Origin: a virus
Lineage: Duplodnaviria; Caudoviricetes
Reading direction: 5' to 3' (one strand)
IMG/VR virus record: IMGVR_UViG_3300014204_000114
Span: 96,001-160,000 of that record
Length of the DNA: 64,000 bases
Shown here: positions 1-64,000 of the stretch, in pieces
Position numbering within the stretch: position 1 is the first letter of the stretch
How the letters are laid out: the number at the start of each line of letters is the position of its first letter
Notes under the pieces: generated by a model
Database searches by the model: none
What the model saw: the letters and a program-made list of their open reading frames with translations, nothing else
What the model was told of the DNA's origin: nothing
Program-made: the position numbers and the translations under genes

Positions 1-159
1 GAACAGGCCGTAACCTCAGCGTGCGGACATACCACTACTGTGGGTTCTACAGTCGGAGTCCTATCCAACTTAGCAGTTTGGCAGTTTATAAACTGGTTTA
101 ACAAAAAACCTTTGAAAAATGAATTGTTCATAGGCCTTGAAAATATGGCCTTAAATTAA
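1..159 (+). CDS. C-terminal end of a gene truncated by the window, probably ThiF/E1-like family
   Basis: Frame 1 reads EQAVTSACGHTTTVGSTVGVLSNLAVWQFINWF...ALN*. The SACG...T.G..S..AV.Q pattern resembles ThiF-family C-termini. Confidence 0.45.
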   Translation, partial: EQAVTSACGHTTTVGSTVGVLSNLAVWQFINWFNKKPLKNELFIGLENMALN

Positions 160-186
160 ATCTGAATCAAATAAAGGAGAATCAGA

Positions 187-528
187 ATGGCAGACAAACA
201 GTGGAGCTTTAGTAAAGCGCAAGTGTGGCTGAATAAGGCTAGCGACAGCAAGAAGCTCGGTAATGGTACTATGGTTATGAACGACACAATCGTTTTGACC
301 TTCAACATCTTTGTGGGAAAAGATGACAGTATATTCGCCGCGCCGCCGAGTTTCAGCTATGAGCCTAAAGAAGGCGGAGAGAAGAAATACAAGGACCACT
401 TCTATTTCCTCGTTCCTGAAGCTAGAGTAGACTTTAATGCGGCTGCATGCGAAGCATACGAAACCGCAAAGAAGACTCCCGCTGCGCCTCCCAGCCGTCC
501 CGGAACAGCAAGAACCTTTAAGAGGTAA
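187..528 (+). CDS. SpoVG-like nucleic-acid-binding protein
   Basis: SD aaggag. IFAAPPS...KYKDHFYFL..EAR..FNAAACEAY matches the SpoVG pattern F.AMPS...F.DI.HP....R......L.AY. Confidence 0.6.
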   Translation: MADKQWSFSKAQVWLNKASDSKKLGNGTMVMNDTIVLTFNIFVGKDDSIFAAPPSFSYEPKEGGEKKYKDHFYFLVPEARVDFNAAACEAYETAKKTPAAPPSRPGTARTFKR

Positions 529-530
529 CA

Positions 531-1430
531 GTGAAACAAGCAATAATCAATACGATTAAAGCTAAAGTCGACTCCGCGCTTGAGGGGTATTACAACTCCT
601 CAGCGCGGTGGCCGTTACTGGTGTCGTGTAACGAGCCTGATATAAAAGCTTTGTCTTTTCTAAAAGAGCCGGCGATAACAGAGTGTACTAACTTTCTATC
701 AGTTCATATAGCCGATCCCGCTGAAATTATAGAAGACTACTTTCTAACCAGAAGTACCAACGAATTTGATTCTAACTCTTTAAGAGAAGATATGGCTCCT
801 ATAAAAGTTACGGATAATGCTTCTGTAGGATCCGCAGACCTGGTAGATACTCTTTATCATATGTCGAAAGTATTTGAGAATGAATATACTTCCCCATATC
901 CATACCTGTTATCATATTGTATGGTCATCCATCCTTATTTAATCCCGGATTTTAACGATATTGAATTGGATGAAGAGATTCAGGAAATTATTAATACTGT
1001 AGTTGACGATTGCGTATTACCTTTAGGAAGATACTTATTCAGAGAAATGATAATGACTGAACTGGATAAGGGATTTAGGAGTTTGTATGACTCAATATCT
1101 CCGAATGAGAGAATGTGGCTTATGAACTCTTTAGTCGATCTTGCTCATATATCTAAATTTAACGAGTTGTCGTTCTTCGTAGAAGATGAATTCGTTAGGC
1201 TAAAACTAGGCACAGCTGAAGATTACGCTTTAATTACATCAACTTGCCCTCATAATGATATGTTCGAAGAGGGACCCGTCAAGTATTATTACAAAGCTCT
1301 GAAAGAATTTTATATGAGATTGCTAGAAATAGATCTGAACGCTGATGTGCCTTTGGATGTAAATACTATAGATGCATCTATTTCTAAGAATATAGATACT
1401 ATAAACAAATATCGTTTAAAATTTACATGA
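531..1430 (+). CDS. hypothetical protein
   Basis: 299 aa ORF with SD gagg, in operon context. Confidence 0.7.
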   Translation: MKQAIINTIKAKVDSALEGYYNSSARWPLLVSCNEPDIKALSFLKEPAITECTNFLSVHIADPAEIIEDYFLTRSTNEFDSNSLREDMAPIKVTDNASVGSADLVDTLYHMSKVFENEYTSPYPYLLSYCMVIHPYLIPDFNDIELDEEIQEIINTVVDDCVLPLGRYLFREMIMTELDKGFRSLYDSISPNERMWLMNSLVDLAHISKFNELSFFVEDEFVRLKLGTAEDYALITSTCPHNDMFEEGPVKYYYKALKEFYMRLLEIDLNADVPLDVNTIDASISKNIDTINKYRLKFT

Positions 1431-1656
1431 GGAGAAAGAATGACGGACAAACAAGAAATACAGAAATTAAAAGACGGAGAAGAATATACCGTCCCTGAAA
1501 GCGACTACGGAAAAGCCGAAATATGGAGAAAAAACTCACTGTATTTTTTGTTCGAAATACCCACGTTTGGAGGCGAACCAAGATTCGTGCAAGCTTATAG
1601 ATTTGATCAAATAGATGAAATAATTAAAACAATAGATAGTTGGACTTGAGGAGATT

Positions 1657-2037
1657 ATGACGGAATACGTTAATTATATATTTAAATGCCCTGCATGCGG
1701 GAGAAAACATAATAAAGTTACTCTGAAAATGCCTAAAGGAGTTACTATAAGTTATCTTGAATTGACATGTCCAAAATGCGAAGCTAAATCAGCATGGTCA
1801 GCTATGTTTTTTGAAGATTCATTAGAATTATTGAATAGACTGGAAGTTAAAAAGTCCAGGGATATTACGACTTTAGGTCCTGTCAACTTTGTAAGATACG
1901 GCAAATATAAAAATATGCATCATGAAGAACAAAGCGATATAGAAGAATTAGATAAACTAGTAGGTAATCCTGATTTCCACGAGCCTGAAAAGGGGATTAA
2001 ACCTGATTACCACTCTACAATACCGGAGAATGTATGA
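1657..2037 (+). CDS. Zn-ribbon protein
   Basis: CPAC...CPKC motifs, SD ggag. Confidence 0.6.
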   Translation: MTEYVNYIFKCPACGRKHNKVTLKMPKGVTISYLELTCPKCEAKSAWSAMFFEDSLELLNRLEVKKSRDITTLGPVNFVRYGKYKNMHHEEQSDIEELDKLVGNPDFHEPEKGIKPDYHSTIPENV

Positions 2038-2255
2038 AAACTCTTTATAACACTGAATCAAATGAGGCAGATACAAGCCTTACACAGACAGGACTTAATC
2101 TAGACAGAGAAATGTGCGATTTCGCAAGAGCTCTTATTCAAAGATACATGAATATGGGATATTCTCCGCGAGAAATACCTCACGTTCTTACTACGGCTGT
2201 ATGGGACAGTGAATTATATTGTATAATGAATCGTCAGGCTAAAGCAAAATAACGC

Positions 2256-2284
2256 TTGCGGTAAGCCTTAAATTAGGCTATACT
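2256..2284 (+). promoter_or_regulatory. sigma70-type promoter, probably giving a leaderless mRNA
   Basis: TTGCGG-17-TATACT. The ATG at 2291 lies 7 nt after the -10 box, with no SD. Confidence 0.5.
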
Positions 2285-2290
2285 ATATGC

Positions 2291-2617
2291 ATGCGAAAGA
2301 AGAAACGAAAAGATCGCATAGCTTTTGAGGAATACACAGAATTGTTAATTAATGAGAAAACTGTGCATCCCAAGGAAATATATCTTTTTGTCAAAGGTAA
2401 ATCCAGACCGATAGATTCTATATCGGTTGAAAATCTCCAAAACTGGTGCAACGGGTTCAAATCAAACGAGCCCGGACTATCCAATATTGCGTTATGGTTC
2501 GCCAGGAACCAAGACGATCCTTTCCTTAAAATACTAGTCGTTGAAAAGGTGGCGGATCTTCTCTACAGAGATGCGATCCAAAATCTTGAAAAAGACGGCT
2601 GTATGTTGATCAACTAA
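2291..2617 (+). CDS. hypothetical protein (probably leaderless)
   Basis: 108 aa ORF starting at the predicted TSS. Confidence 0.6.
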   Translation: MRKKKRKDRIAFEEYTELLINEKTVHPKEIYLFVKGKSRPIDSISVENLQNWCNGFKSNEPGLSNIALWFARNQDDPFLKILVVEKVADLLYRDAIQNLEKDGCMLIN

Positions 2618-2632
2618 AATTAGGAGGACATT

Positions 2633-3250
2633 TTGGAAACAAAAGAAGAATATAAATGGTATACTGTTGTCTCTATTCTAACGATGATTTTAATGACCTA
2701 TTTCCTATATATCGTTTCGTCTCAGCAAAACTCAATGGTTCAGGCGGTAGAGGAAATAAGGGATTTGAAAATAGAGGTTCAGAAACTTAATAATTTTATC
2801 AAGGAGCATTCCGCACTACCAAAGAAGATGTCTTATGTTTCCCCAGAGGATCTGGAATCAATAGCTACCGCTTCGCTAATTTATGGATATAAATTCGGAC
2901 ATGACCCAAACGAGCTAATGTCCATAGTATTCTGTGAATCTTCATTCAAAAAAGACAGTTTAAGCAATAAATCCGCGAAAGGCGTAATGCAGATAAACCC
3001 TATTACTGCAAAACACTTAAATTTTTCAGTTGAAAAGTCCGATTCCATCTGGTACAATATGTACCATGGAAGTAAATACTTGAGAGAACTCAAAGAGAAA
3101 TTCAGAAATAAAGACAAGGCATTACTGGCATATTACAGAGGTCCCGGAGCTGTTATGAAAGATATGAAAAATCAAATACAACTTGATATGACATATCCTA
3201 ACAAGATTAACAAATGGAAAAACATCTTTAAGAGGTCCAGTGGAAGCTGA
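2633..3250 (+). CDS. lytic transglycosylase (SLT domain) with N-terminal TM segment
   Basis: CESSF (catalytic Glu), AKGVMQINP.TA and LLAYYRGPG motifs, plus a hydrophobic N-terminus. Confidence 0.85.
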   Translation: METKEEYKWYTVVSILTMILMTYFLYIVSSQQNSMVQAVEEIRDLKIEVQKLNNFIKEHSALPKKMSYVSPEDLESIATASLIYGYKFGHDPNELMSIVFCESSFKKDSLSNKSAKGVMQINPITAKHLNFSVEKSDSIWYNMYHGSKYLRELKEKFRNKDKALLAYYRGPGAVMKDMKNQIQLDMTYPNKINKWKNIFKRSSGS

Positions 3251-4373
3251 CGAATTAAAAGTATTTGAAAATCTGGTATCGAAACTGTTCGAATCTTTAC
3301 CTTCTGATGTAAGAGATTTAATAGAGGGAGGAGCCGAATACAAAGACATCGTTAAATACTGGCTTGAGTCACAGGACGGGACTAATATAATGTGGACTGT
3401 ATATTCAGATTCAGTATTATGGCGCATCCAGGAATTTTATAATACTCGTGAGAAATATCTTGAAATAAAAAATAGATTTATTACTTTTAACGAGGGTTAA
3501 ATGCATACAAGATTTCAGGCATGCGTAAAAACAGAAATAGTTTGGGGAAACGCTCTCTCGTATATGCCAAATGCGAAACCTCGTTATTTCTGTTCAGTCG
3601 AATGCACTTTCCACGAAGTAGGCGGCGATAATTACGACAGGTGTAGACATCCGAAGTTTAAAGAGTATACAATTTATGAAGATAACGGGACTTTTGCAAG
3701 TACTGAAGAGTCTTTTAAGCATTGCTACGAATATTATAAGAATAAGGTAGAAGGAAGAAATGGCTAACGACAAATTCAAGACTGGCGATATTGTTTATTC
3801 TCCTAATGCACGTAGGAGGGATCGCTCTCATAGAGATCCTGTGATGTGCAGCGTTTTACAATTAAAAGTATTAGGCTCGACCGAAGAGGGGTATCATACT
3901 GTTACCACCGAATTTATGTGCGGAGAAGTATGGATTCACGTTAAGGAAAATACTTTATTCGCGTCGCGCAAAGAGGCTTTTGAGCTTTTCGAGAAGGAAA
4001 TATTAGAAGGCGAGCAAAAAGAAATAGATGAAGCAAAAGCTTTTACGTCAAAAGTCCTTGACGAAGAGAGAAAGAGAATAGAAAGTGGCCGATAAAGAAA
4101 AAAGAAAAATCGAATGCAATATTTCTCCTGTTAAGGGATATTGTAGAAACTGCAGGCATTCCAATCAGATACTTTCTCCAATGCAACAGCTTAATGGATT
4201 TATAAAATGCCGCATCGATCAAAAGAATAAGTTCTTTATGGATTCCTGCGATAAGAAAGCCAATGGTCCGGACGGGAAGATTTATTTCATGTATGAAGCT
4301 TTCGATGCGCTTAAGCAGAACTGCACTTATTTCGTGGAAGAAAAAATTAAATTTGTTTTGAAAATATAGGAGT

Positions 4374-4868
4374 TTGAACATGTTTTGGTTTAAGAAGGGA
4401 GAGAAAATGGTAATAGAAAATGAACAGCAGTACGAGAGCGCGTTAAAACAATTAGCAGACCCATCGACATCTCTAAAGCCCAAAAAGATTAAGACTATTC
4501 ACGAAGCTATAGCGGAATATGAAAAAAGTCCTAAAAGAGCTGCCAGGATAATCTTACAATTAAATAGAATAGACCCAAATTTAATTGAAAAAATATGCGA
4601 TAAAATCACCCATGCGTTCGACGGAGAGGACATCTCAGGAGTTGAAGCTGTGGGTATCTGCGGACATATGCTTTATTCTGTAGGCGCGGCAATGGCAGGA
4701 CAGGAAAGGAATCTGACTATAAGTCAATTGAATGAAAGATATGGAGAAAATGGCCATAAAGATTCCATAGGCGTGGCTTTAATGAAGCAAGGAAGATTAA
4801 TGATAGATACCTGGATCCCTCAGTTACAGGGTCTGGTCGAAAAAGAAAAAGAAACGATAATGAATTAA
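4374..4868 (+). CDS. hypothetical protein
   Basis: ORF in a tightly packed + strand array. Confidence 0.6.
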   Translation: MNMFWFKKGEKMVIENEQQYESALKQLADPSTSLKPKKIKTIHEAIAEYEKSPKRAARIILQLNRIDPNLIEKICDKITHAFDGEDISGVEAVGICGHMLYSVGAAMAGQERNLTISQLNERYGENGHKDSIGVALMKQGRLMIDTWIPQLQGLVEKEKETIMN

Positions 4869-4877
4869 AGAGGATTT

Positions 4878-5195
4878 ATGGTAGAAAATTACATAGAGCA
4901 AGACCCGGTTAAGGTAGTAGCTATACAGTGGAACGGGAATAACGACGAGTTTATAGATAGTATTACTTCTCGTTTTTTAGGTGCTTTTATTCAGTTCGGC
5001 GGCTTTGAAAGTTTAGGGGCGATATGTCTAATGCAAATGTATATTAGAAATGGCAATTCGAGAGCGCCTAGCGAAATCTTCTATATGCAGAGGGGAGACT
5101 GGATTATTTTTAAGAGTGGTAAAATCGATCAAATATTGGACGATGAAAATTTTCATAAAAAATATGCAAAAATAAAGGAAGAGAATAATGTTTAA
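4878..5195 (+). CDS. conserved small phage protein (V.AIQW.G...GDWII family)
   Basis: KVVAIQWNGNN...GDWIIF...DENFHKKY. Confidence 0.6.
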   Translation: MVENYIEQDPVKVVAIQWNGNNDEFIDSITSRFLGAFIQFGGFESLGAICLMQMYIRNGNSRAPSEIFYMQRGDWIIFKSGKIDQILDDENFHKKYAKIKEENNV

Positions 5196-5472
5196 AACAT
5201 ATAGAGAAAAGCATGTATCTGACGTAACGGCATTTAGGTGGATGGGTAATATAGATAGTGTCGTTAAAGAACTGGAAGCTAATGTTTTTGAAATATGGGT
5301 CAGAGTCAATGAGGCTGAGGGCAAAAAAGGCGATTACGACCTTTGGCTAAAAAATGATACTGACGGTTGCGAAGTTATAGCGCATGAAGGAGACTGGGTT
5401 CTTATCAGAGACAATAGAGTATACACTATTTGCCCGGACGACGAATTTAAAGCTATGTACGAGGAGGTATAA
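5188..5472 (+). CDS. paralog of the preceding small phage protein
   Basis: VTAFRWMGN...EGDWVL...CPDDEFKAMYE. Confidence 0.6.
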   Translation: MFKTYREKHVSDVTAFRWMGNIDSVVKELEANVFEIWVRVNEAEGKKGDYDLWLKNDTDGCEVIAHEGDWVLIRDNRVYTICPDDEFKAMYEEV

Positions 5473-6204
5473 TGAAAGGAATAGATTTCAATCTTAAGTT
5501 AGATAAGAAACGTAAGAAAATGTTCGTTACTGCAGTATTGTATGCGGAAAATGATACTACGGAAAGTTATGATACCGATTTTTCGTTCCCGGGAATCGAT
5601 GATTATTGCGAAGGCAAAAAGCCTGACATCTTCCTGAAAGATACAGTTCTTAATATAGTCTATGACAACCTCAAAGCAATAATAGAGAATTTCATTAATA
5701 CTGAGATGGATAAGGATAATACGTCCGTAAAAGTCCCGAGATTAAGGCTAATAACGAATATAGGGACGTTTAGGGATATATTCTTCAAGACTGCCCAGGG
5801 AGAATACGCCAAGAAAGACAAATTCATGGAATTTATAAAAAACAACTTTGATAACTTCTCTGTAAAAATTAAAAAGCCGGGGATACTAAAAGGCATCGAA
5901 AAATTTTTGGAGGTAAAATGATAAGTTTTGATAATTTCATGGCTATTATGGAAGCAGGGATAAATTACAGAAAAGGATACCTTGCCGCGAGAAAAGAAGT
6001 ACAAGAGAAATGTATGGATTCTCTACTTGCTCTAAGGAAGCTAATAAGAGATCCCAGAAATAAGAAGTCTGTCTACGAAACACTAGATAAAATTGACGCA
6101 ATAATGGAAATAATAAATGAAGATGTCTCTAGCGTAAAATTACCGAGAGAATACGAAATCCCACATTTGAAAAATCTCCATTCGTTATCGGGTAGGAAGA
6201 AAAG

Positions 6205-6822
6205 ATGATAGCTATCTTAGGGACATCTATATCAGGCAAGGATTATAACTCCATAAAGAAAGTTATGGATAAAACGGGATATCCTGCCGAGATTATAGAT
6301 ATCAGTTCATTTAAGCTCAGTAAGGACTATGATTATTACATAATTATAGGGGCTAAAGCAAAACAGTTATTTTCTGTCTATACGGTTCCCGCGGAAAAGA
6401 AACTTGAGATAGAATCCATAGGTTCCGAATCTGAATTCACTAATCAGGTCAAAGGATTCTTAGAGGACCATGTAGCTGAGATCAATCTCAATTCCAAGAT
6501 TGAGTCTTTGGGTAAGTTGGAGATAAATGCTGACTTTTTTAAGAAAGCATTGATTGCAGGAGATATCTCCGGGGAATTCACCATAAAGACTCCCAAATTC
6601 GGCAAACTAAGAATAATCACAGAAAATAGAGCCTCTAAGATAGACTCAAGAATATCCAACTTTGTGGATGGACAGGTATTAAATCTTACGAAAAATGAAC
6701 TAATCGCTCTTGCCGTTGTTAAGGATTTATTCGGCGCGGCGGATATTTCAATCAAAATTGAAGATAAGATAGAAGAAAAAGAAGAAGTAAAACCAGTAGA
6801 GGCAGAGAAGAATGATATTTGA
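6205..6822 (+). CDS. hypothetical protein
   Basis: 205 aa ORF with ATGA overlap to the upstream gene. Confidence 0.6.
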   Translation: MIAILGTSISGKDYNSIKKVMDKTGYPAEIIDISSFKLSKDYDYYIIIGAKAKQLFSVYTVPAEKKLEIESIGSESEFTNQVKGFLEDHVAEINLNSKIESLGKLEINADFFKKALIAGDISGEFTIKTPKFGKLRIITENRASKIDSRISNFVDGQVLNLTKNELIALAVVKDLFGAADISIKIEDKIEEKEEVKPVEAEKNDI

Positions 6823-7313
6823 TTTCGATTTTGACGAATTTAGCTATTTGCCAAAAGTAACTAAATTCGAAGTTAGAGAATATAAACATAAAATCAGATA
6901 CACTACGTTTAAGTGGGGGTATTTGATTTTAGTATTTAAGAGGACAATATGAAGGAGAAAAGGTTAACGCAAAGATATTGTGTAATGTCTATAGATTTAT
7001 ATGACGAAGATGACAAAACGCTCCGTCAATTTATAGAGCATTTAGAAAGCGTAAGAAATAAGTTTATTGGCGACTATGACGAAATATACATAGGGTACGA
7101 TCCGATTTATTCTCCTGATTGCGAATCAGGGAGCTGTATGCTTGAGATAATTGGAGAAAGAAAAGAAAACGATAAAGAATACAAAAAGCGCATGAAGAAA
7201 GAAAGAAAAGAAGCCGAAAGACAACTAAAACGTAAAGAAGCTAGTAACGATAAGGATTTTAAATTGTATCAGAAGCTAAAAAAGAAATTTGAGCAGGAAG
7301 ACGATACGGAATT

Positions 7314-7415
7314 TTAGCAGCCTAATTCTGGGCTGTCTAAGAGTGAACCGTTCGGTTCGCATAGCAGAAAAAGGGCAGGGAGGCATAGCAGGCTCGCTAC
7401 CTAGCTTCCTTGCCC
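7314..7415 (+). ncRNA. candidate structured RNA or cis-element with three hairpins
   Basis: Stems ttagcagcct/gggctgtctaa, gtgaacc/ggttcgc and a 12-bp gggcagggaggc/gcttccttgccc with an inner tagc/gcta. It is a GC-rich intergenic island. Confidence 0.45.
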
Positions 7416-9528
7416 GAACTTTTGGGAGAAGAGATGTTTACAATTGAAGAAATAGAGCAGACGAAAAAAGAACTTGAAGAAGTTTTTGGCAAGCCTAAAA
7501 AGATTGTCATGAACGAACTCACGTACTCTGTAACAAAGAAATATCTAGTGAATTTTATTCCCGCTGGTTTATTAGGGATTCCGATTGAAATAGACGATAC
7601 TGCACCGTCTGGTAATATTTATTTGATGGACAGTACTAAAGAGAAGGACGAATTGAAATTCGAAGCCCCATTAGAAATGAGGGATCCTCCACCAAAACCT
7701 ATTCTTTCTCCGGTTCGCAAATTTAAAGAAAGTGACGAATCGGGAGGACGTGATAAGCGGTCATTCTTCGAGAAAATAAAAGGGATATTTGGAGGATCTG
7801 GTTCTGGCAATCCTATAAAACCATCAAGAATTATAAATCATAAAGGTTCGACTGATGCTAAATGACGTATTATTAATTGGAGCGATGATATTAGCTTTCT
7901 GCGTAATTGTTTCAGCTGTATCATTTTTAGACAAGGATTAATATGACAGAATGCACTCAAAAATATAAATGTAAAAACTTCGGTTATTCTCCCGCATGTA
8001 CAGACGGGGTAGATAGGCCTAACGGCTGTTATGCTTATACTGAGAGAGATGTCGCTAATGATATTTATACACCTGAGTACCAAAGAGGCTACGAAGACGG
8101 ATATGCAGCTTGCTTAAGAGAGATAGAAGAGAAAAAAGATTCCGAATATAAGACTTTGATGAAGGGGCTTATTAGAAAAACGCAAAAGTGAGGTTCGTAT
8201 GAGCGAATGCCAATATAAGTTTGACTGTAAAAATGCTGGTAAGTTTGATGCATGTCTGTTCCGAACGACAGGATTGACTTGCGTTGAATATAAAAGTATT
8301 CAATATGAATTAGGCCGCGCCGCCGAGAGGAAAGAGCTTGAGGACGGCTTTGTCGATAGCTGGTCTGATAAGGTTAAAAAGATAATTAAAAAGATACGAG
8401 AAACAAACTTCAAGAACGGCGAAAAGATAGGTTTCGACAAAGGCTATTCAGCCGCCGTTATGAAAAATGCTGAAAGAGATAAGCAATGCCTTGAGACGAT
8501 GAAAGCGGCTGTTAAACGAATTAGAAATGATTATGAAACGACAGGTGATTGCGGCGTTATGTATAACGAGCGAATGAAATATGATGGTGCATTAAAACTA
8601 CTTATCGCCGCAATCGCGGCTCTTGAAAAGAAGGTGGAGAAATGAGCCTGAAAGTTTATGGAGCTTCGGACGACCTAATAGAAATCGAGGGTGATGTTAA
8701 AGAGGAATTTTTGACATACTACGATGACACCGAAGAGGATAATCCAAGACGCAACTTGGCGTTCTCGGACGGTTCAATCTTTAGAGTGACGTATGGTATA
8801 GACGGAGGCTTTTGGAGATTCACTCCGATTAAAAAAGGCACACTCTACGACCACAAAGATGAAGCGACCAACGATGATGGAGATGATTACTCGGACATCC
8901 TGTATTTTAAGGACGGCATCAAGTGGGTTTTAATGGGATGCGATTTAGCTATGGAGGAGAAATGAGTTGGGATTACACGTATAGCGATAGTAATAAACGT
9001 CATTTATGCCTCGAAATTGCAGGTGTTGTATATTTTATAAGTAATATGAAAGGTATAGACGATAGAAAAATAGAAGTCAGTACGCAATATACTATCGCTA
9101 ATGTTGGGTCCCCAATACAAAGTCATTTATTAGCTAAAGTGGATACTCTTAAAGAAGCTGAGAAAGTCGTACATGAACATATCAGAATAAGTATTACCGA
9201 GATGCAAAAAATTATTTCAAATGGTTATGTTTTAGAATAATGTAATGACGCCAGCGCAGCTTAAATATATTCGGGAATGGGAGCAAGAAGATAAAAATAT
9301 CTACGGAAAGATTATGTGGGAGCGCGATGCTCAGTTTGTACCATACGAAACCCTAGTTATTCTACAGCGATCCTTTCCAGAGATACTTGAAGACAGTCAG
9401 AGAAAATACATTGATATGTGGATAAGGTTGATTCCTACAATCTACATACCGGAGAGTAACTAAATAAAAAATATTTAGTTCTTATACAGGGCAAATTAGG
9501 AAAAATTTTTTGAGAGGGTTCTACAGAA

Positions 9529-10059
9529 ATGATAAAAGGGAAAAATTTACCACAATTTCATAAATATTGCATCAGACATCTTTTTTGTCGCGGTGATGTC
9601 TATAGAACGAACCGCGAATTAGAAAAAGTTCGGATAGTTACAGGAATCCCTAGATTTTCCTTACCTCTTATAAAAAACATATATGGTTTCACTATCGGAA
9701 ATTATATATTTCTAGTAGGTGATGATTATTACAATTATTCGTACGGATCGTTAATGGTCATATTACATGAAATGGTTCATGTATGCCAATATAAAAAAGA
9801 GGGAGTTTTTAAATTCCTATTAAAATATCTGTATCATTATTTAAAAGCTATTATCAATAAAGAGCCTACATATGCCAGGGCTATACCGTATGAGGTAGAA
9901 GCATATGATTTACAAAGAGATTTTACAAGACTGCTCGACGATAATTTAAGCGCACCAATTGATAGACGTTTTGAAAAATGGTTATATCTTCATTACGAAC
10001 TATTGGAAAAGATTGCTTATAATAAGGAGGAGGCGATCCTATGGAAGACTTATGCTTAG
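9529..10059 (+). CDS. HExxH zinc metallopeptidase-like protein (DUF4157-like)
   Basis: GFTIGNYIF...LHEMVHVCQY...PYEVEAY. Confidence 0.7.
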   Translation: MIKGKNLPQFHKYCIRHLFCRGDVYRTNRELEKVRIVTGIPRFSLPLIKNIYGFTIGNYIFLVGDDYYNYSYGSLMVILHEMVHVCQYKKEGVFKFLLKYLYHYLKAIINKEPTYARAIPYEVEAYDLQRDFTRLLDDNLSAPIDRRFEKWLYLHYELLEKIAYNKEEAILWKTYA

Positions 10060-10248
10060 AATCAAATTATAACAGCAAACTTATAGTTTACGAGAATGGA
10101 GATGCTTTTAAGATAAAGAGTATGCATGTCAGCTTAGGTTCAGCCTATAAATATACAGGCTCTATAGAGGACGCTAAGAGGCTTAGAGATTGGCTTACGG
10201 GATGGATAGAACAAGAGGAAAATAATATTTGATCAATGCATTTTTTCG

Positions 10249-10277
10249 TTGACACGCACCTTAAAAATCAGTATAAT
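10249..10277 (+). promoter_or_regulatory. consensus sigma70 promoter upstream of the nrdJ/recA region
   Basis: TTGACA-17 nt-TATAAT, perfect consensus. Confidence 0.85.
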
Positions 10278-10307
10278 AAGATCCATTGAAACAAAATAGG
10301 AGATACG

Positions 10308-10853
10308 ATGACAGAAGAAACAAAAGCAGAAACTAAAGTAGAAAGCAAAAACCCCAGTCTGGACTTCTTTAACAAGCACACAAAGAACTTCTCTAAAAGA
10401 CTGATTATAGATGGAGAAAGCGCAGAGTATTGGCTTAAGTACTTTACTATAAATATAGGCGACATAAACTCCATGGGGCAGGTTAGGAATCTCTTTATAA
10501 AACTCGATGAATTACTTAGTCAATCCGCAATTCATAGCACAATGGCAGGAGTTAAAAATTCCTATCTGCAGTCAAGCGCAAATATGGAATACAGAAAGAA
10601 CGTAAATAGCATTTACTCTGTAAGTATGGAAAAGAAAGAAAAACTTCCATCCCAAGACATCAGAGATACGATTTCCTCAGATAATGAAATACAGGACGCG
10701 TTCGAACAAAGCAAGATTATAAAAGGATTCTGGAATGATATTACGGAATCCTTAAATACTAAAAGAAAAATACTCGAAACTATATCGATGACGATAGCTG
10801 TAGAAACTAAAACTTATGGGAGCGTTGCTCCGTATCAAAATGAAGGGAGATAA
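10308..10853 (+). CDS. helical hypothetical protein, possibly a UvsY-like recombination mediator
   Basis: SD aggag, all-helical appearance; the resemblance to UvsY is loose. Confidence 0.35.
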   Translation: MTEETKAETKVESKNPSLDFFNKHTKNFSKRLIIDGESAEYWLKYFTINIGDINSMGQVRNLFIKLDELLSQSAIHSTMAGVKNSYLQSSANMEYRKNVNSIYSVSMEKKEKLPSQDIRDTISSDNEIQDAFEQSKIIKGFWNDITESLNTKRKILETISMTIAVETKTYGSVAPYQNEGR

Positions 10854-11213
10854 TATGGAAGAAGTGAAAGCCGAAACAAAAACAGAATCAGAAGACAAAT
10901 TAAAAGACGCGGTAAAAGTTTTTAACGACAATTTCGTATGCGGGTTATTTGTCGGAGTGACAAAAGAAAACAGGCTCATGGTGGAGCGTATAGGTAATTC
11001 CTATAATGAATTATTAGCCGTAGGCCTTGTAGAATTGCTTAAAAAACAAGTTAATGATGCCGTCAAGGTCCAGCTTGGTAATCCCGAGCTCGAAGCTATA
11101 GTATCGTTGGACCGTTCCGTTAATAATCTTATGAAACTCGTTATAGATAAAACGGCGGAAAAGAATTAACTTTTAAAAATTTTATTTTTTATTAATGGGA
11201 GATACAAAAGCCT

Positions 11214-13583
11214 ATGAGTCTGTCTGATATCATCGTTAAAGAACGTTATGCTCACCCCGGAGAAGAACACTGGGAAGATGTTGCCAAAAGAGTCTCAAAA
11301 TATGTCGCGCAGGCAGAAAAAGAAGAGATGTACGAAAAAGTATGGAGAGACTTCCTTTCTATAATTTCAACTAAACAGTTTATTCCCGGAGGTAGAATCC
11401 TAGCTAATGCGGGTAGACCCAGGGGACAGTTAATGAATTGCATAGTCATTCCGTTAGATGATTCCAGAGAATCTATAGGGCAGATGATCAAAGAGTACCT
11501 TATGATATCCGGAACCGGAGGAGGAGTAGGAGTTTCATTTTCGAATCTACGCCCTAAAGGAGCTAAGATTAGGACTAATGGAGGAGTAAGTTCGGGCGCT
11601 ATAAGTTTTATGGACCTTCTAAATGCTGCAGGAGAGACAATAAAAACAGGCGGCGGAAGGCGTGCAGCAACAATGATATCCATGTCTATATATCATCCTG
11701 ATATTATAGACTTCATAGAACATAAAACGAATCTGGACAGATTAAACAACGCTAATATATCAGTTGAGATAGACAATAATTTTATACAAGCTGTCAGAAA
11801 AGACAAAACTATAGTATTAGGCTGGCCGCCGGACAGAGAATACAAAGGCAAAGAAATAAAAGCCAGGGAACTATGGAATAAAATAGTTGATAATGCATTA
11901 AGATGCGGCGAACCTGGAGTATTAAACTTAGGATTAGCAAATGATTTAAGTAATGGATATTACTTCGAGAAATACACGAGTACAAATCCTTGTCACTCGG
12001 GGTCAACATTAGTAGCTGTAGCGGACGGAAGAAATGCTGTAAGCTTTGAGCAACTAGCTTTAGAAGATAAAGATGTTCCGGTATATACTTACGAGAATGG
12101 CAAGATAGTAATTAAAACAATGCGTCATCCTAGAGTAACAGGCGAGAGTGAAGATGTTTATAAGGTTACTTTTGATAATGGTACATCCACTAAGGTAACC
12201 GGCAATCATAAGTTTATATTAAGAAATGGAGATAAGAAAGAGACGTTGCAGCTTAAGCCCGGTGATTCAATGTGCGCTACGCTTGCCGATGAACTTCTCA
12301 ACGTGTCTCCTAGAAAAGCTAGAGATTGGAAAGCTCCTCGTCGCGGTCTTATAAGAAGAGAATGTGAATGCTGCGGGAAAGAATTCAATATCCCTAATAG
12401 CAAAAGAGAAATAAGTTTTTGTTCTGATGAATGTAGTGCTAAATATATTTTATCAGAAAAAAGAAGCCATGTCCCTGAGAATATAGATTATAACTGCAAA
12501 GTGGTATCTGTTAAATACGTAGGCAAAGAGAAAGTTTATAATGGGACTGTCGATGATGTTCATACTTTAATGACTTATCACCCTCTTGATGATGGATCTT
12601 CAATGTTATTAAATAGTTGTCAATGTGGGGAGCTCCCTTTGCCAAATTATGGTGCGTGCGACTTAGGAGCTATTAATGTAGCCGAGTTTACGTCTGCTAG
12701 AGGATTCGAATGGGAGAAGTTTAAGACTGTCATCCCTGTCGCGGTTAGGTTCCTTGATAATGTCACTGACGTAAATGAATACCCATTAGAAGCCATCAAA
12801 ACTAAATGTATGGATACCAGAAGGATAGGGCTTGGTTTAATGGGCTTACACACGGCAATGCTCAAGATGGGAATCAAATACTCTTCTGATGATGGTATTG
12901 CTTTCGTAGAGAAATTATACGAGACTTTAAGAGACGTATCATATATGTCTTCGGCATTCCTCGCGAAAGAAAAGGGTTCATTCCAAAAATTTGATCGGGA
13001 CCTATATCTAAAAGGCAAGTTCGTTAAGAACCTCCCGACTCTAGTTAAAAATACGATTAGAAACTATGGGATCAGGAACTTAGCTTTAAATACAAACGCT
13101 CCAACAGGGACTACCGCATTAGTATGCGGAGTGTCCTCAGGGATAGAACCAATATTTGCCCCGGTATACGAGAGAACATTTAAATCTACAGAAGCCAAAG
13201 AAGGGTTTAAAACTGAAGTCGTGATGGACCCTATAGTAGAATCTCTACTTAAAACGTCCGGGAATCTTACGAATGTAGAGTATTTCGAAGGTGCATACGA
13301 CATAACTCCCGAAAAACATTTTGAAATTCAGGCTGCGGCACAACAGTACATAGATCAGGCTATAAGTAAAACAATAAACTTACCCGAGGACTATAAGACT
13401 GAAAATCTTAGCGAGATATGGCTTAAGTACCTCGATCAGGTAAAAGGAGTAACAATATATAGAGCTGGTTCCAGAGGAAGTGAACCCCTTAAACCCTTAC
13501 CTCTTAATACCAAGAATATTAAGAGAGTAACGAAATCTGAATCCGTGGAAGTAAAGTGTGCATCGGGGGTGTGTAATGTGTGA
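11214..13583 (+). CDS. nrdJ: class II (B12-dependent) ribonucleotide reductase with an intein
   Basis: FIPGGRILANAG, NCIV, GGGVG, GGGRRAA, TNP|intein|CGE, CDLGAIN, RRIGLG, APTGT, SSGIEP and a C-terminal CASGVC. No small-subunit gene is nearby. Confidence 0.9.
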   Translation: MSLSDIIVKERYAHPGEEHWEDVAKRVSKYVAQAEKEEMYEKVWRDFLSIISTKQFIPGGRILANAGRPRGQLMNCIVIPLDDSRESIGQMIKEYLMISGTGGGVGVSFSNLRPKGAKIRTNGGVSSGAISFMDLLNAAGETIKTGGGRRAATMISMSIYHPDIIDFIEHKTNLDRLNNANISVEIDNNFIQAVRKDKTIVLGWPPDREYKGKEIKARELWNKIVDNALRCGEPGVLNLGLANDLSNGYYFEKYTSTNPCHSGSTLVAVADGRNAVSFEQLALEDKDVPVYTYENGKIVIKTMRHPRVTGESEDVYKVTFDNGTSTKVTGNHKFILRNGDKKETLQLKPGDSMCATLADELLNVSPRKARDWKAPRRGLIRRECECCGKEFNIPNSKREISFCSDECSAKYILSEKRSHVPENIDYNCKVVSVKYVGKEKVYNGTVDDVHTLMTYHPLDDGSSMLLNSCQCGELPLPNYGACDLGAINVAEFTSARGFEWEKFKTVIPVAVRFLDNVTDVNEYPLEAIKTKCMDTRRIGLGLMGLHTAMLKMGIKYSSDDGIAFVEKLYETLRDVSYMSSAFLAKEKGSFQKFDRDLYLKGKFVKNLPTLVKNTIRNYGIRNLALNTNAPTGTTALVCGVSSGIEPIFAPVYERTFKSTEAKEGFKTEVVMDPIVESLLKTSGNLTNVEYFEGAYDITPEKHFEIQAAAQQYIDQAISKTINLPEDYKTENLSEIWLKYLDQVKGVTIYRAGSRGSEPLKPLPLNTKNIKRVTKSESVEVKCASGVCNV
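11991..12623 (+). mobile_element. 211 aa intein in NrdJ ending in Gln, with a Cys-rich insert
   Basis: Starts CHSGSTLV, block B TGNHKF, block F VYNGTVDDVH, ends NSCQ|CGE. It is inserted just before the thiyl-radical Cys. Confidence 0.85.
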
Positions 13584-13978
13584 TCACGAACTTGATATAG
13601 ATATTGAGCTTTTGCTGCAGAAACTTATTGACAGAGCCAGGAGGGATCTGGTAAACTATTCTCTCAAGTTGGTGAGACATAGAGAGTTGAAGAATATGGA
13701 TATATATAATTTTAGCACATGCTTATGCTTCCTGTTTGATGATAATTATGAAATTCAATGGGGAGATATGAGAGTTAAGATGTATGATATTCTTCAGACT
13801 TTAAGGCTTGATATGGACTATATGAGAAAGATGTGGAAAGAAGATTTGAAGATCGCATTAGAATTAGAGTATGAGAGGACATATAATAAGAAAGCTGTAG
13901 CTAATGTTGATTCGTTTCTGAAAACGCTCGAAGAAGAAAATATAACTTTTTACTGTTTGAAAGGGGATTGTAAGAAGC

Positions 13979-15079
13979 ATGTCTAAGAAAAAAGAAAAAG
14001 CACAAGAAGCGCCTAAGGTATTAGACAATAGGTCTGATGCGGAGAGAGCGTTCGATATAATTACTCAGAAGCACGGCGCTGGATCCATATTCAGAATGGG
14101 CGTATGCGAATCCCTGAATATAGAAGTTGTTTCTACTGGAGATCCATTGCTTGATTGTTTATTAGGCATATGGGGTTTGCCATACGGAAGAATAGTAGAA
14201 TTTTATGGGAAAGAACAGTCCGGGAAAACAACATTGTTATTACAAACAATAGCTAACGCCCAGAAACAAAAGAAATTGTGTGCAGTAGTCGACGCTGAGC
14301 ATGCGCTAGATATAGGTTATGCCAAGTCTTTAGGCGTAGACGTAAATAATCTTTTATTATCCCAGCCTGATAATGGCGAACAGGCTCTCACTATAGTAGA
14401 AGATTTGATCAGAGCTGGGGCTAAAGTAGTAGCTGTTGATTCTGTAGCAGCTCTAACTCCAAAAGCAGAAATCGAAGGTGAAATAGGGGACAGTCATGTT
14501 GGGCTTCAGGCGAGAATGATGTCTCAGGCTATGAGGAAGCTTACTGCTTTAGTAGATAATAGTAAAACGCTATTAATTTTTACCAATCAATTAAGATCTA
14601 CCATCATGAGTTATAGTGGACCGACTACTACCGGAGGAAACGCCCTCAAATATTATGCTTCTATAAGATTAGATATGAGAGCTTTAGGAGACGCTAGTTC
14701 TATAAAGGTAGAAGAGAAAAGAATAGGCGGAAAGTTTGCAGTAAAAGTAGTTAAGAATAAATTGTCCACTCCATTTAAAGAGGGCGAATTAACTATCATA
14801 TACGGTAAAGGCTTTTCTAAAGGTTACGATCTTATAGAATTAGGATTAATATCCAACGTTGTGGGGAAAAGCGGGAGCTGGTTTTCGTATAAAGGAGAGA
14901 GACTGGGACAAGGACAATATAACGCCTCATTATTTATAGAAAGCAACCCTGAATTATACGAAAAAATATACGCAGAAGCTAAACAAACTTTTAAATCCGA
15001 AATAATACCTAACGTGGAATTGAAAGAGGAAGAGGAAGAAATTGGAGATAGCACTAAAGAGCCTGAATCAGTCGATTAA
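13979..15079 (+). CDS. recA: recombinase RecA
   Basis: GRIVEFYGKEQSGKTT, DAEHALD, SQPDNGEQAL, VDSVAAL, ARMMSQAMRKL, GGNALKYYAS. Confidence 0.97.
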   Translation: MSKKKEKAQEAPKVLDNRSDAERAFDIITQKHGAGSIFRMGVCESLNIEVVSTGDPLLDCLLGIWGLPYGRIVEFYGKEQSGKTTLLLQTIANAQKQKKLCAVVDAEHALDIGYAKSLGVDVNNLLLSQPDNGEQALTIVEDLIRAGAKVVAVDSVAALTPKAEIEGEIGDSHVGLQARMMSQAMRKLTALVDNSKTLLIFTNQLRSTIMSYSGPTTTGGNALKYYASIRLDMRALGDASSIKVEEKRIGGKFAVKVVKNKLSTPFKEGELTIIYGKGFSKGYDLIELGLISNVVGKSGSWFSYKGERLGQGQYNASLFIESNPELYEKIYAEAKQTFKSEIIPNVELKEEEEEIGDSTKEPESVD

Positions 15080-15662
15080 ATCCTGTGAAGAATGTAAGGA
15101 CATAAGAAAATATACATTCAACTGTGTACTCTCTAAAGGAGATCCTCAAGCTCCTACAATGATTATAGGAGAAGCCCCGGGCAGAGAAGAGACTGAACAG
15201 GGGATTCCTTTTGTAGGTATGGCAGGGAAGATATTAAATGAGGCTCTGGATTTATGCGCCGAGGCCAATATACATTATAATCTCTACATTACGAATGCTG
15301 TGAAGTGTCGTCCGACAATAGAAGGAAAGAAGAACAGGCCTCCTACATGTGACGAGATAGTAAACTGTAATGTGTTTCTTATGAGAGAGATAAACATCTT
15401 AAGGCCCAGACATATAATCCTTTTAGGAGCGACGGCATATAAAGCCATTACGGATAATCCTGAGAGCTATACTCCTATAACTAAGTTGGTTAATGAGGGA
15501 TGCAGAGTGCCTCAAGAAAATATTTCAGAAAGAATCAGATGTTCATCCAAAGTATATGTAACGTATCATCCCGCCGCGACTATATATAATACAGGGACAA
15601 AAAAAGCTTTTCTAAATAGCATAGTTAGAATTTTGAGGAAGTGTGATGGAACTGTTGTTTGA
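15042..15662 (+). CDS. udg: family-4 uracil-DNA glycosylase (Fe-S)
   Basis: CEEC, IIGEAPG.EE, PFVG.AG, TNAVKCRP, NRPP, YHPAA. Confidence 0.9.
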   Translation: MEIALKSLNQSIKSCEECKDIRKYTFNCVLSKGDPQAPTMIIGEAPGREETEQGIPFVGMAGKILNEALDLCAEANIHYNLYITNAVKCRPTIEGKKNRPPTCDEIVNCNVFLMREINILRPRHIILLGATAYKAITDNPESYTPITKLVNEGCRVPQENISERIRCSSKVYVTYHPAATIYNTGTKKAFLNSIVRILRKCDGTVV

Positions 15663-16507
15663 TAGTAGTAACGATAGAGCTAAACTTGATTTTGAAAATA
15701 TGAAAAATGAAATGGCTCAATATATAAACTCTATCGATTTAGAACAAGGGAAGTGTCATGGATGGAATATCTTTGGGAGCGATGTATCTACACGATTTAT
15801 CGTGTATACTTATATTTTCGAGCGTGATTACATCGACAATACAGATTACAATGATCTATACGATATAGAAGACGATTTCATGGAAACTTGGTTCGAGATT
15901 TGCGAAGCTGAATCTTTAGCCGAGTACGGATGGGAAAGGAATAGAATGTTTTATGCGATCTTTGCGCTGCCCGAAAACTGGCAAGACATTATTAAGAAAA
16001 AATACTTCTAACGATAACTAGCTTACGAGGATGATATGACTATACCTTTAAGAGATTTATACGAAGTTAGTTTCATAGATCGTGATTATAAAGAATTATA
16101 TCTTCTTGACGTGTGGGCTCTTGACGCATACGAAGCTGCCATGAAAGCTTTGTACTGGAATGATGACGATAATAGTCTGAATATAGATGGGCACAAGAAA
16201 AAACTCGATGAGATTCATGTTGTTTTAAAAACTAAAGGTTGCGAAGAATGGACATTTTTTAAAGTTGTCCGCCATAAAAGAAAGAATCTGAATTATACTC
16301 CGATGAATAACTACTATACGATAAGAGAGATCGAACGATGAAAAACTGCCCAAAAAGAATAAGAAAGCAGAAGGAAAGAGAAGAGGGGTATTACAAATTG
16401 CCTATGGGTCCATGTATGTGGTTCTTATATCGATTCTCATATCCAGGGACATGCGTCAAAGCGGACGGATCATTGCAGTGTCCTACAAACGGTCATGTAT
16501 GTAAGGA

Positions 16508-17425
16508 TTGCCCTTGTTTATAAATTTACATCTGCATAGTCAGTACTCCGTATTCGATGGCACTATCGAAATAGATAAGCTCGCGGAGTATCTTAAAGAT
16601 AAAGCCCCGGGGTGTGCCATTACAGACCATGGGGTAATGCATGGATGCGTTAAGTTTTATAAGATATTTAAGAAAGCAGGACTGAAACCTATCCTGGGTT
16701 CAGAAATGTACATTACTTCCGTGGATAAAGGAACGCCGTATGATAAGATCCCTAATAAACAATCAGCTAAAGAAGAAAGAGGTATAGCAAAAGAGAGATA
16801 TCATATAATTCTATTAGCAAAGAACAACGAAGGCTATTCAAACTTATGTAGGATAGTTTCGGAGGGACATCTCCGCGGGTATTATTACAAACCAAGAATA
16901 GATCTGGAAGTCCTTAAGAAATATAAAGAAGGGATAGTAGTAACCTCAGCATGTATATTCGGAGAAGTCTCTAACTTACTTATTAAATCAGTAACCGAAC
17001 AAGAGGGAGAGTATTATTTAAAAGCTAAGGAAGTAACCAAGAAGTTCCTGGATATATTCGGGGACGATTATTACTTAGAAGTACAGGATAACGGAGCTAA
17101 GGAGCAATATATAGCCAATCCATTGATCTCTCAATTGGGTGAAGAATTAAGCATACCTATTGTGGCTACTTCGGATTCTCATTATCTTAAAAAAGAAGAT
17201 ATTAAGACGTTCGCATTAGGAATGAAGATGCAAACTTATGATTCCGCGAAGAAGAAATCCTCATACGAAGTAGATATGAATATGAAATTATGGGTCAAGA
17301 CAGAAGAAGATTTTATATCTGAACTGAGTATAAAAAAAGAGTACTGCGATAATACAGAGCTGGTTTTTAATAAATGTAATGTGTCTCTACCGCTAGGGAC
17401 GTTGAAGTTTCCGGAGGTTGCATGA
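16508..17425 (+). CDS. dnaE: DnaE piece 1: stand-alone PHP domain of DNA polymerase III alpha
   Basis: HLHSQYSVFDG, AITDHG, KPILGSE, HIILLAKN..GY.NL, YYKPRID, SACIFGE, ATSDSHY. It ends at the PHP-palm linker. Confidence 0.9.
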   Translation: MPLFINLHLHSQYSVFDGTIEIDKLAEYLKDKAPGCAITDHGVMHGCVKFYKIFKKAGLKPILGSEMYITSVDKGTPYDKIPNKQSAKEERGIAKERYHIILLAKNNEGYSNLCRIVSEGHLRGYYYKPRIDLEVLKKYKEGIVVTSACIFGEVSNLLIKSVTEQEGEYYLKAKEVTKKFLDIFGDDYYLEVQDNGAKEQYIANPLISQLGEELSIPIVATSDSHYLKKEDIKTFALGMKMQTYDSAKKKSSYEVDMNMKLWVKTEEDFISELSIKKEYCDNTELVFNKCNVSLPLGTLKFPEVA

Positions 17426-17910
17426 ATAAAACAATATGGACTCAGCCTGGGAATAAAACTCATATAGGCAAAATCCTTATAAAAGAGCATGAAGAAAATA
17501 ATCGTAAAGCTTATACTATGATAGTTAGAGGAAAATTACTTAAGAAGTGCTGGAGATTTCCATTTACTTATATTCATACAGGTAACTTAGTAGAACCAAT
17601 ACGTTTATACTTTCAAGTTATAGCTAAGGCTCCTAACTCTACTATGATACTAACTCAAAGTATATGTATGCCGGGAGCAGAGGATCTTAGAGAAGAGCAT
17701 AGCTTTAATGATATTATAGATGCTATTAATAAAGGTCTTATACATAAGGTATTTTTAAAAGCTACACTAAATGATCTAGCTACTAGTGCCCTTGAGGTTT
17801 CAGACCCTAATCTGCAGCAGAATAAGAACTATTATCTTCTAGAGGAACTAAAGAAGACAAGCGCTAGTCAATCCGTACTTACTTCTATCGAGGAGAGTGG
17901 GAGAATATGA
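17422..17910 (+). CDS. hypothetical protein lying between dnaE pieces
   Basis: 162 aa ORF with ATGA overlaps at both ends. Confidence 0.6.
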   Translation: MNKTIWTQPGNKTHIGKILIKEHEENNRKAYTMIVRGKLLKKCWRFPFTYIHTGNLVEPIRLYFQVIAKAPNSTMILTQSICMPGAEDLREEHSFNDIIDAINKGLIHKVFLKATLNDLATSALEVSDPNLQQNKNYYLLEELKKTSASQSVLTSIEESGRI

Positions 17911-18095
17911 GTTTTAGAGTAACAGACGAATGTATTAATTGCGGTATGTGCGAGGCTGATTGCCCCGTAGAGGCTATAACTTCTGACGGAGGGAAGTGTA
18001 GTATAGACCCAACCAAATGCGTTGAGTGTAAATATTTCTACGAAGAACCTCAGTGTGTGTCTAATTGTCCTGTAGGAGCCCACGAAAAGGTATGA
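17907..18095 (+). CDS. 2[4Fe-4S] ferredoxin (YfhL-like)
   Basis: CINCGMC...CP and CVEC(8 aa)C...CP. Confidence 0.9.
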
Positions 18096-18871
18096 GCGTA
18101 GAGACATTCAAAAAGAAAGTTGAAGAAGGATTTGCCAAAAAGATCTTAACCAAAGGATTCTCCCGGGAGATTAAAGATAAGTACCGTAAACAGCTTGATT
18201 ATGAGATAGAGATCATAACTAGGATGGGGTTTGCGGATTACTTTTTAATACTTCAAGACATGATCGGCTGGGCTAAAGGTGAGAATATACTTATAGGTCC
18301 TGGAAGAGGATGTTTACATCCAAGCGTATTTATCAGGACTCTCAAAGGGTTAATAAAAATCAAGAATATAAGAGTAGGAGACGAAGTATTATCTGATGAT
18401 AACAAGTATCATAAAGTATTAAAAGTATTCAGTTATGAAGTCGAAGAAGACTTAGTACAGATCAATACTTATAAGAAGATGACCGACCAGTTATTTACTA
18501 AAGATCACAAGATATTATGTATCAAAGACAAGAAAGCCAGAACTTGGATTAAAGCTAAAGATATATCCGCGGGGGACTTCCTGATAAGACCGCCAAGTAC
18601 GCTTCTAAAAGTTCGCTCTACAAGTATACTAGAGGGATATAGAGGTTTAGTCCATGATCTACAAGTAGAAAAGACTGCTAATTTCTGTACCGAAGGATTT
18701 ATAGTACATAACTCTGCTAGCGGAAGTTTAATTACATACGTATTAGGGATAACGACGATTGATCCTTTGAAATACAATTTGATTTTTGAACGTTTTCTTA
18801 ATCCAGGAAGACATTGGAGATATAAGATGGACTTCCCGGAGTTAACTTATCAGCAGTTCAAGGAGATATGA
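18092..18871 (+). CDS. dnaE: DnaE piece 2: N-terminal palm segment with a mini-intein
   Basis: [20 protein letters not shown]|intein|[26 protein letters not shown], then a stop before PDID. The likely start is ATG 18092. Confidence 0.9.
18311..18712 (+). mobile_element. 134 aa mini-intein without endonuclease
   Basis: CLHPSV...TKDHKI...VHDLQV...IVHN|S within the GRG-SA motif. Confidence 0.9.
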
Positions 18872-19102
18872 TGGAGACTGTTGTATACATAGGCCGCGAC
18901 GGAGAATTCGATAAGAATATAAAAAGAATAGCCGATGCTTTAGAAGAACAGAATAGAATAAATATAATGAATTTATTCTTGCGTATGCTAGAACGTACCG
19001 GATGTAATACGTATGACGTTCTTGAAGGTAGAGATAAGACTATAACTGGTCTTCTTAAAAATTTGAGTAAAATATCTGAAAAACTAAAAGAAGAATTAGA
19101 AC

Positions 19103-19131
19103 TTGACATGAGACAAGAATAAGAATATTAT
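19103..19131 (+). promoter_or_regulatory. sigma70 promoter for the tRNA cluster
   Basis: TTGACA-17-TATTAT about 40 nt upstream of the first tRNA. Confidence 0.75.
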
Positions 19132-19169
19132 AAGACATAAGGAGAAATCCTTAATTAAATATTTTTAAT

Positions 19170-19258
19170 GCCGAGATATCCAAGCTGGCTAAAGGAATCA
19201 GACTGTAGATCTGACAGGCTTTGTCCTTTCGGGGATTCAAATTCTCCTCTCGGCACCA
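19170..19258 (+). tRNA. tRNA-Tyr(GTA)
   Basis: Acceptor gccgaga/tctcggc, anticodon arm tcaga-ctGTAga-tctga, long variable arm, TTCAAAT loop, encoded ACCA. Confidence 0.9.
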
Positions 19259-19269
19259 GAAATTATTGA

Positions 19270-19345
19270 GCCTACGTATCTCAACTGATAGAGAGCCGCA
19301 CCTGTACTGCGGATGTTAGGGGTTTGAGACCTCTCGTAGGCTCCA
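19270..19345 (+). tRNA. tRNA-Thr(TGT), non-canonical
   Basis: Acceptor gcctacg/cgtaggc + TCCA, anticodon arm ccgca-ccTGTac-tgcgg. It has C33, no D-loop GG and T-loop TTTGAGA. Confidence 0.7.
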
Positions 19346-19349
19346 GTAT

Positions 19350-19422
19350 TCCCGGGTCGCTCAATTGGTAGGGCACGCGGTTACTCATCGCGAGGTTGTA
19401 GGTTCAAATCCTGCCCCGGGAG
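19350..19422 (+). tRNA. tRNA with anomalous anticodon loop (ACT), identity undetermined
   Basis: Acceptor tcccggg/cccggga + G73, canonical D and T arms, anticodon arm cgcgg-ttACTca-tcgcg, short variable loop, no encoded CCA. Confidence 0.7.
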
Positions 19423-19454
19423 CACTGCCAATTTTATCTGTAAAGGAAAAGAAG

Positions 19455-19766
19455 ATGCACACTACGATAGTAAAAATGAAAGATGGAAGAGAATTTAGAG
19501 GAGCCTTATGGACCTTTAGGCCTCTTGAAGGATGGTTCAATGTCACAGAAGAGGGTTCTCCCGAAAAAATATACTTCAAAGATTGCGAAAGCGTTATTAC
19601 TTTAGGGCAAAGGATTCATCCCGGAGTTACAGAAAATCAGGACGAAATAGAACGAGCAAAAGAAAACTTGCCTCAATTGGTACGCGACGAGCAATACGAT
19701 AAAGGGATTACAGATCCTAAGAAATTAGAAGAGAGGGCCAAAGAAATAATCAAGGAGCTGTACTAA
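19455..19766 (+). CDS. hypothetical protein
   Basis: Likely start is ATG 19455 (SD aagga). The longer ORF call overlaps the tRNA. Confidence 0.6.
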   Translation: MHTTIVKMKDGREFRGALWTFRPLEGWFNVTEEGSPEKIYFKDCESVITLGQRIHPGVTENQDEIERAKENLPQLVRDEQYDKGITDPKKLEERAKEIIKELY

Positions 19767-20064
19767 AATGCAAAACATATATTTAATAGGCAAGAGTTTT
19801 CAAGGAGTTAAGTCTATAGACGAATTTGACTATAAGATAATCAATAAGTCCGGGAGACATGCTATTAAAGGTAAGGCTAAGATAACGAAATATACCGGAG
19901 AATACGAAGAGCCCATAGAAGAAGGAATGGAATCCAACATATCTATATGGACGAAGAATAATAAGGAAGTCACAGTCACGACTTTTTACGGCGCAGAAAT
20001 AACAAAAGTTAAGGGGAATGTATTATGGTTCGACATAAGAGCTATGATACCAATACAAGAAAGA

Positions 20065-20093
20065 TTGACTTGTTAAAGTAAAGAAGTTATACT
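20065..20093 (+). promoter_or_regulatory. sigma70 promoter; predicted TSS about 20100 coincides with an ATG
   Basis: TTGACT-17-TATACT. Confidence 0.75.
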
Positions 20094-20099
20094 ACAGAT

Positions 20100-20141
20100 A
20101 TGAAGATAGAATTCAGCTAGATTCAACGTGCCCCGCCTTGA
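20100..20141 (+). CDS. putative leaderless leader peptide MKIEFS-(TAG)-IQRAPP-(TGA)
   Basis: atg aag ata gaa ttc agc TAG att caa cgt gcc ccg cct TGA. The RAPP arrest motif is reached only by amber readthrough. Confidence 0.6.
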
Positions 20142-20198
20142 TTCTCCTTGGCATGGAATTGGTTTATAGTAATGATTTGAACAATAAAATAAGGAGAA
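20142..20198 (+). promoter_or_regulatory. anti-SD/SD pair (putative translational attenuator)
   Basis: ttctcctt (20142-20149) is the exact reverse complement of aaggagaa (20191-20198), the SD for ATG 20204. Confidence 0.6.
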
Positions 20199-20203
20199 AA
20201 CAT

Positions 20204-20590
20204 ATGCATCCATATACAGAAAAGAAATTAGAACTTAAAGAAATAGCCAAGAAAATAGTAGTCCTAAAATTCCAACGTAAACCTAACAATAATACTTCAG
20301 GCAAAACACAAAGCGAAATTATTGACACTCTCTTCGACTCTAAACTCGAATACAGGATGAAGCATATTATTTACTGTTTGGCCAGAGGTCGTACGATGGA
20401 ACAGATAGAGAATAAAGTTAGCAAATCTAATAAGTTAGATAAGTATAAGTTATCACATATTGATGGGGCCTTCAAAGTTCTAAAGAAAGAAGCAGCCGAA
20501 TACGAAACTAAGTTGTTAGCAGAACGAAAAGATAAGAAAGAGAAAAGGAATGAAACTGTACGTAGTAACGAGGCGAGACTTACTGCCTAG
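20204..20590 (+). CDS. hypothetical basic helical phage protein
   Basis: SD aaggag + ATG 20204, motif EYRMKHIIYCLARGRTMEQIE, ends in TAG and overlaps the next gene. Confidence 0.7.
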   Translation: MHPYTEKKLELKEIAKKIVVLKFQRKPNNNTSGKTQSEIIDTLFDSKLEYRMKHIIYCLARGRTMEQIENKVSKSNKLDKYKLSHIDGAFKVLKKEAAEYETKLLAERKDKKEKRNETVRSNEARLTA

Positions 20591-20834
20591 TCAACAGGTG
20601 GTTCAAGTCGCTCACGTAGTAGCTAAATATATGCTAGAGAATCCAGGAGAGTGGAATAACGAGACTCTCGTGATTTATGGTGTAAGTAATGAGGTTGAAT
20701 TAGAATCTATATTAAATTCTCTTAAGAAGAGATATGTAAATCATTCCGAATCCAGAGAGCCTGACATGGGCTTGTCTCTAACGGGGATAGCAAGTACGAG
20801 CAGAAATGTTTTTAATAAGTTAAAACTGCTCTAG
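20550..20834 (+). CDS. peptidyl-tRNA hydrolase 2 (Pth2)-like protein
   Basis: KLYVVTRRDL.PSQQVVQVAH...W.NETLV...V.NE.EL...REPD....LTGIA, the Pth2-fold signature. Confidence 0.75.
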   Translation: MKLYVVTRRDLLPSQQVVQVAHVVAKYMLENPGEWNNETLVIYGVSNEVELESILNSLKKRYVNHSESREPDMGLSLTGIASTSRNVFNKLKLL

Positions 20835-20903
20835 TCGCTCAAATAGATAGGGCAAACGTCTCTAAAACGTAGTATGTTGGTTAGAGTCCAACCTATGGCA
20901 CCA
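20828..20903 (+). tRNA. amber suppressor-type tRNA (anticodon CTA)
   Basis: Acceptor gctctag/ctatggc (one mismatch) + ACCA, D stem gctc/gggc, anticodon arm aacgt-ctCTAaa-acgta, T arm gttgg-ttagagt-ccaac. Confidence 0.75.
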
Positions 20904-20924
20904 AATTTTATAAGGAGAAATAAA

Positions 20925-21119
20925 TTGGAAGAACAAAAGAAAGAAACAACTGAAGAATCAAAAGGGTTTAAATCTCTTATCGGGTTACTACTGACCGTAG
21001 CTGTATTTATATCTCTGATATACTTGCCTACAGCAGTAGTAAAGATTGTAGATTTTCAGAAACATAATTCGCCGACTGAAGTTACGATGACTATCGGAGT
21101 AACAGAAACGACAAAGTAA
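20925..21119 (+). CDS. small membrane protein
   Basis: SD aaggag + TTG, one TM helix LIGLLLTVAVFISLIYL. Confidence 0.6.
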   Translation: MEEQKKETTEESKGFKSLIGLLLTVAVFISLIYLPTAVVKIVDFQKHNSPTEVTMTIGVTETTK

Positions 21120-21130
21120 AAGGAGTTAAT

Positions 21131-21751
21131 ATGCCCAGAGGAAAAGTAAAAGAAAAAGTATTAAAGCTGTCAGATTTTACAGAATTTGGTATGCCCGATC
21201 CTATTTATAGAGCTAAGTTTATCGAGGGGGGCATAGAGATAGACTGGGGTATGCTCGGCGATTTACATGAACAGTACCGGGTATTCTTCTATACTAATAA
21301 TAAGGATACGAATCTACTTTTATTCTCCTTAAAAGGGAATAAAAAGGGTCAAGTGCAGGGATTTGAGATAGAAGCAGCTTCAGGTAAGGCTCCATATTAT
21401 ATCCATTGCGATTCATTTTTTAGAGTTGCAAAGTTCCCAATAGAAAAATATAAAAACAAATACTACAGAGTTTCAAATATTAAGCTTGACGGCGTTAGCT
21501 TATTTAAGATCGATTTGTCTATCGAAGTGACCGAAGCAGGATGGGAAGCATCCATAGTAAAAGGTCCTATTCGTAAATCACGTAAAGGAATAAAGCTTGG
21601 ACCCAGAAAGAAACCCGAGATTGAAGCTGTTCAGGAAAAGCCTCAAGAAAAGCCTGCTTATAGGAAATTAGATCTTGGAGATCAAAGACCTGCGGTGCCG
21701 CAATTCTCTAAAGCAATGGGCGAAAAAGTATTAAAATCATTCACAGAGTGA
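21131..21751 (+). CDS. hypothetical protein
   Basis: 206 aa, SD aggag. Confidence 0.65.
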   Translation: MPRGKVKEKVLKLSDFTEFGMPDPIYRAKFIEGGIEIDWGMLGDLHEQYRVFFYTNNKDTNLLLFSLKGNKKGQVQGFEIEAASGKAPYYIHCDSFFRVAKFPIEKYKNKYYRVSNIKLDGVSLFKIDLSIEVTEAGWEASIVKGPIRKSRKGIKLGPRKKPEIEAVQEKPQEKPAYRKLDLGDQRPAVPQFSKAMGEKVLKSFTE

Positions 21752-22485
21752 GGGATAATATGCCAGTAGAAAAAGTAAAATTAGAAGACATAAGAGAAAA
21801 GTATATCTCAGGCATGAATATGCGAGAAATAGGGAGTTACTACGGCGTGACATATCAGGCCGTTGCGGACAGATTAAAAAGGGCAGGAGTCCCACGAAGA
21901 GGAAGAGGAGCTCCTGTGTCCAAAGAAAGGATTAAAGCTGAGAGTCTGCTGAATGATGACCTTTTAAGGTACTTAAAGCATGACCTTAAGCTTACAAATA
22001 AACAAATCGCCGAAAGAATAAAAGTACCCGCTCAAACAGTTGGAAGTATAGCAGTAAAAAGAGGCATCCTTTATGAGCCTTCTAAAGAAGATAAGTACCA
22101 CATAGCCAGACCTAATGGGGTTAAACAAATATTTAATACTCCCGCTAAACAGGAAAAGCTTAAAGCGGACATTAAGAAGTACTATTACGAATTAGGTTTG
22201 TCTGTAAACGATACTGCAGAGAAAGTAGGCGTAAGCTGGCGGACAGTACTTCGCTGGATGAATTACTGGAACATGGAAAGAAGAAGCCGGAATATGATCT
22301 TCCCTTATCTAGATAAGGCTCAGAAGCAAGAGCTTAAAGCCAATATTAAAAGGATGTATCTGAAAGAAAGAATGACTACTTTTGAAGTGGCTGAAAAATT
22401 AAATACTACTGCTAGTACTATCGGCAGATGGATGGATATATTCGGAATTAAAAAGAGAGGTAACAGAAAGAGAGCTATCAAGTGA
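21748..22485 (+). CDS. multi-HTH DNA-binding protein
   Basis: Four repeats of the type Y...GxS...IA...GVS..TV.RW....I.RR. Confidence 0.7.
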   Translation: MRDNMPVEKVKLEDIREKYISGMNMREIGSYYGVTYQAVADRLKRAGVPRRGRGAPVSKERIKAESLLNDDLLRYLKHDLKLTNKQIAERIKVPAQTVGSIAVKRGILYEPSKEDKYHIARPNGVKQIFNTPAKQEKLKADIKKYYYELGLSVNDTAEKVGVSWRTVLRWMNYWNMERRSRNMIFPYLDKAQKQELKANIKRMYLKERMTTFEVAEKLNTTASTIGRWMDIFGIKKRGNRKRAIK

Positions 22486-23828
22486 GTACTAAAATTAACT
22501 GGCGACAAGTTAAGGATATCGAAGAGCTTAAGAAGCTAGCTACTGATGCCGAAGGGTATGATGTAGACTATGCTATTATGCTTGTCCATGGAGCGTATTC
22601 CAGAAAAGGAGTTCAGTACGAGCCGGAAGAAAATCTATTTTGGGTCTACAACCATATAGACGATTCAGAACAACTTCTGACTGAAGAGCAACTCTTCGAT
22701 ACGGACTATACAAACGTAGGAGACGCTATAAAGAAAGGTCATTTCTTCGTAGACTCCGACCAGATAAACTGGGAGATAGGATGAAAGTTAAAAAGCTTAT
22801 TGAATTAATAAAAGACTATCCAGATCATGTAATTGTTATAGGAGCTTGCGACTGGAATTCCAAAGTCTCTAATTTCTCAACAGGCTATATAGTTAAAGGA
22901 GACGATGGCATTTCCGAATTCTGCGATGCTTGGGATTACCAAGAAAATAAGCTAATGCAAGCTTCTAAAATAAAAAAAGCTTTAGTGCTTTGGCCGGAGG
23001 ATTAATGAAACCCAATCTAGAACATCACGGAGATATGACTTTAAATCTTGATTATTGGGATTGTGAATGTGAGTTCGGCTATATCCATGCTATAGATGTG
23101 GATTATTGCCCTATATGCGGAGCTCATAGAGAAGATCAACCCAATTCAAGAGCTGAAGAAGTTGAACATTTAATAAAGTGTGGTTAAAATGGCTGATAAT
23201 TATTTACAATTCTCAGAAGCTTTCGATATCGAACACCCTGAAATTCTTAAAGATATTATAGAAAAATACGAAAAAGAATTAGAAGAAGATGATGACGGAT
23301 ATGATAATGTCATACAATTCGAATACGAGTTCGACGAGAAGAGAAAAACCTTTTGGGCTCATGCTGATGAATGTGGCGAGCCTAGTCATTTAGCAGAAGT
23401 ATTACATAGGTATTTAAAAGAGACGAACTCAGATACGGTATTTTCTTTTGAATATGCATACACCTGTTCTAAGATGCGATGTGGAGAGTTTGGTGGTGCG
23501 GCCATAGCCATAAGCAGAAAGAAAATACTATGGTCTGAATCTTCTCTCCAATTAGTCGAGAAATTAAAAAAGCAATTAAAATGTAAGAGGACCAAGAATG
23601 CCTAGATATTTGGTAGAAGTACCTGAGATATGGATAAAGCATTACTTTGTAGACGATGCCAAGGACGAAGACGATGCTATAGATAAGGTCGACATAGGAG
23701 ATTGTCACGAATTGAATGGCGATGACGACTTTTATATGCAGCGTGTCGAAGATAAAGAAGAGTGGATAGCCACCAAAATTACGTTAAAACCAATCGGAAA
23801 ACCAAAAAGAGATGGTGAAACTCTCTAA

Positions 23829-26663
23829 ATGCACAGCTACTTCTCAGAAAAAGCTAGTAAGATTATAGGATGGATAGACTTTGATAGATTAATTGAGCTG
23901 GAGAATCAAGATGAGTTCTATATAGAACTGGATAACTATGATTTCCACGATAAGTTCTCCGGAGAAAGATTTCTAGATTATTTAATCTATCTTAAAGTCA
24001 AGGATATTAAAGTCTCCAATCCTAATAATTCTTGTGTAGCATGGGTTACAGGCGTTACTGACGATAAGCCTGTAGCTTTGCCTGAAAGGGAGATTGGGTC
24101 CTTGCCTGACGTAGATATAGACGTATCGAAGGATCACAGGCAGGATGTTATAGATTATCTTGTATCCAAATATGGCAAGGATAATGTAGCGCCTATAGCC
24201 ACCTTCAATTCATTTGCCCTCAAATCAGCTATAAGGGCCGTAGCGAGGACTTTGGAATACCCCTATGAGATAGGCGATAAGCTATCAAAGATGTCTCCTG
24301 ACCCCGTGCAGGGCAAAAATCTGACATTTTTAGAAGCTCTTGAGGAAGTTCCTGAGCTTAAACGGATATACGAAGAAGGTGGAGAGGGGTTTAATGGCGA
24401 CGCCCAAAAAATATTAAAGGAAGTAAAGCTAATAGAAGGTATTATATCTTCTGTTGGTACGCATGCTTCCGGAGTAGTTATTTCTCCGTTTACATTAACC
24501 GATCTATTACCTCTACAGCTTAATAATAAAGATATGACTGTCGTCCAGTACGATATGGAGGATGTAGAGGCTTTAGGATTAGTAAAGTTTGATATATTGG
24601 GGATTAAAACTTTAACTACGTTAAAGATGTGCGCGGATTTTATAAAAGAAAGATTCAATATCACTATAGATTTTGAGAATATACCTTTGGATGATCCTAA
24701 TGTTTACAAGATGATATGCGAGGGATTCCTCTTAGGAATATTCCAGCTTGAAACTTCTTCCGGCATGAGACAAATAGTAAAACAGATACAGCCTAAATGC
24801 ATAGAAGATCTATCAGATATATTAGCTATATATAGACCTGGTCCTCTGGGTAGTTCCGAGCTTAAGAATTATTTAGAATGTAAGACTACAGGCAAGGAAC
24901 CAAAGTATGCCCACCCTGCATTAGAACCTATCCTTAAACCGACTTCCGGATTGATGCTTTATCAAGAGCAAATTATGAGAATAGCCAGGGATATATGTGG
25001 GTACACAATGGTCGAGGGCGATTCTCTGAGAAAATGTGTGTCTGGAGATACTTTATTCTGGACTCAAGATGGCTATAAACACATAAAAGATATGGTGCGT
25101 AATAGAAAAAGAAATACTGCTCGTACTTTAACGAATTATGAAATCGTGGATAATAAAATTGATAATGCTTTTAAGTCGGGGATAAAGGACACTATAAAAA
25201 TAATTACAGAAAGCAGATCTGAGATAATATGTACTCCGGATCATGAGATATTTACTAATGAAGGATATATTCAAGCCAAAGACTTAACTAGAGCTCATTA
25301 TTTATTACACGATATTACTGAAAAGTATGGCACGTACGACATAGACGAAGATTTATTGTTTTTAATAGCGGCTCTCGTTACAGAAGGACATACTGGTAAA
25401 AACGCTTGGTATTTTTGTAATAAAGATAAAATTTACATAGATAAATTCATAGATGCATTTTACAATATTTTCAAATACATTCCTAAGACACATATAGGCG
25501 GAAATGATGTTATTTATGTTCAAATAAAAGCTGACGCCAGTAAATATTTAACAGATAATTTCCCATCAATAGTCGGCACTAGCGCTTTTAAGTCTTTACC
25601 GTTTGATTTTCTTAATTTAGTACAAGAGAAACATCTCAAATTGCTAAGCTGGATGATAGATTTTGATGGATGGGCAGATGATAGACACATAGCTTACTGT
25701 ACTAAATCAATTAAACTAGCAGCACAAGTTAAATTACTATTTGAAAATATAGGTTGCGGGGCTTATATACTTAATAAAAAAGTTAAAGGATACGGTATAT
25801 TTTATAATGTGCATATTGGAGATAGACAAGATATCTTAAGAGCTAAAAATAAATTAATATATTCAGAGAAAATATCCTCTAAAAACTTTTCTACTACCAG
25901 AGACGCTAAAAGAAATTATGTATCTAAGTATACTATACCTTCTAATATATACAAACCTATTATTGATTCTATAATAAAACAGTCTGGATATAGCAGAAAT
26001 GAATTAGTAGGAAAAAATATATCTGGTTCTTATTTTTCCGGGCCATTAGGTATAGATAGACTGTCTGATATTTTGTCGGTTTGCGGGCGCTCGAAAGAAT
26101 TAGAATTTTATTTAAATAGAGAGGTTTATTGGGATAAAATTCGATCGATAACTCCAAATGGGGAGATCGATGTGTATGACTTTAGTATGACAGAAAGATC
26201 TAGTCCTCGTGCATTTGCTAATAACATACTTATACATAATTGCGTAGGAAAGAAAAAAGCAGAGGAGTTATTAAAACACGAGGAAAAGTTCGTATCTGGC
26301 GGAATTAGATTGGGTTTTCCAGAGAAAATGCTCAGAGATTTATTTAACAATATCAAGAGCTTTGGGGCGTATGGATTCAATAAATGTCTAACTGGGGACA
26401 CTAAAGTAAAAACTCCAGACGGTATAAAGGCTATCGAAAGCTTAAAAGTCCCATGTACTTTGTTATCGATGGACGCTAATAACAATATTATCGAAAATGA
26501 GTGTGTCGAAAAAATAGATTGCGGAGAACAAGACGTATATGAAATTGAATTTAGCGATAGCTGTATCATAAAATGTACCCTAGATCATAAGTTCATGTGT
26601 GGTGATAATAAAATGCATAGCGTGAGGGATATTATAAAAGATGACTTGACAGTTCTAGCTTAG
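23829..26663 (+). CDS. dnaE: DnaE piece 3: catalytic palm/thumb/fingers with an internal intein and a C-terminal split IntN
   Basis: SLPDVDID, GTHASGVVI, GLVKFDILG, GIFQLE, YRPGPL, LYQEQIM, LRK|intein|CVGKKK, AYGFNK|IntN. Confidence 0.95.
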   Translation: MHSYFSEKASKIIGWIDFDRLIELENQDEFYIELDNYDFHDKFSGERFLDYLIYLKVKDIKVSNPNNSCVAWVTGVTDDKPVALPEREIGSLPDVDIDVSKDHRQDVIDYLVSKYGKDNVAPIATFNSFALKSAIRAVARTLEYPYEIGDKLSKMSPDPVQGKNLTFLEALEEVPELKRIYEEGGEGFNGDAQKILKEVKLIEGIISSVGTHASGVVISPFTLTDLLPLQLNNKDMTVVQYDMEDVEALGLVKFDILGIKTLTTLKMCADFIKERFNITIDFENIPLDDPNVYKMICEGFLLGIFQLETSSGMRQIVKQIQPKCIEDLSDILAIYRPGPLGSSELKNYLECKTTGKEPKYAHPALEPILKPTSGLMLYQEQIMRIARDICGYTMVEGDSLRKCVSGDTLFWTQDGYKHIKDMVRNRKRNTARTLTNYEIVDNKIDNAFKSGIKDTIKIITESRSEIICTPDHEIFTNEGYIQAKDLTRAHYLLHDITEKYGTYDIDEDLLFLIAALVTEGHTGKNAWYFCNKDKIYIDKFIDAFYNIFKYIPKTHIGGNDVIYVQIKADASKYLTDNFPSIVGTSAFKSLPFDFLNLVQEKHLKLLSWMIDFDGWADDRHIAYCTKSIKLAAQVKLLFENIGCGAYILNKKVKGYGIFYNVHIGDRQDILRAKNKLIYSEKISSKNFSTTRDAKRNYVSKYTIPSNIYKPIIDSIIKQSGYSRNELVGKNISGSYFSGPLGIDRLSDILSVCGRSKELEFYLNREVYWDKIRSITPNGEIDVYDFSMTERSSPRAFANNILIHNCVGKKKAEELLKHEEKFVSGGIRLGFPEKMLRDLFNNIKSFGAYGFNKCLTGDTKVKTPDGIKAIESLKVPCTLLSMDANNNIIENECVEKIDCGEQDVYEIEFSDSCIIKCTLDHKFMCGDNKMHSVRDIIKDDLTVLA
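25035..26240 (+). mobile_element. 402 aa intein with a LAGLIDADG endonuclease
   Basis: CVSGDT...TPDHEI...LIAALVTEG...WMIDFDG...VYDFSM...LIHN|C. Confidence 0.9.
26385..26660 (+). mobile_element. split intein N-half (92 aa)
   Basis: CLTGDTKV...GEQDVYEIEF...CTLDHKFM, then a stop. Confidence 0.9.
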
Positions 26664-26674
26664 GAGTCTATAAT
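26646..26674 (+). promoter_or_regulatory. perfect sigma70 promoter overlapping the IntN 3' end, driving the endonuclease and the IntC-DnaE gene
   Basis: TTGACA-17-TATAAT followed by SD aggagg. Confidence 0.8.
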
Positions 26675-26702
26675 CATATAAGAGGCATAGGAGGCCTTTT
26701 AT

Positions 26703-27596
26703 ATGGAACAAACGAACACAATGAGACGTAGGCGTAATTTTTCTCCACCTAACAAAACAATTACAGACGACGATAAAAGATTTATGGTAGAACAGTACGT
26801 AACACATAAAAAATCAGCTAACGAAATATTAAAGATGTTTAACGGAAAGTTTAAAACTACTAAAACTGTTTATGACGTTCTAAAACAATTCGATATTAAA
26901 GGAAGAGAATTACAAGACTATATTAATATAGACCACCTATTCTTTTCAGAAATAAACACTTCAGCCAAAGCCTACATATTAGGCTTATTTATAACAGATG
27001 GTTGGGTAATATCTGATAAAGGGGCGTTCGGGATCCAATTAACAATGGAAGACGAGAATATAATCAAAATGATTAGAAAAGAACTTAAATCAGATACGAG
27101 TTTAGTAACATGTTATAAAAAACCATTCGAAGGTGCTAACGGAAATATATATCAACCTAAAGATATGATAAGATTCTTCGCCCATTCTAAGCAAATTGTT
27201 AACGATCTGTCTAGGTACGGCGTAATCAACAATAAGAGCGACAAGACGTTACTGCCTCTGATTGGCCCAAATTTTATGCCACATATGTTAAGAGGTATTT
27301 TAGACGGAGACGGCAGCGTGTATATACATGCTCAATCGAATAATCTATGTATTAGATTTATAGGAACGAGAGTCCTAGTAGCCCAAATCTCAATGTTTTT
27401 AGCCTTAGCATTAGGCGTAAAATATAACTATCCTAATATACGAACTAAACAAAAAGAGACATATATGGATATTTGTTATGTAGATTGGGAGAGTAAAGAA
27501 GAGGTCGAAAAAATAATAAGATATATATATAAGGACTCGGACGAAGACCATAGGATAAGAAGAAAATATGAGAAAGCTAAAGATTATATCATATAA
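26703..27596 (+). CDS. free-standing LAGLIDADG homing endonuclease between the split intein halves
   Basis: AYILGLFITDG and MLRGILDGDG motifs with an N-terminal HTH-like segment. Confidence 0.9.
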   Translation: MEQTNTMRRRRNFSPPNKTITDDDKRFMVEQYVTHKKSANEILKMFNGKFKTTKTVYDVLKQFDIKGRELQDYINIDHLFFSEINTSAKAYILGLFITDGWVISDKGAFGIQLTMEDENIIKMIRKELKSDTSLVTCYKKPFEGANGNIYQPKDMIRFFAHSKQIVNDLSRYGVINNKSDKTLLPLIGPNFMPHMLRGILDGDGSVYIHAQSNNLCIRFIGTRVLVAQISMFLALALGVKYNYPNIRTKQKETYMDICYVDWESKEEVEKIIRYIYKDSDEDHRIRRKYEKAKDYII

Positions 27597-28932
27597 AAAG
27601 GTAGGTACAAAAAAGACTTACAATCTTCGTATGATTAAGAAGCCACATAACTATATATTGGCTAATGGATTAGTTTCTGCTAACTCGCATAGCATTTCAT
27701 ATAGTTATATAACATACTTCACGTCTTACATGAAGTGTTATTACCCTACTGATTTTATGGCATCGTTATTATCTAATGAAGATAATCCTGATATGTTTAA
27801 GCAGTATCTTAGAGAATGTTCTGATTTAGGGTTAAAGATAATGCCGCCGGATATAAATGAATCCGATAGAGGGTTTAGACCTGCAGGGGATGATTCGAAT
27901 CCGGTTATCTATTTTGGTTTAAATGGTATTACAGGTATAGGATCTAAAGTCGTAGATGAGATATTGTTAGCCAGAGAATCCGGTCCTTTTATGAATATTA
28001 AAGATTTTGTTTCAAGAGTTAATACCAGAGTAGTTAATAAAGGCAAGAGAGAACTACTAGCCAAAATAGGCTGCTTTGATAAGTTTAATGTTAATAGAAG
28101 GGCTGTTGCTGAACAGCTAGAGGACTTAGTTGATTATGCGGCAAGAACAAGAACTTATAATGCCGCGCTGGATAAGTATCATGCTTATGTAGACAAGAGA
28201 AGAGAAGAAGGGAAAGATATAACAAAGGTCCCGCCTGCTAAACCTGTGTTCGAAAAGACTTATTCTCATGTGGAAAATTATATAGAGAAAGAGCTATGTG
28301 ATTTTGAAAGAGATTTCTTGGGGGCATACGTAACCAATCACCCGTTGATTAAGATAAGACAATTCAAGGGAGACTCTCAATATGTCATTTCGGACTTAAA
28401 GGATGACTATTATGTGGACCAGCCGATTCATCTCTACTGTATGGTAGAAGACGCCCGAAAGATAAAGACTAAGAATGGAACCAACATGGCGTTCCTGAAA
28501 ATCATAGACGAGTTTGATAGTATAGAATGCGTAGTGTTCCCTAAAGTGTATGAAGTATCTAAAAGTGTATTGGTAGATCCATATCTATCCGGCGCGTATT
28601 TTATCGAGGGAATGCTTCGACCTAACTATCAAGACAGATCTGTAATGAATGTTATAGCTAATAAGATAATGCCTATAGAAAGCAGTGAAGGATTAAGGCA
28701 TAACTATAAATTAATTCTTAAGCCTAATAAGACATTCCATAAGCTTCTTAAGATGAAACCTCTTCTAAAACGCCACAGAGCTTATGAGAATAACCTTAAT
28801 ATGATATCTCTTAAGATAGGCGACATCGAATTTGAATTCCGTAACTCAAGACAGTTCGAAGAAACAGGAAAGATCAGAGCTCTATTAAGAGAGAACGGCA
28901 TTGATGGAAATCTAGTATTGGAAAAACGTTAG
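27568..28932 (+). CDS. dnaE: DnaE piece 4: IntC (39 aa) fused to the C-terminal fingers/HhH/OB domains
   Basis: MRKLKII...HNYILANGLVSAN|SHSISYS..YMKCYYP, PPDINES, GLNGITGIG, ERDFLGAYVTNHP, TKNGTNMAF. Confidence 0.93.
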   Translation: MRKLKIISYKKVGTKKTYNLRMIKKPHNYILANGLVSANSHSISYSYITYFTSYMKCYYPTDFMASLLSNEDNPDMFKQYLRECSDLGLKIMPPDINESDRGFRPAGDDSNPVIYFGLNGITGIGSKVVDEILLARESGPFMNIKDFVSRVNTRVVNKGKRELLAKIGCFDKFNVNRRAVAEQLEDLVDYAARTRTYNAALDKYHAYVDKRREEGKDITKVPPAKPVFEKTYSHVENYIEKELCDFERDFLGAYVTNHPLIKIRQFKGDSQYVISDLKDDYYVDQPIHLYCMVEDARKIKTKNGTNMAFLKIIDEFDSIECVVFPKVYEVSKSVLVDPYLSGAYFIEGMLRPNYQDRSVMNVIANKIMPIESSEGLRHNYKLILKPNKTFHKLLKMKPLLKRHRAYENNLNMISLKIGDIEFEFRNSRQFEETGKIRALLRENGIDGNLVLEKR

Positions 28933-29144
28933 AATAATCAACTAGATTTTATTTATTTTATTTTTCGGAGATAAGATGGAGATCCAGACAAAGGTCCTAT
29001 ACCTGATAGGATTCATTTTATTATTATCTTTACTAATAGGAATGGCAGTTCTTTGCGTTCTGGTTAAGATAATAATCTATTTGGTAAGCAATTTTGGAAT
29101 TTTTTTGTTGATTTTGTTTTTACTGTATTGTATAATACGGGATA

Positions 29145-29966
29145 ATGGAAAGGGAGATAGCAATGGAGATATACAAGACGAATAAGATTTCTCTGTCGGG
29201 CAATCGCAAAGTAGATCCGAACACGCTAGATATTTCTAAGGGATGTATAGGCGCTCAAAAGAGAGAGAATGGATGTTATAACGCCTGTTACGCCTGTAAG
29301 ATGTCCAAGTTAGCCAACAAAGATTTCTCCGTTCCCGTCCCGCAGATATTAGACGAAAGTCTATTACGTAAACAGCTTAAAACTCTAAAGCAAAACTGGG
29401 TTAGGATAGGAGTCTCCGGAGACCCATCTTCGGATTGGGATACTACAGTTAAAGTGTGTCAGATAGTCAGAGAGTCAGGGAGAACCCCGGTAGTCAAAAC
29501 TAAATGCTGGACAGAACCAGAACAGATACATCTTAAGCAAATGGCTGTTTCTAATACCATCTTCCAAGTCTCTATGTCAGCACTAGATGATGAGGACGAA
29601 AGCAAACGAAGATCCAAAGCCTTGGCTTCTTACAGAGACCTCCTGCCAGGCTATTCTGTTCCTATGGTAAACTCGCTTGCGTTTAAGCCCGGAGAATTAC
29701 ACACCAGACAAGCTACTGATTCTGAATTACTTTTAAAGTTCTGCGGGAGTATCTTAGAAGTTCCAATAAGACTGTTTAAGACTAACCCTATATGGAAAGA
29801 GCTTGACGAGTCAAAATATCATCATCACGAATCAGTCATAAGTGGTAAGGAAGATTCCCAGTATACAGCCGGACTGGTAATAAATCTTACCGGCGTCTAT
29901 CCATGTAATACTAAATGTAGTGAATGCGAGAACCAATGTATGGTCAATGTGTTGGAGAAAAAGTAA
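29145..29966 (+). CDS. radical-SAM-like protein (SPL/DUF5131-like)
   Basis: GC....GCYNACYAC, RIGVSGDP, C-terminal CxxxCxxCxxxC. Confidence 0.6.
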   Translation: MEREIAMEIYKTNKISLSGNRKVDPNTLDISKGCIGAQKRENGCYNACYACKMSKLANKDFSVPVPQILDESLLRKQLKTLKQNWVRIGVSGDPSSDWDTTVKVCQIVRESGRTPVVKTKCWTEPEQIHLKQMAVSNTIFQVSMSALDDEDESKRRSKALASYRDLLPGYSVPMVNSLAFKPGELHTRQATDSELLLKFCGSILEVPIRLFKTNPIWKELDESKYHHHESVISGKEDSQYTAGLVINLTGVYPCNTKCSECENQCMVNVLEKK

Positions 29967-30209
29967 CATGGTCCCTTACGGCTCTACTAAAAAAGACCCT
30001 TTGAAATTAGATAAAGTGGATCTTGAAACTTTATATAATAATTTTAAAGAGGGTTTGTTTGATACGCAGATTAAGGATTACGAATATATAATTGCTTCAA
30101 GACAATTAGTTGATACTACAGATGCTATCGGAAGATACGCTAATCACTTCGGTAATGACAACCAGATAATGGTTTGTACTGGATTGCAGTTTTCTAAGAA
30201 GGAGGACTA

Positions 30210-31475
30210 ATGCAAACATTAAAGAAACCGGGATGGAACACAGAAGAAAGAGAATTGATCAAGGCTTTATACCCATACTTTGGGCCTGGAGTAGTAGCAT
30301 ATGTATTTCAAAGACTAGGGATTAGAAGAAACTATGGAGCTATAGAATCTCATGCCAGAAGAAATGGGATTAAGTTTACGAACTATCCTGATGACTTTGA
30401 TTCTTCTACAGTATCCGAAGATGTTCTCGCTATTATACAGGAGATGATTAATGACTCTAATGTAGATGATGAAATAGAGAATGATATAGACGCGGAATTA
30501 GATACGGAGACAGACGAGCCTTCTTATGTTCAGAAGTTTACTTCTAGAAAAGTGTCTACAACGATGGATGATCTAAAGTTGTCACTGGATAACTTGAGAA
30601 AAGAAATAGTTCCGCTGGAGATACCTGAACCAACAGATATGAATACCGGAGAGTCTTATTGCATATTACTTTCCGACCTTCATATAGGCTCTCTAATAGA
30701 GGATGAGAATAATGAAGTTATATACGACACTCAGATAGCTCTCGAAATGATTCGTGCTATGGCACAAAAGTTCTACGAGATTATACATCTGGTCAAGAAA
30801 GGGACTTTAATAGACGAGATAGTTTTAATCCTCGCCGGGGATTTAATAGAGAACGACGTCATATATGATAATCAGACATTCGAAATAGATTCTCATGCAG
30901 GTATACAGCTTAGGAATACAACCAGAGCTATATGGGAACTGATAGTAAATTTGAGAGCTACATTTAAAGTCCCTGTAAGAGTCATCACGGTTAAAGGGAA
31001 TCACGGCAGAACAGGGGCTATAACAAAAGCTAACTTCGATTCGATACTCTATGACTTCTTAGTCCTTCTAAGAGATGTACATGAAGACAATGGTATCTCT
31101 ATTAAGACTACTGATAGGGAGTACATTAAGTTTGAAGTTAAAGGATGGAAAGGGTTAGTGAGACATAAGTTACCCGCGGAAGATAAATCATCTGCGTCTC
31201 TCAAGAAGTTTGGAGGCTGGTACGCCCAGCATGGATTTGATTTTTGTGTAGGCGGACACTGGCATATGTGGGGAATAGGCAACTATGGCAATCGTCCAAT
31301 TTTCAGGAACGGTGCATTATCTCCGGGGAATGAATACGCTGAGAGTTTGTCTCTGGGAGATGGAGAACCTACAATGTTAGTATGGGGAGCCACAAGAAAA
31401 AGAATCCCTACGTCTGTTTACCCTGTAAACTTTGGCATTGAGGAAAAAGAAGATGATGATCAAGAAAACGATTGA
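30210..31475 (+). CDS. metallophosphoesterase/nuclease with N-terminal HTH-like domain
   Basis: SDLHIG, GDLIEN, GNHGR, GHWH. Confidence 0.8.
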   Translation: MQTLKKPGWNTEERELIKALYPYFGPGVVAYVFQRLGIRRNYGAIESHARRNGIKFTNYPDDFDSSTVSEDVLAIIQEMINDSNVDDEIENDIDAELDTETDEPSYVQKFTSRKVSTTMDDLKLSLDNLRKEIVPLEIPEPTDMNTGESYCILLSDLHIGSLIEDENNEVIYDTQIALEMIRAMAQKFYEIIHLVKKGTLIDEIVLILAGDLIENDVIYDNQTFEIDSHAGIQLRNTTRAIWELIVNLRATFKVPVRVITVKGNHGRTGAITKANFDSILYDFLVLLRDVHEDNGISIKTTDREYIKFEVKGWKGLVRHKLPAEDKSSASLKKFGGWYAQHGFDFCVGGHWHMWGIGNYGNRPIFRNGALSPGNEYAESLSLGDGEPTMLVWGATRKRIPTSVYPVNFGIEEKEDDDQEND

Positions 31476-31950
31476 AAAATTATCTGGGTTTCAGGTTGCT
31501 GATTTTTGGCACATAACTTTGGATGGCAAGTACCCATTATGTGTTCAAACGGAAGCTGATAAGAGATTTTGGGATGGATACGAAGTTAAGTTAAGTGACA
31601 GCGAAATTCCGGAAGATGGTTTCGTCTGCGGAATATGTTTTGTTTTACAAGGAAAGGAGAAAAGGAAAAATGAAGTTAGTATTGAATGAGGGAGATGTAC
31701 AGCTTGAACTTAAGAAAGAATTTTGCGAAGAGTTCGGGATAGATAAAGATAATTGCGAAGCTCCAAGTCCCCAAGAAAGAGCTAATATGGACTTTATTGT
31801 AGGAGTTGAAAAGTGGATAAAAGAAAATAAGAATCCCGGAGTTGATGGAGTCAAACTTGTGATAGTAGAGGCAGACGACTCTAAAGATTTCTATCTTAAT
31901 ACTCATAGCGAATGGACAGCTAACGAGTTTATAGAGTACACGGAGTTTGA

Positions 31951-32232
31951 ATGAAACTAATTGACGTATTAGTATTCTGCGATCTATGTAAAAGCAAATC
32001 AGAAGCTCGTAGGCTGATTCAACAAGGGGCTGTTCAGGTGGACGGAATAAAGATTAAGGACATTGACACTCTGGTTAACCCAACAAAGAAAGAAGCAGAA
32101 GAATATTTTGAAAAACATAAAGACGAATCAAATATAGAAGTCATGACGAACAGTTTTCAAATGAAGAAAATAGTATGGATGGATACGGAACCGGTAGTGA
32201 TGGAAAATAAGGAGAATTCATCGTGTTTATAG
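31951..32232 (+). CDS. stand-alone S4 RNA-binding domain (like the TyrRS C-terminal domain)
   Basis: [32 protein letters not shown]. Confidence 0.8.
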
Positions 32233-33257
32233 AATTAGCATATGAAAAATTTAAGCCGTTGGTTGATGTCTGTTATATAGAAGTTAATACCGAATGGACA
32301 GATAATGGGATAAACCAAAAGGTAGATAATTTTACAGCTGTAATTACTTCACTTCAACTGAATGACCAATTCTTAGCTATAGAATTTTCTGATATAGCTC
32401 CATATCCTTTAAGTAGCACTGGTACCCACTGTAGAAAACAGTACGTCACAGCTATAACTAACTCTAATGCAAACCTATTTTATCGCGGGAACCAAGAAAA
32501 AATAGCATGCTGGGATTTTCTATCTAAAAAAATGACAACATTTATAATAAAGCCAATAGCGACAAAAAATGATTAAACAGCCGAGATCAAGAATCTGGAA
32601 AGACTTAGAATATGATGAGCTCGTATTTGAGATACGTATGCATAACAGCTGGGTCGCCCAAAAGAATATAAGATTAAGACTTGCTTGGCTTTTAATCAAA
32701 AAAGCTTTTACTGTCTTATTATTTTGGGAGGGATGATGGTGTATTATACAACAAATTATGCAAATTCAACTACTAGCGCTAGCCATGATGGTTATTACTA
32801 TTATCCTTATTATGCTTCAGCGCCAGTAAAAAGTCTAAGACAGAAAGTCATGGACGTAGTTGATGGCTTTAGAAGAGGCCATATAGATTATGAGGAAGCC
32901 AGAAAGGATATATTTAGTCTGACCAACCAAGACTCGCAAGACGAAAGGCAAGAAGGTATAGAAACTATAAACGAAATAAATAGAGTAAACAATCTTATAC
33001 CTACAGGAGGGTAAGGATAAAATGTCTACAATAAGATTTGGTAATACTAACGACATCCCTAAAGGAGGAAACAGATATATAGAAGTACATAGGAACCCTA
33101 GTCCAGGAAACATAGTATCAATACTTATAAAATTCCCTGAGCGATATCCCGAGACGATTGATCTGACTGAAGAGGATGTTATGGTGCTGAAGGCACAGCT
33201 TAGTAATATCTTATCGGATTTGAAATATCAAAGACTGAAAGAAATAAAGTATTAAAT

Positions 33258-33812
33258 ATGATATTCTTTACTTCAGATCTCCATCTCAATCACTGGTCTA
33301 GTCCGGACAGGAATATCATAAAGTACTGCGATCGACCGTTCGAAGACATTAACGAAATGAACGAGTCTATTATTAATAATTGGAACAGTATTGTATCTAA
33401 GAATGATACAGTATACCATCTTGGTGACTTTGCATTTCATTGGGTAAAAGACTTAAAGCATAATGAGATTGTACCTTATTGGGAATCTAGATTAAATGGT
33501 AAGATAGTCCATATAAAGGGTAATCATGATGATTCCATACGGCCTTGTATAGAGGTTGCGGTGATTAAGTTCAGCGGATTAAATATACTTATGCAGCATC
33601 ACCCTCCCTTCAGTCTATTGGAAGTGCCTGAGTTTTGTAATTTAGTTTTATGTGGGCACGTACACGAGAAATGGAAAGTCCAATGGCTGGATTATCCGGA
33701 GGGTCGTAGAGTACCTATAGTTAACGTAGGCGTAGATCAATGGGGTTTTAAACCTATATTGAAGGATGATTTAATTAAATTTTATAAAATGCTACAGAAA
33801 GAAGAAAAATGA
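33258..33812 (+). CDS. calcineurin-like phosphoesterase
   Basis: FTSDLH, YHLGDF, GNHD, HHPP, GHVH, NVGVD. Confidence 0.9.
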   Translation: MIFFTSDLHLNHWSSPDRNIIKYCDRPFEDINEMNESIINNWNSIVSKNDTVYHLGDFAFHWVKDLKHNEIVPYWESRLNGKIVHIKGNHDDSIRPCIEVAVIKFSGLNILMQHHPPFSLLEVPEFCNLVLCGHVHEKWKVQWLDYPEGRRVPIVNVGVDQWGFKPILKDDLIKFYKMLQKEEK

Positions 33813-35645
33813 TTATAACGATCCCGTTCATGACTCTACTATATCTTAATGTATTCTTACAGGATTTAACAGGCTCTTGCGTAGAGAAAGCATTTGACTG
33901 TTTTGGGGTCGGAGACGACTATGTAAGGACTGTATACAATGATTTTGATGACGCGTTTGGATATACTTGGTTTTCGAATGATGCTATGATGGGTGTTTCC
34001 GAAGGACAATTGCATCTAATCTCTCCGGAGCCCGATGGTACATGCGCTATTATAGATCAAGTAGGAGTAGTTAGCGATGATATGATATCCGTATTTTATA
34101 ATATAGAAAATGTTCATACTACTGATTTGTATACAATTGAACTGCATGTTAGAAGAGATAAAGACGGAGAGCTAAACGAGACTAATATAATCCGCAGATG
34201 TAATGACACATTTGAATACGTAGACTACGATCTAATAGATACGATAGGAGGATTTGATGGATAAGTTCGATATGCCATATTACTGGTGGATATCTCAAAA
34301 GAAATTCAGAATAAAGATGTGGCTTCAGAGGCTATTCAGAGGATACGCCGACGAAGATATCTGGAGCGCGGATGTTTGGATAGCCAAAAGAATAGTAACA
34401 GCTACTAAAAGATTACAAGAAGATATTGCCGGGTACCCATGTCCTCTAAAAGACGACGAAGAATGGGAGAGTATCCTTAAAAAGATACAGGAAGGTTTTG
34501 AAGCATTAATTATTCTTGAGACAGATGATTACGAAGTGGGTGTAGATAGCGGAGATTTTCATACAGAACCTACTGGAGATGGATATTATAAAATGGTTAG
34601 AGATGATCCAGAAGCTTGGGAGAGATGGCATGCGGTTAATTCCATCAAAATATCCTTACTAGAAGAGAAGTATAAGATAGGGATGGAATTACTTGTAAAA
34701 TATTTCAGGTATTTATGGAATTAAAAAAAGAAAATTTGGCTAAAGCCTTAACTATCTTAGAAGCTATCTGGAAAGAAGGAGAGATCTCCTGGATGACATA
34801 TATGTTTGATACCCCGGGTATAAATATCAACAGAGATATAGAAGATATTATAAAGAAAGCTAAAGAGGAATTAGAGCAAATATGAATATATATATATTAA
34901 AATATAACTATTTTGAATGCAGCCGTATCTTTGGAGCAACATTTAATAAGGAGTATGCGGAGTTAGTAAAAGCTGATAGCGATATCCCTAAGGATATAGG
35001 TATAGAAGAAGTCGAGTTAGACATCCCATTTTATTCTATTAAGAATTATTGGGAAGTATTTATGTCTGATACGGATTATACTGAAAATATATCTTTATGG
35101 GCACTGCTGGTTAATACCAGTGAAGGAGAAATTGACGACTCTCTGATAGAATATTATCAGGAAGAAGGGTATTTCCATTGTATAACGCGATTCAGAGTTA
35201 AGGATTATACTAAGGAAGAAGCTGAAGTAAAAGCTAAAGAGTTGTTCACTAAGTTTTTAAATAAATATGAACCATTTGAAAGAAAAGAATTTACTCTTAT
35301 AAAGGATGTATAAATGAAGATTGAAACAACGCTAAGAGAATTTGCAAAAAGCGATTATCTATGGAATTCTTGTAGACGTTTGTGGCTTTCCCCAGGTGAT
35401 ATTCGTGATCGTATAAATCAATATAGAATAGAAGAGGTTAACGAGAGTGTATACATATTAATGATTACGATGTTTTATTTATCGTTTTATATATTACTCG
35501 TTCCTTGGCTAACTCTTCTTTTAATTCTTTTTATATCGACTCTTGTCGTAGCTATCCCTCAAGGATTACTGCTCGGAATATTTAGTATTAAAGATCAAAA
35601 TCAATCAAAAGCTCGTTGGAAATCTAGACAATAATGTTAAATAGT

Positions 35646-36173
35646 TTAAGAAAAAATCTTATCCCTTATCTCAGACAGCGAATACTTGATTTTGCGTACG
35701 CTCACAAAGAGTCTATCCGCAATCTCATTAAGAGTCTTATCCTCAAGATAATAAAGATATATTATCTTCTTCTCGAATTGAGTAAGAAAACTTGGGAGTT
35801 CCTCGCTGAATATAAACCAAGTGTTGATAGCTTCGTTTTGTATCTGCTCGGCTTTAATATCCCTGATAAGCCTGTCGCTATTGAGAAGGGGATCGTTCCT
35901 TTTCTTTAACTTCTGAAGCCATTTAGCTATCTCGAAGCTTGCATAGTAAGAAGCGAATACATGTCTTGGTAGTCTTGTGGATTTCCTTCTGATTCTCTTT
36001 TGGTATTTATCTATTACCGTAAGGAGGATAGCATAATACTCGTTATAAAGATCCTCTTTCTCATAATAATCCAGTACCCATTCCATATTAAGACGCGTTT
36101 TTAATACGAGTCTTTCAATAAAACTATTGAAGTACTTCAGTTCCTGTTCTGTTAATTGTCTCTTGTCTTCCAT
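35646..36173 (-). CDS. sigma-factor-like protein (region 4 HTH)
   Basis: LTQFEKKIIYLYYLEDKTLNEIADRLFVSVRKIK, and EDLYNE resembling region 2. Confidence 0.65.
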   Translation of the reverse strand: MEDKRQLTEQELKYFNSFIERLVLKTRLNMEWVLDYYEKEDLYNEYYAILLTVIDKYQKRIRRKSTRLPRHVFASYYASFEIAKWLQKLKKRNDPLLNSDRLIRDIKAEQIQNEAINTWFIFSEELPSFLTQFEKKIIYLYYLEDKTLNEIADRLFVSVRKIKYSLSEIRDKIFS

Positions 36174-36708
36174 ATTCAGCTAGTAACGCCGCCTCAGCTA
36201 TTCCATCTTGTTCTACTTCTTTACCGTCAGGTATGAGCTCTATGTCGGGAAATAGTTTTTTAGCAGTTATAATCGCTAATCCTTTTCTTTGTTTTTTAAG
36301 TTGTGCTTTCTCTTGCTCAGTCAAACCTTTCGGGGTCGATATAGTAATACCTAATTTTGCCTTCCATGTCGCCGGATGCACTAAACGAAATTCTATATTT
36401 TCGAATATGAGCATAGCTAATATCATCCCGTAGCCTACTCCATAAGTAAACATAGAAGCGACACCCTGCCTAGGCATCGACTGTGCCTTCTCTAAATAGA
36501 CTATCATCTTTTCGTCAAGGCTTAAAGGTTCGTGCTTTATGAATCTATATATCTCAGTGATGTCTATTAATTTCTCGCCTTCGATTTTTTTAGAGGTCAT
36601 TGGAGCTGTTTTAATTAGATTCCCCTCGTCATCTATCATCGCCATTGCGCCTTTAGCACCGGGATCAATACCTATATAAATCATAACTTTCTCTTTTTGC
36701 AATTGCAT
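36124..36708 (-). CDS. RuvC-like Holliday junction resolvase
   Basis: YIGIDPG..GA, LEKAQSMPRQGVASMFTYG, P.TWK, DGIAEAALLA. Confidence 0.85.
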   Translation of the reverse strand: MQLQKEKVMIYIGIDPGAKGAMAMIDDEGNLIKTAPMTSKKIEGEKLIDITEIYRFIKHEPLSLDEKMIVYLEKAQSMPRQGVASMFTYGVGYGMILAMLIFENIEFRLVHPATWKAKLGITISTPKGLTEQEKAQLKKQRKGLAIITAKKLFPDIELIPDGKEVEQDGIAEAALLAEYGRQETINRTGTEVLQ

Positions 36709-37082
36709 CCGACCATAGGCAACTCATTATTGGTCAGGAAATCATGCAGCCATTGTGCTAGTCTTTCGGTGTCGTCCTCGCTTAAGTATATACAAGCCTT
36801 AAAAGTCATAGCGTGAACCATCTCATGAAGGAATACTTCCTGGGCGAACTGCTCCGGGATACCATCCTCTATCTCTATTACCTGAGTACATTCATCGTAC
36901 TGACCTACATCACCTAAACTATATTCAGAGTTAACTCTTTGAGGCTTATCTTTGCTTTTCTCTTTGTCGATGTCCGTAATTTCAGGGACAGCTGTTATTT
37001 GTATGACGTTGCCGCCAAGTTTTATAAAGTCCCCAAATGAGGATCCCCAAGGATGCCCTGCTTGTGAATTTTTAGACGGCAT
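36681..37082 (-). CDS. HExxH metallopeptidase-like protein
   Basis: GQYD....IEI.......EVFLHEMVHA...E. Confidence 0.65.
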   Translation of the reverse strand: MPSKNSQAGHPWGSSFGDFIKLGGNVIQITAVPEITDIDKEKSKDKPQRVNSEYSLGDVGQYDECTQVIEIEDGIPEQFAQEVFLHEMVHAMTFKACIYLSEDDTERLAQWLHDFLTNNELPMVGCNCKKRKL

Positions 37083-37605
37083 TTTCTTTCCAAAATTTCT
37101 TTTTCATTAAATAGTCTACTTCAACTAGAGTCTTTGCTTTGTATACTTCTAAAGCTTCGGACTGCACATGCACGGAGTCCTGCTGTCTCCAGAAGTACCC
37201 TGCATTAAGACCTAGCTTCTTAGCTTCCTTAGCATAAACTTTATAGCCTTTATCACTAGAGCTCCATATAGCCTCGCCGTTTTTACCAACTACAAAGCAG
37301 TCTATGGCCAATCCCCAGTTATGCCAGGAGTAGCCCGGGATGGCATTCGTAGCCCATTTGCCATTACTGGGACCTACTGTTTCAAGGCAGTAAGCAAGAT
37401 ACTTAGCTCCCTTAGTCCGGAGTTCGGCTATCTTAGTCATGATTTCTTCTTTACTTCTGGACTGTCTATAAAGTGAGGCTTGTTCGTATACATCTCTGAG
37501 CGTAAAAAAAGGACGCATGATAACGCCCTGTGCGGCGCAGTTCAAAATAAGCTGCTGCGCCTTATCCTTAAAAGTAGCATCAAGCAATTCTAAATTAGCG
37601 GCCAT
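37072..37605 (-). CDS. M15 family peptidase (endolysin)
   Basis: TLR...EQ..LY, ATNAIPGYSWHNWGLAID, W...DSVHVQ. Confidence 0.85.
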   Translation of the reverse strand: MAANLELLDATFKDKAQQLILNCAAQGVIMRPFFTLRDVYEQASLYRQSRSKEEIMTKIAELRTKGAKYLAYCLETVGPSNGKWATNAIPGYSWHNWGLAIDCFVVGKNGEAIWSSSDKGYKVYAKEAKKLGLNAGYFWRQQDSVHVQSEALEVYKAKTLVEVDYLMKKKFWKENAV

Positions 37606-38212
37606 AATTCTTTTTCCATTCTTTGAAGTTCTTGTATTGTTTCTTTCTGTATTCTTTTGCCTTTTGCTTTTGCTCTTCCTTCTTTTTTTTCTGGGCGTCT
37701 GTGAGAGCCCTTTTTACCCTCTTTTTTCTTTCCGCAGGATCAGGTTCGCGCTGGCTAATCCAATCATCTATTTCTACTCTCTTATCTATAGCCTCTATAA
37801 TTCTATTATACAATAATTCGGGGGTAAGAGAAGCAAGTTCTTCGCGTTGTATTTCAAGGTAGGAATAACCGGCGCCTATAGCAGCTCTTTTTTTAAGATC
37901 ATCATATCTTTTTTGTTTGACTAGCTGCGTCAAAGCCCTGAAGTTATTATCTACATGCTCTTCTTTACCAAATACTATAGGTTTATAGTGCTGCTCCCCC
38001 TGGCATTCTATAATAAGCTTAAGATCCTTTATGAACCAGTCATACTTAAGCCTTTTGTTTGTTATAGAAGAGTTGAGTTTGTAGGAAGGATACTCCTGCA
38101 GGATGTTAAATAGGTTAAACTGAGGGATCTTATTAAGTAGTCTGCCTATAGTCTTATGAAAGTCGGATGCGTTTTTAGCGTATTTTTGATTTTGTATGGG
38201 CATAGATTCCAA
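37595..38212 (-). CDS. DUF559/Vsr-like endonuclease
   Basis: RLKYDWFI..LKLIIECQGEQHY...DDLKK..A...GYSYLEI. Confidence 0.75.
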   Translation of the reverse strand: MESMPIQNQKYAKNASDFHKTIGRLLNKIPQFNLFNILQEYPSYKLNSSITNKRLKYDWFIKDLKLIIECQGEQHYKPIVFGKEEHVDNNFRALTQLVKQKRYDDLKKRAAIGAGYSYLEIQREELASLTPELLYNRIIEAIDKRVEIDDWISQREPDPAERKKRVKRALTDAQKKKKEEQKQKAKEYRKKQYKNFKEWKKNYGR

Positions 38213-38871
38213 TAGTCCTTTGTAAATCTAAAAGTTTAAGTTCGTTTAAGAACTGCCCTAAGTCATTAAATACAATATCATCATCGATAAATTCGAGCTG
38301 GCCTCCCTTCAATTCCTCTAAATACATTTTATTTGTTTCTGCGTCGAAGAACTGAAGGAAGGTCCTAAGCCCTGCTGAAGTAGTAGACATGTGCCAATAT
38401 CTCTCATTGGTGCCTACTAGAGGGTATATATTAGAATCAACAAGTTTAAATTTGGTATTTACTATCATAGTTTACTGGGGTTAGCTTCTGAATCCTCAAG
38501 CTCTTTAAGAAGTGCTGCATAGATTTTTCCGTAATGATCCCCGCCGTTATAAGTAATGCCGGGAACTTCATGGACGGCTCCACAGCGAGAGCACTTAAGG
38601 AAGTCAAAAGAGATTATGGCTGATGCGGGAGCCCCAAGCATTAAGGAATACTCGGCTTTAATCCTGGATATTTTTATCCTCTCGAACCACGTTGACTTGC
38701 ACACCTGGCACTCTAGAATCTCTTCCTTTTTTTGTTCCTGGTTTTGTACGACGATTTCTTTTCCTTTGTATATCTTCATCTTCTTTCTCCTTTTCTTCTT
38801 CTGTTTTTTCTTCTAAATTAATAATATTGCCTTCGTCGTCTATTTTGAACTTTGTCTTTTTTGTCTTGTCT

Positions 38872-39621
38872 TTAAAAGTTATCACTCTTATGCTCCCCTT
38901 GTTTTACCGTTATGCACTTTTCGTAGAAGTCACAGCTGTTACAATGCGCCCCAATATTGGGGTATACAACCGCTTCACTAATATTAGTATACACTGCCTC
39001 GACTGATTTTGCAACTGTTTTCTTCAGGTCTGGAGGGATTGATAACTCTTCTACATGAACAGATTTTTCTCCTATTACATGAGCGTTGACTTTTAGGGCT
39101 TTCCCGCCGTTTAATTTATCCAGAGCGTAGAACTTAGTCAGAGTAGCGAAGTCATTTGTTATACTTTTATAGTTAAAGCTAGAGGGCTTATCGAAAAACT
39201 GCACAAGCTCAACGCTTTTGTCCTTCATAAAGACTATATCAAATTCAATATCCACAGGGATTTTAGAGATGGGAAACGTCGCGCAGATATTAGTGATACT
39301 TTTGTCTTTCTTAGTTAAGTAGTACTCTGAGTAGTACTTATGTAGGATAGAGAGTATAGATATTGATTGACCTTTTATTTTATCGTAAGTGTCTAATGTC
39401 TTATCTGTTTCCGCGGACCAAAGTTCTCTGTCTACAGCCTTATTGATATGTTTGATAGAAGCATCAACGCCTGTTTCTTCCCTAAAACTATAGAGATACT
39501 GAATGCACCTTTTTATTATTACCTGTCGTTTGTCAGGCTCTGTAGGTGTGAACCCCCGCGATTTATAATTAAAGAACTTGCGAGGACACTGGATATAATA
39601 TACTGCTTCTGAAGGGTTCAA
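38872..39621 (-). CDS. Cas4/AddB-like PD-(D/E)XK fold protein, probably catalytically degenerate
   Basis: N-terminal CP..F and C-terminal CNSCDFYEKC, but no ExK motif. Confidence 0.55.
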   Translation of the reverse strand: MNPSEAVYYIQCPRKFFNYKSRGFTPTEPDKRQVIIKRCIQYLYSFREETGVDASIKHINKAVDRELWSAETDKTLDTYDKIKGQSISILSILHKYYSEYYLTKKDKSITNICATFPISKIPVDIEFDIVFMKDKSVELVQFFDKPSSFNYKSITNDFATLTKFYALDKLNGGKALKVNAHVIGEKSVHVEELSIPPDLKKTVAKSVEAVYTNISEAVVYPNIGAHCNSCDFYEKCITVKQGEHKSDNF

Positions 39622-40167
39622 GACTCTGATCTTTTAATAAGTACCGCCGCGCCTTTATAATCAGTGAACCTAGGACTCAAAATTCCATTATCCCCTATAA
39701 GCCACCGAGGACAGAACTCCCTGGCGCCGAGTATATTATAGTCTACAAAATAGATCACATCATGAGCATTCCACCGGTCGTAATTGGGCTGGTAATTAGC
39801 GAAGTATACCGACAAAAATTGCCTGTATGCTATTCCTCCGAATTTGGAAACAGCATGAGTGGTCCTGAGTTTATTATTGATAATGTCGGATTCTTCGTAT
39901 CTAGGAACGACTATGAGGGGAGTGTCGCTATTGAGAGCCATATTATAAGCAGCGTGAAGAGCATCACCTTTCGCTTCCCTTACAAGTACCATACCTCCCA
40001 AGTTCTTCTTGCTCATTTCTTTCTCCTTAGTAATTGAAGAAGCTGTAGAGCTCTCTCAACCTCTTCAGGGTTTATATCTTTTGTGTTAAGCTTCTTTCTC
40101 TTGAGCGGAGAGAAATTAGCGAATAAATCTTTTAAATACTTATCTCTAGCCTCTTCTCTTTCATTGT

Positions 40168-40962
40168 CTACCACGGATAAACCTGTACCCCTGCCAGAAT
40201 CATATTGTTTGTGAGGGATCTTCCATAGAATGCTCCAATAGCTATATTAGGGAATACTCTATACATTACCCCCGCGGCTACATGAGATTGAGAAACATCC
40301 TGAGGGGTTACAGAAACATAACTAGATATGGCTAAAGGACTTTTTACGAGAGGGTTAAAGTTGATAACCTCAAGCCCTACTCCAACCCCAGTATATGTAA
40401 ATTTATCTTCCTTGCTGTCTTGATAACCCGCATCTACAGTCAGTATAGGTCTTAAAGAAAATATCTTTTCTTTAGGTATTACAGGCAGAATCACATCTGT
40501 GACAAGAAGCTTCTTAAATTCGTCTGTGTACTCAGCGTCTTTTAGAGTAGAGACAAAAGCCCCGTCAGAGGAATTATATCTTAATACGTCATGTAAACGA
40601 AAGTACTTATCTGAGTGTACGTAGTCTATATCTATAGCTTCAAAGCAGTCCTCACATACAGTCTGTATCGGAGGTCCTGAGTCGTCCGGATTCTCCGGAG
40701 TCCTGTATATCACTTTAACTGTAGTTTTGCTTTTCTTTTCGGACTCAAATTCGAGTTTTCTTATTGTCTCCACTAAAGCTTTATCCAGCCTCTCGTACTG
40801 TATACCTGCTTCCTTAAGCTGTGCCGCAGCGTTACTGCCATACTTTTCGGCAATCATTAATTCGCTTTTCAGATCGTTGTATTGCCTTATACCTAAGTAC
40901 AAAATAGTACAAAGCACTACGACTAAAGCTATTAGAAATAATGTCGGTTTTGTTTTATCCAT
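40168..40962 (-). CDS. membrane-anchored protein with coiled coil and beta-rich C-terminus (spanin or outer-membrane-like)
   Basis: N-terminal TM, amphipathic beta strands ending VQVYPW. Confidence 0.45.
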   Translation of the reverse strand: MDKTKPTLFLIALVVVLCTILYLGIRQYNDLKSELMIAEKYGSNAAAQLKEAGIQYERLDKALVETIRKLEFESEKKSKTTVKVIYRTPENPDDSGPPIQTVCEDCFEAIDIDYVHSDKYFRLHDVLRYNSSDGAFVSTLKDAEYTDEFKKLLVTDVILPVIPKEKIFSLRPILTVDAGYQDSKEDKFTYTGVGVGLEVINFNPLVKSPLAISSYVSVTPQDVSQSHVAAGVMYRVFPNIAIGAFYGRSLTNNMILAGVQVYPW

Positions 40963-41273
40963 TCTTCTTTGTTCTCTTTTTCTTCTTTTTATCTTTTGGC
41001 TTCTTTGTCAGGTACTCGTACTGTTTTAACAGGTTTATTTCCCGCGTATTATCATCGCTATCTATTACCACATTTATTATACCATCATTTTGGAGAGCTG
41101 TCTCTATCACTTCTTTTAAAGCTCTGCAGTTCTTTTGCTGTCTATGTCTTCCTGTATCAGTCAAAAACAGATCTGTACATCTTTCGAGACAAACTATTAC
41201 CGCTCTCCGCTGTTCCCTAAACGGACACCAGATATAATGGAATTCATTAGCTGGTCTTACCGCCTGTATTGTT

Positions 41274-43805
41274 TTACTCTTCTTCATTCTCTTCTTCTCT
41301 TTCCTTATCTTCAACGCCGCAGCCCTTATCTATCATATCAAATGAACTTTGGCTAGACGAGAACTGCCTTTTCTCTCTTTTAGCTTTTGCTTCCTCTACT
41401 CTCTTTTGATTCTCAGCCTCTACTTCGTCAGCGCTAACACTTAAGCATATTGAAGACGCTGGGAAAAAATCCAAATATGTCGTCTTTTTATAATCGCTTA
41501 TCTTGTTTTTGCCAACTATAAACTCAAGTCGAGGGAGCTTAGCGGGTCTTCCATAACTATCATTTCCTATATGATAACATGTAGCATACTGTCCAGACTC
41601 GTGCATGTCATTATATAGGTGACTTATGAAATTAGTACGATATTGTATAGCAACAGTCTCAGATATATTGTTGTTGCTCGGCCTTATCCCGGGACCTAAT
41701 TTTGTATACTCCATAGTACTAAAAATAGGTATGTGTAACTCTACAGCCAATCCTTTTACTACGTCAGCCATAGTTTTGAACCTAACACGCTCATCTTTAT
41801 TACTAACATCTCTAAAATCGCCAAGGTTATGGAAGTTATCTAAGAAATAAACAACTTGTCTATCTGGATATTTACCTTGCCAATACTTTATTAAGTCTCT
41901 TGAATATTCTAAAGAGTTACCATTTGTTGCATCCTTCACGATAAAACGGCCACTGTTAGCCATATCTACGAGTTTTTTATATCCAGCTTCTCTTATACTT
42001 CTGATCCTTTTTTCCGTACTCTTATCGTCGAAGAACGGATGTTTGATCTGATTGATAGATGGATATTCTTGTGGACCCATGTCTAAGACATCTGCCGCAG
42101 CAATACATATAAACTTGGGTAGGAGCTGCTGGAGCGAATCATCAATAGTATGATAAATGCACACAGCATTATTATCAACTTCCATTTTAGCTATCTCGTA
42201 ACAGATCTGGGCCGCGAGGCTGCTTTTTCCGGAATTCTCCTTTCCGCCTATGACTAACCAGACATCTTTTCTACACTCTCCGTCTATAGCTTCTTCTATA
42301 TTTTTGAGTCTATCTAATTTAAAACCCCACTCTTTATCTGGGTCTTCCTCTGAAGCCTTTTGGTCATTTACCGTGTCTACAAAACTTAAAGAGTCGTAAG
42401 CTTCCAGAGCTCTAGAACCTTCCACTTCGTGTAGTTCTTTAATAGCACGCGTGAGAATGAGAGGAGCCTGTTCTGGATTTCTCCTCGCTTCCCTAAAAGT
42501 ATTTTCTATAACATCATTTTGTCTAAATCTTACCTCTCTACCTTTTTCGGATTGAAGTCTCTGTAGTTCCGCGAGGATAAATGATACGTCTACTCCGCTC
42601 ATAAGAGATAGTTTTTTTGCTAAGGGCTCCTGCAGAATAAGACTTCCTTCATTTAGAATAAAGGGGATCATCGTCTGGCAGACTTCCCGCCCGTCTAATT
42701 GGTCATCAAGTCTTGATAGCTGCCATTCGAAAGCTGTCCATGGCTCAAGAGCTTTAAAGGAGTCTATACCTCTTTCTCTTATATAATCGTCAGGATCCAT
42801 ATCGAATGGTATTTTAACTATCCTAACACGCATATCCGTAAGGCCGCTAAAGAATTTCTTAAGAACGTCCTCTACTTTTTCTTGCCCTTCAAAATCCCCG
42901 TCAAAACATAAGACTATATCGTTAATCTTCAATCTTCGAAGTTCGCTGACGTGAGACTCTGTAAAGGCCGTACCTCCTACGCAGACGACATTCTCCATTC
43001 CATGATGCCATGCTGTAATAGCGTCTGGATACCCTTCAACTATATATAGAGGTCCAGGAGCTTTCCTGGCTATATTAATACCGTATAGTCTTTTCCTTTT
43101 CTCGTATATATTAATCTCTCCGGAGCTTGTTTGATTAACGTATTTTGATGCGCCGCCGCCTTTAACAAAATCTAGATTCTTAGAAGCGAATCCTATAGGA
43201 GTACCATACTCATCTTTGATAGTAAAAATCAAACAGTTTTGAGAGAAAAGATCACTTCTGGAGAGGTCGGCTTTTTTTAAAAACTCGGGAGTATACCCAT
43301 TAGAGCCCATCATTTCGTGCCAGAATTCATCAAATGTAGAGACTGAACCTATACCCCACTCCCTTACTTTCTCTTCTTCCCATCCTCTACGAGCTATTTC
43401 CTGCTTCACTCTTTCTGAGAATATAGAAGTTGTAATGATTTGGTGAGCTACTTCGTAAGCGGAATAGACTTCAAGTCTTGCAAGTTGAGACTCATCCAGT
43501 ATTTCTTCATAAGGTTCTTCAAATAATTCGCATAAGTACTTGAGAGTGTCAGTAAAAAACTCAGGACCATGTGTTGGTTTGTCATCTAGGATCTTGCACG
43601 CGGAGAAGATATCAAATACCTTACCGCACCCAAAACAATAAAGATTGACTTTGTCCGGGGTTACATGCAGAGAAGCATTAGTGTCTGAGTGGTCTGGATT
43701 TATGCACCTATATAGACCGTTTTTAGCTCTTGGGATTTTCTTTAATTCGAGGTAGTCTTCTATATAAGGTTTAAATATCGCCTTTACATCTTCTATAGTA
43801 CGCAT
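41274..43805 (-). CDS. primase-helicase fusion (Zn-binding + TOPRIM + SF4 helicase)
   Basis: CINPDH...CFGC, KYVN, IVEGYPD, CFDGD, Walker A GGKENSGKS, FLDNFH, GKNK. Confidence 0.9.
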   Translation of the reverse strand: MRTIEDVKAIFKPYIEDYLELKKIPRAKNGLYRCINPDHSDTNASLHVTPDKVNLYCFGCGKVFDIFSACKILDDKPTHGPEFFTDTLKYLCELFEEPYEEILDESQLARLEVYSAYEVAHQIITTSIFSERVKQEIARRGWEEEKVREWGIGSVSTFDEFWHEMMGSNGYTPEFLKKADLSRSDLFSQNCLIFTIKDEYGTPIGFASKNLDFVKGGGASKYVNQTSSGEINIYEKRKRLYGINIARKAPGPLYIVEGYPDAITAWHHGMENVVCVGGTAFTESHVSELRRLKINDIVLCFDGDFEGQEKVEDVLKKFFSGLTDMRVRIVKIPFDMDPDDYIRERGIDSFKALEPWTAFEWQLSRLDDQLDGREVCQTMIPFILNEGSLILQEPLAKKLSLMSGVDVSFILAELQRLQSEKGREVRFRQNDVIENTFREARRNPEQAPLILTRAIKELHEVEGSRALEAYDSLSFVDTVNDQKASEEDPDKEWGFKLDRLKNIEEAIDGECRKDVWLVIGGKENSGKSSLAAQICYEIAKMEVDNNAVCIYHTIDDSLQQLLPKFICIAAADVLDMGPQEYPSINQIKHPFFDDKSTEKRIRSIREAGYKKLVDMANSGRFIVKDATNGNSLEYSRDLIKYWQGKYPDRQVVYFLDNFHNLGDFRDVSNKDERVRFKTMADVVKGLAVELHIPIFSTMEYTKLGPGIRPSNNNISETVAIQYRTNFISHLYNDMHESGQYATCYHIGNDSYGRPAKLPRLEFIVGKNKISDYKKTTYLDFFPASSICLSVSADEVEAENQKRVEEAKAKREKRQFSSSQSSFDMIDKGCGVEDKEREEENEEE

Positions 43806-43834
43806 TCGCTTACCCTCTTTTTGAAGTTTAGGTT

Positions 43835-43863
43835 AGATTAGCAGATTTTTAGGGAGATTGCAA
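43835..43863 (-). promoter_or_regulatory. sigma70-type promoter of the primase-helicase
   Basis: Minus strand TTGCAA-17-TAATCT. Confidence 0.55.
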
Positions 43864-43868
43864 GCAAA

Positions 43869-44798
43869 TTATTCATCATCGTCTTCATCTGTCGGAGGTT
43901 GGATAGCTTCGCCGGCATAACATAGCTTTCTATAGTCACAATAAGAGCATTGGAAGTCGCCTACTGTCTTGCCTTTATAGAAATTCTCCATTTTTGTTTT
44001 TGAAATGAGCCCTAATTGGAAGTATCTTTTAGCTTTATCTTCAGTATAGGCGTAATCATAATCTCTCGGAGGGACTACGTCTTCTTTTATGTAGCGGCCT
44101 AGTAAAGCGAACCTGTCATATATATCTTCCATCGAGAAGTTAGCAACCAGCTCATAAGTTATATTCTCTTCTCTTTTATAGAGGGGTAGTCTTACCATTC
44201 TGCCTGTAATAGGATCAGGAGTAGGATCACTTATAGCTACGTCGTAAACTATTCTTTTCGCATTGCCGCGGTCTATATAAAATAACTTAAAAGCTTCGTA
44301 TTCTTTGAAATGATCTCTGTATAACAAGGTTTGTAGAAGGTGCTGGTCTTTGGGCTGGCCTCTTCTCTTTACTGTTCCTATAATTGTCGCGTCGGCCATA
44401 TAAGAGTAAATGGTTTTAACTTCTACTCCTATTAAGCCCCCGGTTTCTTTGTTTTTTAATACCCCGTCTATCTTTCCGGAGATATTATAATTCTCATCCC
44501 TAAATTCTACCTGCGTACCTGCCAACACTTCTCCGTATCTCCAGAACTCCATTAAGGAGTCTTCTATATCCTTGCCGAATTGGCAGATATACTCCCCTCT
44601 GGCGGACATTGGAAGGGCGTCCTGACCTTTATTGGTTAATCTATAGTACGACTTGCGTATGCAGCCGCCTATAACGCGGGTAGATCCATCGATTTCTCTG
44701 CTTATAACAGAGGCTTCGGAAGGATAGAAGTATCCTGATACTTTTCTACCTGAATTATGGGTAGTAATAAGTTTGTCAGTAAACTCTAAGAGGTTCAA
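43869..44798 (-). CDS. Cas4-like exonuclease
   Basis: YPSE...CIRKSYY, SGKIDG, VEVKT, QTLLY, CSYCDYRKLC. Confidence 0.85.
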   Translation of the reverse strand: MNLLEFTDKLITTHNSGRKVSGYFYPSEASVISREIDGSTRVIGGCIRKSYYRLTNKGQDALPMSARGEYICQFGKDIEDSLMEFWRYGEVLAGTQVEFRDENYNISGKIDGVLKNKETGGLIGVEVKTIYSYMADATIIGTVKRRGQPKDQHLLQTLLYRDHFKEYEAFKLFYIDRGNAKRIVYDVAISDPTPDPITGRMVRLPLYKREENITYELVANFSMEDIYDRFALLGRYIKEDVVPPRDYDYAYTEDKAKRYFQLGLISKTKMENFYKGKTVGDFQCSYCDYRKLCYAGEAIQPPTDEDDDE

Positions 44799-45000
44799 AG
44801 ATTATTAACTCGATTCGTTAGTACCGTTAATTGTGATTGTATACTATTAACTGTCGTTTGAAGTGTTTCTAGTGACGACTGTAATAGGACCATTAATTCG
44901 TTTAACTGTTTCTTAGAGGCTAGTTGGTCTGTTTTTTCTTGTAACAAATTAACTTGCTCTTCAATGTTGACTATCCTCTCTGTTTCAGCGGCAGACCACG

Positions 45001-45306
45001 TCATGGTTTTATCTCCTCCGGGATTGATTCCTTTTCGCCCTCGCAACCAAGTTGGGGAGCTTCGGTTTTATTTTTCGTGTCTACGTAGTGGTGACCGACA
45101 TTTGCCGCGAAATATCCGCCGAGCGCAGCCAGCACTATCGTTGAAAGTATACCCTCGCTGAGAGGAAGACTCCACTGAATCCCAAAGGATCCAAGAGTTT
45201 GGACCAATATCCATGTGGATATATAGAGTCCGTAACTAACCTGAATAACCCATTTGGATAGTTTATACTTTCTCGAATCTCCGTTTATCTCAGCATAGGT
45301 CGCCAT
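45001..45306 (-). CDS. holin-like membrane protein
   Basis: Two TM helices, SRKY...GYFAANV. Confidence 0.55.
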   Translation of the reverse strand: MATYAEINGDSRKYKLSKWVIQVSYGLYISTWILVQTLGSFGIQWSLPLSEGILSTIVLAALGGYFAANVGHHYVDTKNKTEAPQLGCEGEKESIPEEIKP

Positions 45307-45357
45307 ATTATTTACAGCCCTTTTTCTTCTTTTTATCCGCCATTTTTTATTCCTCCC

Positions 45358-45708
45358 TTATTGATGATTTCCATTCCCATTAAGTTTGCCTATTAACCTA
45401 CTAAGTTCTTGGGCAACTTCGGATATGGATTTATTGATTTCTTGGATTGTTTTATTGAAGTTAGAGGCTATTTCGGATACTGCTTTTTCCGTAGTGAACA
45501 GTCTCATTTCTGTTTTTTCAACGTCGCTTTTTTGGACAAAGGTTTTGAATGCATCGACTTGACATTTTTGGCACTCCTCTTTCTGGTGCTGGGTTTGAGT
45601 CTCGACAACATCAATCCTGCGTCCAAAAGTTATTGCGAAAAATGTAGAGACTACACCCCCGACAAAACCTGCAATTGCAAATAGGATTTTTATGAGTTCG
45701 CCGTCCAT
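45358..45708 (-). CDS. TM + coiled-coil protein (lysis cassette-like)
   Basis: N-terminal TM followed by a heptad-rich region. Confidence 0.5.
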   Translation of the reverse strand: MDGELIKILFAIAGFVGGVVSTFFAITFGRRIDVVETQTQHQKEECQKCQVDAFKTFVQKSDVEKTEMRLFTTEKAVSEIASNFNKTIQEINKSISEVAQELSRLIGKLNGNGNHQ

Positions 45709-45775
45709 ATGGATCCTTGTTCAGTATTAAATTATAAGTGAGGGTGCAATTTGCCCCTGTCACCTATAGTATACA

Positions 45776-46594
45776 TTAAAGTTTAAGTTGGTCAATAGAG
45801 CGTGCTACAAAGAGTGACAATTCCCCATTAGATTCTTTATTTAGGAACTTCTCTATCATTTTTCTCACTCCACCTTCAGATTCGTATTGGTACGGCGCGC
45901 CATCTATAACTATATCTCTAACTGTTTTAAATTTATGTTGTCTGTACTCATCTAATGAGACTATAAAATCCCGATCTTCGAATTCAAAGGCATCTCTTAT
46001 AGCTGATAGGGTTATCATTATATCTCCGACACTACTTTTATACATTATCCTAGACCATATCGGAACCTTCTTCGAATCTGGCAGTTCGTTATAATAAAGC
46101 AGTTGTAAATCTTTTACATTTAAAGCGTGCAGCACACTAAAGATATGACTTCCAGACATGGTCAGTATGCTCTCTCTTCTTGTACGTCCGCACTGGAGAG
46201 ATCTTATATGTATCTGATGATGCTTTTTATCATCTAAAACAGACCTTATTTTTAGAAGTTTATCGCTAACTGAGTTTAAGTAATCGATAGTCAATGTCAG
46301 ATTTTGTTCTCTTGCTAAGGTAACTAACTCTTCTGTTTGGAATAAAGTCTCAGTAAAAATCTTTTCGCAGAATACATTCTTACCGCCAAGAAGCATCTTC
46401 TTTGTTATCTCGTAATGAGTAGGAACTGGCGTGGCTATAAAAACATGTGAGATGTTATTATCTTTGGCTACGTCATCTATTGTTACGGCAGACGAAGTAT
46501 TAACCTGTATAACTTTCGAGGTATCATAAAAGCTAGACAGCTCTTTTAGTATAACAGAGCCCCAATGTTTATTGCCTATTAGCGCATAACTCAT
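45776..46594 (-). CDS. Gfo/Idh/MocA oxidoreductase
   Basis: ALIG..HWG, FIATP..TH, VFCEK. Confidence 0.85.
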   Translation of the reverse strand: MSYALIGNKHWGSVILKELSSFYDTSKVIQVNTSSAVTIDDVAKDNNISHVFIATPVPTHYEITKKMLLGGKNVFCEKIFTETLFQTEELVTLAREQNLTLTIDYLNSVSDKLLKIRSVLDDKKHHQIHIRSLQCGRTRRESILTMSGSHIFSVLHALNVKDLQLLYYNELPDSKKVPIWSRIMYKSSVGDIMITLSAIRDAFEFEDRDFIVSLDEYRQHKFKTVRDIVIDGAPYQYESEGGVRKMIEKFLNKESNGELSLFVARSIDQLKL

Positions 46595-46596
46595 AT

Positions 46597-47142
46597 CTAT
46601 CTTTTCCAGAAGTTAGGATTTATATTATACTGCTCATCAGTAATATTAAATATAGATTTTATGATGTCTTTTGTTAGTAGGCCCCAATTAGGTTCTTGGT
46701 TCGTGACACTTAGACCACTCCTAGTCAGCAAGTTAGTCCTGACTATCTCGTATTTACTCCTTGACTTTAAGACTTTGCATGGGGAGCCAGCAGCAATACA
46801 GTCAGAAGGAATACTTTTAGTCACAACACTACCAGCGCCTATAATCGTTCTGTCTCCTATCTTAACTCCTGGCAAGATAATACATCCGAAACCTATCCAT
46901 ACATCATGCCCTATATGCACCCCAATCCACCCATCATCCATCCCAGTAATAGGACAATGGCAACATATCCTAGTGTCCCCGCCTACAACCGTAAAATCGC
47001 CAATTCTTATATCTACTGGCTTCCCGGGCTTTGGAACTCTAGTATCAAGAAAGCCCCAAATTCTAGCCCCCTCACCAATTTTACAACCTAGCTTCACATA
47101 CTTATCATTTTCAACTTGTGTTAAACTTATTATTTTAGCCAT
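46597..47142 (-). CDS. hexapeptide-repeat acyltransferase
   Basis: IGHDVWIG..CIILPGVKIGDRTIIGAGSVV. Confidence 0.9.
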   Translation of the reverse strand: MAKIISLTQVENDKYVKLGCKIGEGARIWGFLDTRVPKPGKPVDIRIGDFTVVGGDTRICCHCPITGMDDGWIGVHIGHDVWIGFGCIILPGVKIGDRTIIGAGSVVTKSIPSDCIAAGSPCKVLKSRSKYEIVRTNLLTRSGLSVTNQEPNWGLLTKDIIKSIFNITDEQYNINPNFWKR

Positions 47143-48310
47143 TTTGTAGCCTCTTGTAAGTTGTATTTATTTCTAGCCCTTGCCTATTACATCGCAACCC
47201 CTTAGAAAAACACATCTTTTCGCAATCAAAATTTGGGTTATAATTAGATAGTACTATCTTATTAAACTCTTCTACATCGTCAGTGATTTTCCCAAGTCTA
47301 CATTGTTTGCCGGTTGGAGTCGAAACAGTAGAACACTTATATGCGTATCCGTCTGCCCCATATGTTATTTGATAATATCCATAAATACATTGTTTGAAAT
47401 TAAACCTATCAACATCTGTAAATTCTGGTCCAGTATAAAAAATATAAGGTTTGTCGTTTTGGCTCAAGGACAAGTAAGGAGCTAGCATTTCTCGGTACTT
47501 TGTACCTAACGGAATCTCTATGCTCTCTTTGTATTGTCTTATCTTTTCGAACGATTGGTTATAGTTGCCGAACGGTATCGAAAACCTTAGAGAGTCTACC
47601 TGGTGGTCTTTTGCCCAATTAACTATCGAAGCAAAATCTTCAGTAGTTCCGCTATGTTTTGAGATAAGATAACACAGTCTAATCGCATGCGTCGGTTTGT
47701 ACTTTTTTCTAGCCTCCAAACAAGCTTCTAAACTACTAAGAATCTCTTCGAACCAATGTATATTCTTAGTGCCTTTTGTTTTCCCCCATGAAGTTGGCAA
47801 CCCTGCATCTAAACTAACTGACAGATAATCAGTTTCGTCAGTAGCTAATCTATTTAATTCTTCTGCGAAACCAAAATTATCTATCAGTGCCTTAAGAGCT
47901 ACTCCGTTAGTATGTATGCCAAAATGGTTACCATACTTCTTTGTCATTGCTATATAAGCCAAGAAGTAGGGGTTCATCAAAGGCTCTGTATAAGCTCCGC
48001 CATATATATGATACGGAATTTTACCTTCTAGCTTATCTAACAAACTCAGACCTTTTATTTCCCAGCGGTCTAATGCGTGATCGAAATATTTCCCCCCACA
48101 ATGTGAGCAGTGTAGTTGGCACTTACTTAAATGATTGCCTGGCAAATGGATTTCAAACTGGCGCGGATATATTAAATCGCCATTAAAAAATGCATCAATA
48201 CTGTTACTGGTAGAAGTTAAGTGCTCCTCTAGCTGTTTCCAATATAAATAATAATCAGGTCGTGGGTCTACTGAATTTTGTTCCATTTGACAACACCTTA
48301 TAGGATTCAT
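47135..48310 (-). CDS. radical SAM enzyme with C-terminal Cys cluster (probably sugar-modifying)
   Basis: CQLHCSHC, GG..TEPL, HTNG, SVSLD, CIY...DG..YKC. Confidence 0.8.
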   Translation of the reverse strand: MNPIRCCQMEQNSVDPRPDYYLYWKQLEEHLTSTSNSIDAFFNGDLIYPRQFEIHLPGNHLSKCQLHCSHCGGKYFDHALDRWEIKGLSLLDKLEGKIPYHIYGGAYTEPLMNPYFLAYIAMTKKYGNHFGIHTNGVALKALIDNFGFAEELNRLATDETDYLSVSLDAGLPTSWGKTKGTKNIHWFEEILSSLEACLEARKKYKPTHAIRLCYLISKHSGTTEDFASIVNWAKDHQVDSLRFSIPFGNYNQSFEKIRQYKESIEIPLGTKYREMLAPYLSLSQNDKPYIFYTGPEFTDVDRFNFKQCIYGYYQITYGADGYAYKCSTVSTPTGKQCRLGKITDDVEEFNKIVLSNYNPNFDCEKMCFSKGLRCNRQGLEINTTYKRLQNG

Positions 48311-49085
48311 CTGTAGTTTCTAAAATACCTATCAAGTCTTCCATAGCTTTATATACTCTTATGTAATCTTTGCCGTGCTGCTCAAAGTGTTTCATCCAAT
48401 GAGTATTCATAGCTTTTAGTTCGTAAGCTCTATGAAAGAGTTTATACATAAGTCTATCTCTCCTTTCTTGGTACCCTGGAGAGTTTAGATAAGTCTTAAA
48501 GTTGTCATGTAACAAGTATATGTTACTATCCCCATATTTAAGTTTTAGTTGAGGGTCTATACCTTGATGTATCATCCCAACAATTGGGACTCTATGCTTT
48601 CTATTAATGATTCTGCAAGCCTGCACAAATCTTTCTACGACGCCGTCTGCTGATCTTTTATTCAACATAAAAGTATTATAAACGCTACAAGACGTGTCTA
48701 ATTTTTTTTGATCTTCGGGTATGTATATCCTAAAATCCGAATTTAGAGAAAATACCCAATCGTTTTTCGGGTCGCACATATTAATACCTAGCATCTCTAA
48801 TTCGCTGAAGCCATGCGTATATATCCATCCTAAAGGAATATGCACAACTTTGTACCCCTGATCTATACACCATTGAGTGGTACCGTCATTTGAATCATTA
48901 TCCAGTATGACTACCTCATTAACAAACGGGAGAATACTATTTATCATCTCTTTAAGATGCCCTAACTGGCTAGAAGTATGGCACAGCAACGACATGCCTC
49001 CAAGATCTGCATACTGACATGGATACTTATAATTGAGTAAGTAAGGGTACAGATCAGTAATACTTTTATTAATTTCGTTAGGCAT
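48255..49085 (-). CDS. GT2-like glycosyltransferase
   Basis: EVVILDNDSNDGT, DWVFSLNSD. Confidence 0.7.
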   Translation of the reverse strand: MPNEINKSITDLYPYLLNYKYPCQYADLGGMSLLCHTSSQLGHLKEMINSILPFVNEVVILDNDSNDGTTQWCIDQGYKVVHIPLGWIYTHGFSELEMLGINMCDPKNDWVFSLNSDFRIYIPEDQKKLDTSCSVYNTFMLNKRSADGVVERFVQACRIINRKHRVPIVGMIHQGIDPQLKLKYGDSNIYLLHDNFKTYLNSPGYQERRDRLMYKLFHRAYELKAMNTHWMKHFEQHGKDYIRVYKAMEDLIGILETTDESYKVLSNGTKFSRPTT

Positions 49086-49091
49086 TTTACA

Positions 49092-49469
49092 TTAAGCTTT
49101 TATGTATTTTATAATCTTTGCTGGATTACCGACTACGACAGCATTTGCGGCGACGTCCTTAGTTACTACAGACCCTGCCCCTACTACCGCATTCTCTCCT
49201 ATAGTAACTCCCGGTAATATAATAGAGAAAGAGGCAACCCATACTCCATCTTTTATTACCACAGACTTATTATATATAGCTGTTTGTCTTTTAAAACCAA
49301 GCTCCATATAGTCGTGATACCCAGTCAAAATTTTAACTCCATGCCCAAAAAATACGTTATCTCCTATAAAAATCTCGCCATTAGTATCTAAAAATGCATC
49401 ATTTAAAATTACATTTTTACCTATATGTATTTTATCATAATTATTCAAATATACTATAGTCTTTTCCAT
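49092..49469 (-). CDS. hexapeptide-repeat acetyltransferase
   Basis: IGENAVVGAGSVVTKDV...VVVGNPAK. Confidence 0.9.
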   Translation of the reverse strand: MEKTIVYLNNYDKIHIGKNVILNDAFLDTNGEIFIGDNVFFGHGVKILTGYHDYMELGFKRQTAIYNKSVVIKDGVWVASFSIILPGVTIGENAVVGAGSVVTKDVAANAVVVGNPAKIIKYIKA

Positions 49470-49936
49470 TACTTGAACCCTATAGCTAGAAAATTTACAA
49501 GATCAGTTTCTTTAGGTCCATCAGTTATTTCGATATTTTTAAATCCTATTTTCTCTAAAATTTGCTTCATTGTAGCTTTTGTGTAACACCATTTATGGTA
49601 ATTATATTCATACTCCTGTCCGCCATAAAGATGCTTAAAAAATAATTCAAGCTGATTTTTTAAATACAAATTGATATATACTCTATCAAAATCTATTGTC
49701 CTTATAAACAGCTTCCCGTTAGGCGATAAGACTCTATACCATTCCTTAAGGAGAGGCTCCTGTTCGGCCTTAGAAAAATGCTCTATAATATCACTGGCGT
49801 AAATCTCGTTTGCTGAACAGTCAGGATAGTCCAGCTCTCTAACATCCATACGTTTGATGCCAGGAATATCACGTATATCTATATTAACATATCCTTCTTT
49901 AAGGTCAAAACCGGAACCTAAATTCAGTTTCATCAC
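49469..49936 (-). CDS. SAM-dependent methyltransferase
   Basis: KLNLGSG...GYVNID...IIEH...EWYRVLSPNG. Confidence 0.85.
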   Translation of the reverse strand: MMKLNLGSGFDLKEGYVNIDIRDIPGIKRMDVRELDYPDCSANEIYASDIIEHFSKAEQEPLLKEWYRVLSPNGKLFIRTIDFDRVYINLYLKNQLELFFKHLYGGQEYEYNYHKWCYTKATMKQILEKIGFKNIEITDGPKETDLVNFLAIGFK

Positions 49937-50757
49937 TTTTCCCCAAATAAAACTATTCCCGATAAATGACCGAGTTTAGTTTCGCTAGTAGATTTCAATT
50001 GAAGATTTAATTTCGCGCCAGCAGTAATATATTCGTTTATAGAGGGTCTGAATTCATGCACTCCAAATTCGATTTCTTTGCTCATTAAATGCTTATACTT
50101 GTTTATGTAGTCTTTTTCCGTTATGTCTTCTGGACGATAAGCTTCATTAAGAGCATAAAATCTCCCACCAGGTTTTAAAATTTTATAAACTTGATTTGAA
50201 AGAAGCGATAAATCCGACGCGTGATGCAAAGCATCTAATGTAAAGATTATATCAATACTGTCTTCTTTAAAAGGGAGATTGAGCATATCAGAAATGACAC
50301 AATCAAAATCAATGTTAAATTTTTCTTTATAAGCAGCCGTCCTACCTAATCCCATAATCGGATCGTCATTACAATCTAAAGCTATAAGATTAGCGTTAGG
50401 ATATTTTGTATTAAGTATATAAGCTTCAGCCCATCCTAGGCAAGCTCCAATATCAAGAACTACTTTACCATTTAGGTCTTCTACTCCTAGTAAATAATCC
50501 AGATGTTCTTTCGGAGCCTTATAATATTTCTCAGGTAATTCAAATTGCCATTCGCCCGTAAAATACATCCCGAGATCTTTAAATACATTTATCCAAGCCG
50601 TCTTCTCTTTTTCGCACTCGTTATATGTTGGATTTTCTTGATCTAAAAGATAATAAAGTCCATTTTTGAATACGCCTTTATGCCCACAAGAACAGACAAG
50701 ATCGTCTGATAATTTTGATTTACATTTAGGGCAGCATAATATGTCTCTAATATCCAT
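49933..50757 (-). CDS. Zn-ribbon + SAM-dependent methyltransferase
   Basis: CCPKC, VLDIGACLG, LPFKEDSID, LHH, LKPGG. Confidence 0.85.
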   Translation of the reverse strand: MDIRDILCCPKCKSKLSDDLVCSCGHKGVFKNGLYYLLDQENPTYNECEKEKTAWINVFKDLGMYFTGEWQFELPEKYYKAPKEHLDYLLGVEDLNGKVVLDIGACLGWAEAYILNTKYPNANLIALDCNDDPIMGLGRTAAYKEKFNIDFDCVISDMLNLPFKEDSIDIIFTLDALHHASDLSLLSNQVYKILKPGGRFYALNEAYRPEDITEKDYINKYKHLMSKEIEFGVHEFRPSINEYITAGAKLNLQLKSTSETKLGHLSGIVLFGEK

Positions 50758-51554
50758 TATTTTATAACCTTATCTACGTAGCTACTATAGAGCCAGTCAG
50801 GACGTACGTATTGTTCTTTCTGTGTTGCGTTTTTAGCTAATATAAAAATATACTGTCCATGATTTTTATATGAACTTCTCTCGTCTATATCTATATTCTC
50901 GCCATAATAAGGATGCACATCTCGCGTGAATATTTTTTCTATTTCAAAGCCAAGTTCGCCAAGAAGCTCTTTTAATTCCTCTACAGTATACTCTCTATTA
51001 TGTCTGCCATAAGAGCCATTAGCAGAGTAAGGATCGTAGAAATTTTTACCATTTAAAACTTTTACCACGTTCTCGTGTCGTACAGCATTAGGAGTGGTGA
51101 GAATCATATATCCATTAGGTTTAATACTTTTCTTCACATTCAAGAGAGCTGCCATAGGGTCATTAGTCATATGTTCTAATATCTCACAGAAGAAAACAAG
51201 ATCGAACTCTTTATCATATGGCGTCTCATTTTCTATATTAAAATGACTGAAAGCTAAAGGAATAACGCCAGCGCCATTTATCTCTTTTACTTCCTGTATT
51301 CCTCCTGCACCAAACGTAGATCCGAAATAATTAGCAAATCTCATATGTAGTTTAGTATGTCTGAGCAAGAGCAGGCTTAAGTAATAAGGGTTAGCTCCAA
51401 GTTCTAAAGCTTCGCCTTCCTGGATTGGAATTAAATCCATTGTATAAATCAAGCGCTTGAGGGACGTGTTCAAATATCCCATCATAGCATCTACTGGGGC
51501 GTCGGCTACGCAAAATTTAGAAAGTAAATTTCTTACTTCTCTTTCATCCAACAT
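50757..51554 (-). CDS. SAM-dependent methyltransferase
   Basis: ALELGA, FDLVFFCEILEH, KPNG.MILTTPN, HNREYT. Confidence 0.85.
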   Translation of the reverse strand: MLDEREVRNLLSKFCVADAPVDAMMGYLNTSLKRLIYTMDLIPIQEGEALELGANPYYLSLLLLRHTKLHMRFANYFGSTFGAGGIQEVKEINGAGVIPLAFSHFNIENETPYDKEFDLVFFCEILEHMTNDPMAALLNVKKSIKPNGYMILTTPNAVRHENVVKVLNGKNFYDPYSANGSYGRHNREYTVEELKELLGELGFEIEKIFTRDVHPYYGENIDIDERSSYKNHGQYIFILAKNATQKEQYVRPDWLYSSYVDKVIK

Positions 51555-52674
51555 TTATAGCCTCCAGTCTGTTTTTCATAAGCTGGCCGACCGTAGTGAA
51601 GTTATAATTAGCTAACATGTCTTTACGAGCTTTTTCGCCCTTTTTTATTGCCTCTTCGCGGTTTTCGTATACATGCCTCATTAAGTCTCTGCAATGTAAT
51701 GTATGAGGTTGAGCCCAGTTTTGATTCCCATTATATAATCCGCACCAAGGCATATGAGCTACGGGGACTTCGTGGCAGTCTATTAAGTATGAATTAGATT
51801 CATTCATAAAATCTAAGTGAGAGGAGTAATTTGTAGCTATACAAGGCTTACCCATTAGCATAGCCTCGGCATAAGGCATACCAAAACCTTCGGCCCGGGT
51901 AGGCAGAACAAAACAATCCCCAAGAGCATTAAGTCTTATCATATCTTCTTTAGGTAAAATATTACCTATAAAATATACAGGGGGATAATTCTGCATATTC
52001 ATATCTATCTTCATTCTTTGGATTTCGCTTTTTATGATATTCTGTTCGCTTTGGGAATCGTTGGAGCGGTACGACTTTATTATCAGAACTACTTTATCAT
52101 TAGAAGTAAACGCTGCATAATAAGCTTTTAAAAGCCCCAAAAAATTCTTGCGTTCCGTCCATTGCCCTATAGCATAAAATTTATAAGCATCAGGGCCCAA
52201 TCCATCTATCTTCAAAGGTTCTATTTTAGGATCGTATTCACTTATATCGAGAGGAGTAGGCATTACAGTTATAGGAATTTTTATGCCGTCTCTTTTATAT
52301 GTCTCCGCGTTCCATTTGCACGAAGCCCAAATTTCCTGCATGAAAGGAGTGTTCTGTATCCAAAGTTCCGGAGTTTTACTTGTCTCCCAGTAAGGAAACG
52401 AAATATTATACTTAAGTTGTTCGTGGAACTTTTTGCAGTGTTCCATACCTACATGCATTATAACGAATTGATAAGGTATAGATCTATCTACTAAAGACTT
52501 AACTATCTCTCCGGTCTTACCGTAATCAGTTCTTGCTTTGTCCCAACTAACCACTTTAACAGTAACGTCAACTCCTGCTTTATGAAGCGCCGCGATACAA
52601 TTTCTATTAGCTTCTGCGTATCCAGAAGGATCAAATACGGGACCTATGTACTTTACACCTATTCTTTTAGTCAC
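51544..52674 (-). CDS. GT4 glycosyltransferase
   Basis: SGY, WET, ERKN, TRAEGFGMPYAEAM..GKP. Confidence 0.9.
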   Translation of the reverse strand: MTKRIGVKYIGPVFDPSGYAEANRNCIAALHKAGVDVTVKVVSWDKARTDYGKTGEIVKSLVDRSIPYQFVIMHVGMEHCKKFHEQLKYNISFPYWETSKTPELWIQNTPFMQEIWASCKWNAETYKRDGIKIPITVMPTPLDISEYDPKIEPLKIDGLGPDAYKFYAIGQWTERKNFLGLLKAYYAAFTSNDKVVLIIKSYRSNDSQSEQNIIKSEIQRMKIDMNMQNYPPVYFIGNILPKEDMIRLNALGDCFVLPTRAEGFGMPYAEAMLMGKPCIATNYSSHLDFMNESNSYLIDCHEVPVAHMPWCGLYNGNQNWAQPHTLHCRDLMRHVYENREEAIKKGEKARKDMLANYNFTTVGQLMKNRLEAINVG

Positions 52675-53951
52675 TACATTACCTTTGCTTTGGTGATTAA
52701 TTCTTGTTTTGATTTTAACGCGGCTTTAATAAAAACTTCTTTCCATTTCTCACAAACATTTTGCCAGCTGTTATCTATACAAAACTGTTTGGCGTTTTTC
52801 TTTACCTCTTCAATTTTAGGATCGTTACTCTTAACCATATTATATACCAGATCCATTTTCTCGACAAGGTCTTCTACGTTAGTTTGAGGTCTGAATCCTG
52901 AAGAATCAACTACTGTCATATTAGAAAGAATATCACCTGACTTTACTAGGAAGCCGCGCTCGGAATTTTCTCCTAAGATCTCAGCGAGAGAAGTATTATT
53001 GGGGCCTATATAGATACACTCGGACGACATGCATTCTGTGGTCGTCAAAGACCATCCTTCACCTAGGGTAGTACTCACAAATGCGTCCGCAGCATTGTAA
53101 ACCATATTGATATACGAGTCTGTGTAAGCAGGGTTCTTATAAATACCCATCGGCATATTTACGCACTTCTCGCTAAAGTTTAAATCCGCAGCAATCTGAA
53201 TAAGATTCAGTCCGTTATCTATTGGGTCCGCGTGAATATATAATATGTTATCCTGATGTTTTTCCCTAAAAGCCCTGTAGGCTAACAGAGTTCTCGCTAT
53301 GTCTTTCCTTAAGCTGTTTCTATTTACATTAACAAATAAGAACTTATCTTCGGGGACTTTAAGTATGTCTCTTCGAAATACCTTTATGACATCCCTGTCA
53401 GGTATTTTATGGTAGATATTCCCATCTACTCCATGGTAGATATATGCAAGCTTTTCAAAGACTTGCGGCGGGAGAGTTTTCTTACACTCGTCCATTGCAA
53501 ACTTAGTATATGTTACGGGAAAGTCCGCGGCCTCTACCATTCCCATATGTTGTTTCTGCAGATGACAGTCAATAGGAAAGTAATAGACTAAAGAGAAGTG
53601 TTTTCTTTTATTCCCTGCGAGATTAGCCTGAATCTGAACTAACTTTTCAGCTACATGACTTACAGAGAACGTATCATTAATGATAAAAATAACATCGTAT
53701 TTTCCGGACTGAGCGAACTCAAGGAAGGCTTTAGAGCCATATGGATCTTTTGAGTCTTTTAAAATCGCAGGAACTATCTGATAAGGGAACTCTTCTCTGT
53801 TGTAAAAGTCGCCGAAAAAATTTATAGCGAACTGATCAAATTCAAAAAGTCCGGTTGAGTAAACATGCTTAAGAATATTACGAGCTACATTTCCAAACCC
53901 CGTTCTTGCTGTTACGGAGTCTGACCATACCAGTACATTGTACTTTTCCAT
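52674..53951 (-). CDS. GT4 glycosyltransferase
   Basis: TGFG, HGVD, NRNSLRKD, YNAADAFVSTTLGEGWSL...E. Confidence 0.9.
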   Translation of the reverse strand: MEKYNVLVWSDSVTARTGFGNVARNILKHVYSTGLFEFDQFAINFFGDFYNREEFPYQIVPAILKDSKDPYGSKAFLEFAQSGKYDVIFIINDTFSVSHVAEKLVQIQANLAGNKRKHFSLVYYFPIDCHLQKQHMGMVEAADFPVTYTKFAMDECKKTLPPQVFEKLAYIYHGVDGNIYHKIPDRDVIKVFRRDILKVPEDKFLFVNVNRNSLRKDIARTLLAYRAFREKHQDNILYIHADPIDNGLNLIQIAADLNFSEKCVNMPMGIYKNPAYTDSYINMVYNAADAFVSTTLGEGWSLTTTECMSSECIYIGPNNTSLAEILGENSERGFLVKSGDILSNMTVVDSSGFRPQTNVEDLVEKMDLVYNMVKSNDPKIEEVKKNAKQFCIDNSWQNVCEKWKEVFIKAALKSKQELITKAKVM

Positions 53952-53961
53952 ATTACCCTTT

Positions 53962-55068
53962 CTAAAGTATGTCAGCTTTTATTAAATCTGTTGCTATTTG
54001 AAGTGTTTTAACTTCCTGTTTATAACCTACGCTTATCTTCCCCAATTTACCTAATATATTCTTAGTAAGGTCGAATATTGTATCTTCGTTGAATGTTCTC
54101 ATGCATGCCATTGCGCTTTGGCAATTACCGTACCAACAAGGATAACACGCTAATCTTTTCCCGCCTTCTATAGCTATAATGTTTTTATAGAGGCTCACCC
54201 TTGAAGGAGCATATGTAGGACCAAATATTGCCACCCCAGGCTTCTCCAGAGCCCCTGCAACGTGTAGAAGGCTTGAGTCTGGCACAATGACCATATGACA
54301 CTCATTAATGACTGCAGCGACCTGTCTGATGCTGTAGTCCTTCATTTCCGTAACTCGATCAAAGCTCCATCTGGTTTTATACTTATTTGAATAGGTAAAG
54401 ACTATAATAAACGCATTTGGATATTCATTAGTTATCTTAGCTATGGATCTTTTTATGACATTTATGTCAGGGTCTCTTCTGTCTGTAGAAGAGTTGGCTT
54501 GCACGCCTATTATTATTCTGGATGGACTTTTGGTTATGCCGATTTTTTCTATGAATTTCTTAGCCCACTTCTGCTCTTCGTCAGTTACTACATAGATAGG
54601 AAGATAAGAAGAAGGAGAGACTCCCGCATGCTCGGCAAATATTTCCATTCTTGAAGGAGGAGTAGATTTAGGCTGTTCTAGAGCAACACAAGGACAAGTC
54701 ATTCTGGAAAATATATCAAAGCCAGCTTCTCTTACAGCTTTTGAATTTTCTATCTTATCTATAAAAGGGTTATTTAAAAGGATGTCTTTAAGTGAGCCGT
54801 TTAAGTAAGAAGGGTCTACCGCGAATGTAAGGTGGCACCCGGGAAACATTTCCTTATATCCAAGACAAGTAGGAGTGATCATTAAGACGTCGCCTATACC
54901 GCCCCTATCTCTATGGACACATACAGATATTTTCTTCTTACCTTCGATAATGTCTTTTAGTCTGGCCGGTTGGAGATTTAATGAAACTGATTCATTGCTG
55001 TCCCTATTAGGCTTCAGTACGCCCGGTTTGCTTGGTCTCACTATCCCACCTATCAATCTATTGTTCAT
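53962..55068 (-). CDS. GT9 (heptosyltransferase-like) glycosyltransferase
   Basis: GGIGDVLMITP, PDSSLLHVAGAL..P.VAIFGPT. Confidence 0.9.
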   Translation of the reverse strand: MNNRLIGGIVRPSKPGVLKPNRDSNESVSLNLQPARLKDIIEGKKKISVCVHRDRGGIGDVLMITPTCLGYKEMFPGCHLTFAVDPSYLNGSLKDILLNNPFIDKIENSKAVREAGFDIFSRMTCPCVALEQPKSTPPSRMEIFAEHAGVSPSSYLPIYVVTDEEQKWAKKFIEKIGITKSPSRIIIGVQANSSTDRRDPDINVIKRSIAKITNEYPNAFIIVFTYSNKYKTRWSFDRVTEMKDYSIRQVAAVINECHMVIVPDSSLLHVAGALEKPGVAIFGPTYAPSRVSLYKNIIAIEGGKRLACYPCWYGNCQSAMACMRTFNEDTIFDLTKNILGKLGKISVGYKQEVKTLQIATDLIKADIL

Positions 55069-56132
55069 ATGCTTGTTGCTATCGTGCAGCCTCTTGCTAT
55101 TGTATAAATGCCGTTTTTAGTTCTTTCTACCGAAGTAGGATTGAACTGTAGAGGAGTACTCGTTAGTTGGTTTTTGAACACTTCTACAAAACCGTCTATT
55201 AGGGATGTCCCGCCAGCTATAACTACAGGCATATCTCTTAAATTATTAAGGTTCTTATTCTTTAGAGCGTTGACTGTATAAGCTACGGAGTACTCTATCA
55301 TTCTTTTATAATAGCCAGCTATAGCTAGATGGAGATCGTCAGAATCGTTTGGTTTGAATATGTTAACGCCGCCTTTTTCTTTTTCCATCTGGACTACACT
55401 GTCTTTAAGATTAGTGGCAATCGCGGCATTTCTATCAACCCAGTCTCCTGAACGAACTACTGAAAAAGTAAAGATTTCTTCGCCTTCAGCTACGATAACT
55501 ATATTAACCATACCGGCACCGTAATCAAAAACCATACCAGTAAGGTCGTTATCTAAGAGTTCAGAATAAGCAACTGCGGTAGCTTCATTTAAAGCCTCAG
55601 CATCATACCCTAAAGCTGTAAGCCAAGTCTTCATAAAGTCCTGGTGGTAGCCAACTGAGAAGTCTTCCGAGCTTTCGTCTACAGGTGCCGCCGGGATAGA
55701 ATAAATAAGCTTCTCGCCTTTAGCGATAGGTTCCCCCACAACATCTTTTATAAGTGCTTTTAGAACAGGGAATGCATCCTTCTGACCCGGAGAAAGGACT
55801 CCACGTTTCATAGGTCTTTCCGCGGATTCATTCTTTTCTATAGCTTTTCCGATTGCATCTTCGCCAAGAACATAGAAGGTATTAGTTTCGGAGTCCTTAT
55901 AAAACTTTTTCCCTGCAAGACCCTTCTCAATCATAGATCCAGCTAAAGGAGTAGAGGGTTTAATTTTAAAATATGCGTCGCGGATTAAAGAATACTCAAC
56001 CCCGTTTTCCTTTTCCCTTCCAGAGATAATAGTAGCGGTCCCAATATCAAGACCGCATCCTGCTTTTAACCCCATACTATTTACCTTTCTTGAATCTTCT
56101 GAGTTTTTCTTTTTGCTCTTCGATTGCGTCAT
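55065..56132 (-). CDS. actin-like ATPase (MreB/MamK superfamily)
   Basis: Phosphate-1 GLDIGT, connect-1 NEATAV, phosphate-2 DYGAG, adenosine IAGGTS. The likely start is ATG 56075. Confidence 0.85.
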   Translation of the reverse strand: MTQSKSKKKNSEDSRKVNSMGLKAGCGLDIGTATIISGREKENGVEYSLIRDAYFKIKPSTPLAGSMIEKGLAGKKFYKDSETNTFYVLGEDAIGKAIEKNESAERPMKRGVLSPGQKDAFPVLKALIKDVVGEPIAKGEKLIYSIPAAPVDESSEDFSVGYHQDFMKTWLTALGYDAEALNEATAVAYSELLDNDLTGMVFDYGAGMVNIVIVAEGEEIFTFSVVRSGDWVDRNAAIATNLKDSVVQMEKEKGGVNIFKPNDSDDLHLAIAGYYKRMIEYSVAYTVNALKNKNLNNLRDMPVVIAGGTSLIDGFVEVFKNQLTSTPLQFNPTSVERTKNGIYTIARGCTIATSI

Positions 56133-56878
56133 CTGTTGATTCCTTTTCTACTTCGACTCCAATAAAACTAACTTTACTTTTAGCCCCAAGGACCATAATT
56201 GTATCGTCGGTCTTCGGAACTTCTATTCCATCCTTAATCATATTTTGTATGTTACCAGAAACGCTTAAGGATTGCAAGTACTTTTTTATCTCTATTTTAA
56301 CTTCGGCGGCTATCTTAGAAGCAAGATCCTGGATTTCTTTATCTGACATATCAGATTTAACCCCGAATTCTTTATTTAAATTCGGGAGATTAATCCTTAC
56401 CTGTTGCATTTCTTCTCCTCTTCCAGGAATAAAACTCCTGACGAGCTTGCCTCCCTTAAGTTTGTAGTTAAACATTAAACCTTTTAATATTTTGCAAATT
56501 AAATCAAACACTTACAATATGCTTATAATGGTCGTTGATGTACCGTCGCACTCCATTAATATCTCGCAGATAGGCATATCTTTAGACATAACAAGCTGAA
56601 CTCCGGAAGCAATCTGGAACGGACTCATAGATAAGTCTGTATCTTCATCCCTATTGAACCATACTCTAAGATCGTCTGTCCCAACTATGGTAACTTCTTT
56701 AGCCCATCTGCCGAGATCAGCCTCGCAATCAATCCTAAAACCATTCCCGGAACCTCCGGAAACAGTTATAGTATAGTTCTGATAGCGCTTAACCATATCC
56801 ATTCCGTTATATACTGGATAACTAACTGTAGTTACTGACATTTTTAAATTCTCCTTTTGTGCCTATCTGCACATTTTT

Positions 56879-56906
56879 ATTATAACATCATTTTATTCGA
56901 CAGCAA
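56879..56906 (-). promoter_or_regulatory. extended -10 promoter for the actin/glycan operon
   Basis: Minus strand TTGCTG-16-TATAAT with TGn. Confidence 0.5.
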
Positions 56907-57138
56907 GTTCGAACTCACGCCTGAATTCATCGTCTTGCATAACCCTAATAACGCCAGAAGAGTACTCCAATATCCACATACCGGACGAAACAAATTTAGA
57001 TGTCAGCCCCATCAGTACACCACCTTCATAATATGGTATATAAACATTCCCCTCTTCAGTCACCTGTATAGCTTTAACGGTCGTCCTTTTATATTCAGGA
57101 GCTGAAAAAATTGTACTTACGTCTAATATATCTGACAT
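56893..57138 (-). CDS. third member of the V.AIQ...WIL small protein family
   Basis: VKAIQ...GMWIL...MQDDEFRREFE. Confidence 0.5.
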   Translation of the reverse strand: MSDILDVSTIFSAPEYKRTTVKAIQVTEEGNVYIPYYEGGVLMGLTSKFVSSGMWILEYSSGVIRVMQDDEFRREFELAVE

Positions 57139-57147
57139 ATTCCCTCC

Positions 57148-57828
57148 TTATATATACTCTATTGTTAAAGACCTAAAATAAACATCAGCGGGAGCCGCTG
57201 CTACTGCTGTTCTTGTTAAAAATACTAAACGATTACCGGTGTAACTCCTTATTGATGTATGCCCTTCATAATCATGCCATGCTGAATCTTGTGGGTCATA
57301 ACAACTAATACATCCATTTTGATGTTTCAATTTATAAGTTTGAATTCCAGGATTGGTTTTTGCTGTTCCGGTCCAAACAGCCACGCCAGTATCACCTCCA
57401 CTATTTGATACTAGCATTGCTTGAAATTGATGAACCACAGTACTATTATCTCTAACTTGTAAAAAATAACCACTATGATTAGAATCTGAAATATCCCCAA
57501 AAAACAAATAAGCAGTTTCACTAACATCAATCTGAGCATGTTTTAATTGTATTGTCATTATAAAGTCGGCATATTTTAATGGTAACATAAAAGCGGAACA
57601 GTGATTTTTAACTGCAACTACTGTTGGTAGCCAACCCTCTCCTGCTACATAATTCCAAGTACCATCAATACTGTAAGCACTTGCTCCAATCATCCCTGCA
57701 ACAGATAACGGAAATAGACTAGTTATATCATCATTAAAAACTAACCCCTTAGCTTTACAAGCAGCCTTTGTAGTGTCAGTATTAATAAAATCAAAAGATA
57801 AATTTTTAGGTTGTGGTATATACGACAT
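57148..57828 (-). CDS. beta-rich paralog 3 (lectin/receptor-binding-like)
   Basis: MSY..P.N.SFDF...KA.C...WHDYEGH shared with its two neighbours. Confidence 0.55.
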   Translation of the reverse strand: MSYIPQPKNLSFDFINTDTTKAACKAKGLVFNDDITSLFPLSVAGMIGASAYSIDGTWNYVAGEGWLPTVVAVKNHCSAFMLPLKYADFIMTIQLKHAQIDVSETAYLFFGDISDSNHSGYFLQVRDNSTVVHQFQAMLVSNSGGDTGVAVWTGTAKTNPGIQTYKLKHQNGCISCYDPQDSAWHDYEGHTSIRSYTGNRLVFLTRTAVAAAPADVYFRSLTIEYI

Positions 57829-58511
57829 TATATTTCACTATTCGCTAAATAAGTTATATCTAATTTTTGTAAATATACAGGAGCTAAATTAATTTCTGTA
57901 TATTTATAAACTCCTACAAAAACATGACTATATGAATAACTTAATCCCGCGACTTGATGTCCTTCATATTCATGCCAGCTATCATCCAAATCATCATAAA
58001 CAGATAAGACGCTATTAATAGACTTAAATTTATAAATTCTATTACCTGTTCCCGCTAACGCTGCTCCAACATATTGATTAGTATAAGAATCATCACCATC
58101 ATTAGTATCTAAAATACATACTAATTCACTTGCGGCAGCATTAATATCAAGCATACGAGCAAAAGCACCTAAATGATTTGAAGGTGTTAAGCCGCCTAAA
58201 ATAATAGCAACTTCGTCTCCGTCAGCAGCAGGTTCAAAATCTAAGTATAGATCAGCTTGCCAGTCTCCTCTTTCCAATTTAATTATAAATCCTGCAATTT
58301 GATCATCACCCTGTCCAGAAGATAACCAACCAGTATCAGCAGTGTATGCCCACGTGCCACCAAACGCCGTATATATACCTAACGAAGTTGGAAACAAACA
58401 ATCTACATCATCATTAAACCAAATTTTTGCAGCATTGCACTTAGCTTTGGTATCATAATCTGTACCAGTAAAATCAAAAGACTGATTAATTGGATTTGAA
58501 CTATAACTCAT
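57828..58511 (-). CDS. beta-rich paralog 2
   Basis: Same motifs as its neighbours. Confidence 0.55.
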   Translation of the reverse strand: MSYSSNPINQSFDFTGTDYDTKAKCNAAKIWFNDDVDCLFPTSLGIYTAFGGTWAYTADTGWLSSGQGDDQIAGFIIKLERGDWQADLYLDFEPAADGDEVAIILGGLTPSNHLGAFARMLDINAAASELVCILDTNDGDDSYTNQYVGAALAGTGNRIYKFKSINSVLSVYDDLDDSWHEYEGHQVAGLSYSYSHVFVGVYKYTEINLAPVYLQKLDITYLANSEI

Positions 58512-59196
58512 TGTTATTTATATACGTTATATCAATTTTTCTAATGTAAATAGGCGCTAATGCTTTAGCCGCAGTTTTGTAATTAAAGAACCCAACATAA
58601 TTATAAGTATAACTCCTACCTACGTCTTGATGTCCTTCATAATCGTTCCAGCTATCATTTTGATCATCATATATAGAAATGACGCCATTAACAGATTTTA
58701 CTTTTAAATACCTAACACCAGTTCCCGCTAACGCAGCTCCAGTGTATTTATTTGTTAAAGTATCATCTCCGTCATTTGTCCATAAATTCCATACCAATTG
58801 AGGGGCACCTGCATCATCATTTTCATCATATGCCTGACCCCCAAAACCGATATGATTTGAATCAGTGATACAGCAAATACGCATATAGCCTCTTTCGTTA
58901 GCTGCACCACTTTCCTCATAATCAAATTCTAAATCTACTTGAAAATTTTGTTTCGTTAGCCTAATAATAAAATCTGCATTCTGACTCTCCCCTATACTAG
59001 ATGCAATCCAACCATTGCCAGCAGAATGAGTCCACGTACCACTCTGAACTGTAAACCCAGCTATACCAAAACTTGTAGGGTAGTAACCACCATCATCATG
59101 AAAATATATCCCGGCGGCATTACATTTAGCCTTAGTGTTATACTGAGTGCCTGTAAAGTCAAAAGACTTATTGATTGGATTTGGATAATAACTCAT
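58501..59196 (-). CDS. beta-rich paralog 1
   Basis: Same motifs as its neighbours. Confidence 0.55.
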   Translation of the reverse strand: MSYYPNPINKSFDFTGTQYNTKAKCNAAGIYFHDDGGYYPTSFGIAGFTVQSGTWTHSAGNGWIASSIGESQNADFIIRLTKQNFQVDLEFDYEESGAANERGYMRICCITDSNHIGFGGQAYDENDDAGAPQLVWNLWTNDGDDTLTNKYTGAALAGTGVRYLKVKSVNGVISIYDDQNDSWNDYEGHQDVGRSYTYNYVGFFNYKTAAKALAPIYIRKIDITYINNNEL

Positions 59197-61607
59197 ACTA
59201 TACCGTAATTGATCCCGTCCGTTGTTAGTATAACTGCTCCATAAGACTCTTCGATAGTAAAAGTAGATTGTCCATCAATGGTTTTTCCGTTAGCGTCTAA
59301 AATAATTCCAAACTGATTTGCATGCCCACAAAAATCTTTTACTCTTAAAAAATCCCCGGCATGCCCAGAAGTAGTAGGAAGAGTCAAAGTCCTATCGGCA
59401 GTTAGATCGGTATAACAAATCAATTCCCACCAGGAAGGAGTCGCATAGTCCGCGTCATTTATACCCGAATAAGTAAAACGAGTCGTATCAACATAAGTCT
59501 TAATTGCTTTTTCGGTTGGAACGACCGAGTCTGAATCTCCTGACAAGGTTCCGTCAGTAGAAAATTCGTTTACTGAAGCGCCTGTTGCTAAAGTAAGTGC
59601 TCCGTCAGACCCTAAAGTTACGTTATCCAACCAACCATTTAATTCTGTATATTCGCCGCTTGTTAGATGGTAATACTGATCAGATGTCCCGCCTTGAATA
59701 CCAGTTAAGTTATTGTGAGGAGTTGCTCCACCTACAGAATCATCAACGTACTTCTTAGTTACTATCTGATGGTCAGTAGTAAATGTTTTGCCATCATTAT
59801 AAGATACTATGCCGGTAAAGGCTCTAGTGCCGTCTACCAAACTATATTGAGTATGATCATCATCAGTAAGACCAGTTAAATTCCCATGGTCAGACGCAGC
59901 AGCCATAGTAAATACATTTGTAAAGGCAGACTCGACTGCAATAGGGGCGTCTACGCTTTTCTTAATAATAATCCTACCTACCAAAAGCCCAATCTCACGT
60001 ATATGTACGGGTAGATTAGAAGGAGATTCTACGATCTCGGCTTCTGCGGCTGTATTATATTGAGCTTGGGGATATACAAGAGCTACCCCCGGCGTCCCAT
60101 TATTCATTTCTCCGTACACCCAGACATTACAATATTTATTATTGTCCATTGTTTGGAGAGTAGTCTGAGTGACATCATTCCATTGAGTAACCGAATACTG
60201 CGTAACGTCACTGACCTGCCAGCCGGTTCCCGCTTTATACCAGTAGTATTCTACCGTACCAGATACATTAGTATCTATTCCAGCAAAATCAACCTCGTCT
60301 AAAGTAGCCCAAATAGTCCCGGCAGTAACAGCTATATTTCTGGTGCCAGTCACAGAAAGAATAAGCCCGCCTACCGTTGCATCGCGTCTAATATAACCAA
60401 AGCTTCTTAATGCTTCGGCTATGTTTGTCATCCCGTCCGTAATCCACCAAGGAGAGTAGCCGATATAAATTTCTTCCGCGCCGTTTATAGTTTCATTGAC
60501 TATTCGACCTAGAGGAAATTCGGAATCAAAATCCCAATTATAGCTTGTTCTGGAAACTACTTGCGGAGTACCCGAGTTATATTCTACGCCTATGTATCTT
60601 ATAGAGTCTGCGGGGATTGTTATATCTGCAGGAGCAGGCCAATCAAAAAACATTAGCTGAGCATTATCATCGTCTGTAGCTTTTATAAACCCAGTGCCTG
60701 CCGTAACTGCGACTTTACTAGAACCGGCATCTGTAATAAGTCCGCCGGTCTTTCTTCCACAAGAACCAAACGAATTACAAAAATCATTAATAGTCGAATA
60801 AGTAGGGGTGCCTAAAATCTGGTTGGGTATCTTAACACCATCTTCGTCTATTATAAGTTTAGTGTCAAGTCCGGATGCCATGAACCTGATATCACTACCA
60901 GATTTTCGCGTAGAGATAACTATACCATCAGCCGCCGCACCAAAATCTCCGGTATCTCCAGCTTGTAAAACAATTCTATTGGCTAATGCGGAAGTAGGGT
61001 TATTAATAGAAGTAGTATAGAGACCGCCAATTTGCCCCTCGTCGTTTTCTAAGATCAGGCCAGTTAATGCACTAGACCCAGCGTTTGGATTAGATAGTAT
61101 TGTAATGGCAGAATCATTCTCGTCAGACGAAACTTTAAAGTCTACCCCGGCTGCTAAATTAAGCTTTACATTAGAGCTATCAAATAGTAACTCCGCGTCA
61201 TCCCCGGCTCCTAGAACTACGCCAGCATTATCACCCAAATGAATAGTACCATCTGTTTCTAAAGTAACATTATCTAGCCATGCGTTTACTTCAGTGTACT
61301 CTCCGGAAGTCATATGGTAGTACTGATTAGTAGTACCACCTTGTAAGCCAAGTAAACTATTATGGTTTGTAGTTAATCCAGCAATAGCAGTGTCAACATA
61401 AGTCTTGGTAGCCTTCTCTGTAGGAACAGCAGAGTTTGAATCGCCACTTAAAGTAACATCCGAGGAAAACTCGTTAATTGAGACTCCGGCAGCAAGCTGC
61501 ATAGAGCCATCAGCCCCGAGCGTAACGCTATCCAGCCAATCAGTAAGCTCAGTTACATTGGTAATAACTTTATTATCAGTACTCAGTCCTATTGTTTTTA
61601 TAGGCAT
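59193..61607 (-). CDS. tail fibre / virion fibre protein
   Basis: Repeats EFS.D.TLSGDS.S.VPTEKA.KTYVD and HN.L.G.QGG...YYH, C-terminal TLTLP...GD...VKD...IDG fibre module. Confidence 0.7.
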   Translation of the reverse strand: MPIKTIGLSTDNKVITNVTELTDWLDSVTLGADGSMQLAAGVSINEFSSDVTLSGDSNSAVPTEKATKTYVDTAIAGLTTNHNSLLGLQGGTTNQYYHMTSGEYTEVNAWLDNVTLETDGTIHLGDNAGVVLGAGDDAELLFDSSNVKLNLAAGVDFKVSSDENDSAITILSNPNAGSSALTGLILENDEGQIGGLYTTSINNPTSALANRIVLQAGDTGDFGAAADGIVISTRKSGSDIRFMASGLDTKLIIDEDGVKIPNQILGTPTYSTINDFCNSFGSCGRKTGGLITDAGSSKVAVTAGTGFIKATDDDNAQLMFFDWPAPADITIPADSIRYIGVEYNSGTPQVVSRTSYNWDFDSEFPLGRIVNETINGAEEIYIGYSPWWITDGMTNIAEALRSFGYIRRDATVGGLILSVTGTRNIAVTAGTIWATLDEVDFAGIDTNVSGTVEYYWYKAGTGWQVSDVTQYSVTQWNDVTQTTLQTMDNNKYCNVWVYGEMNNGTPGVALVYPQAQYNTAAEAEIVESPSNLPVHIREIGLLVGRIIIKKSVDAPIAVESAFTNVFTMAAASDHGNLTGLTDDDHTQYSLVDGTRAFTGIVSYNDGKTFTTDHQIVTKKYVDDSVGGATPHNNLTGIQGGTSDQYYHLTSGEYTELNGWLDNVTLGSDGALTLATGASVNEFSTDGTLSGDSDSVVPTEKAIKTYVDTTRFTYSGINDADYATPSWWELICYTDLTADRTLTLPTTSGHAGDFLRVKDFCGHANQFGIILDANGKTIDGQSTFTIEESYGAVILTTDGINYGIV

Positions 61608-61798
61608 AATTTACAACAGTTTATTTACGTCGAATAATATATCATTAACCGTTTTAGTCTCAAGTTCTATAAGGACTAAAACCTTCTTCCGCGCAAGTTC
61701 AAGATCAGCCATTTGTTTATCTAGAAGCTCTATTTGAGCTTTGTGTGAGGCTAACCTCTCATCTATCTTTTTTAACATATCTGTTCTGTCTGACATAG

Positions 61799-62380
61799 CT
61801 ACCTCTTTTGAAAACTTAACTCTTCTATGACAACCCAATACCTTTTTATCATAACGAACTTATCGCCGGGAGTTATTGTAATAATAATTTTATCCCCTTC
61901 TTTTAAAGTCTCATAATAGTTTACAAATATCATATCGTTCGTAGTGGTATAATCCGAAAGTACATTCTCTCCAGCTTGAACATTAAATCTGCAAGAGTCG
62001 CCATCTTTTTCCACATATACTTTAATTTCGTATTCCCCGTCAGTCTTAACAGCAGGAGCGACAAGAAATGGGAGTTCCTTAGAAGTATCCGCGGGGATGT
62101 TTAAAGGTTCGCCAGTATACTTATACACTTTCTCAATTCTGGATCTTGGATCTACTTGAGTTTTTCCTATAAATAACTTGTCAGTTTCAATAAGTCTATT
62201 TGAAAGTGCGTAGGCCTCTTCTAAAACCTTTAGCCGTTTCTCGTGGTCAAGAAAATCTTCTCTGGACAACTGATCTAATATGGCCTCTAAGGGCTTCCTT
62301 ATCCCTAGAAACTCTAATGGATCGCCATTAAATGTTTCATGGCGTTTTGTCTGTTCATTCATTACAACTAATTTTGCCAT
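61799..62380 (-). CDS. hypothetical protein in the virion gene region
   Basis: 193 aa ORF, SD aagga. Confidence 0.55.
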   Translation of the reverse strand: MAKLVVMNEQTKRHETFNGDPLEFLGIRKPLEAILDQLSREDFLDHEKRLKVLEEAYALSNRLIETDKLFIGKTQVDPRSRIEKVYKYTGEPLNIPADTSKELPFLVAPAVKTDGEYEIKVYVEKDGDSCRFNVQAGENVLSDYTTTNDMIFVNYYETLKEGDKIIITITPGDKFVMIKRYWVVIEELSFQKR

Positions 62381-62389
62381 ACTAATCCT

Positions 62390-64000
62390 TTATATAACAG
62401 TAGGAGTTAAAATCCTGACAGCCATCTCGTCTGTCGATTTAGATATACCAACTCTTAAAGAGACGTCCCCAGCTGTATAACTTGATATATCTAATGTAGC
62501 TGTACCGTCTTTCGCAAGATAATAAACCTGTCCGGCAGTTAAACCAGCTAACCCAGTGACTAACCCTTCTACGCACACGTTTATATTCTCTCCTGAGGCC
62601 ACGGTAGCCAAAGCCATCCCAACTGTCGTGTCGCATGTGTCTATATCATCCGCGCTCGCTACGGCAACTCTATCATCCTGCCCCGAAACAGAATATACGA
62701 AGTCTCCTGCTGACACTGATTCGTATGCCACATAAGGTATAACTGTAGACTTCGCGGAAGCTGCTAGCGCACTTGTAGTCACATAAGTTACAACCGCCTT
62801 TTCTGTTGGAATAGCTAAATCGGAGTTCCCAGCCATTGTCCCATCTGAACTAAACTCATTAATGCGGACGCCGTTCTCTAATTGAACCCCACTATAAGTA
62901 GCGTTTAAAGAGTCGTGATAAGTTGCCCCGCCATCTTTTTGTTTAAAGACGATGTCCTGGCTTGACCCTTCGGTGTCTATAAGTATGCCATTCCCATCAT
63001 ACCCCATTGCCCCGCCGTCAGAGACTAATACAACTCTGTCTCTAAATGTGGCAGAAGTATGATCCGCCGGGTAGCCTAATACGCCTCCTAAAAGTCCATT
63101 AGAATTAGTGACAAGCAGACCCGCGACTGCTCCTACGCCAGACCCAGTATTAACTACATTAATGAAGTATGGCGCAGCAGAATTACCACTTAGTGCCATT
63201 TGTCCATCAGTGCCTAAAGTTACATTATCTAGCCAGCCATTTAGTTCTGTATATTCGCCAGACTTTAAGTGATAATATTCATTCGCTTGGCCGCCCTGGA
63301 GACCAACTAAATCATTATGCGTATCTGGTATCTGCGCGTCTACATAAGTTTTTACGGCTTTTTCAGTCGGGACTGCAGAATCACTATCACCAGCTAAAGT
63401 TCCATCGATACTAAATTCATCTATAGTTGCACCGGACGCCAAAGAGATACCGCTCGAAGTTATAGTAGCTAGAATAGTCAAATCCGTTAGCTCTTGCCAT
63501 TGGCCAGAAGTGACATGATATCTATCGTTTAATGCGCCGCCAGTTAATCCGTCCAAGCTGTTATGGTCGACTATATGCTCAGCTTCAATTACTCCTGACC
63601 CGGCATTAATTCGAGTTACGATCATATTAACGCCGCCCTCAGTATCTACCTGAGTAGCTGTTACATTATGAGGATTAGTATAGTCTGTTATATGGACTTG
63701 GTGCCCCGAAGCTATTTCCTGTAAGGCTCCTTCTGCATTTGAGGAAGAATAGTACCACCCAGAATCTACTATACTTACTCTTGTGGCAGGAACGTCATCT
63801 GCGGTTTCAGCTAGGACCTGAGGGATTGTTACATGATGAGGATTAGCTAAATCAGCTAAGTGAGCTGCCAGTCCGGAAGTAGTGACTGTAGATACGTTAT
63901 ATAAGCCTAGATCTAAAGCTCCTATAGCAGTTTCGAGAGAAGTTCCATTTGTTACATAATGAGTAGTGGAATAAGCCGGGGAAAAATCTGTCGCATCAGC
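62390..64000 (-). CDS. fibre protein, 5'-truncated by the window end
   Basis: The frame stays open from 63625 to 64000, with H..D..NPH.VT repeats. It has the same PTEKA.KTYV and HN.L.GL.GG repeats and a C-terminal DUF2190-like module. Confidence 0.75.
   Translation of the reverse strand, partial: ADATDFSPAYSTTHYVTNGTSLETAIGALDLGLYNVSTVTTSGLAAHLADLANPHHVTIPQVLAETADDVPATRVSIVDSGWYYSSSNAEGALQEIASGHQVHITDYTNPHNVTATQVDTEGGVNMIVTRINAGSGVIEAEHIVDHNSLDGLTGGALNDRYHVTSGQWQELTDLTILATITSSGISLASGATIDEFSIDGTLAGDSDSAVPTEKAVKTYVDAQIPDTHNDLVGLQGGQANEYYHLKSGEYTELNGWLDNVTLGTDGQMALSGNSAAPYFINVVNTGSGVGAVAGLLVTNSNGLLGGVLGYPADHTSATFRDRVVLVSDGGAMGYDGNGILIDTEGSSQDIVFKQKDGGATYHDSLNATYSGVQLENGVRINEFSSDGTMAGNSDLAIPTEKAVVTYVTTSALAASAKSTVIPYVAYESVSAGDFVYSVSGQDDRVAVASADDIDTCDTTVGMALATVASGENINVCVEGLVTGLAGLTAGQVYYLAKDGTATLDISSYTAGDVSLRVGISKSTDEMAVRILTPTVI

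Follow-up and report, generated by a model that had tools for sequence, protein, structure and literature searches.

A phage DnaE-type polymerase gene with five interruptions, among them a fission ahead of the catalytic aspartates that matches a mobile-cassette footprint

Few enzymes are as constrained as replicative polymerases, but the locus described here distributes one of them over four genes with five interruptions. The window analyzed comprises 64,000 nt (positions 96,001-160,000 of IMG/VR record IMGVR_UViG_3300014204_000114) from an uncultured phage, the whole record of which (187.8 kb, ~99% complete) was searched for other polymerases. Positions given below refer to the window and all DnaE features lie on the + strand.

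Four pieces, three inteins and two splits without an intein

According to Pfam, PHROG and sequence comparisons, DnaE is spread over four collinear ORFs, here termed P1 (PHP, 16508-17425), P2 (palm-N, 18092-18871), P3 (catalytic core/fingers, 23829-26663) and P4 (HhH/OB, 27568-28932). The PHP, DNA_pol3_alpha, DNA_pol3_finger and HHH_6 models all score above their Pfam cut-offs and follow each other in canonical order over the four ORFs, while OB matches only weakly (18.5 bits, short of the cut-off). The five interruptions, three inteins and two intein-free splits, belong to four mechanistic types. An earlier, sequence-only reading of this DNA had proposed the same four ORFs with the same domains at the same positions, separated by a ferredoxin, tRNAs and more than ten unrelated genes, and in these respects it is borne out: a ferredoxin-like ORF and ORF162 occupy junction 1/2 and 13 ORFs of at least 60 aa together with four tRNAs occupy junction 2/3.

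P1 is a stand-alone PHP domain of 305 aa (PF02811, E 1.8e-46) ending in LKFPEVA and a stop codon, and of 28 columns with 85% or higher conservation in homologs it retains 25, among them H8, H10, D17, H41, E66, H99, D223 and H225. Its stop overlaps the start of ORF162 (17422-17910) in the sequence ATGA, and successive overlaps of this kind tightly couple P1, ORF162, a 62-aa ORF resembling 2x[4Fe-4S]-type ferredoxins (17907-18095) and P2. ORF162 is an orphan for which neither a Pfam nor a PHROG match was found. At junction 1/2 (17422-18095) PHP is cleanly separated from palm by a cut that now holds two small genes. Splits between PHP and palm recur in relatives, namely in the L008 class, L021, L061 and L099, and a further 47 representatives lack the PHP domain.

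P2, which matches PF07733 at positions 3-70 and 66-99, starts at its true ATG (18092) with an N-extein of 73 aa (18092-18310; PF07733 3-70, aligned with Taq alpha 387-426) that comprises the palm-N helices up to GPGRG. At this point a cis mini-intein of 134 aa is inserted (18311-18712; 41.1 bits with Pfam Intein_splicing at a cut-off of 35.8, together with Hint models). It runs from Cys1 via TKDH (block B) to a terminal VHN that is followed by Ser+1, and its first 82 residues match a larger LAGLIDADG intein at the equivalent site in L099. Once spliced, the canonical part of the C-extein (33 aa, 18713-18811, aligned with Taq alpha 425-459) would complete the GRG-S-xx-GS nucleotide-binding loop. 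P2 retains 23 of 25 conserved palm-N columns and has lost the aspartates of the catalytic strand, the place of which is taken by a tail of 19 aa plus stop (18812-18871).

These aspartates reside in P3 (PF07733 69-260, PF17657), such that the nucleotide-binding loop and the catalytic strand are not found on one polypeptide: P2 has GPGRG...FERFLNPGR, and PDVDID is 5 kb away in P3. In addition to PDVDID (D94, D96, D98), the catalytic core (24105-25034) comprises the thumb, D255 and the beginning of the fingers. P3 aligns with residues 394-712 of E. coli alpha (E 1.6e-64), and D94, D96, D98, K253 and D255 are invariant in an alignment of 51 sequences. The catalytic aspartates of Pol III alpha are D401, D403 and D555 in E. 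coli (Timinskas, 2014); the three palm aspartates characteristic of C-family polymerases are present in P3 as D94, D96 (plus D98) and D255. Downstream of SLRK the core is interrupted by a cis LAGLIDADG intein of 402 aa (25035-26240; 74.3 bits with Intein_splicing) with C1, TPDH (block B), two LAGLIDADG-type motifs and a terminal IHN followed by C. Both the mini-intein and the large intein possess the Hint fold blocks A, B, F and G and a +1 nucleophile, and only when both have been spliced out can any active site form. The remaining extein segment of P3 (48 aa, 26241-26384), which has tblastn matches in homologs, ends with AYGFNK.

At junction 3/4, this segment continues into the IntN half of a split intein (92 aa, 26385-26663), which begins with CLTGDT, contains TLDH, terminates in TAG and is homologous to the Npu and Ssp DnaE split inteins (4LX3, 4QFQ, 2KEQ and 1ZD7; E 7e-11 to 6e-8). 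IntN-like matches directly after the DnaE fingers segment also occur in L033 and L040. A free-standing LAGLIDADG endonuclease gene (HEG, 26703-27596; LAGLIDADG_3, E 1.4e-10; phrog_4645 endonuclease, E 2.6e-41) follows in frame with IntN, the two being separated by 13 codons that include three stops. A perfect sigma-70 consensus is located at 26646-26674. P4 (PF14579) opens with IntC (39 aa, 27568-27684), which ends in ANGLVSAN and has Ala instead of His as its penultimate residue. The extein restarts at SHSISYS, fitting the conserved FNKSH motif, and consists of the end of the fingers, the HhH region and an OB-like C-terminus (415 aa, 27685-28932, TAG stop; HHH_6, E 4.6e-25; weak OB; phrog_405 positions 794-1059). 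With Cys1 and TxxH in IntN, Asn followed by Ser at the end of IntC and a free-standing endonuclease ORF in between, junction 3/4 is, judged by these motifs, of the known "fractured gene" type that combines a split intein with a free-standing HEG. A Pfam search found no intein halves at junctions 1/2 and 2/3. The sequence-only reading was correct in placing intein halves at junction 3/4 only, but it overlooked the two cis inteins within P2 and P3 as well as the free-standing HEG.

An overlap at junction 2/3 and its counterparts in relatives

The ~5-kb spacer of junction 2/3 (18872-23828; ORF list and Rfam) harbors tRNA-Tyr/Thr/Ser (19170-19423), a suppressor-type tRNA(CUA) (20828-20903) and a gene for a DNA-binding protein with four HTH motifs that resembles the DNA-binding part of HNH endonucleases (21748-22485); neither a LAGLIDADG remnant nor any other nuclease domain was found in it. 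Downstream of the spacer, P3 begins with an N-extension (aa 1-92, 23829-24104) that is collinear with the palm-N of contiguous homologs and reads as a degenerate copy of it. SNPNNS replaces GPGRGS and FERF...R is shortened to ALPEREIG. P2 has both of these elements, and conservation among the 25 homologs compared is at least 80%. Only six of the 25 conserved palm-N columns are kept in the extension, whereas from the catalytic strand onward P3 keeps 15 of 16. Pairwise similarity between the extension and P2 was not significant. In an AlphaFold model, which is biased by the alignment, the extension forms helices in the canonical palm-N position (pLDDT 78-90 at residues 11-30 and 51-80), a placement that makes it hard to see how the genuine palm-N of P2 would dock. 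By sequence, then, junction 2/3 is an overlap and not a clean break. The sequence-only reading had envisaged three mature chains with a break directly before the catalytic aspartates. This part stands, but a plain fracture does not describe a junction with a tail on one side and a degenerate palm-N on the other.

The combination of tail and extension (the latter with the pattern NxxNS...W/Y..G[IV]TD) also occurs in nine L083-type loci and in G001, which represent two further lineages of phages. Among the best 150 of 21,140 matches, ~15 additional protein clusters have only the extension, and 17 C-fragments besides P3 contain the extension module. The P2 tail resembles the N-fragment tails of L083 (0/5000 in shuffle tests) and G001 (p = 0.011), and the N-fragment of G001 keeps the canonical GRGS/FERF. 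The sister pair L083 and L077 differs by an insert of 1,138 bp that is present in L083, ends exactly before MPDIDID and is bordered by 80-85% DNA identity on either side. It consists of the last ~13 codons plus stop of the N-fragment, a LAGLIDADG HEG and the 92 codons with which the C-fragment opens, the latter encoding a degenerate palm-N without the GS loop, and it is to the two ends of this cassette that the P2 tail and the P3 N-extension of our locus align. The cassette HEG shares 28% identity (E 1e-9) with the HEG at junction 3/4. The slot holds tRNAs in our phage and radical-SAM-like genes in G001. A tree of the core is poorly resolved. Since the spacer is devoid of an endonuclease remnant, the descent of junction 2/3 from a cassette rests on the similarity of the 16-19-aa tail and the ~90-aa extension, and by this similarity the fission corresponds to what would be left by a mobile cassette that is HEG-borne in L083.

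These relationships suggest that a HEG cassette can carry conserved segments compensating for the split it causes, which would extend the single example of Aeh1 NrdA to a recurrent and apparently mobile module. We put forward tentatively, as an idea somewhat less likely than not, that a family of free-standing LAGLIDADG cassettes invades phage dnaE genes exactly before the catalytic aspartates and brings along its own repair kit, a tail capping the N-fragment and a degenerate palm-N capping the C-fragment, letting the halves fold and reassemble without splicing, and that cargo can afterwards land in the slot. If true, a mobile element would thereby have a means, independent of inteins, of neutralizing the damage it causes.

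One enzyme from three chains and competing explanations

The reading we favor, with a probability of about 0.68, is that the only recognizable replicative polymerase gene of this phage encodes a full DnaE-type Pol III alpha which, despite five interruptions, most likely assembles non-covalently from three chains after splicing, the 2/3 fission corresponding to a mobile-cassette footprint. Splicing would yield the PHP chain (305 aa), a nucleotide-binding palm-N module (125 aa) and a chain reaching from the core to the C-terminus (865 aa), which together would constitute the active enzyme. The P2 tail and the P3 pseudo-palm-N may have a role in docking or act as placeholders, and the former endonuclease slot would now be filled by ~5 kb of tRNAs and small genes. 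A working enzyme is preferred over decay because neither a second dnaE or other C-family polymerase nor PolA or PolB was found in the ~99%-complete record (nor was DnaQ), because the exteins are conserved between strains and because the split design exists in two other lineages. An intact dnaE elsewhere, with the present pieces decaying, had been named by the sequence-only reading as an outcome that would undermine it. Constraint was estimated from the protein sequences of two or three near-identical strains: substitutions per residue amount to 0/302 for P1, 1/125 for the P2 exteins and 3/361 for the P3 core exteins, compared with 8/76 for the neighboring ORF76 and 5/89 for the P3 N-extension. 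Five of the nine substitutions in P3 fall within aa 44-74, and the sole one in the P2 exteins affects the last residue of the tail. The exteins are under strong constraint and the gene appears to be under purifying selection.

It is improbable on these grounds that dnaE is decaying and the phage is replicated by host Pol III. The number of interruptions, the N-extension evolving about as fast as an orphan ORF and the lack of a detectable phage beta clamp or clamp loader in the ~99%-complete record with the single model tried would agree with such a scenario, but frameshifts and internal stops are absent, no catalytic, PHP-ligand or intein residue has been lost, and the split persists in distant lineages. 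Unlikely as well, albeit deserving more attention, is that the P3-P4 product alone is the polymerase, its own pseudo-palm-N being structurally sufficient, while P1 and P2 are accessory proteins outside the active site (P1 perhaps a free PHP exonuclease, P2 a leftover module). P2 has the GPGRGS loop and FERF...R that are missing from the extension, its exteins are near-invariant between strains and keep a mini-intein with intact splicing residues in the loop, and the old lineage G001 retains a canonical N-fragment; what speaks for the P3-P4 product acting alone is the conservation of the extension across ~18 C-fragments and its modeled position.

Explanations that do not involve separate chains or a genuine locus fare worse. 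Introns are frequent in phage polymerase genes and all pieces follow one another in order on the same strand, as would be expected if group I/II introns, trans-splicing, ribosomal bypass or a programmed removal of the spacers from the DNA rejoined them at the nucleic-acid level. We consider this highly improbable: an Rfam E-value scan of 15000-30000 returned tRNAs only and no group I/II introns, no repeats were found flanking the junctions or bracketing the spacers, every piece possesses a start and a stop of its own along with overlaps that couple the genes, and the 2/3 spacer itself carries tRNA genes and 13 ORFs. That assembly or binning joined fragments of different dnaE genes hardly comes into question, even though the contig is metagenomic and P2 and P3 overlap in homology. 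The P1, P2, P3, ORF76 and HEG proteins recur identical or 98-99% identical and with the same ends in independent NCBI, Logan and ENA assemblies, including contigs of up to 118 kb, and the composition is uniform; the identical piece boundaries speak against the assembly error that the sequence-only reading had listed as a risk.

Relation to known split genes

A working model for junction 2/3 may be seen in the nrdA gene of Aeromonas phage Aeh1, which is split by mobE and the product of which is assembled via insertion-derived tails (Crona et al., 2011; PMC3045599). By analogy, an essential enzyme would have been split by a free-standing endonuclease and would assemble non-covalently, without splicing, through new termini derived from the insert. 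Insertion-derived tails on both fragments are indicated by the comparison of L083 with L077 and by the alignment of our locus; an endonuclease gene at the split is present in L083 and not in our phage. In contrast to Aeh1, the enzyme is a C-family polymerase, several diverged lineages share a conserved tail and extension that seemingly move together with the endonuclease as a single cassette, the N-extension duplicates the upstream module in degenerate form, and in our phage the endonuclease is gone from a slot grown to 5 kb. The arrangement provides a testable natural case of a C-family active site distributed over two polypeptides, one contributing the nucleotide-binding loop and the other the catalytic aspartates.

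In group 2.2 jumbo phages, a minimal Pol III alpha is split into an N-terminal NTP-binding and a C-terminal Mg2+/template-binding protein encoded by separate genes (Iyer, Anantharaman, Krishnan, Burroughs and Aravind, 2021; PMC7824862). The subdomain boundary is that of junction 2/3, between FERFLNPGR and PDVDID. However, these proteins lack PHP and the other Pol III domains and occur alongside a family-B polymerase, whereas our phage has a full DnaE complement (PHP, palm, thumb, fingers, HhH and OB-like) as the only polymerase found, and an overlapping pseudo-copy plus tail at the boundary.

Fractured genes with a split intein and a free-standing HEG, among them three metagenomic DnaE loci, were described by Dassa et al. 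(2009; PMC2677866) with GIY-YIG and Vsr-like endonucleases, LAGLIDADG never being mentioned. Junction 3/4 shares with them adjacent same-strand IntN and IntC ORFs, an endonuclease in between, a phage-like setting and a host gene of DNA metabolism. It differs in its LAGLIDADG endonuclease and in the penultimate Ala instead of His of IntC, and it sits in a gene that also has a pair of cis inteins and two splits lacking an intein. Split-protein engineering could draw on the natural split points, on the tail/extension pair and on the three inteins as tools.

The cyanobacterial split DnaE proteins (Ssp, Npu) resemble junction 3/4 in that their IntN is a sequence homolog and DnaE is split in the region of the FNKSH motif, but their halves are far apart in the genome, whereas here they are adjacent with an endonuclease gene between them. 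The insertion point of our phage, between GFNK and SHS, presumably lies ~4 residues downstream of that in Ssp, which we take to fall between EY and CFNKSH.

Anatomy and setting of the fractured polymerase

The four ORFs put forward as a fractured DnaE are all encoded on the plus strand, and sequence and Pfam matches bear out their positions and domains: PHP in P1 (16508-17425), palm-N in P2 (starting with ATG at 18092), the catalytic core and fingers in P3 (23829-26663), which starts immediately 3' of the preceding ORF's stop, and HhH/OB in P4 (27568-28932), which opens with a 39-aa IntC. They are indeed separated by unrelated genes, a ferredoxin-like ORF at junction 1/2 and, at junction 2/3, 13 ORFs together with four tRNAs, one of which has the anticodon CUA. 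ATGA stop/start overlaps link P1, ORF162, the ferredoxin-like ORF and P2 in series; the orphan ORF162 could not be assigned to a family in Pfam or PHROG and gave no usable Atlas match. The tRNA with the CUA anticodon (20828-20903, within the junction 2/3 spacer) is of the amber-suppressor type, and TAG stops end both P3 (26661-26663) and P4 (28930-28932). Recoding at the P3 TAG was rejected, since read-through adds only six residues (QESIII) before a TAA, and no signal for genome-wide reassignment of TAG or TGA was apparent.

The window covers bases 96001-160000 of a single IMG/VR virus record of 187,794 bp (CheckV completeness about 99%), on whose plus strand genes are densely packed up to about 36 kb of the window. 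The pieces lie in a module for replication and nucleotide metabolism, with the large subunit of ribonucleotide reductase (RNR), RecA/UvsX, UDG and an SbcD-like exonuclease. Pfam models detected no second Pol III alpha, nor any PolA, PolB, beta clamp or DnaQ-type exonuclease in the whole record. The fractured DnaE is therefore the sole recognisable replicative polymerase and the PHP domain of P1 the only proofreading candidate encoded by the phage.

An assembly error, one of the objections foreseen in the sequence-only reading, was addressed through independent NCBI, Logan and ENA assemblies (contigs of 5.5, 11.3 and 118 kb), in which the same protein ends recur; contigs of equal length (5,482 bp; 118,124 bp) were each taken to be one contig, judging from the length and source columns only. 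Close relatives at the DNA level were not found by megablast against phages or in a metagenome scan. Differences between strains, small in number and scored at the protein level only, amounted to 0/302 in P1 (0%), 1/125 in the exteins and tail of P2 (0.8%), 4/134 in its mini-intein (3.0%), 5/89 in the P3 N-extension (5.6%), 3/361 in the P3 core exteins (0.8%), 1/402 in the large cis intein (0.25%), 0/92 in IntN (0%) and 8/76 in the neighbouring orphan ORF76 (10.5%). Conservation of the exteins significantly exceeds that of ORF76 (p = 0.002 for P2, 6e-5 for the P3 core), and the N-extension of P3 changes faster than its core (p = 0.009). Strain conservation and identical ends in independent assemblies argue against decay as well as against assembly error.

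Junction 1/2 is a precise cut between PHP and palm. P1 ends with ...LKFPEVA and P2 starts with MSVETF..., and no residue is lost or gained relative to contiguous homologs. The same cut recurs in the viral loci L008, L010, L014, L015, L021, L061 and L099; in the first four of these, a PHP ORF is followed by two small ORFs, one with a Vsr/DUF559 nuclease-like motif (by eye), and an ORF running from palm to the C-terminus. Among the 150 best representatives from a search of 1.84 billion proteins, 47 are PHP-less and open at canonical palm-N. Neither introns or ribozymes (Rfam E-value scan with permissive thresholds, matching tRNAs only) nor repeats or recombination sites bracketing the junctions were detected.

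Overlap of P2 and P3 at junction 2/3

The break had been placed directly before the catalytic aspartates. This position holds, but a simple cut does not: judged by homology, junction 2/3 is an overlap. In the Pfam model the C-extein of P2 covers positions 66-99 and P3 covers 69-260, and phmmer aligns P2 217-250 with Taq alpha 425-459, whereas its alignment of P3 begins at residue 68, opposite Taq 430. BLAST against contiguous homologs shows P3 to be collinear with palm-N over residues ~19-89, with three deletions; pairwise similarity between this region and P2 is not significant, and the homology becomes evident only against family members. Strongly conserved columns were compared against 25 homologs. 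Before the catalytic strand P2 retains 23 of 25 (G-RGS-G, Y, IT, DP, FERF...R) and P3 six, GPGRGS being changed to SNPNNS in its extension; from the catalytic strand onward P3 retains 15 of 16, and P2 reads MDFPEL..., with both aspartates gone, and then stops. P1 keeps 25 of 28 highly conserved columns, metal-ligand His/Asp/Glu positions included. Since conserved columns lost by one piece are kept by the other, P2 and P3 are complementary. The nucleotide-binding loop is present only in P2, where it depends on removal of a mini-intein by splicing, and the catalytic aspartates only in P3. A hidden IntC at the P3 N-terminus was rejected, with zero Hint or intein matches before residue 400, in line with the earlier statement that junctions 1/2 and 2/3 lack intein halves.

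A family alignment of 51 sequences gave a confident AlphaFold model of P3 1-402 (pLDDT 88), the placement of the extension being biased by that alignment; the single-sequence model (pLDDT 34) was unusable. The modelled extension forms helices, which overlay palm-N in the ternary complex of Taq alpha (3E0D_A; model 1-402 matched to chain 347-767 over 362 residues, with Z 16.1 and rmsd 6.0 Å). In this model the C-fragment appears to cap itself with a palm-N mimic devoid of the loop; P2 palm-N might join P3 either by displacement of the mimic or by side-by-side docking.

Whether the 19-aa tail following canonical palm-N in P2 mimics the PHP-palm linker was examined in shuffle tests, with inconsistent outcome (no significant own-linker comparison among three, p = 0.06, 0.68 and 0.76; one or two of six cross comparisons stand out). 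The junction 2/3 spacer also encodes a 245-aa protein (21748-22485) built of about four HTH modules. It matches 'HNH endonuclease' families of PHROG in their DNA-binding parts, but a search for a nuclease domain in it was negative; the protein could be either a remnant or a regulator.

An insertion cassette in related loci

About 15 further C-fragments (clusters, ≤50% identity) among the best 150 representatives carry an N-terminal extension of 70-100 aa with a Met start and the pattern Y[LI]xYL...[IK]K[VY]-SN[PK]xNS-x-[LV][AL][YW]-x-LG[IV]TDExP...G[SG]L[PC]DIDxD; GRGS and FERF are absent in all of them. Genomic context was inspected in two lineages. The L083 type comprises nine IMG/VR loci, in which a 432-aa N-fragment (PHP and canonical palm-N) ending ...GRNVKEHISFPEFSIQTFKNGV* is followed by a free-standing LAGLIDADG gene and a C-fragment opening with the matching extension. 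In G001 (locus L105) the N-fragment comprises 439 aa and ends ...GRAKRPQIEFEEFSIDKYKETK*, and a 4.4-kb spacer with six unrelated genes separates it from an 834-aa C-fragment with extension. Likeness among the three tails exceeds shuffled controls (0/5000 for two pairs, p = 0.011 for the third).

L083 and its sister L077 are collinear at 80-85% DNA identity, save for 1,138 bp in L083 in place of 10 bp in L077. This insert takes in the tail codons with their stop, the gene for the endonuclease and codons 1-92 of the C-fragment, and its 3' end lies exactly before MPDIDID. As both fall within the insert, tail and pseudo-palm-N are parts of one insertion in the L083 lineage. Our junction 2/3 has two matching ends, with tRNAs and small ORFs in the slot between them and no detectable LAGLIDADG remnant in the spacer. 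P3-like proteins are scattered on a weakly resolved core tree, whose well-supported branches force at least five changes, and this fits repeated gain or loss. The two top matches inspected for the cassette in GenBank phages were both contiguous dnaE.

A census of N-fragments by word search was rejected because the matches were mostly truncated or frameshifted bacterial genes. Many of the matches to P1 in public metagenome data (P0195-P0313) are ~370-385-aa 'PHP + start of Pol III alpha' proteins that run into frameshift-like junk straight after GPGRGS; these are probably homopolymer errors in bacterial dnaE rather than real N-fragments.

The closest working likeness for the intein-free splits is nrdA/mobE of Aeh1, whose assembly cannot do without the tails that the insertion supplied (Crona et al., 2011, PMC3045599). 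A split minimal Pol III alpha has been predicted in T4-like jumbo phages with the boundary of our junction 2/3; that minimal enzyme occurs alongside PolB, and ours, with its complete set of domains, is the only polymerase of its phage (Iyer et al., 2021, PMC7824862). No paper was found in the literature on a dnaE-splitting endonuclease cassette with conserved tail and pseudo-palm-N.

Besides four other genes, the G001 spacer (3449-7823, minus strand) encodes two ORFs in which CxxxCxxC motifs of the radical-SAM type were noted by eye; its split site, like ours, seems to serve as a slot for cargo. L083-type phages have a second DnaE split in the thumb (L083 10877-11578), occupied by a 233-aa ORF with DnaQ-like exonuclease motifs (by eye) and not by an endonuclease; a proofreader gene may be lodged within the polymerase gene. 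Thumb splits around P3 core residues 172-191 occur in more than 30 related viral loci (L027-L053, L073-L082, L091-L098), with 0.7-0.9-kb inserts or overlapping ORFs and zero intein matches. DnaE fission without intein is common in this phage clade.

Inteins and junction 3/4

Two complete cis inteins had been overlooked, both on the plus strand: a 134-aa mini-intein in the nucleotide-binding loop of P2 (18311-18712; GPGRG|C...TKDH...VHN|SASGSL) and a 402-aa LAGLIDADG intein in P3 (25035-26240; SLRK|C...TPDH...IHN|C). The PHP|palm cut of L099 (188.6-kb contig) goes together with a large LAGLIDADG-containing intein (8813-12832) at GPGRG|S, the site of our mini-intein. Over their first 82 residues the two inteins can be aligned, as would be expected if our lineage had lost the endonuclease domain.

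The split intein reported at junction 3/4 was confirmed, with a 92-aa IntN at GFNK|C, 48 extein residues after the large cis intein, and IntC (...VSAN|SHS) at the start of P4. IntN is homologous to the Npu/Ssp DnaE split inteins; our insertion site (GFNK|SHS) lies about 4 residues downstream of theirs (..EY|CFNKSH). A precedent is Trichodesmium DnaE with two cis inteins and one split intein.

A free-standing LAGLIDADG homing endonuclease gene (26703-27596, plus strand) lies between the intein halves, which places junction 3/4 among the fractured genes described by Dassa et al. (2009, PMC2677866). The three DnaE fractured loci of that study have GIY-YIG or Vsr-like endonucleases; ours is of the same class with another endonuclease family. 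Since IntN, a 13-codon linker (three stops) and the endonuclease gene share one reading frame (26661-26705), the latter may originally have been a domain of the intein itself. Another possibility is that it belongs to the free-standing family seen in the L083 cassette, whose endonuclease is 28% identical. A perfect sigma-70 consensus (12/12, TTGACA-17-TATAAT; 26646-26674) overlaps the P3/IntN stop codon directly 5' of this gene and an 11/12 match (19103-19131) precedes the tRNA cluster; taken over the whole region, promoter-like sites are no more numerous than expected by chance.

The replication module is altogether rich in inteins. In the RNR large subunit (11214-13583, 789 aa), about aa 270-450 form an intein-like insert, which scored below cut-off with Pfam Intein_splicing (30.5 bits) and was found again in the genome scan.

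What the first reader, a model, noticed from the sequence alone, without database searches (positions are those of the whole stretch)
20065..20206. Candidate amber-readthrough sensor: leaderless uORF with in-frame TAG followed by RAPP-stop and an anti-SD
Seen in sequence: the TTGACT-17-TATACT promoter puts the predicted TSS on the A of ATG 20100. The frame reads MKIEFS-TAG-IQRAPP-TGA. Immediately after, ttctcctt (20142-49) is the exact 8-nt complement of the next gene's SD aaggagaa (20191-98). It sits in the loop of a cgtgcc/ggcatg + gattc/gaatt stem. Established: RAPP/RAGP is the core of the ApdA, ApdP and SecM-type arrest peptides, and Pro before a stop slows termination. Inference: a ribosome terminating at the TAG never reaches the anti-SD. 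One reading through the TAG would stall on RAPP, cover the anti-SD and switch on the downstream genes. This would be a translational switch reporting amber suppression or RF1 failure, and it controls a Pth2-like gene. I know of no described system like it. Caveat: 13 codons is short for a RAPP arrest peptide.
Basis: partly seen in the sequence, partly recalled or inferred. Interest (0 to 1): 0.95.

Follow-up and report, generated by a model that had tools for sequence, protein, structure and literature searches.

The report
Amber-gated ribosome-stalling phage leader
A large phage that uses the normal genetic code starts a small operon with a 13-codon leader whose ribosome-stalling Arg-Ala-Pro-Pro end can be reached only by reading through a UAG stop; the same operon ends in the phage's own UAG-reading tRNA, and about a hundred related phage loci keep this design, so it looks like a natural, undescribed switch that reports whether stop-codon readthrough is working.

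Summary
The promoter-like TTGACT-17-TATACT, ATG 20100, MKIEFS-TAG-IQRAPP-TGA, the anti-SD at 20142-20151 and the SD at 20191-98 are all present.

Taken alone, the window is weak evidence. The folds are no better than shuffles, and 8-nt anti-SD matches occur upstream of about 2% of this genome's genes.

Comparative data decide it:
- The leader is conserved: start, 1-8 codons, TAG, 2-13 codons, [K/R](A/G)PP, usually a stop, then an anti-SD. It occurs in 39 of 44 loci (IMG/VR, Logan and the window) and 56 of 63 further metagenome loci. Upstream of other genes the rate is 1.5%.
- The interrupting stop is TAG, essentially never TAA or TGA.
- Pro and Arg codons vary synonymously, so the peptide after the TAG is under selection.
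- The anti-SD co-varies with each locus's SD.
- The operon is leader, unknown helical gene X, a Pth2-fold gene Y and a tRNA(CUA).
- In three divergent lineages whose tRNA is UUA, the gate codon is TAA.
- Six Y genes carry an in-frame TAG.

I found no paper describing this. Other agents of this scan reported the same design on other genomes.

The parts
20065..20093 (+). Sigma-70-like promoter TTGACT-17-TATACT. It would place the transcript start at or next to A of ATG 20100, giving a leaderless leader ORF.
   Evidence: 10/12 match; such sites are not enriched in the region. No SD precedes ATG 20100. The two other SD-less leaders, L039 and L041, also have a -10 box ending 6-7 nt before their ATG. 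The transcript start has not been mapped.
20100..20141 (+). Leader ORF MKIEFS-TAG-IQRAPP-TGA. The gate codon TAG is at 20118-20120, the RAPP codons at 20127-20138 and the terminal TGA at 20139-20141.
   Evidence: The same architecture occurs in 39/44 and 56/63 related loci, against 1.5% upstream of other genes.
20142..20151 (+). Anti-SD ttctccttgg, immediately after the leader's stop. It lies inside the footprint of a ribosome held at RAP/P or at PP-TGA, but outside that of a ribosome terminating at TAG 20118.
   Evidence: it pairs with 20190-20198. The family-wide cognate duplex averages -13.9 kcal/mol against -8.07 for permuted pairings, with 0 of 5000 permutations as low.
20190..20198 (+). 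Shine-Dalgarno of gene X (uAAGGAGAA), 5 nt before ATG 20204.
   Evidence: It is unpaired when 20100-20151 is left out of the fold (third fold).
20204..20590 (+). Gene X, 128 aa. It is all-helical, of unknown function, and ends in TAG. It belongs to a family with the motif EFRHKHIaYCLlRGRTxEQIE.
   Evidence: No Pfam or PHROG family matches. 538 cluster representatives match at E<=1e-3. AlphaFold2 gives pLDDT 85.8 with no fold match.
20550..20834 (+). Gene Y, 94 aa, with a Pth2 (peptidyl-tRNA hydrolase 2) fold. It overlaps the end of X by 41 nt, and its TAG stop lies inside the tRNA gene.
   Evidence: Matches phrog_3668. The A4 profile hits PDB Pth2 at E 2.7e-5. PF01981 is hit by 24/35 members. 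AlphaFold2 gives pLDDT 96.9, and the top Foldseek hits are Pth2 structures (2zv3, TM 0.82). Present in 41/44 loci.
20828..20903 (+). tRNA with anticodon CUA (amber suppressor). It has a class I body and an encoded CCA end, and is the last element of the operon.
   Evidence: ARAGORN; Rfam RF00005 at 42.5 bits against a gathering score of 29; cloverleaf drawn. A same-strand tRNA(CUA) lies next to X/Y in 38 of 40 IMG/VR loci.

Best explanation
The element is a translational switch gated by stop-codon readthrough, and it heads an operon of leader, gene X, a Pth2-fold gene Y and tRNA(CUA).

Off state: ribosomes that start at ATG 20100 meet TAG 20118 after six codons. If RF1 wins, they terminate about 22 nt before the anti-SD. 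The anti-SD (20142-20151) stays paired with the SD of gene X (20190-20198), and X and the overlapping Y are not translated.

On state: if the phage's tRNA(CUA) decodes the TAG, the ribosome continues into IQRAPP-TGA. It is held there in one of two ways. [quoted passage not shown] The other is slow termination after Pro-Pro. In either position its footprint reaches to about 20148-20151 and covers the anti-SD. The SD is freed and X/Y are translated.

The switch therefore makes X and Y in proportion to amber-suppression activity, meaning suppressor tRNA against RF1.

Shown by comparison: the conserved architecture, selection on the peptide after the TAG, co-variation of anti-SD and SD, the link to a suppressor tRNA, and the match of gate codon to anticodon.

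Inferred: the stall itself, the direction of regulation (on when suppression works), leaderless initiation in this window, and what X and Y do. My best guess is that they handle peptidyl-tRNA and ribosome by-products of suppression, or act in feedback on it.
For: 1. The sequence is as described, and the minimum-energy fold pairs the anti-SD with the SD.

2. Conservation. Start-x(0-9)-TAG-x(<=25)-PP is found in 39/44 non-redundant loci. With TAA as the interrupting stop it is 1/44, and with TGA 0/44. It occurs in 11/729 upstreams of other ORFs and in 20/2200 shuffles. It is found again in 55 of 63 new metagenome loci, plus L111 after inspection.

3. Codon-level selection after the TAG. Both Pro codons keep CC and vary at the third base (Pro1 CCT 18, CCA 14, CCG 6, CCC 1). 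The preceding residue is K (AAA 10, AAG 9) or R, drawn from both the AGA and the CGN codon families. Where no stop follows PP, the motif is R[AGDS]PP. L001 and L033 differ after the TAG by two synonymous changes and two replacements.

4. The base after the TAG is A in 25 loci and G in 14, never C or T. By my recall of the Bossi and Miller context rules, this favours suppression.

5. Anti-SD. The cognate duplex averages -13.9 kcal/mol, against about -6.5 for shuffles, and 36/39 loci have z < -1.64. Permuted pairings average -8.07 (sd 0.37), and 0 of 5000 permutations reach the observed value. The distance from PP to the X start codon is 50-72 nt in most loci (85 nt in L067).

6. A tRNA(CUA) lies on the same strand next to X/Y in 38/40 IMG/VR loci and in this window.

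7. Gate codon matches anticodon. About 67 loci pair CUA with a TAG gate. Three divergent lineages with a tRNA(UUA) have a TAA gate: Lak phages L086/L098/L099, LR745208.1 (L093) and L148. No locus with CUA has a TAA or TGA gate. For a 67/0/0/3 table, my arithmetic gives 1/54,740.

8. TAG is really decoded in these phages. Six Y genes carry an in-frame TAG with homology continuing past it.

9. In this 188-kb genome the leader is the only evident in-frame TAG target.

10. Literature. C-terminal Pro-Pro stalls termination in all contexts tested (PMC3834316). [quoted passage not shown] RAPP and RGPP give the most robust arrest and resist EF-P (PMC12992588).
Against: - There are no experimental data of any kind.
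- The host is unknown.
- In this window the leader has no SD, so its translation depends on an unmapped promoter and on leaderless initiation. The promoter match is not statistically special.
- The folds of the window are no more stable than shuffles. An 8-nt anti-SD match occurs upstream of 1.9% of the genome's genes.
- A 13-residue nascent chain has not been shown to arrest. Published RAPP peptides are longer and their N-terminal parts modulate stalling (PMC10951233).
- In some loci the PP codons themselves form part of the anti-SD (CCUCC), so part of their conservation could be at the RNA level.
- 5/44 loci of the first set lack the PP form (three of them keep a variant TAG-gated leader, two have none), and 6/63 of the second set have no leader.
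- In the relative G001 the two CUA tRNAs lie 3.7 kb away on the opposite strand.
- One short contig (L103) has a TAG gate with only a tRNA(UCA) in view.
- The amino acid carried by the tRNA, and whether a host synthetase charges it, are unknown.
- The function of X is unknown.
Confidence: 0.78

Rival explanations
1. RF1 sensor rather than tRNA sensor. The architecture and stall mechanism are the same, but the variable that changes during infection is host RF1 activity (depletion, inhibition or titration). The tRNA(CUA) would be a constant co-factor.
For: Readthrough at a UAG always reflects competition between tRNA and RF1, which is established knowledge. In G001 the CUA tRNAs are not in the operon. 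24 metagenome loci show no suppressor in the fetched stretch, although most of those contigs are short.
Against: The tRNA(CUA) sits at the 3' end of the same operon in 38/40 loci. The gate codon switches to TAA where the tRNA is UUA. RF1 reads both UAG and UAA, so an RF1 sensor would not need to track the anticodon. No RF1-directed gene was recognised in the window.
Confidence: 0.1
2. Mini-ORF plus RNA hairpin. TAG is the true stop of a 2-7 codon mini-ORF and the sequence after it is never translated. The conserved CCNCCN-stop-anti-SD would then be only an RNA element that hides the SD, opened by some other factor.
For: In several loci CCUCCU overlaps the anti-SD. Most pre-TAG ORFs are only 2 codons long. 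The window's folds pair the anti-SD with the SD without needing any peptide.
Against: The third bases of both Pro codons vary freely while CC is invariant, and CCA CCA cannot pair with GGAGG. K/R is kept through unrelated codons. ATG, TAG, PP and the stop share one frame in 39/44 loci, against 0-1/44 for TAA or TGA. R[AGDS]PP appears exactly where no stop follows PP. The gate codon tracks the tRNA anticodon. Y genes carry in-frame TAGs.
Confidence: 0.05
3. Termination followed by reinitiation. Ribosomes terminate at TAG and restart on the adjacent codon, which is ATN or GTN in 31 of 39 loci. They would then translate the PP peptide without any suppressor.
For: The codon after the TAG is ATT 9, GTT 8, ATA 6, GTA 3, ATG 2, ATC 2 and GTG 1.
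Against: Only 3 of the 39 are canonical start codons. GTT, GTA, AAC, AGT and GAT are not start codons. This model gives no reason for TAG specificity, for linkage to tRNA(CUA) or for the TAA/UUA co-variation. Leaders with two TAGs (L048, L053, L074 and the large MT-TAG-xGFT-TAG-xRGPP subfamily) would need two reinitiations. A purine after the stop is the classical good context for suppression (own recall).
Confidence: 0.04
4. Chance arrangement in this window, with no function.
For: The window-only statistics are weak.
Against: The arrangement is conserved in about 95 independent loci spanning 26-60% GC and many habitats.
Confidence: 0.01

Closest known systems
RAPP/RGPP-type regulatory arrest peptides (ApdA, ApdP, ApcA; SecM with RAG/P; Streptomyces RAPP/RGPP uORFs) - PMC7897499, PMC10951233, PMC12992588
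   Same: A C-terminal R-A/G-P-P motif in a small upstream ORF. The stalled ribosome is thought to free the SD of the next gene. The family here uses RAPP, RGPP and RxPP, the most robust motifs reported.
   Different: Here the motif lies behind an in-frame stop codon, so it is reached only by readthrough. The nascent chain is 7-23 residues with no signal or membrane segment. The downstream genes are not Sec/YidC. Many members use K-P-P-stop (a termination pause) instead of RxPP. The context is a phage operon with a suppressor tRNA.
Pro-Pro-stop termination pausing (E. coli YbeL-PP; Hayes, Bose and Sauer 2002, as cited in PMC3834316)
   Same: Pro-Pro directly before a stop codon, as in 32 of 39 leaders and in this window (PP-TGA). 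It is reported to arrest ribosomes in all contexts tested.
   Different: It is known as a quality-control problem (A-site mRNA cleavage, ssrA tagging), not as a regulatory device. Here it is placed so that the paused ribosome covers an anti-SD.
RF2 (prfB) autoregulation through an in-frame UGA and +1 frameshift
   Same: An in-frame stop codon early in a reading frame acts as a sensor of termination efficiency at that codon.
   Different: prfB senses RF2 and responds by frameshifting within the same gene. Here UAG (or UAA) is gated by a dedicated suppressor tRNA, and the output is ribosome stalling that unmasks another gene's SD.
PepNL of E. coli (PMC11890864)
   Same: A very short (14 aa) leader in which stop-codon readthrough by a tRNA (Trp-tRNA on UGA) changes whether and where the ribosome stalls.
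   Different: In PepNL the stall is at the stop itself and readthrough relieves it, so the tRNA is an arrest inhibitor. Here readthrough is required to reach the stall, so the tRNA is an arrest inducer, and the tRNA is a true suppressor encoded in the same operon.
Synthetic unnatural-amino-acid leader switches (Liu, Qi, Yanofsky and Arkin 2011, as described in PMC6412442)
   Same: A TAG placed in a leader peptide makes expression of downstream genes depend on an amber suppressor tRNA.
   Different: That system is engineered, acts through transcription attenuation or Rho, and uses an orthogonal synthetase/tRNA pair. This one is natural, appears to act on translation through an anti-SD, and is widespread in phages.
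Stop-codon recoding in phages with suppressor tRNAs (bioRxiv 10.1101/2021.08.26.457843; Lak and crAss-like phages)
   Same: A phage-encoded tRNA(CUA), with the idea that readthrough times gene expression.
   Different: This genome is not recoded. TAG ends 42 of 270 called genes, and no other in-frame TAG target was found. The TAG sits in a regulatory leader. The XacN1 authors could not find targets for its CUA tRNAs (PMC5852040).

Membership tests
RAPP-like ribosome arrest peptides | R-A/G-P-P (or RAPG/RAGP) core at the C-terminal end of a small ORF | tested here: met
   RAPP codons at 20127-20138. Relatives have RAPP, RGPP, R[DS]PP or [KR]PP.
RAPP-like ribosome arrest peptides | [quoted passage not shown] | not testable with these tools
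   Needs toeprinting, peptidyl-tRNA gels or cryo-EM. The mechanism is taken from PMC10951233.
RAPP-like ribosome arrest peptides | Stall site placed so that the ribosome disrupts a structure hiding the downstream SD | tested here: met
   The anti-SD starts directly after the leader's stop, and the pairing co-varies across loci.
RAPP-like ribosome arrest peptides | Longer N-terminal 'regulator module' (often a secretion or membrane segment), with downstream Sec/YidC-type genes | tested here: not met
   Only 13 codons, with 7-23 in the family. The downstream genes are X (unknown) and a Pth2-fold protein. The element works like an arrest leader but is not a member of the monitoring-substrate families.
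PTH2 peptidyl-tRNA hydrolase (PF01981) - gene Y | Pth2 alpha/beta fold | tested here: met
   AlphaFold2 pLDDT 96.9. Foldseek top hits are 2zv3, 3erj, 1wn2, 1q7s and 1xty, with E down to 2.4e-6 and TM 0.82.
PTH2 peptidyl-tRNA hydrolase (PF01981) - gene Y | Sequence score above Pfam's gathering threshold | tested here: not met
   The window protein scores 14.6 bits against a cut-off of 23. 24/35 relatives hit at E<0.1, best 3.8e-6. The profile against PDB Pth2 gives E 2.7e-5. Y is a remote, shortened relative (94 aa against about 115).
PTH2 peptidyl-tRNA hydrolase (PF01981) - gene Y | Catalytic residues and hydrolase activity on peptidyl-tRNA | tested here: inconclusive
   Conserved in the family are Q19 and H22 (invariant), E70 and T78 (nearly invariant), and a consensus motif ExEPDxxxxxTAxA. 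The Lys of the canonical GK motif (own recall) appears to be replaced by SQQ. Activity has not been assayed.
Amber suppressor tRNA | Complete cloverleaf scoring as a tRNA, with anticodon CUA | tested here: met
   ARAGORN. Rfam RF00005 at 42.5 bits against a gathering score of 29. The family consensus anticodon loop is CUCUAAA.
Amber suppressor tRNA | Aminoacylated and able to decode UAG in vivo | tested here: inconclusive
   Indirect evidence only: six Y homologs have an in-frame TAG with homology continuing past it. The amino-acid identity was not resolved.
TAG-recoded phage genome (code 15-like) | Many genes interrupted by in-frame TAG, with ORFs restored when TAG is read as sense | tested here: not met
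   ORF coverage gains with TAG read as sense equal those of the TGA-as-sense control, in the genome and in 40 loci. TAG ends 42/270 genes. No split genes were found.

The most novel reading that the evidence does not exclude
The cassette is a self-contained switch of genetic-code state with positive feedback. The tRNA(CUA) lies at the 3' end of the transcript, directly behind Y. Translation of X-Y is permitted only by readthrough of the leader. That translation would protect the transcript from polarity (Rho or decay) and so raise output of the suppressor tRNA itself. This would flip the infected cell into an amber-suppressing state at a set time. X (unknown) and the Pth2-fold Y would act as effectors that either boost suppression or clear the peptidyl-tRNA and stalled ribosomes it creates. 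If so, the 'orphan' suppressor tRNAs of standard-code jumbo phages would be a regulated weapon or timer, and a plausible evolutionary stepping stone to full stop-codon recoding.
Probability: 0.25. Interest if true: 0.95.

Novelty: new variant of a known kind. Interest (0 to 1): 0.88.

Why it matters
1. It would be the first natural regulatory leader whose input is the activity of a suppressor tRNA, that is, the state of the genetic code in the cell. Until now this logic existed only as a synthetic-biology design.

2. It gives a concrete, conserved target to the 'orphan' amber suppressor tRNAs of large standard-code phages. The XacN1 authors explicitly could not find targets for that phage's CUA tRNAs (PMC5852040).

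3. The leaders are a natural library of very short (7-23 residue) stalling peptides: KPP-stop, RPP-stop, RAPP and RGPP. They could define the minimal requirements for Pro-Pro arrest.

4. It links suppression to a Pth2-fold hydrolase and to an unknown, widespread phage protein family (538 cluster representatives). This points to a new translation-control or rescue module.

5. It may show an intermediate stage on the route to stop-codon reassignment in phages. Lak phages carry a TAA/UUA version.

6. It could serve as a compact, portable sensor part for genetic-code-expansion work.

Tried and rejected
- DNA similarity search of 19000-22000 against GenBank phages found no match.
- An exact DNA pattern for the leader's end (CCNCCNTRATTCTYCTTGG) in IMG/VR gave only the known relative and 17 chance hits.
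- A word-indexed protein search with gene X found only itself. The full HMMER search was needed.
- TAG recoding of the genome or of related loci was rejected.
- Rfam holds nothing but tRNAs in the window.
- Gene X fold search found no significant match, only generic helical hairpins. Its function is left open.
- Assigning an amino-acid identity to the tRNA(CUA) failed. The nearest phage tRNAs are inconsistent (Arg 13, Lys 10, Phe 5 and others) and the discriminator base varies.
- Promoter enrichment upstream of the leaders is only modest: 13/39 against an 11% background.
- A scan of bacterial and archaeal species genomes found only 3 contigs from metagenome-assembled genomes, so the module is essentially phage-borne.
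The X alignment was used instead.
No read mapping was done.
- One apparent TGA-gated leader with a CUA tRNA (L111) proved on inspection to be a false pattern hit next to a genuine double-TAG RGPP leader.
- My early note that G001's CUA tRNAs lie upstream on the same strand was wrong. They are 3.7 kb downstream on the opposite strand.
Full report
**1. What is in the window**

- TTGACT is at 20065-70, followed by a 17-nt spacer and TATACT at 20088-93, then six bases and ATG 20100.
- The frame reads MKIEFS-TAG(20118)-IQRAPP-TGA(20139).
- ttctccttgg (20142-51) follows directly. It is complementary to the SD uaaggagaa (20190-98) of a 128-aa gene starting at 20204, which I call X.
- X overlaps a 94-aa gene, 20550-20834, which I call Y.

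The window comes from a single 187.8-kb virus contig of 39% GC.

**2. The window alone is weak evidence**

- The promoter-like site scores 10/12, but such sites are not enriched in the region.
- The minimum-energy fold of 20100-20215 does pair the anti-SD with the SD. The fold is nevertheless no more stable than shuffles (z = +0.89).
- Across the genome, 5 of 269 genes (1.9%) have a perfect SD complement of 8 nt or more in the -100..-30 region. This gene's duplex energy ranks 34th of 269.
- Removing 20100-20151 from the fold leaves the SD unpaired.

**3. The genome is not recoded**

- ORF coverage with TAG read as sense rises no more than with TGA read as sense.
- Called genes end in TAA 149 times, TGA 79 times and TAG 42 times. 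X and Y themselves end in TAG.
- Candidate TAG-split ORFs resolve into adjacent genes with their own SD and ATG.
- No long ORF begins with M-x(1-8)-TAG.
- The leader's TAG is therefore the only evident in-frame target for the tRNA(CUA) in this genome.

**4. Relatives**

Gene X has no Pfam or PHROG family. A profile search of 1.84 billion cluster representatives found 538 at E<=1e-3. The family motif is EFRHKHIaYCLlRGRTxEQIE.

The first relative examined was L001, from a 169-kb IMG/VR contig. It already showed SD-ATG MTYH-TAG-VSLDKPP-TAA, then ttcttcttgg, facing the SD ccaaggagaa. Two Logan contigs gave MTYH-TAG-VEIDKPP-TAA and ML-TAG-IAKLKPP-TAA. In the second, the anti-SD GTCTC(a)CTTTT matches that locus's own SD AAAAGGAGAC.

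A family alignment then retrieved 48 IMG/VR loci and 80 metagenome loci.

**5. Tabulation of the leaders**

In 44 non-redundant loci, counts of the pattern start-x(0-9)-STOP-x(<=25)-PP were as follows.

| Test set | Count |
|---|---|
| TAG as the interrupting stop | 39 of 44 |
| TAA as the interrupting stop | 1 of 44 |
| TGA as the interrupting stop | 0 of 44 |
| Upstream of other ORFs in the same loci (TAG) | 11 of 729 |
| Shuffled upstream regions (TAG) | 20 of 2200 |

Other features of the 39 leaders:
- The base after the TAG is A in 25 and G in 14.
- Both Pro codons keep CC and vary at the third base.
- The residue before PP is Lys (AAA 10, AAG 9) or Arg (AGA, CGA, CGC, CGT), or the motif is R-[AGDS]-P-P.
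- The codon after PP is TAA in 20, TGA in 10, TAG in 2 and a sense codon in 7. The sense-codon cases carry R-x-PP.
- The nascent chain at PP is 7-23 residues long, most often 8-12. Most leaders have only two codons before the TAG, and four have two TAGs.

Of the five loci without the PP form:
- Three have variant TAG-gated leaders: L069 MT-TAG-SARGP-stop, L049 ...TAG-NNRSP-stop, and L046.
- L042 lacks the leader, Y and the tRNA together.
- L054 lacks only the leader.

In 63 further non-redundant metagenome loci, 55 have a TAG-gated leader, and L111 adds one more after inspection. One has a TAA-gated leader and six have none. A large subfamily reads MT-TAG-xGFT-TAG-xRGPPYYIV.

**6. The SD mask**

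- The segment from PP to +27 nt pairs with the last 22 nt before X at a mean of -13.9 kcal/mol. Shuffles give about -6.5, and 36/39 loci have z < -1.64.
- Permuting which leader goes with which SD gives -8.07 +/- 0.37. None of 5000 permutations reaches the observed mean. The pairing therefore co-varies locus by locus.
- The distance from PP to the X start codon is 50-72 nt in most loci (85 nt in L067).

Geometry in the window, using the roughly +15-nt leading edge of a ribosome measured from the P-site codon (own knowledge of toeprint spacing):
- A ribosome terminating at TAG 20118 reaches about 20130 and leaves the anti-SD free.
- A ribosome with CCG 20133 or CCT 20136 in the P site reaches about 20148-20151 and covers it.

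**7. The operon**

- An HMM finds Y in 41 of 44 loci. It usually overlaps the end of X and ends a few bases before a tRNA.
- ARAGORN finds a tRNA(CUA) on the same strand in 38 of 40 IMG/VR loci.
- In G001, two CUA tRNAs lie 3.7 kb away on the other strand.
- Y is a remote, shortened Pth2. The profile against PDB Pth2 gives E 2.7e-5. PF01981 is hit by 24/35 members, though the window protein is below threshold. AlphaFold2 gives pLDDT 96.9, with Pth2 structures as top fold hits at TM 0.82.
- X is predicted to be all-helical (pLDDT 85.8) with no fold match.
- Six Y homologs (L049, L057, L058, L064, L067, L074) carry an in-frame TAG with homology continuing after it. This is direct comparative evidence that UAG is decoded in these phages.
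- The 10-kb neighbourhoods are not recoded.

**8. Gate codon and anticodon co-vary**

- Lak phages (L086, L098, L099) have a tRNA with anticodon UUA next to X-like and Y genes. Their leader reads MKLQ[HF]W-TAA-VT..RG(S)P.
- The huge phage LR745208.1 (L093) has M(GAM)HH-TAA-LPYCRGPP... and a tRNA(UUA) directly after Y.
- The metagenome locus L148 has MKKR-TAA-IAHTDRGPP-TAA, an 10-of-11 anti-SD match, and a tRNA(UUA).
- About 67 loci pair CUA with TAG, and none pairs CUA with TAA or TGA.
- For a 67/0/0/3 table the exact probability is 1/54,740 (my arithmetic). The loci are related, so this overstates independence. Still, there are three very divergent switches.
- L103 has a TAG gate with only a tRNA(UCA) in view. 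Its contig ends before the usual site of the CUA tRNA.

**9. Mechanism and literature**

- A C-terminal Pro-Pro interferes with termination and arrests ribosomes 'in all genetic contexts tested' (PMC3834316, citing Hayes et al. 2002).
- RAPP and RGPP are the most robust motifs and are refractory to EF-P (PMC12992588).
- The window's RAPP-TGA combines both kinds of pause.
- The nearest natural precedent for readthrough-dependent stalling is PepNL, where Trp-tRNA reading UGA relieves arrest (PMC11890864). That is the opposite logic.
- The nearest design is synthetic: a TAG placed in the tna or trp leaders (PMC6412442).
- Seven full-text searches found no description of a natural amber-gated leader or of this cassette.
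- The XacN1 paper states that targets of its two CUA tRNAs could not be found (PMC5852040).

**10. Variants in cultured phages**

- XacN1 ORF364 appears to start at an upstream ATG as MK-TAG-TIKAMKL..., an HD plus Pth2 fusion.
- Stenotrophomonas phage RAS14 has MK-TAG-TLNK....
- Tenacibaculum phage pT24 has MK-TAG-ITKN... at the start of its Pth2-like gene.
- These are direct amber gates without an arrest leader. They offer laboratory systems.

**11. Earlier notes of this scan**

I looked at these after reaching my own reading. Other first readers and follow-up agents reported the same design on this genome and on at least 18 others, and likewise found no publication. These are unchecked AI notes and I do not count them as evidence. 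My counts above are my own.

**12. Verdict**

- It works like a ribosome-arrest leader that unmasks an SD, with a new kind of gate: a stop codon read by the operon's own suppressor tRNA.
- It fails the membership features of the Sec/YidC monitoring substrates.
- Still open are what X and Y do, which amino acid the tRNA carries, whether initiation here is leaderless, and what the suppressor is ultimately for.

Noticed in passing
window 19350-19423: A well-scoring tRNA (Rfam 51 bits) that ARAGORN reads as anticodon ACT on a short-variable-arm body. This is unusual for a Ser tRNA. It is one of three tRNAs (Tyr-GTA, Thr-TGT, 'Ser'-ACT) just upstream of the cassette.
   Followed up: no
window 16508-18871 and 23829-28974: DNA polymerase III alpha (DnaE) appears split into several collinear ORFs. 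They are interspersed with unrelated genes and intein-like or homing-endonuclease-like inserts (ORF list).
   Followed up: no
L049, L057, L058, L064, L067, L074 (Y genes): Six Pth2-fold Y homologs carry an in-frame TAG at different positions, with homology continuing past it. In these phages Y is gated a second time by amber readthrough.
   Followed up: partly
L084 940- (Xanthomonas phage XacN1 ORF364); L083 1940- (Stenotrophomonas phage RAS14); L085 1447- (Tenacibaculum phage pT24): In these cultured phages the Pth2-like or HD-Pth2 gene seems to begin with ATG AAG TAG (MK-amber) upstream of the annotated start. This is a direct amber gate without an arrest leader, and a likely target for XacN1's 'orphan' CUA tRNAs.
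   Followed up: partly
L086 841-990, L098/L099 1734-2000 (Prevotella Lak phages); L093 1990-2980; L148 430-1240: Versions of the cassette with a tRNA of anticodon UUA and a TAA-gated RGP/RGPP leader. Lak phages are otherwise reported to be TAG-recoded (own recall).
   Followed up: partly
L037 (leader ~4903) and L053: Tandem modules within one leader: MT-TAG-IQIPP-TAG-IRGPP-stop and ML-TAG-SNFKPP-TAG-VFKPP-stop. That is two successive gate-and-stall units.
   Followed up: no
L051 leader: After MK-TAG-IQLLRGPP the frame continues without a stop into gene X. Readthrough would therefore make an N-terminally extended X rather than a separate peptide.
   Followed up: no
L082 3899-3972: ARAGORN reports a tRNA with a four-base anticodon (cttg). 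It is a possible quadruplet-decoding or frameshift-suppressor tRNA, in a phage that also has the amber cassette.
   Followed up: no
L069 8842-9186: A phage-encoded tmRNA (tag peptide ADENLALAA) lies about 3.8 kb downstream of the amber cassette.
   Followed up: no
L103 330-560: A tRNA with anticodon UCA (opal suppressor) and a tRNA(CAU) sit directly upstream of a TAG-gated leader (MKKFG-TAG-VVNRARPPP...). The contig ends before the usual site of the CUA tRNA.
   Followed up: no
window 20588-20590 and 20832-20834: Both X and Y end in TAG in this window, so an active suppressor would also extend them (by 11 and 3 codons). Across relatives, X stops are TAA 24, TGA 16 and TAG 4, and Y stops are TAA 31, TAG 6 and TGA 4. 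This is not a family rule.
   Followed up: partly

What the first reader, a model, noticed from the sequence alone, without database searches (positions are those of the whole stretch)
20828..20903. Amber (CUA) tRNA in a phage whose genes here are not TAG-recoded, at the end of the same operon
Seen: a complete cloverleaf with loop CTCTAAA and encoded CCA. Long conserved genes in the window have no internal TAG, and TAG is used as a normal stop (for example at 26663 and 28932). The only meaningful in-frame TAG I found is in the uORF about 700 nt upstream. The D-loop (aaatagata) resembles tRNA-Arg, and CTCTAAA is one slip from the Arg(UCU) loop CTTCTAA. Inference: this may be a suppressor used for regulation or feedback rather than genome-wide recoding. 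Missing D-loop GG, T-loop TTAGAGT and two stem mismatches suggest weak activity.
Basis: partly seen in the sequence, partly recalled or inferred. Interest (0 to 1): 0.8.

Follow-up and report, generated by a model that had tools for sequence, protein, structure and literature searches.

The report
Self-monitoring amber suppressor tRNA cassette
A large phage that uses the normal genetic code carries a stop-codon-reading tRNA. This tRNA is the last part of a small operon, conserved in dozens of big phages, whose own translation seems to depend on that tRNA, which may explain why such phages keep 'orphan' suppressor tRNAs.

Summary
The tRNA(CUA) at 20828-20903 is real: ARAGORN finds it, and Rfam scores it 42.5 bits against a cut-off of 29. 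The 188-kb genome is 99% complete and is not TAG-recoded. TAG ends about 40 of 251 called genes. Reading TAG as sense gains no more open frame than the TGA control. No release factor or Gln/Glu- or Pyl-type synthetase gene was found.

The tRNA is not an orphan. The gene before it has a Pth2 (peptidyl-tRNA hydrolase) fold. In 73 of 80 phage loci with that gene, a tRNA(CUA) lies on the same strand, usually within 60 nt; none occurs in 49 control loci.

Upstream there is usually a conserved helical 'gene A'. In 43 of 72 distinct loci there is also a micro-ORF of the form M-x-TAG-[V/I]...R-[A/G/S]-P-P. Eleven controls gave 0-1 hits. Other loci place the amber inside or at the start of the Pth2-like gene.

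Three whole module-bearing contigs are also standard-code. Each genome's only clear amber target is its own cassette.

Best reading: a suppressor wired as the trans-acting part of a UAG read-through switch. Its ultimate purpose is unknown. This copy is the most degenerate one seen.

The scan had already noted the leader and switch on this same genome (e1-5754735, e1-5754727), not on other DNA. I re-tested those notes here.

The parts
20065..20093 (+). Promoter-like site TTGACT-17-TATACT. It would start the transcript at or just before the leader's ATG, giving a leaderless or nearly leaderless mRNA.
   Evidence: Best match in the region, 10 of 12. The total number of such sites is not above shuffles, so this is a consensus match only.
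20100..20141 (+). Leader micro-ORF M-K-I-E-F-S-TAG-I-Q-R-A-P-P-TGA. The RAPP arrest motif can be reached only by reading through the amber codon.
   Evidence: Sequence. It is the only TAG-gated arrest leader in the 188-kb genome. The same design occurs in 43 of 72 distinct module loci, against 0-1 in 11 controls.
20118..20120 (+). Gating amber codon, followed by A (ATT, Ile).
   Evidence: Across the leaders the base after the gating TAG is a purine in 59 of 61. For ordinary TAG stops of this phage it is 23 of 40. Fisher p = 1e-6.
20127..20138 (+). Codons for R-A-P-P. [quoted passage not shown]
   Evidence: The motif is seen in the sequence. The stall geometry is taken from PMC10951233 and PMC12992588 and was not tested here.
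20142..20150 (+). Anti-Shine-Dalgarno UUCUCCUUG, directly after the leader's stop. It lies within reach of a ribosome stalled on RAPP.
   Evidence: A 9-bp helix with 20190-20198 appears in both the MFE and the centroid structure. Anti-SD-like tetramers follow the stall motif in 14 of 43 leaders, against 15% of random windows.
20190..20198 (+). Shine-Dalgarno UAAGGAGAA of gene A, sequestered by the anti-SD.
20204..20590 (+). Gene A, 128 aa. A conserved all-helical protein of unknown function with the motif YR(H)xHI(A)YCxxRGRxxEQIE. It ends in TAG and overlaps the start of the next gene.
   Evidence: Homologues lie directly upstream of the Pth2-like gene in 45 of 80 loci by phmmer, and in 58 of 80 after one profile round. 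Alignment A2. AlphaFold pLDDT 90. No Pfam, PDB, Foldseek, VIA or Atlas match.
20550..20834 (+). Pth2-like gene, 94 aa. Its TAG stop (20832-20834) lies inside the acceptor stem of the tRNA.
   Evidence: 464 representative relatives. Profile hits to archaeal-type peptidyl-tRNA hydrolases at 7e-5 and 2e-4. 40 of 45 family members match Pfam PTH2 weakly. AlphaFold pLDDT 97.4. The top 14 Foldseek hits are all Pth2, TM 0.73-0.81.
20828..20903 (+). tRNA with anticodon CUA (20862-20864), discriminator A73 and encoded CCA. This is the amber-reading component of the cassette.
   Evidence: A tRNA(CUA) follows the Pth2-like gene on the same strand in 73 of 80 phage loci, with a median gap of 38 nt.

Best explanation
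The tRNA is a genuine, though probably weak, UAG-decoding suppressor. Its identifiable job lies inside its own operon.

**Proposed sequence of events**
1. The operon is transcribed from a promoter just before a 13-codon leader.
2. If RF1 wins at the leader's UAG, the ribosome leaves after six codons. The anti-SD stays paired with the Shine-Dalgarno of gene A, so gene A and the translationally coupled Pth2-like gene stay off.
3. If charged tRNA(CUA) wins, the ribosome reads on to R-A-P-P and stalls there. It then sits on the anti-SD and frees the Shine-Dalgarno.

The cassette therefore makes gene A and the Pth2-like hydrolase only when amber suppression is actually working in the cell. The tRNA is the trans-acting probe of a UAG read-through switch.

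**Shown here**
- The tRNA and the standard genetic code of the genome.
- The conserved four-part synteny.
- The amber-gated arrest-type leaders, with controls.
- Alternative placement of the amber inside or at the start of the Pth2-like gene in other phages.
- The Pth2 fold.

**Inferred**
- Expression and charging of the tRNA.
- Stalling at RAPP.
- The sign of the switch.
- What the two proteins then do. My leading guess is that the Pth2-like enzyme acts on tRNA esters produced by suppression, either deacylating the suppressor (a homeostat) or clearing peptidyl-tRNA by-products.
For: - **tRNA confirmed**.
- **Standard code.** ORF coverage is 0.884 under table 11, 0.916 with TAG as sense and 0.924 with TGA as sense. 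Two-part frames joined by TAG number 7, against 11 for TGA. Stops are TAA 139, TGA 72, TAG 40. TAG read-through extensions (median 7 aa) match TGA (median 6.5).
- **No recoding accessories.** No RF, Gln/GluRS or PylS-type gene in a 99%-complete genome.
- **Linkage.** tRNA(CUA) occurs in 73 of 80 Pth2-like loci, against 0 of 49 DnaE control loci, p = 2e-28. 42 of the 73 start within -10 to +60 nt of the Pth2-like stop. Four further loci and the Lak phages carry tRNA(UUA).
- **Leaders.** Present in 43 of 72 loci, against 0-1 in 11 controls. The cores are RGPP 9, RSPP 6, RAPP 4, RDPP 2, and xPP-stop or RSP-stop in the rest. The +4 purine bias is 59 of 61.
- **Amber inside the Pth2-like gene** in 9 loci. 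Two of these lie on contigs shown to be standard-code.
- **Amber at the start of the Pth2-like frame** in 12 of 72 loci, against 1-2 in controls. The same is seen in cultured phages ME3, Cane17 and Myrna.
- **One target per genome.** There is one gated leader per genome, and it is the module's own.
- **Selection on structure.** The tRNA bodies are heterogeneous, but 62 of 66 keep 7 of 7 acceptor pairs and all keep the CUA loop. Selection therefore acts on UAG reading, not on one amino-acid identity.
- **SD/anti-SD helix**.
- **RxPP arrest biology** (PMC10951233, PMC12992588).
Against: - There are no expression, charging or stalling data; the phage is uncultured.
- This copy is the weakest of the family: 42.5 bits, two stem mismatches, and no G18G19/C56 elbow pair. 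It could be inactive.
- The leader region's overall fold energy is not better than shuffles, z = +0.99.
- Anti-SD enrichment across loci is modest, 0.33 against 0.15. The sign of regulation may therefore differ between phages.
- 18 of 72 loci show no recognisable amber gate.
- The circuit looks self-referential, so a real downstream purpose is missing from the explanation.
- The loci were collected through the Pth2-like gene. The reverse question, how many phage tRNA(CUA) genes have the module, was not measured.
Confidence: 0.6

Rival explanations
1. **General suppressor with a built-in governor.** The tRNA's main job is to read natural UAG stops of host and/or phage mRNAs. That could serve host take-over, C-terminal extensions, or a first step towards recoding. 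The leader, gene A and the Pth2-like enzyme would only keep its activity within tolerable limits or clear the by-products.
For: - 40 phage genes end in TAG, so a working suppressor would unavoidably touch them.
- The same Pth2-like gene sits beside a UAG-reading tRNA(UUA) in the Lak megaphages, which the literature describes as TAG-recoded. The cassette is therefore also used where suppression is global.
- A standard-code phage with a newly gained suppressor has been read as a step before code change (10.1101/2021.08.26.457843).
Against: - TAG-stop extensions are no different from the TGA control, and no extension looks coding.
- TAG is not depleted as a stop (16%), and back-up stops are not enriched.
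- The XacN1 authors also found nothing behind amber stops (PMC5852040).
- The heterogeneous tRNA bodies argue against a need for a defined amino acid.
Confidence: 0.2
2. **Decaying relic in this phage.** The cassette was inherited, but this copy of the tRNA no longer works. With the leader's UAG always terminating, gene A and the Pth2-like gene would be silent or expressed some other way.
For: - It has the lowest covariance score of 21 compared copies: 42.5 bits against 46.9-67.4.
- C4.U69 and A27.A43 are mismatched, the D loop has no GG, and A replaces C56.
- It has 6 of 7 acceptor pairs, where 62 of 66 relatives have 7 of 7.
Against: - All other parts are intact. The leader has a perfect RAPP and anti-SD. 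Gene A keeps the family motif. The Pth2-like protein keeps every invariant residue (Q19, H22, W35, N37, E70).
- The anticodon loop CUCUAAA and the encoded CCA are intact.
- This phage's other tRNAs also score low, 49.7-51 bits, so divergence may be a lineage trait.
Confidence: 0.12
3. **Conventional recoding.** The phage reads TAG as an amino acid in part of its genome, for example in late genes, and the tRNA serves that purpose.
For: This is the usual context of phage tRNA(CUA) genes. One 8-kb bin (genome 48-56 kb) gained ORF coverage with TAG read as sense.
Against: - Whole-genome tests are negative.
- The frames joined by TAG in the 48-56 kb bin look non-coding and carry several TAGs each.
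- The structural, tail and glycan genes are open under table 11.
- No RF2 or synthetase gene was found.
Confidence: 0.03
4. **Anti-defence tRNA.** The tRNA is a decoy or a nuclease-resistant replacement, directed against host anticodon nucleases or other enzymes that attack tRNA. It would not be a decoder of UAG.
For: Phage tRNA islands are often explained this way. The island also holds an odd tRNA with the loop UUACUCA. 9 of 66 family members have C33 in place of U33.
Against: - The one thing conserved across 66 different tRNA bodies is the CUA (or UUA) anticodon loop.
- The cassette carries in-frame UAG codons in read-through-favouring context.
- A replacement tRNA would keep a sense anticodon.
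Confidence: 0.05

Closest known systems
Suppressor tRNAs of TAG-recoded phages (genetic code 15: crAss-like, Lak and others; 10.1101/2021.08.26.457843, PMC9523058)
   Same: A phage-encoded tRNA with a CUA anticodon that must compete with host RF1. The same Pth2-like gene is found beside a UAG-reading tRNA(UUA) in Lak megaphages.
   Different: Here no gene outside the cassette contains an in-frame TAG. TAG ends 16% of genes. There is no RF2 or synthetase gene. The amino-acid identity of the tRNA body is not conserved across the family.
'Orphan' suppressor tRNAs reported in standard-code jumbo phages (XacN1, PMC5852040; Atu_ph07, PMC6102473; the 'tRNA-OTHER, anticodon CTA' of Acinetobacter phage ME3)
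   Same: A standard-code large phage with a suppressor tRNA inside a tRNA island and no read-through targets found behind ordinary stop codons.
   Different: Those reports list the tRNA and, separately, a peptidyl-tRNA hydrolase, without linking them. Here the two are adjacent, co-oriented and joined by amber-gated leaders in dozens of phages. In ME3 the link is visible on re-reading the record. In XacN1 the Pth2-like domain is fused into a longer protein far from the tRNAs.
RAPP/RGPP arrest peptides (ApdA, ApdP, ApcA, SecM-type RAGP; PMC10951233, PMC12992588, PMC7897499)
   Same: A C-terminal R-[A/G/S/D]-P-P core on a small upstream ORF, followed by a regulated downstream gene whose Shine-Dalgarno is masked.
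   Different: Known examples monitor protein export or membrane insertion through a long N-terminal domain. Here the peptide is only 8-31 residues long, and the input is whether a UAG codon placed before the motif is read through.
prfB (RF2) autoregulation through an early in-frame UGA (my own knowledge, not checked here)
   Same: An in-frame stop codon early in a reading frame serves as a sensor of the balance between termination and an alternative decoding event.
   Different: prfB escapes the stop by a +1 frameshift and senses RF2 itself. Here the escape is by a dedicated suppressor tRNA, and the output is an arrest that unmasks a downstream gene.
Pth2, the archaeal/eukaryotic-type peptidyl-tRNA hydrolase (Pfam PF01981; PDB 2zv3, 3erj, 1q7s, 1xty)
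   Same: Same fold, TM 0.73-0.81. Shared sequence motifs VR.DL and Q..HA, and an acidic residue at the DAG position.
   Different: It is shorter (94 aa) and lacks the GKGK loop. It scores below Pfam's threshold, 14.6 against 23 bits. It has its own invariant W35, N37 and E70-P71-D72. Its substrate is unknown.

Membership tests
tRNA (Rfam RF00005) | Cloverleaf that scores above the family's gathering score | tested here: met
   42.5 bits against 29, with full model coverage 1-71. ARAGORN also calls it.
Amber suppressor tRNA | Anticodon CUA in a 7-nt loop with U33 and a purine at position 37 | tested here: met
   Loop C-U-C-U-A-A-A at 20860-20866.
Amber suppressor tRNA | Is aminoacylated and inserts an amino acid at UAG | not testable with these tools
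   Needs an amber reporter, acid-gel Northern blots or mass spectrometry.
Suppressor of a TAG-recoded (code 15) phage | Many genes, especially late ones, carry in-frame TAG, and coding density is low under table 11 | tested here: not met
   Coverage is 0.884 under table 11. The gain with TAG as sense is no larger than with TGA as sense. TAG-joined frames number 7, TGA-joined 11.
Suppressor of a TAG-recoded (code 15) phage | TAG no longer used as a stop | tested here: not met
   About 40 of 251 genes end in TAG, including two DnaE pieces.
tRNA-Pyl (ARAGORN's label) | Pyl-type body (very short D loop, 3-nt variable loop, 6-bp anticodon stem) and a pylS gene | tested here: not met
   It has a 9-nt D loop, a 4-nt variable loop and a 5-bp anticodon stem. 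There is no class II PylS/PheRS-type domain in the genome. The label follows only from the anticodon.
RAPP/RGPP-type regulatory arrest peptide (the operon's leader) | R-[A/G]-P-P core at the C-terminal end of a small ORF upstream of a co-oriented gene | tested here: met
   The leader reads ...I-Q-R-A-P-P-stop at 20121-20141, 62 nt before gene A. Related cores occur in 43 of 72 loci.
RAPP/RGPP-type regulatory arrest peptide (the operon's leader) | [quoted passage not shown] | not testable with these tools
   Needs toeprinting or PURE translation. The geometry is taken from PMC10951233.
Pth2 peptidyl-tRNA hydrolase (PF01981), the tRNA's conserved neighbour | Pth2 fold | tested here: met
   pLDDT 97.4. 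The top 14 Foldseek hits are all Pth2, probability 1.0, TM 0.73-0.81.
Pth2 peptidyl-tRNA hydrolase (PF01981), the tRNA's conserved neighbour | Scores above Pfam's gathering score and keeps the catalytic residues | tested here: inconclusive
   14.6 bits against 23 for this protein. 40 of 45 relatives match weakly, best E 2e-6. The R/D/Q/H motifs are kept, the GKGK loop is absent, and E70 aligns with the DAG aspartate.

The most novel reading that the evidence does not exclude
The cassette is a natural orthogonal sensor of translation termination.
- It uses a tRNA that reads no sense codon, kept only as a probe.
- It uses a leader that turns the outcome of the tRNA-versus-RF1 contest at one UAG into a ribosome arrest.
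- Its two effector proteins (gene A and a Pth2-like tRNA-ester hydrolase) act back on the suppressor or on termination. That gives the phage a homeostat or a bistable switch over the stop-codon reading of the infected cell.

This would be a new class of phage-encoded translational control. It would also be the likely evolutionary seed from which full TAG recoding, as in Lak phages, grows.
Probability: 0.3. Interest if true: 0.9.

Novelty: new variant of a known kind. Interest (0 to 1): 0.78.

Why it matters
Suppressor tRNAs in phages that do not use an altered code have been reported several times and left unexplained. The XacN1 authors, for example, looked behind every amber stop and found no target.

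The evidence here points elsewhere: the targets are amber codons built into the tRNA's own operon. They sit ahead of a ribosome-arrest motif or inside the neighbouring Pth2-like gene. The design is shared by at least 70 large phages from many environments, including cultured phages of Mycobacterium smegmatis and Acinetobacter baumannii.

If the reading is right:
- It links three topics that have been studied separately: phage suppressor tRNAs, RAPP-type arrest peptides and Pth2-type hydrolases.
- It offers a plausible first step on the road to stop-codon recoding.
- It provides a compact natural part (tRNA, leader and effector) of interest for genetic-code engineering.
- It is directly testable with reporters and with existing cultured phages.

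Tried and rejected
**Searches for close relatives: all negative**
- Megablast and blastn of the tRNA region against GenBank phages found nothing.
- The exact tRNA core in IMG/VR gave no match.
- Single-protein locus searches in IMG/VR with the Pth2-like protein and with the next gene downstream of the tRNA (21131-21751) found none.
- Word-based protein searches returned only the window's own proteins.
- A metagenome scan with gene A gave one short, distant hit.
I reached genomic context through `search for related loci` with the family alignment instead.
- Loci found through DnaE are only 30-45% identical and hold no tRNA(CUA). I kept them as a negative control.

**Function of gene A: nothing usable**
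- Pfam, the PDB profile search, Foldseek, VIA-wide and the protein atlas gave nothing beyond generic helical hairpins.

**Origin and amino-acid identity of the tRNA: undetermined**
- Comparing stem and T-loop positions with 317 other phage tRNAs gave no clear parent isotype.
- The Arg(UCU) slip idea is neither supported nor excluded.

**Candidate read-through fusions: rejected**
- At genome 70266-71111 and 71984-73039 the 'extension' starts at, or seven codons before, a methionine. They are adjacent genes in the same frame.
- The 48-56 kb bin is not a recoded island.

**Methods that failed or were set aside**
- My automated count of ambers 'internal' to the Pth2-like gene was confounded by genuine stop codons. 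I rely on the nine inspected cases.
- The idea that both operon genes ending in TAG is a designed feature is rejected as a family trait. Pth2-like stops across loci are TAA 49, TGA 19, TAG 12.
- The gene A profile found no homologue in the cultured phages.
Full report
**1.
ARAGORN finds four tRNA genes in the window. One is a 76-nt tRNA with anticodon CTA at 20828-20903 on the + strand. Rfam's tRNA model matches it end to end at 42.5 bits, against a gathering score of 29.

The loop is C-U-C-U-A-A-A, the discriminator is A, and CCA is encoded.
- The D loop AAAUAGAUA has no GG.
- The T loop is UUAGAGU.
- The covariance alignment marks two non-standard pairs, C4.U69 and A27.A43.

ARAGORN's label 'tRNA-Pyl' follows only from the anticodon. 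The body is an ordinary class I tRNA, and the genome has no PylS-type domain.

**2. The phage uses the standard code.**
The window lies at 96001-160000 of a single 187,794-bp contig, rated 99% complete.
- Coverage by long open frames is 0.884 under table 11. It is 0.916 with TAG as sense and 0.924 with TGA as sense, so TAG gains nothing beyond the control.
- Long frames made of two substantial parts joined by a stop number 7 for TAG and 11 for TGA. The two largest TAG cases are adjacent genes in one frame.
- A heuristic gene call gives 251 genes with stops TAA 139, TGA 72 and TAG 40. Read-through extensions after TAG have a median of 7 codons, like those after TGA at 6.5.
- One bin (48-56 kb) seemed to gain coverage with TAG as sense. 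It holds only non-coding-looking frames with several TAGs each.
- No RF1/RF2 domain and no Gln/Glu-type synthetase were found.

**3. The neighbourhood.**
The tRNA island (Tyr, Thr, an odd 'Ser(ACU)', then CUA) and about a dozen small genes lie between pieces of a DnaE-type polymerase gene that carries inteins and a LAGLIDADG endonuclease.

The tRNA(CUA) sits apart from the other three tRNAs, at the end of a compact + strand unit:
- A promoter-like TTGACT-17-TATACT at 20065-20093.
- A 13-codon micro-ORF at 20100-20141.
- A 128-aa ORF at 20204-20590.
- An overlapping 94-aa ORF at 20550-20834.
- The tRNA itself. Its first bases overlap the 94-aa ORF's TAG stop.

No terminator-like site separates these parts or follows the tRNA.

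**4. The 94-aa protein has a Pth2 fold.**
- An exhaustive HMMER search finds 464 representative relatives of about 95-100 aa.
- Their alignment has invariant Q19, H22, W35, N37 and E70. R8, D10, P71, D72 and T78 are nearly invariant.
- The profile hits archaeal-type peptidyl-tRNA hydrolases in the PDB at 7e-5 and 2e-4.
- 40 of 45 members match Pfam PTH2 weakly, below threshold.
- The AlphaFold model has pLDDT 97.4. Its 14 best Foldseek matches are all Pth2 proteins, TM 0.73-0.81.

It lacks the GKGK loop of canonical Pth2, so its substrate is open.

**5. The tRNA is one part of a conserved module.**
I used the family alignment to fetch 80 phage loci from IMG/VR.
- 73 of them have a tRNA(CUA) on the same strand as the Pth2-like gene.
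- Four more have a tRNA(UUA), which would also read UAG.
- The median gap from the Pth2-like stop to the tRNA is 38 nt, and 42 of 73 lie within -10 to +60 nt.
- By contrast, 49 phage loci collected through DnaE hold no tRNA(CUA) at all. Fisher p = 2e-28.
- In four whole contigs, each with 5 to 32 tRNA genes, there is exactly one suppressor, and it is the one in the module.

The 128-aa protein ('gene A') is conserved too:
- 45 of 80 upstream ORFs match it directly, and 58 of 80 match after one profile round.
- They share the motif YRHxHIAYCxLRGRxxEQIE.
- It folds confidently as a helical protein, pLDDT 90, but matches nothing informative.

**6. The module carries its own amber codons.**
I treated this as a lead and tested it with my own loci and controls.

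The window's leader reads M-K-I-E-F-S-TAG-I-Q-R-A-P-P-TGA. I searched for a pattern requiring a start, an early stop codon read as X, and then R-[AGSD]-P-P, x-P-P-stop or R-[AGS]-P-stop.
- It hits 43 of 72 distinct loci when X is TAG, on the module strand, in the 700 nt upstream.
- It hits 0 or 1 loci in each of eleven controls: opposite strand, TGA or TAA as X, or the downstream region.
- The cores are RGPP 9, RSPP 6, RAPP 4, RDPP 2, and proline-proline-stop or RSP-stop in the rest.
- The first TAG is most often at codon 3, and 15 of 45 leader matches have two or three TAGs.
- The base after a gating TAG is a purine in 59 of 61 cases and never U. For this phage's ordinary TAG stops it is a purine in 23 of 40, p = 1e-6. 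From my own knowledge of classical context effects, a purine after UAG favours suppression and U favours release.

Other loci put the amber elsewhere in the cassette:
- Nine have an in-frame TAG inside the Pth2-like gene, at non-conserved positions.
- Twelve of 72 open the Pth2-like frame with start-x-TAG, against 1-2 in controls.

Over whole genomes, the gated leader occurs once, in the module, in three of four contigs. The fourth has the module's leader plus two more, within the control background of 0-2.

**7. Carriers are standard-code phages.**
I examined three module-bearing contigs in full: 315 kb with terminal repeats, 161 kb (the first 160 kb) and 223 kb. All behave like our genome. 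Table 11 coverage is 0.86-0.92, and TAG-joined frames are fewer than TGA-joined ones. Two of the three have the amber inside the Pth2-like gene. That amber is therefore gene-specific and not part of a recoded genome.

The family also occurs in the Lak megaphages, there next to a tRNA(UUA). The literature describes Lak phages as TAG-recoded. The cassette is thus used in both settings.

**8. The tRNA family.**
The 66 distinct module-linked tRNA(CUA) genes have very different acceptor stems, discriminators (A 37, G 12, U 12, C 5), 1:72 pairs and variable arms. Yet 62 keep seven of seven acceptor pairs, and all keep the Y-N-C-U-A-A-N loop.

They are hardly closer to each other (mean best identity 0.75) than to sense tRNAs (0.70). 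Their nearest sense isotypes are mixed. Selection thus preserves a foldable tRNA that reads UAG, not one amino-acid identity. That fits ambers placed in leaders and loops, where the inserted residue matters little.

Our copy is the lowest-scoring of 21 compared, at 42.5 bits against 46.9-67.4. This phage's other tRNAs are also low, at 49.7-51 bits.

**9. Mechanism proposed.**
Established work shows three things (PMC10951233 and PMC12992588):
- The stall resists EF-P.
- A minimal RxPP motif can suffice.

In the window, the nine bases after the leader's stop (UUCUCCUUG, 20142-20150) pair with the Shine-Dalgarno of gene A (UAAGGAGAA, 20190-20198) in both the MFE and the centroid folds. A ribosome stalled on CCG/CCU (20133-20138) would cover that anti-SD.

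The inferred logic is:
1. RF1 wins at UAG. The ribosome is released early, the SD stays masked, and gene A and the coupled Pth2-like gene stay off.
2. tRNA(CUA) wins. The ribosome reads through, stalls, unmasks the SD, and both genes are translated.

The loci with the amber inside or at the head of the Pth2-like gene reach the same outcome by a simpler route: the Pth2-like protein is made only if suppression works.

What the proteins then do is not shown. A tRNA-ester hydrolase made in proportion to suppressor activity could deacylate the suppressor (negative feedback). It could instead clear peptidyl-tRNAs that arise from read-through.

The weak points are these:
- There are no expression data.
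- Anti-SD enrichment across loci is modest, 0.33 against 0.15.
- 18 of 72 loci have no recognisable gate.
- The circuit as described is self-referential.

**10. What is known.**
- Suppressor tRNAs are well described in recoded phages.
- They have been listed without explanation in standard-code jumbo phages. The XacN1 authors looked behind all 18 amber stops and found nothing. They mention a peptidyl-tRNA hydrolase separately (PMC5852040). Atu_ph07 is similar (PMC6102473).
- Full-text searches for the combination of suppressor tRNA, peptidyl-tRNA hydrolase and phage, and for mycobacteriophage peptidyl-tRNA hydrolase, found no paper that links them or describes amber-gated arrest leaders. Subscription journals are not covered.

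Cultured carriers exist:
- **Acinetobacter phage ME3.** An annotated 'tRNA-OTHER, anticodon CTA' lies about 450 nt upstream of gp266. The gp266 frame opens ATG-ACT-TAG-ATT.
- **Mycobacteriophages Cane17 and Myrna.** A gene annotated 'peptidyl tRNA hydrolase' in Cane17 (gp84 in Myrna) is followed by tRNA(CUA). A near-consensus promoter is placed so that the transcript would begin at (A/G)TG-TAG-GTG.
- None of these has a detectable gene A.

**11. Verdict.**

The tRNA by itself is a new member of a known kind. The conserved cassette to which it belongs appears to be an undescribed variant that combines a suppressor tRNA, an arrest leader and a Pth2-like enzyme.

The scan had already flagged the leader and the switch on this same genome (e1-5754735, e1-5754727). 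This report reaches the same architecture from the tRNA side and adds the following:
- The tRNA-Pth2 linkage statistics.
- The whole-genome code tests.
- The alternative positions of the amber.
- The heterogeneity of the tRNA bodies.
- The confirmed Pth2 fold.
- The cultured carriers.

Noticed in passing
window 19350-19423 (+): A well-formed 74-nt tRNA (51 bits) with the anticodon loop UUACUCA. It has A34, a pyrimidine at position 37, the nominal anticodon ACU (Ser) and a short variable arm, so SerRS would not be expected to charge it.
   Followed up: partly
window 18065-18871, 23829-26663, 26703-27596, 27568-28932 (+): The tRNA island and the suppressor cassette lie between collinear pieces of a DnaE-type DNA polymerase gene. 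That gene carries intein (Hint) domains and a free-standing LAGLIDADG endonuclease gene.
   Followed up: partly
window 20550-21119 (+): The Pth2-like reading frame continues through the tRNA into the next small membrane-protein ORF (20925-21119). Only TAG codons interrupt it (frame 116484-117119 in genome coordinates). This is probably coincidence, but with a working suppressor it would give a fusion product.
   Followed up: no
window 20828-20834 (+); L096, L100: The Pth2-like stop codon lies inside the tRNA's acceptor stem here and in two other loci. In about 35 more loci the gap is 0-30 nt. RNase P cutting would therefore trim the mRNA at or just after its stop codon, which may couple tRNA maturation to the fate of the mRNA.
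   Followed up: partly
L172 2936-2979 (Mycobacterium phage Cane17); L173 2933-2979 (Myrna): A near-consensus promoter (TTGACA-17-TACCGT in Cane17, TACAGT in Myrna) would start the transcript at (A/G)TG-TAG-GTG, in frame with the annotated 'peptidyl tRNA hydrolase'. On a leaderless mRNA this gives an amber at codon 2. The GGAGG-type SD upstream would serve only read-through transcripts.
   Followed up: partly
L174, L175 (Prevotella phages Lak-A1, Lak-B7); L113-L117: In Lak-type megaphages (GC about 25%) the Pth2-like gene is paired with a tRNA(UUA) about 700 nt upstream, not with a tRNA(CUA) downstream.
   Followed up: partly
L071, L086, L094, L101, L106, L121, L122, L123, L125: Nine module-linked tRNA(CUA) genes have C33 in place of the almost universal U33 (loops CCCUAAA or CCCUAAC).
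   Followed up: no
L168 (XacN1), L169 (Xoo-sp13), L130 (Stenotrophomonas RAS14): In these cultured jumbo phages the Pth2-like domain is the C-terminal part of a protein of about 260-280 aa. No tRNA is adjacent. In the two Xanthomonas phages it lies a few genes after a gene annotated as glutamyl-tRNA amidotransferase.
   Followed up: no
L077, L079, L081: The amber leader (M-K-TAG-S-I-R-S-P-V...) runs on in frame, without a stop, into gene A. Read-through would give an N-terminally extended gene A, not an arrest at a separate micro-ORF.
   Followed up: no
L059 5054-5404: A phage-encoded tmRNA (141 bits) lies 1.4 kb downstream of the suppressor cassette in one 248-kb phage contig.
   Followed up: no
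window 21748-22485 (+): A 245-aa protein with several helix-turn-helix units matches PHROG families annotated as HNH endonuclease. It may be a mobile-element gene within the island that splits DnaE.
   Followed up: no
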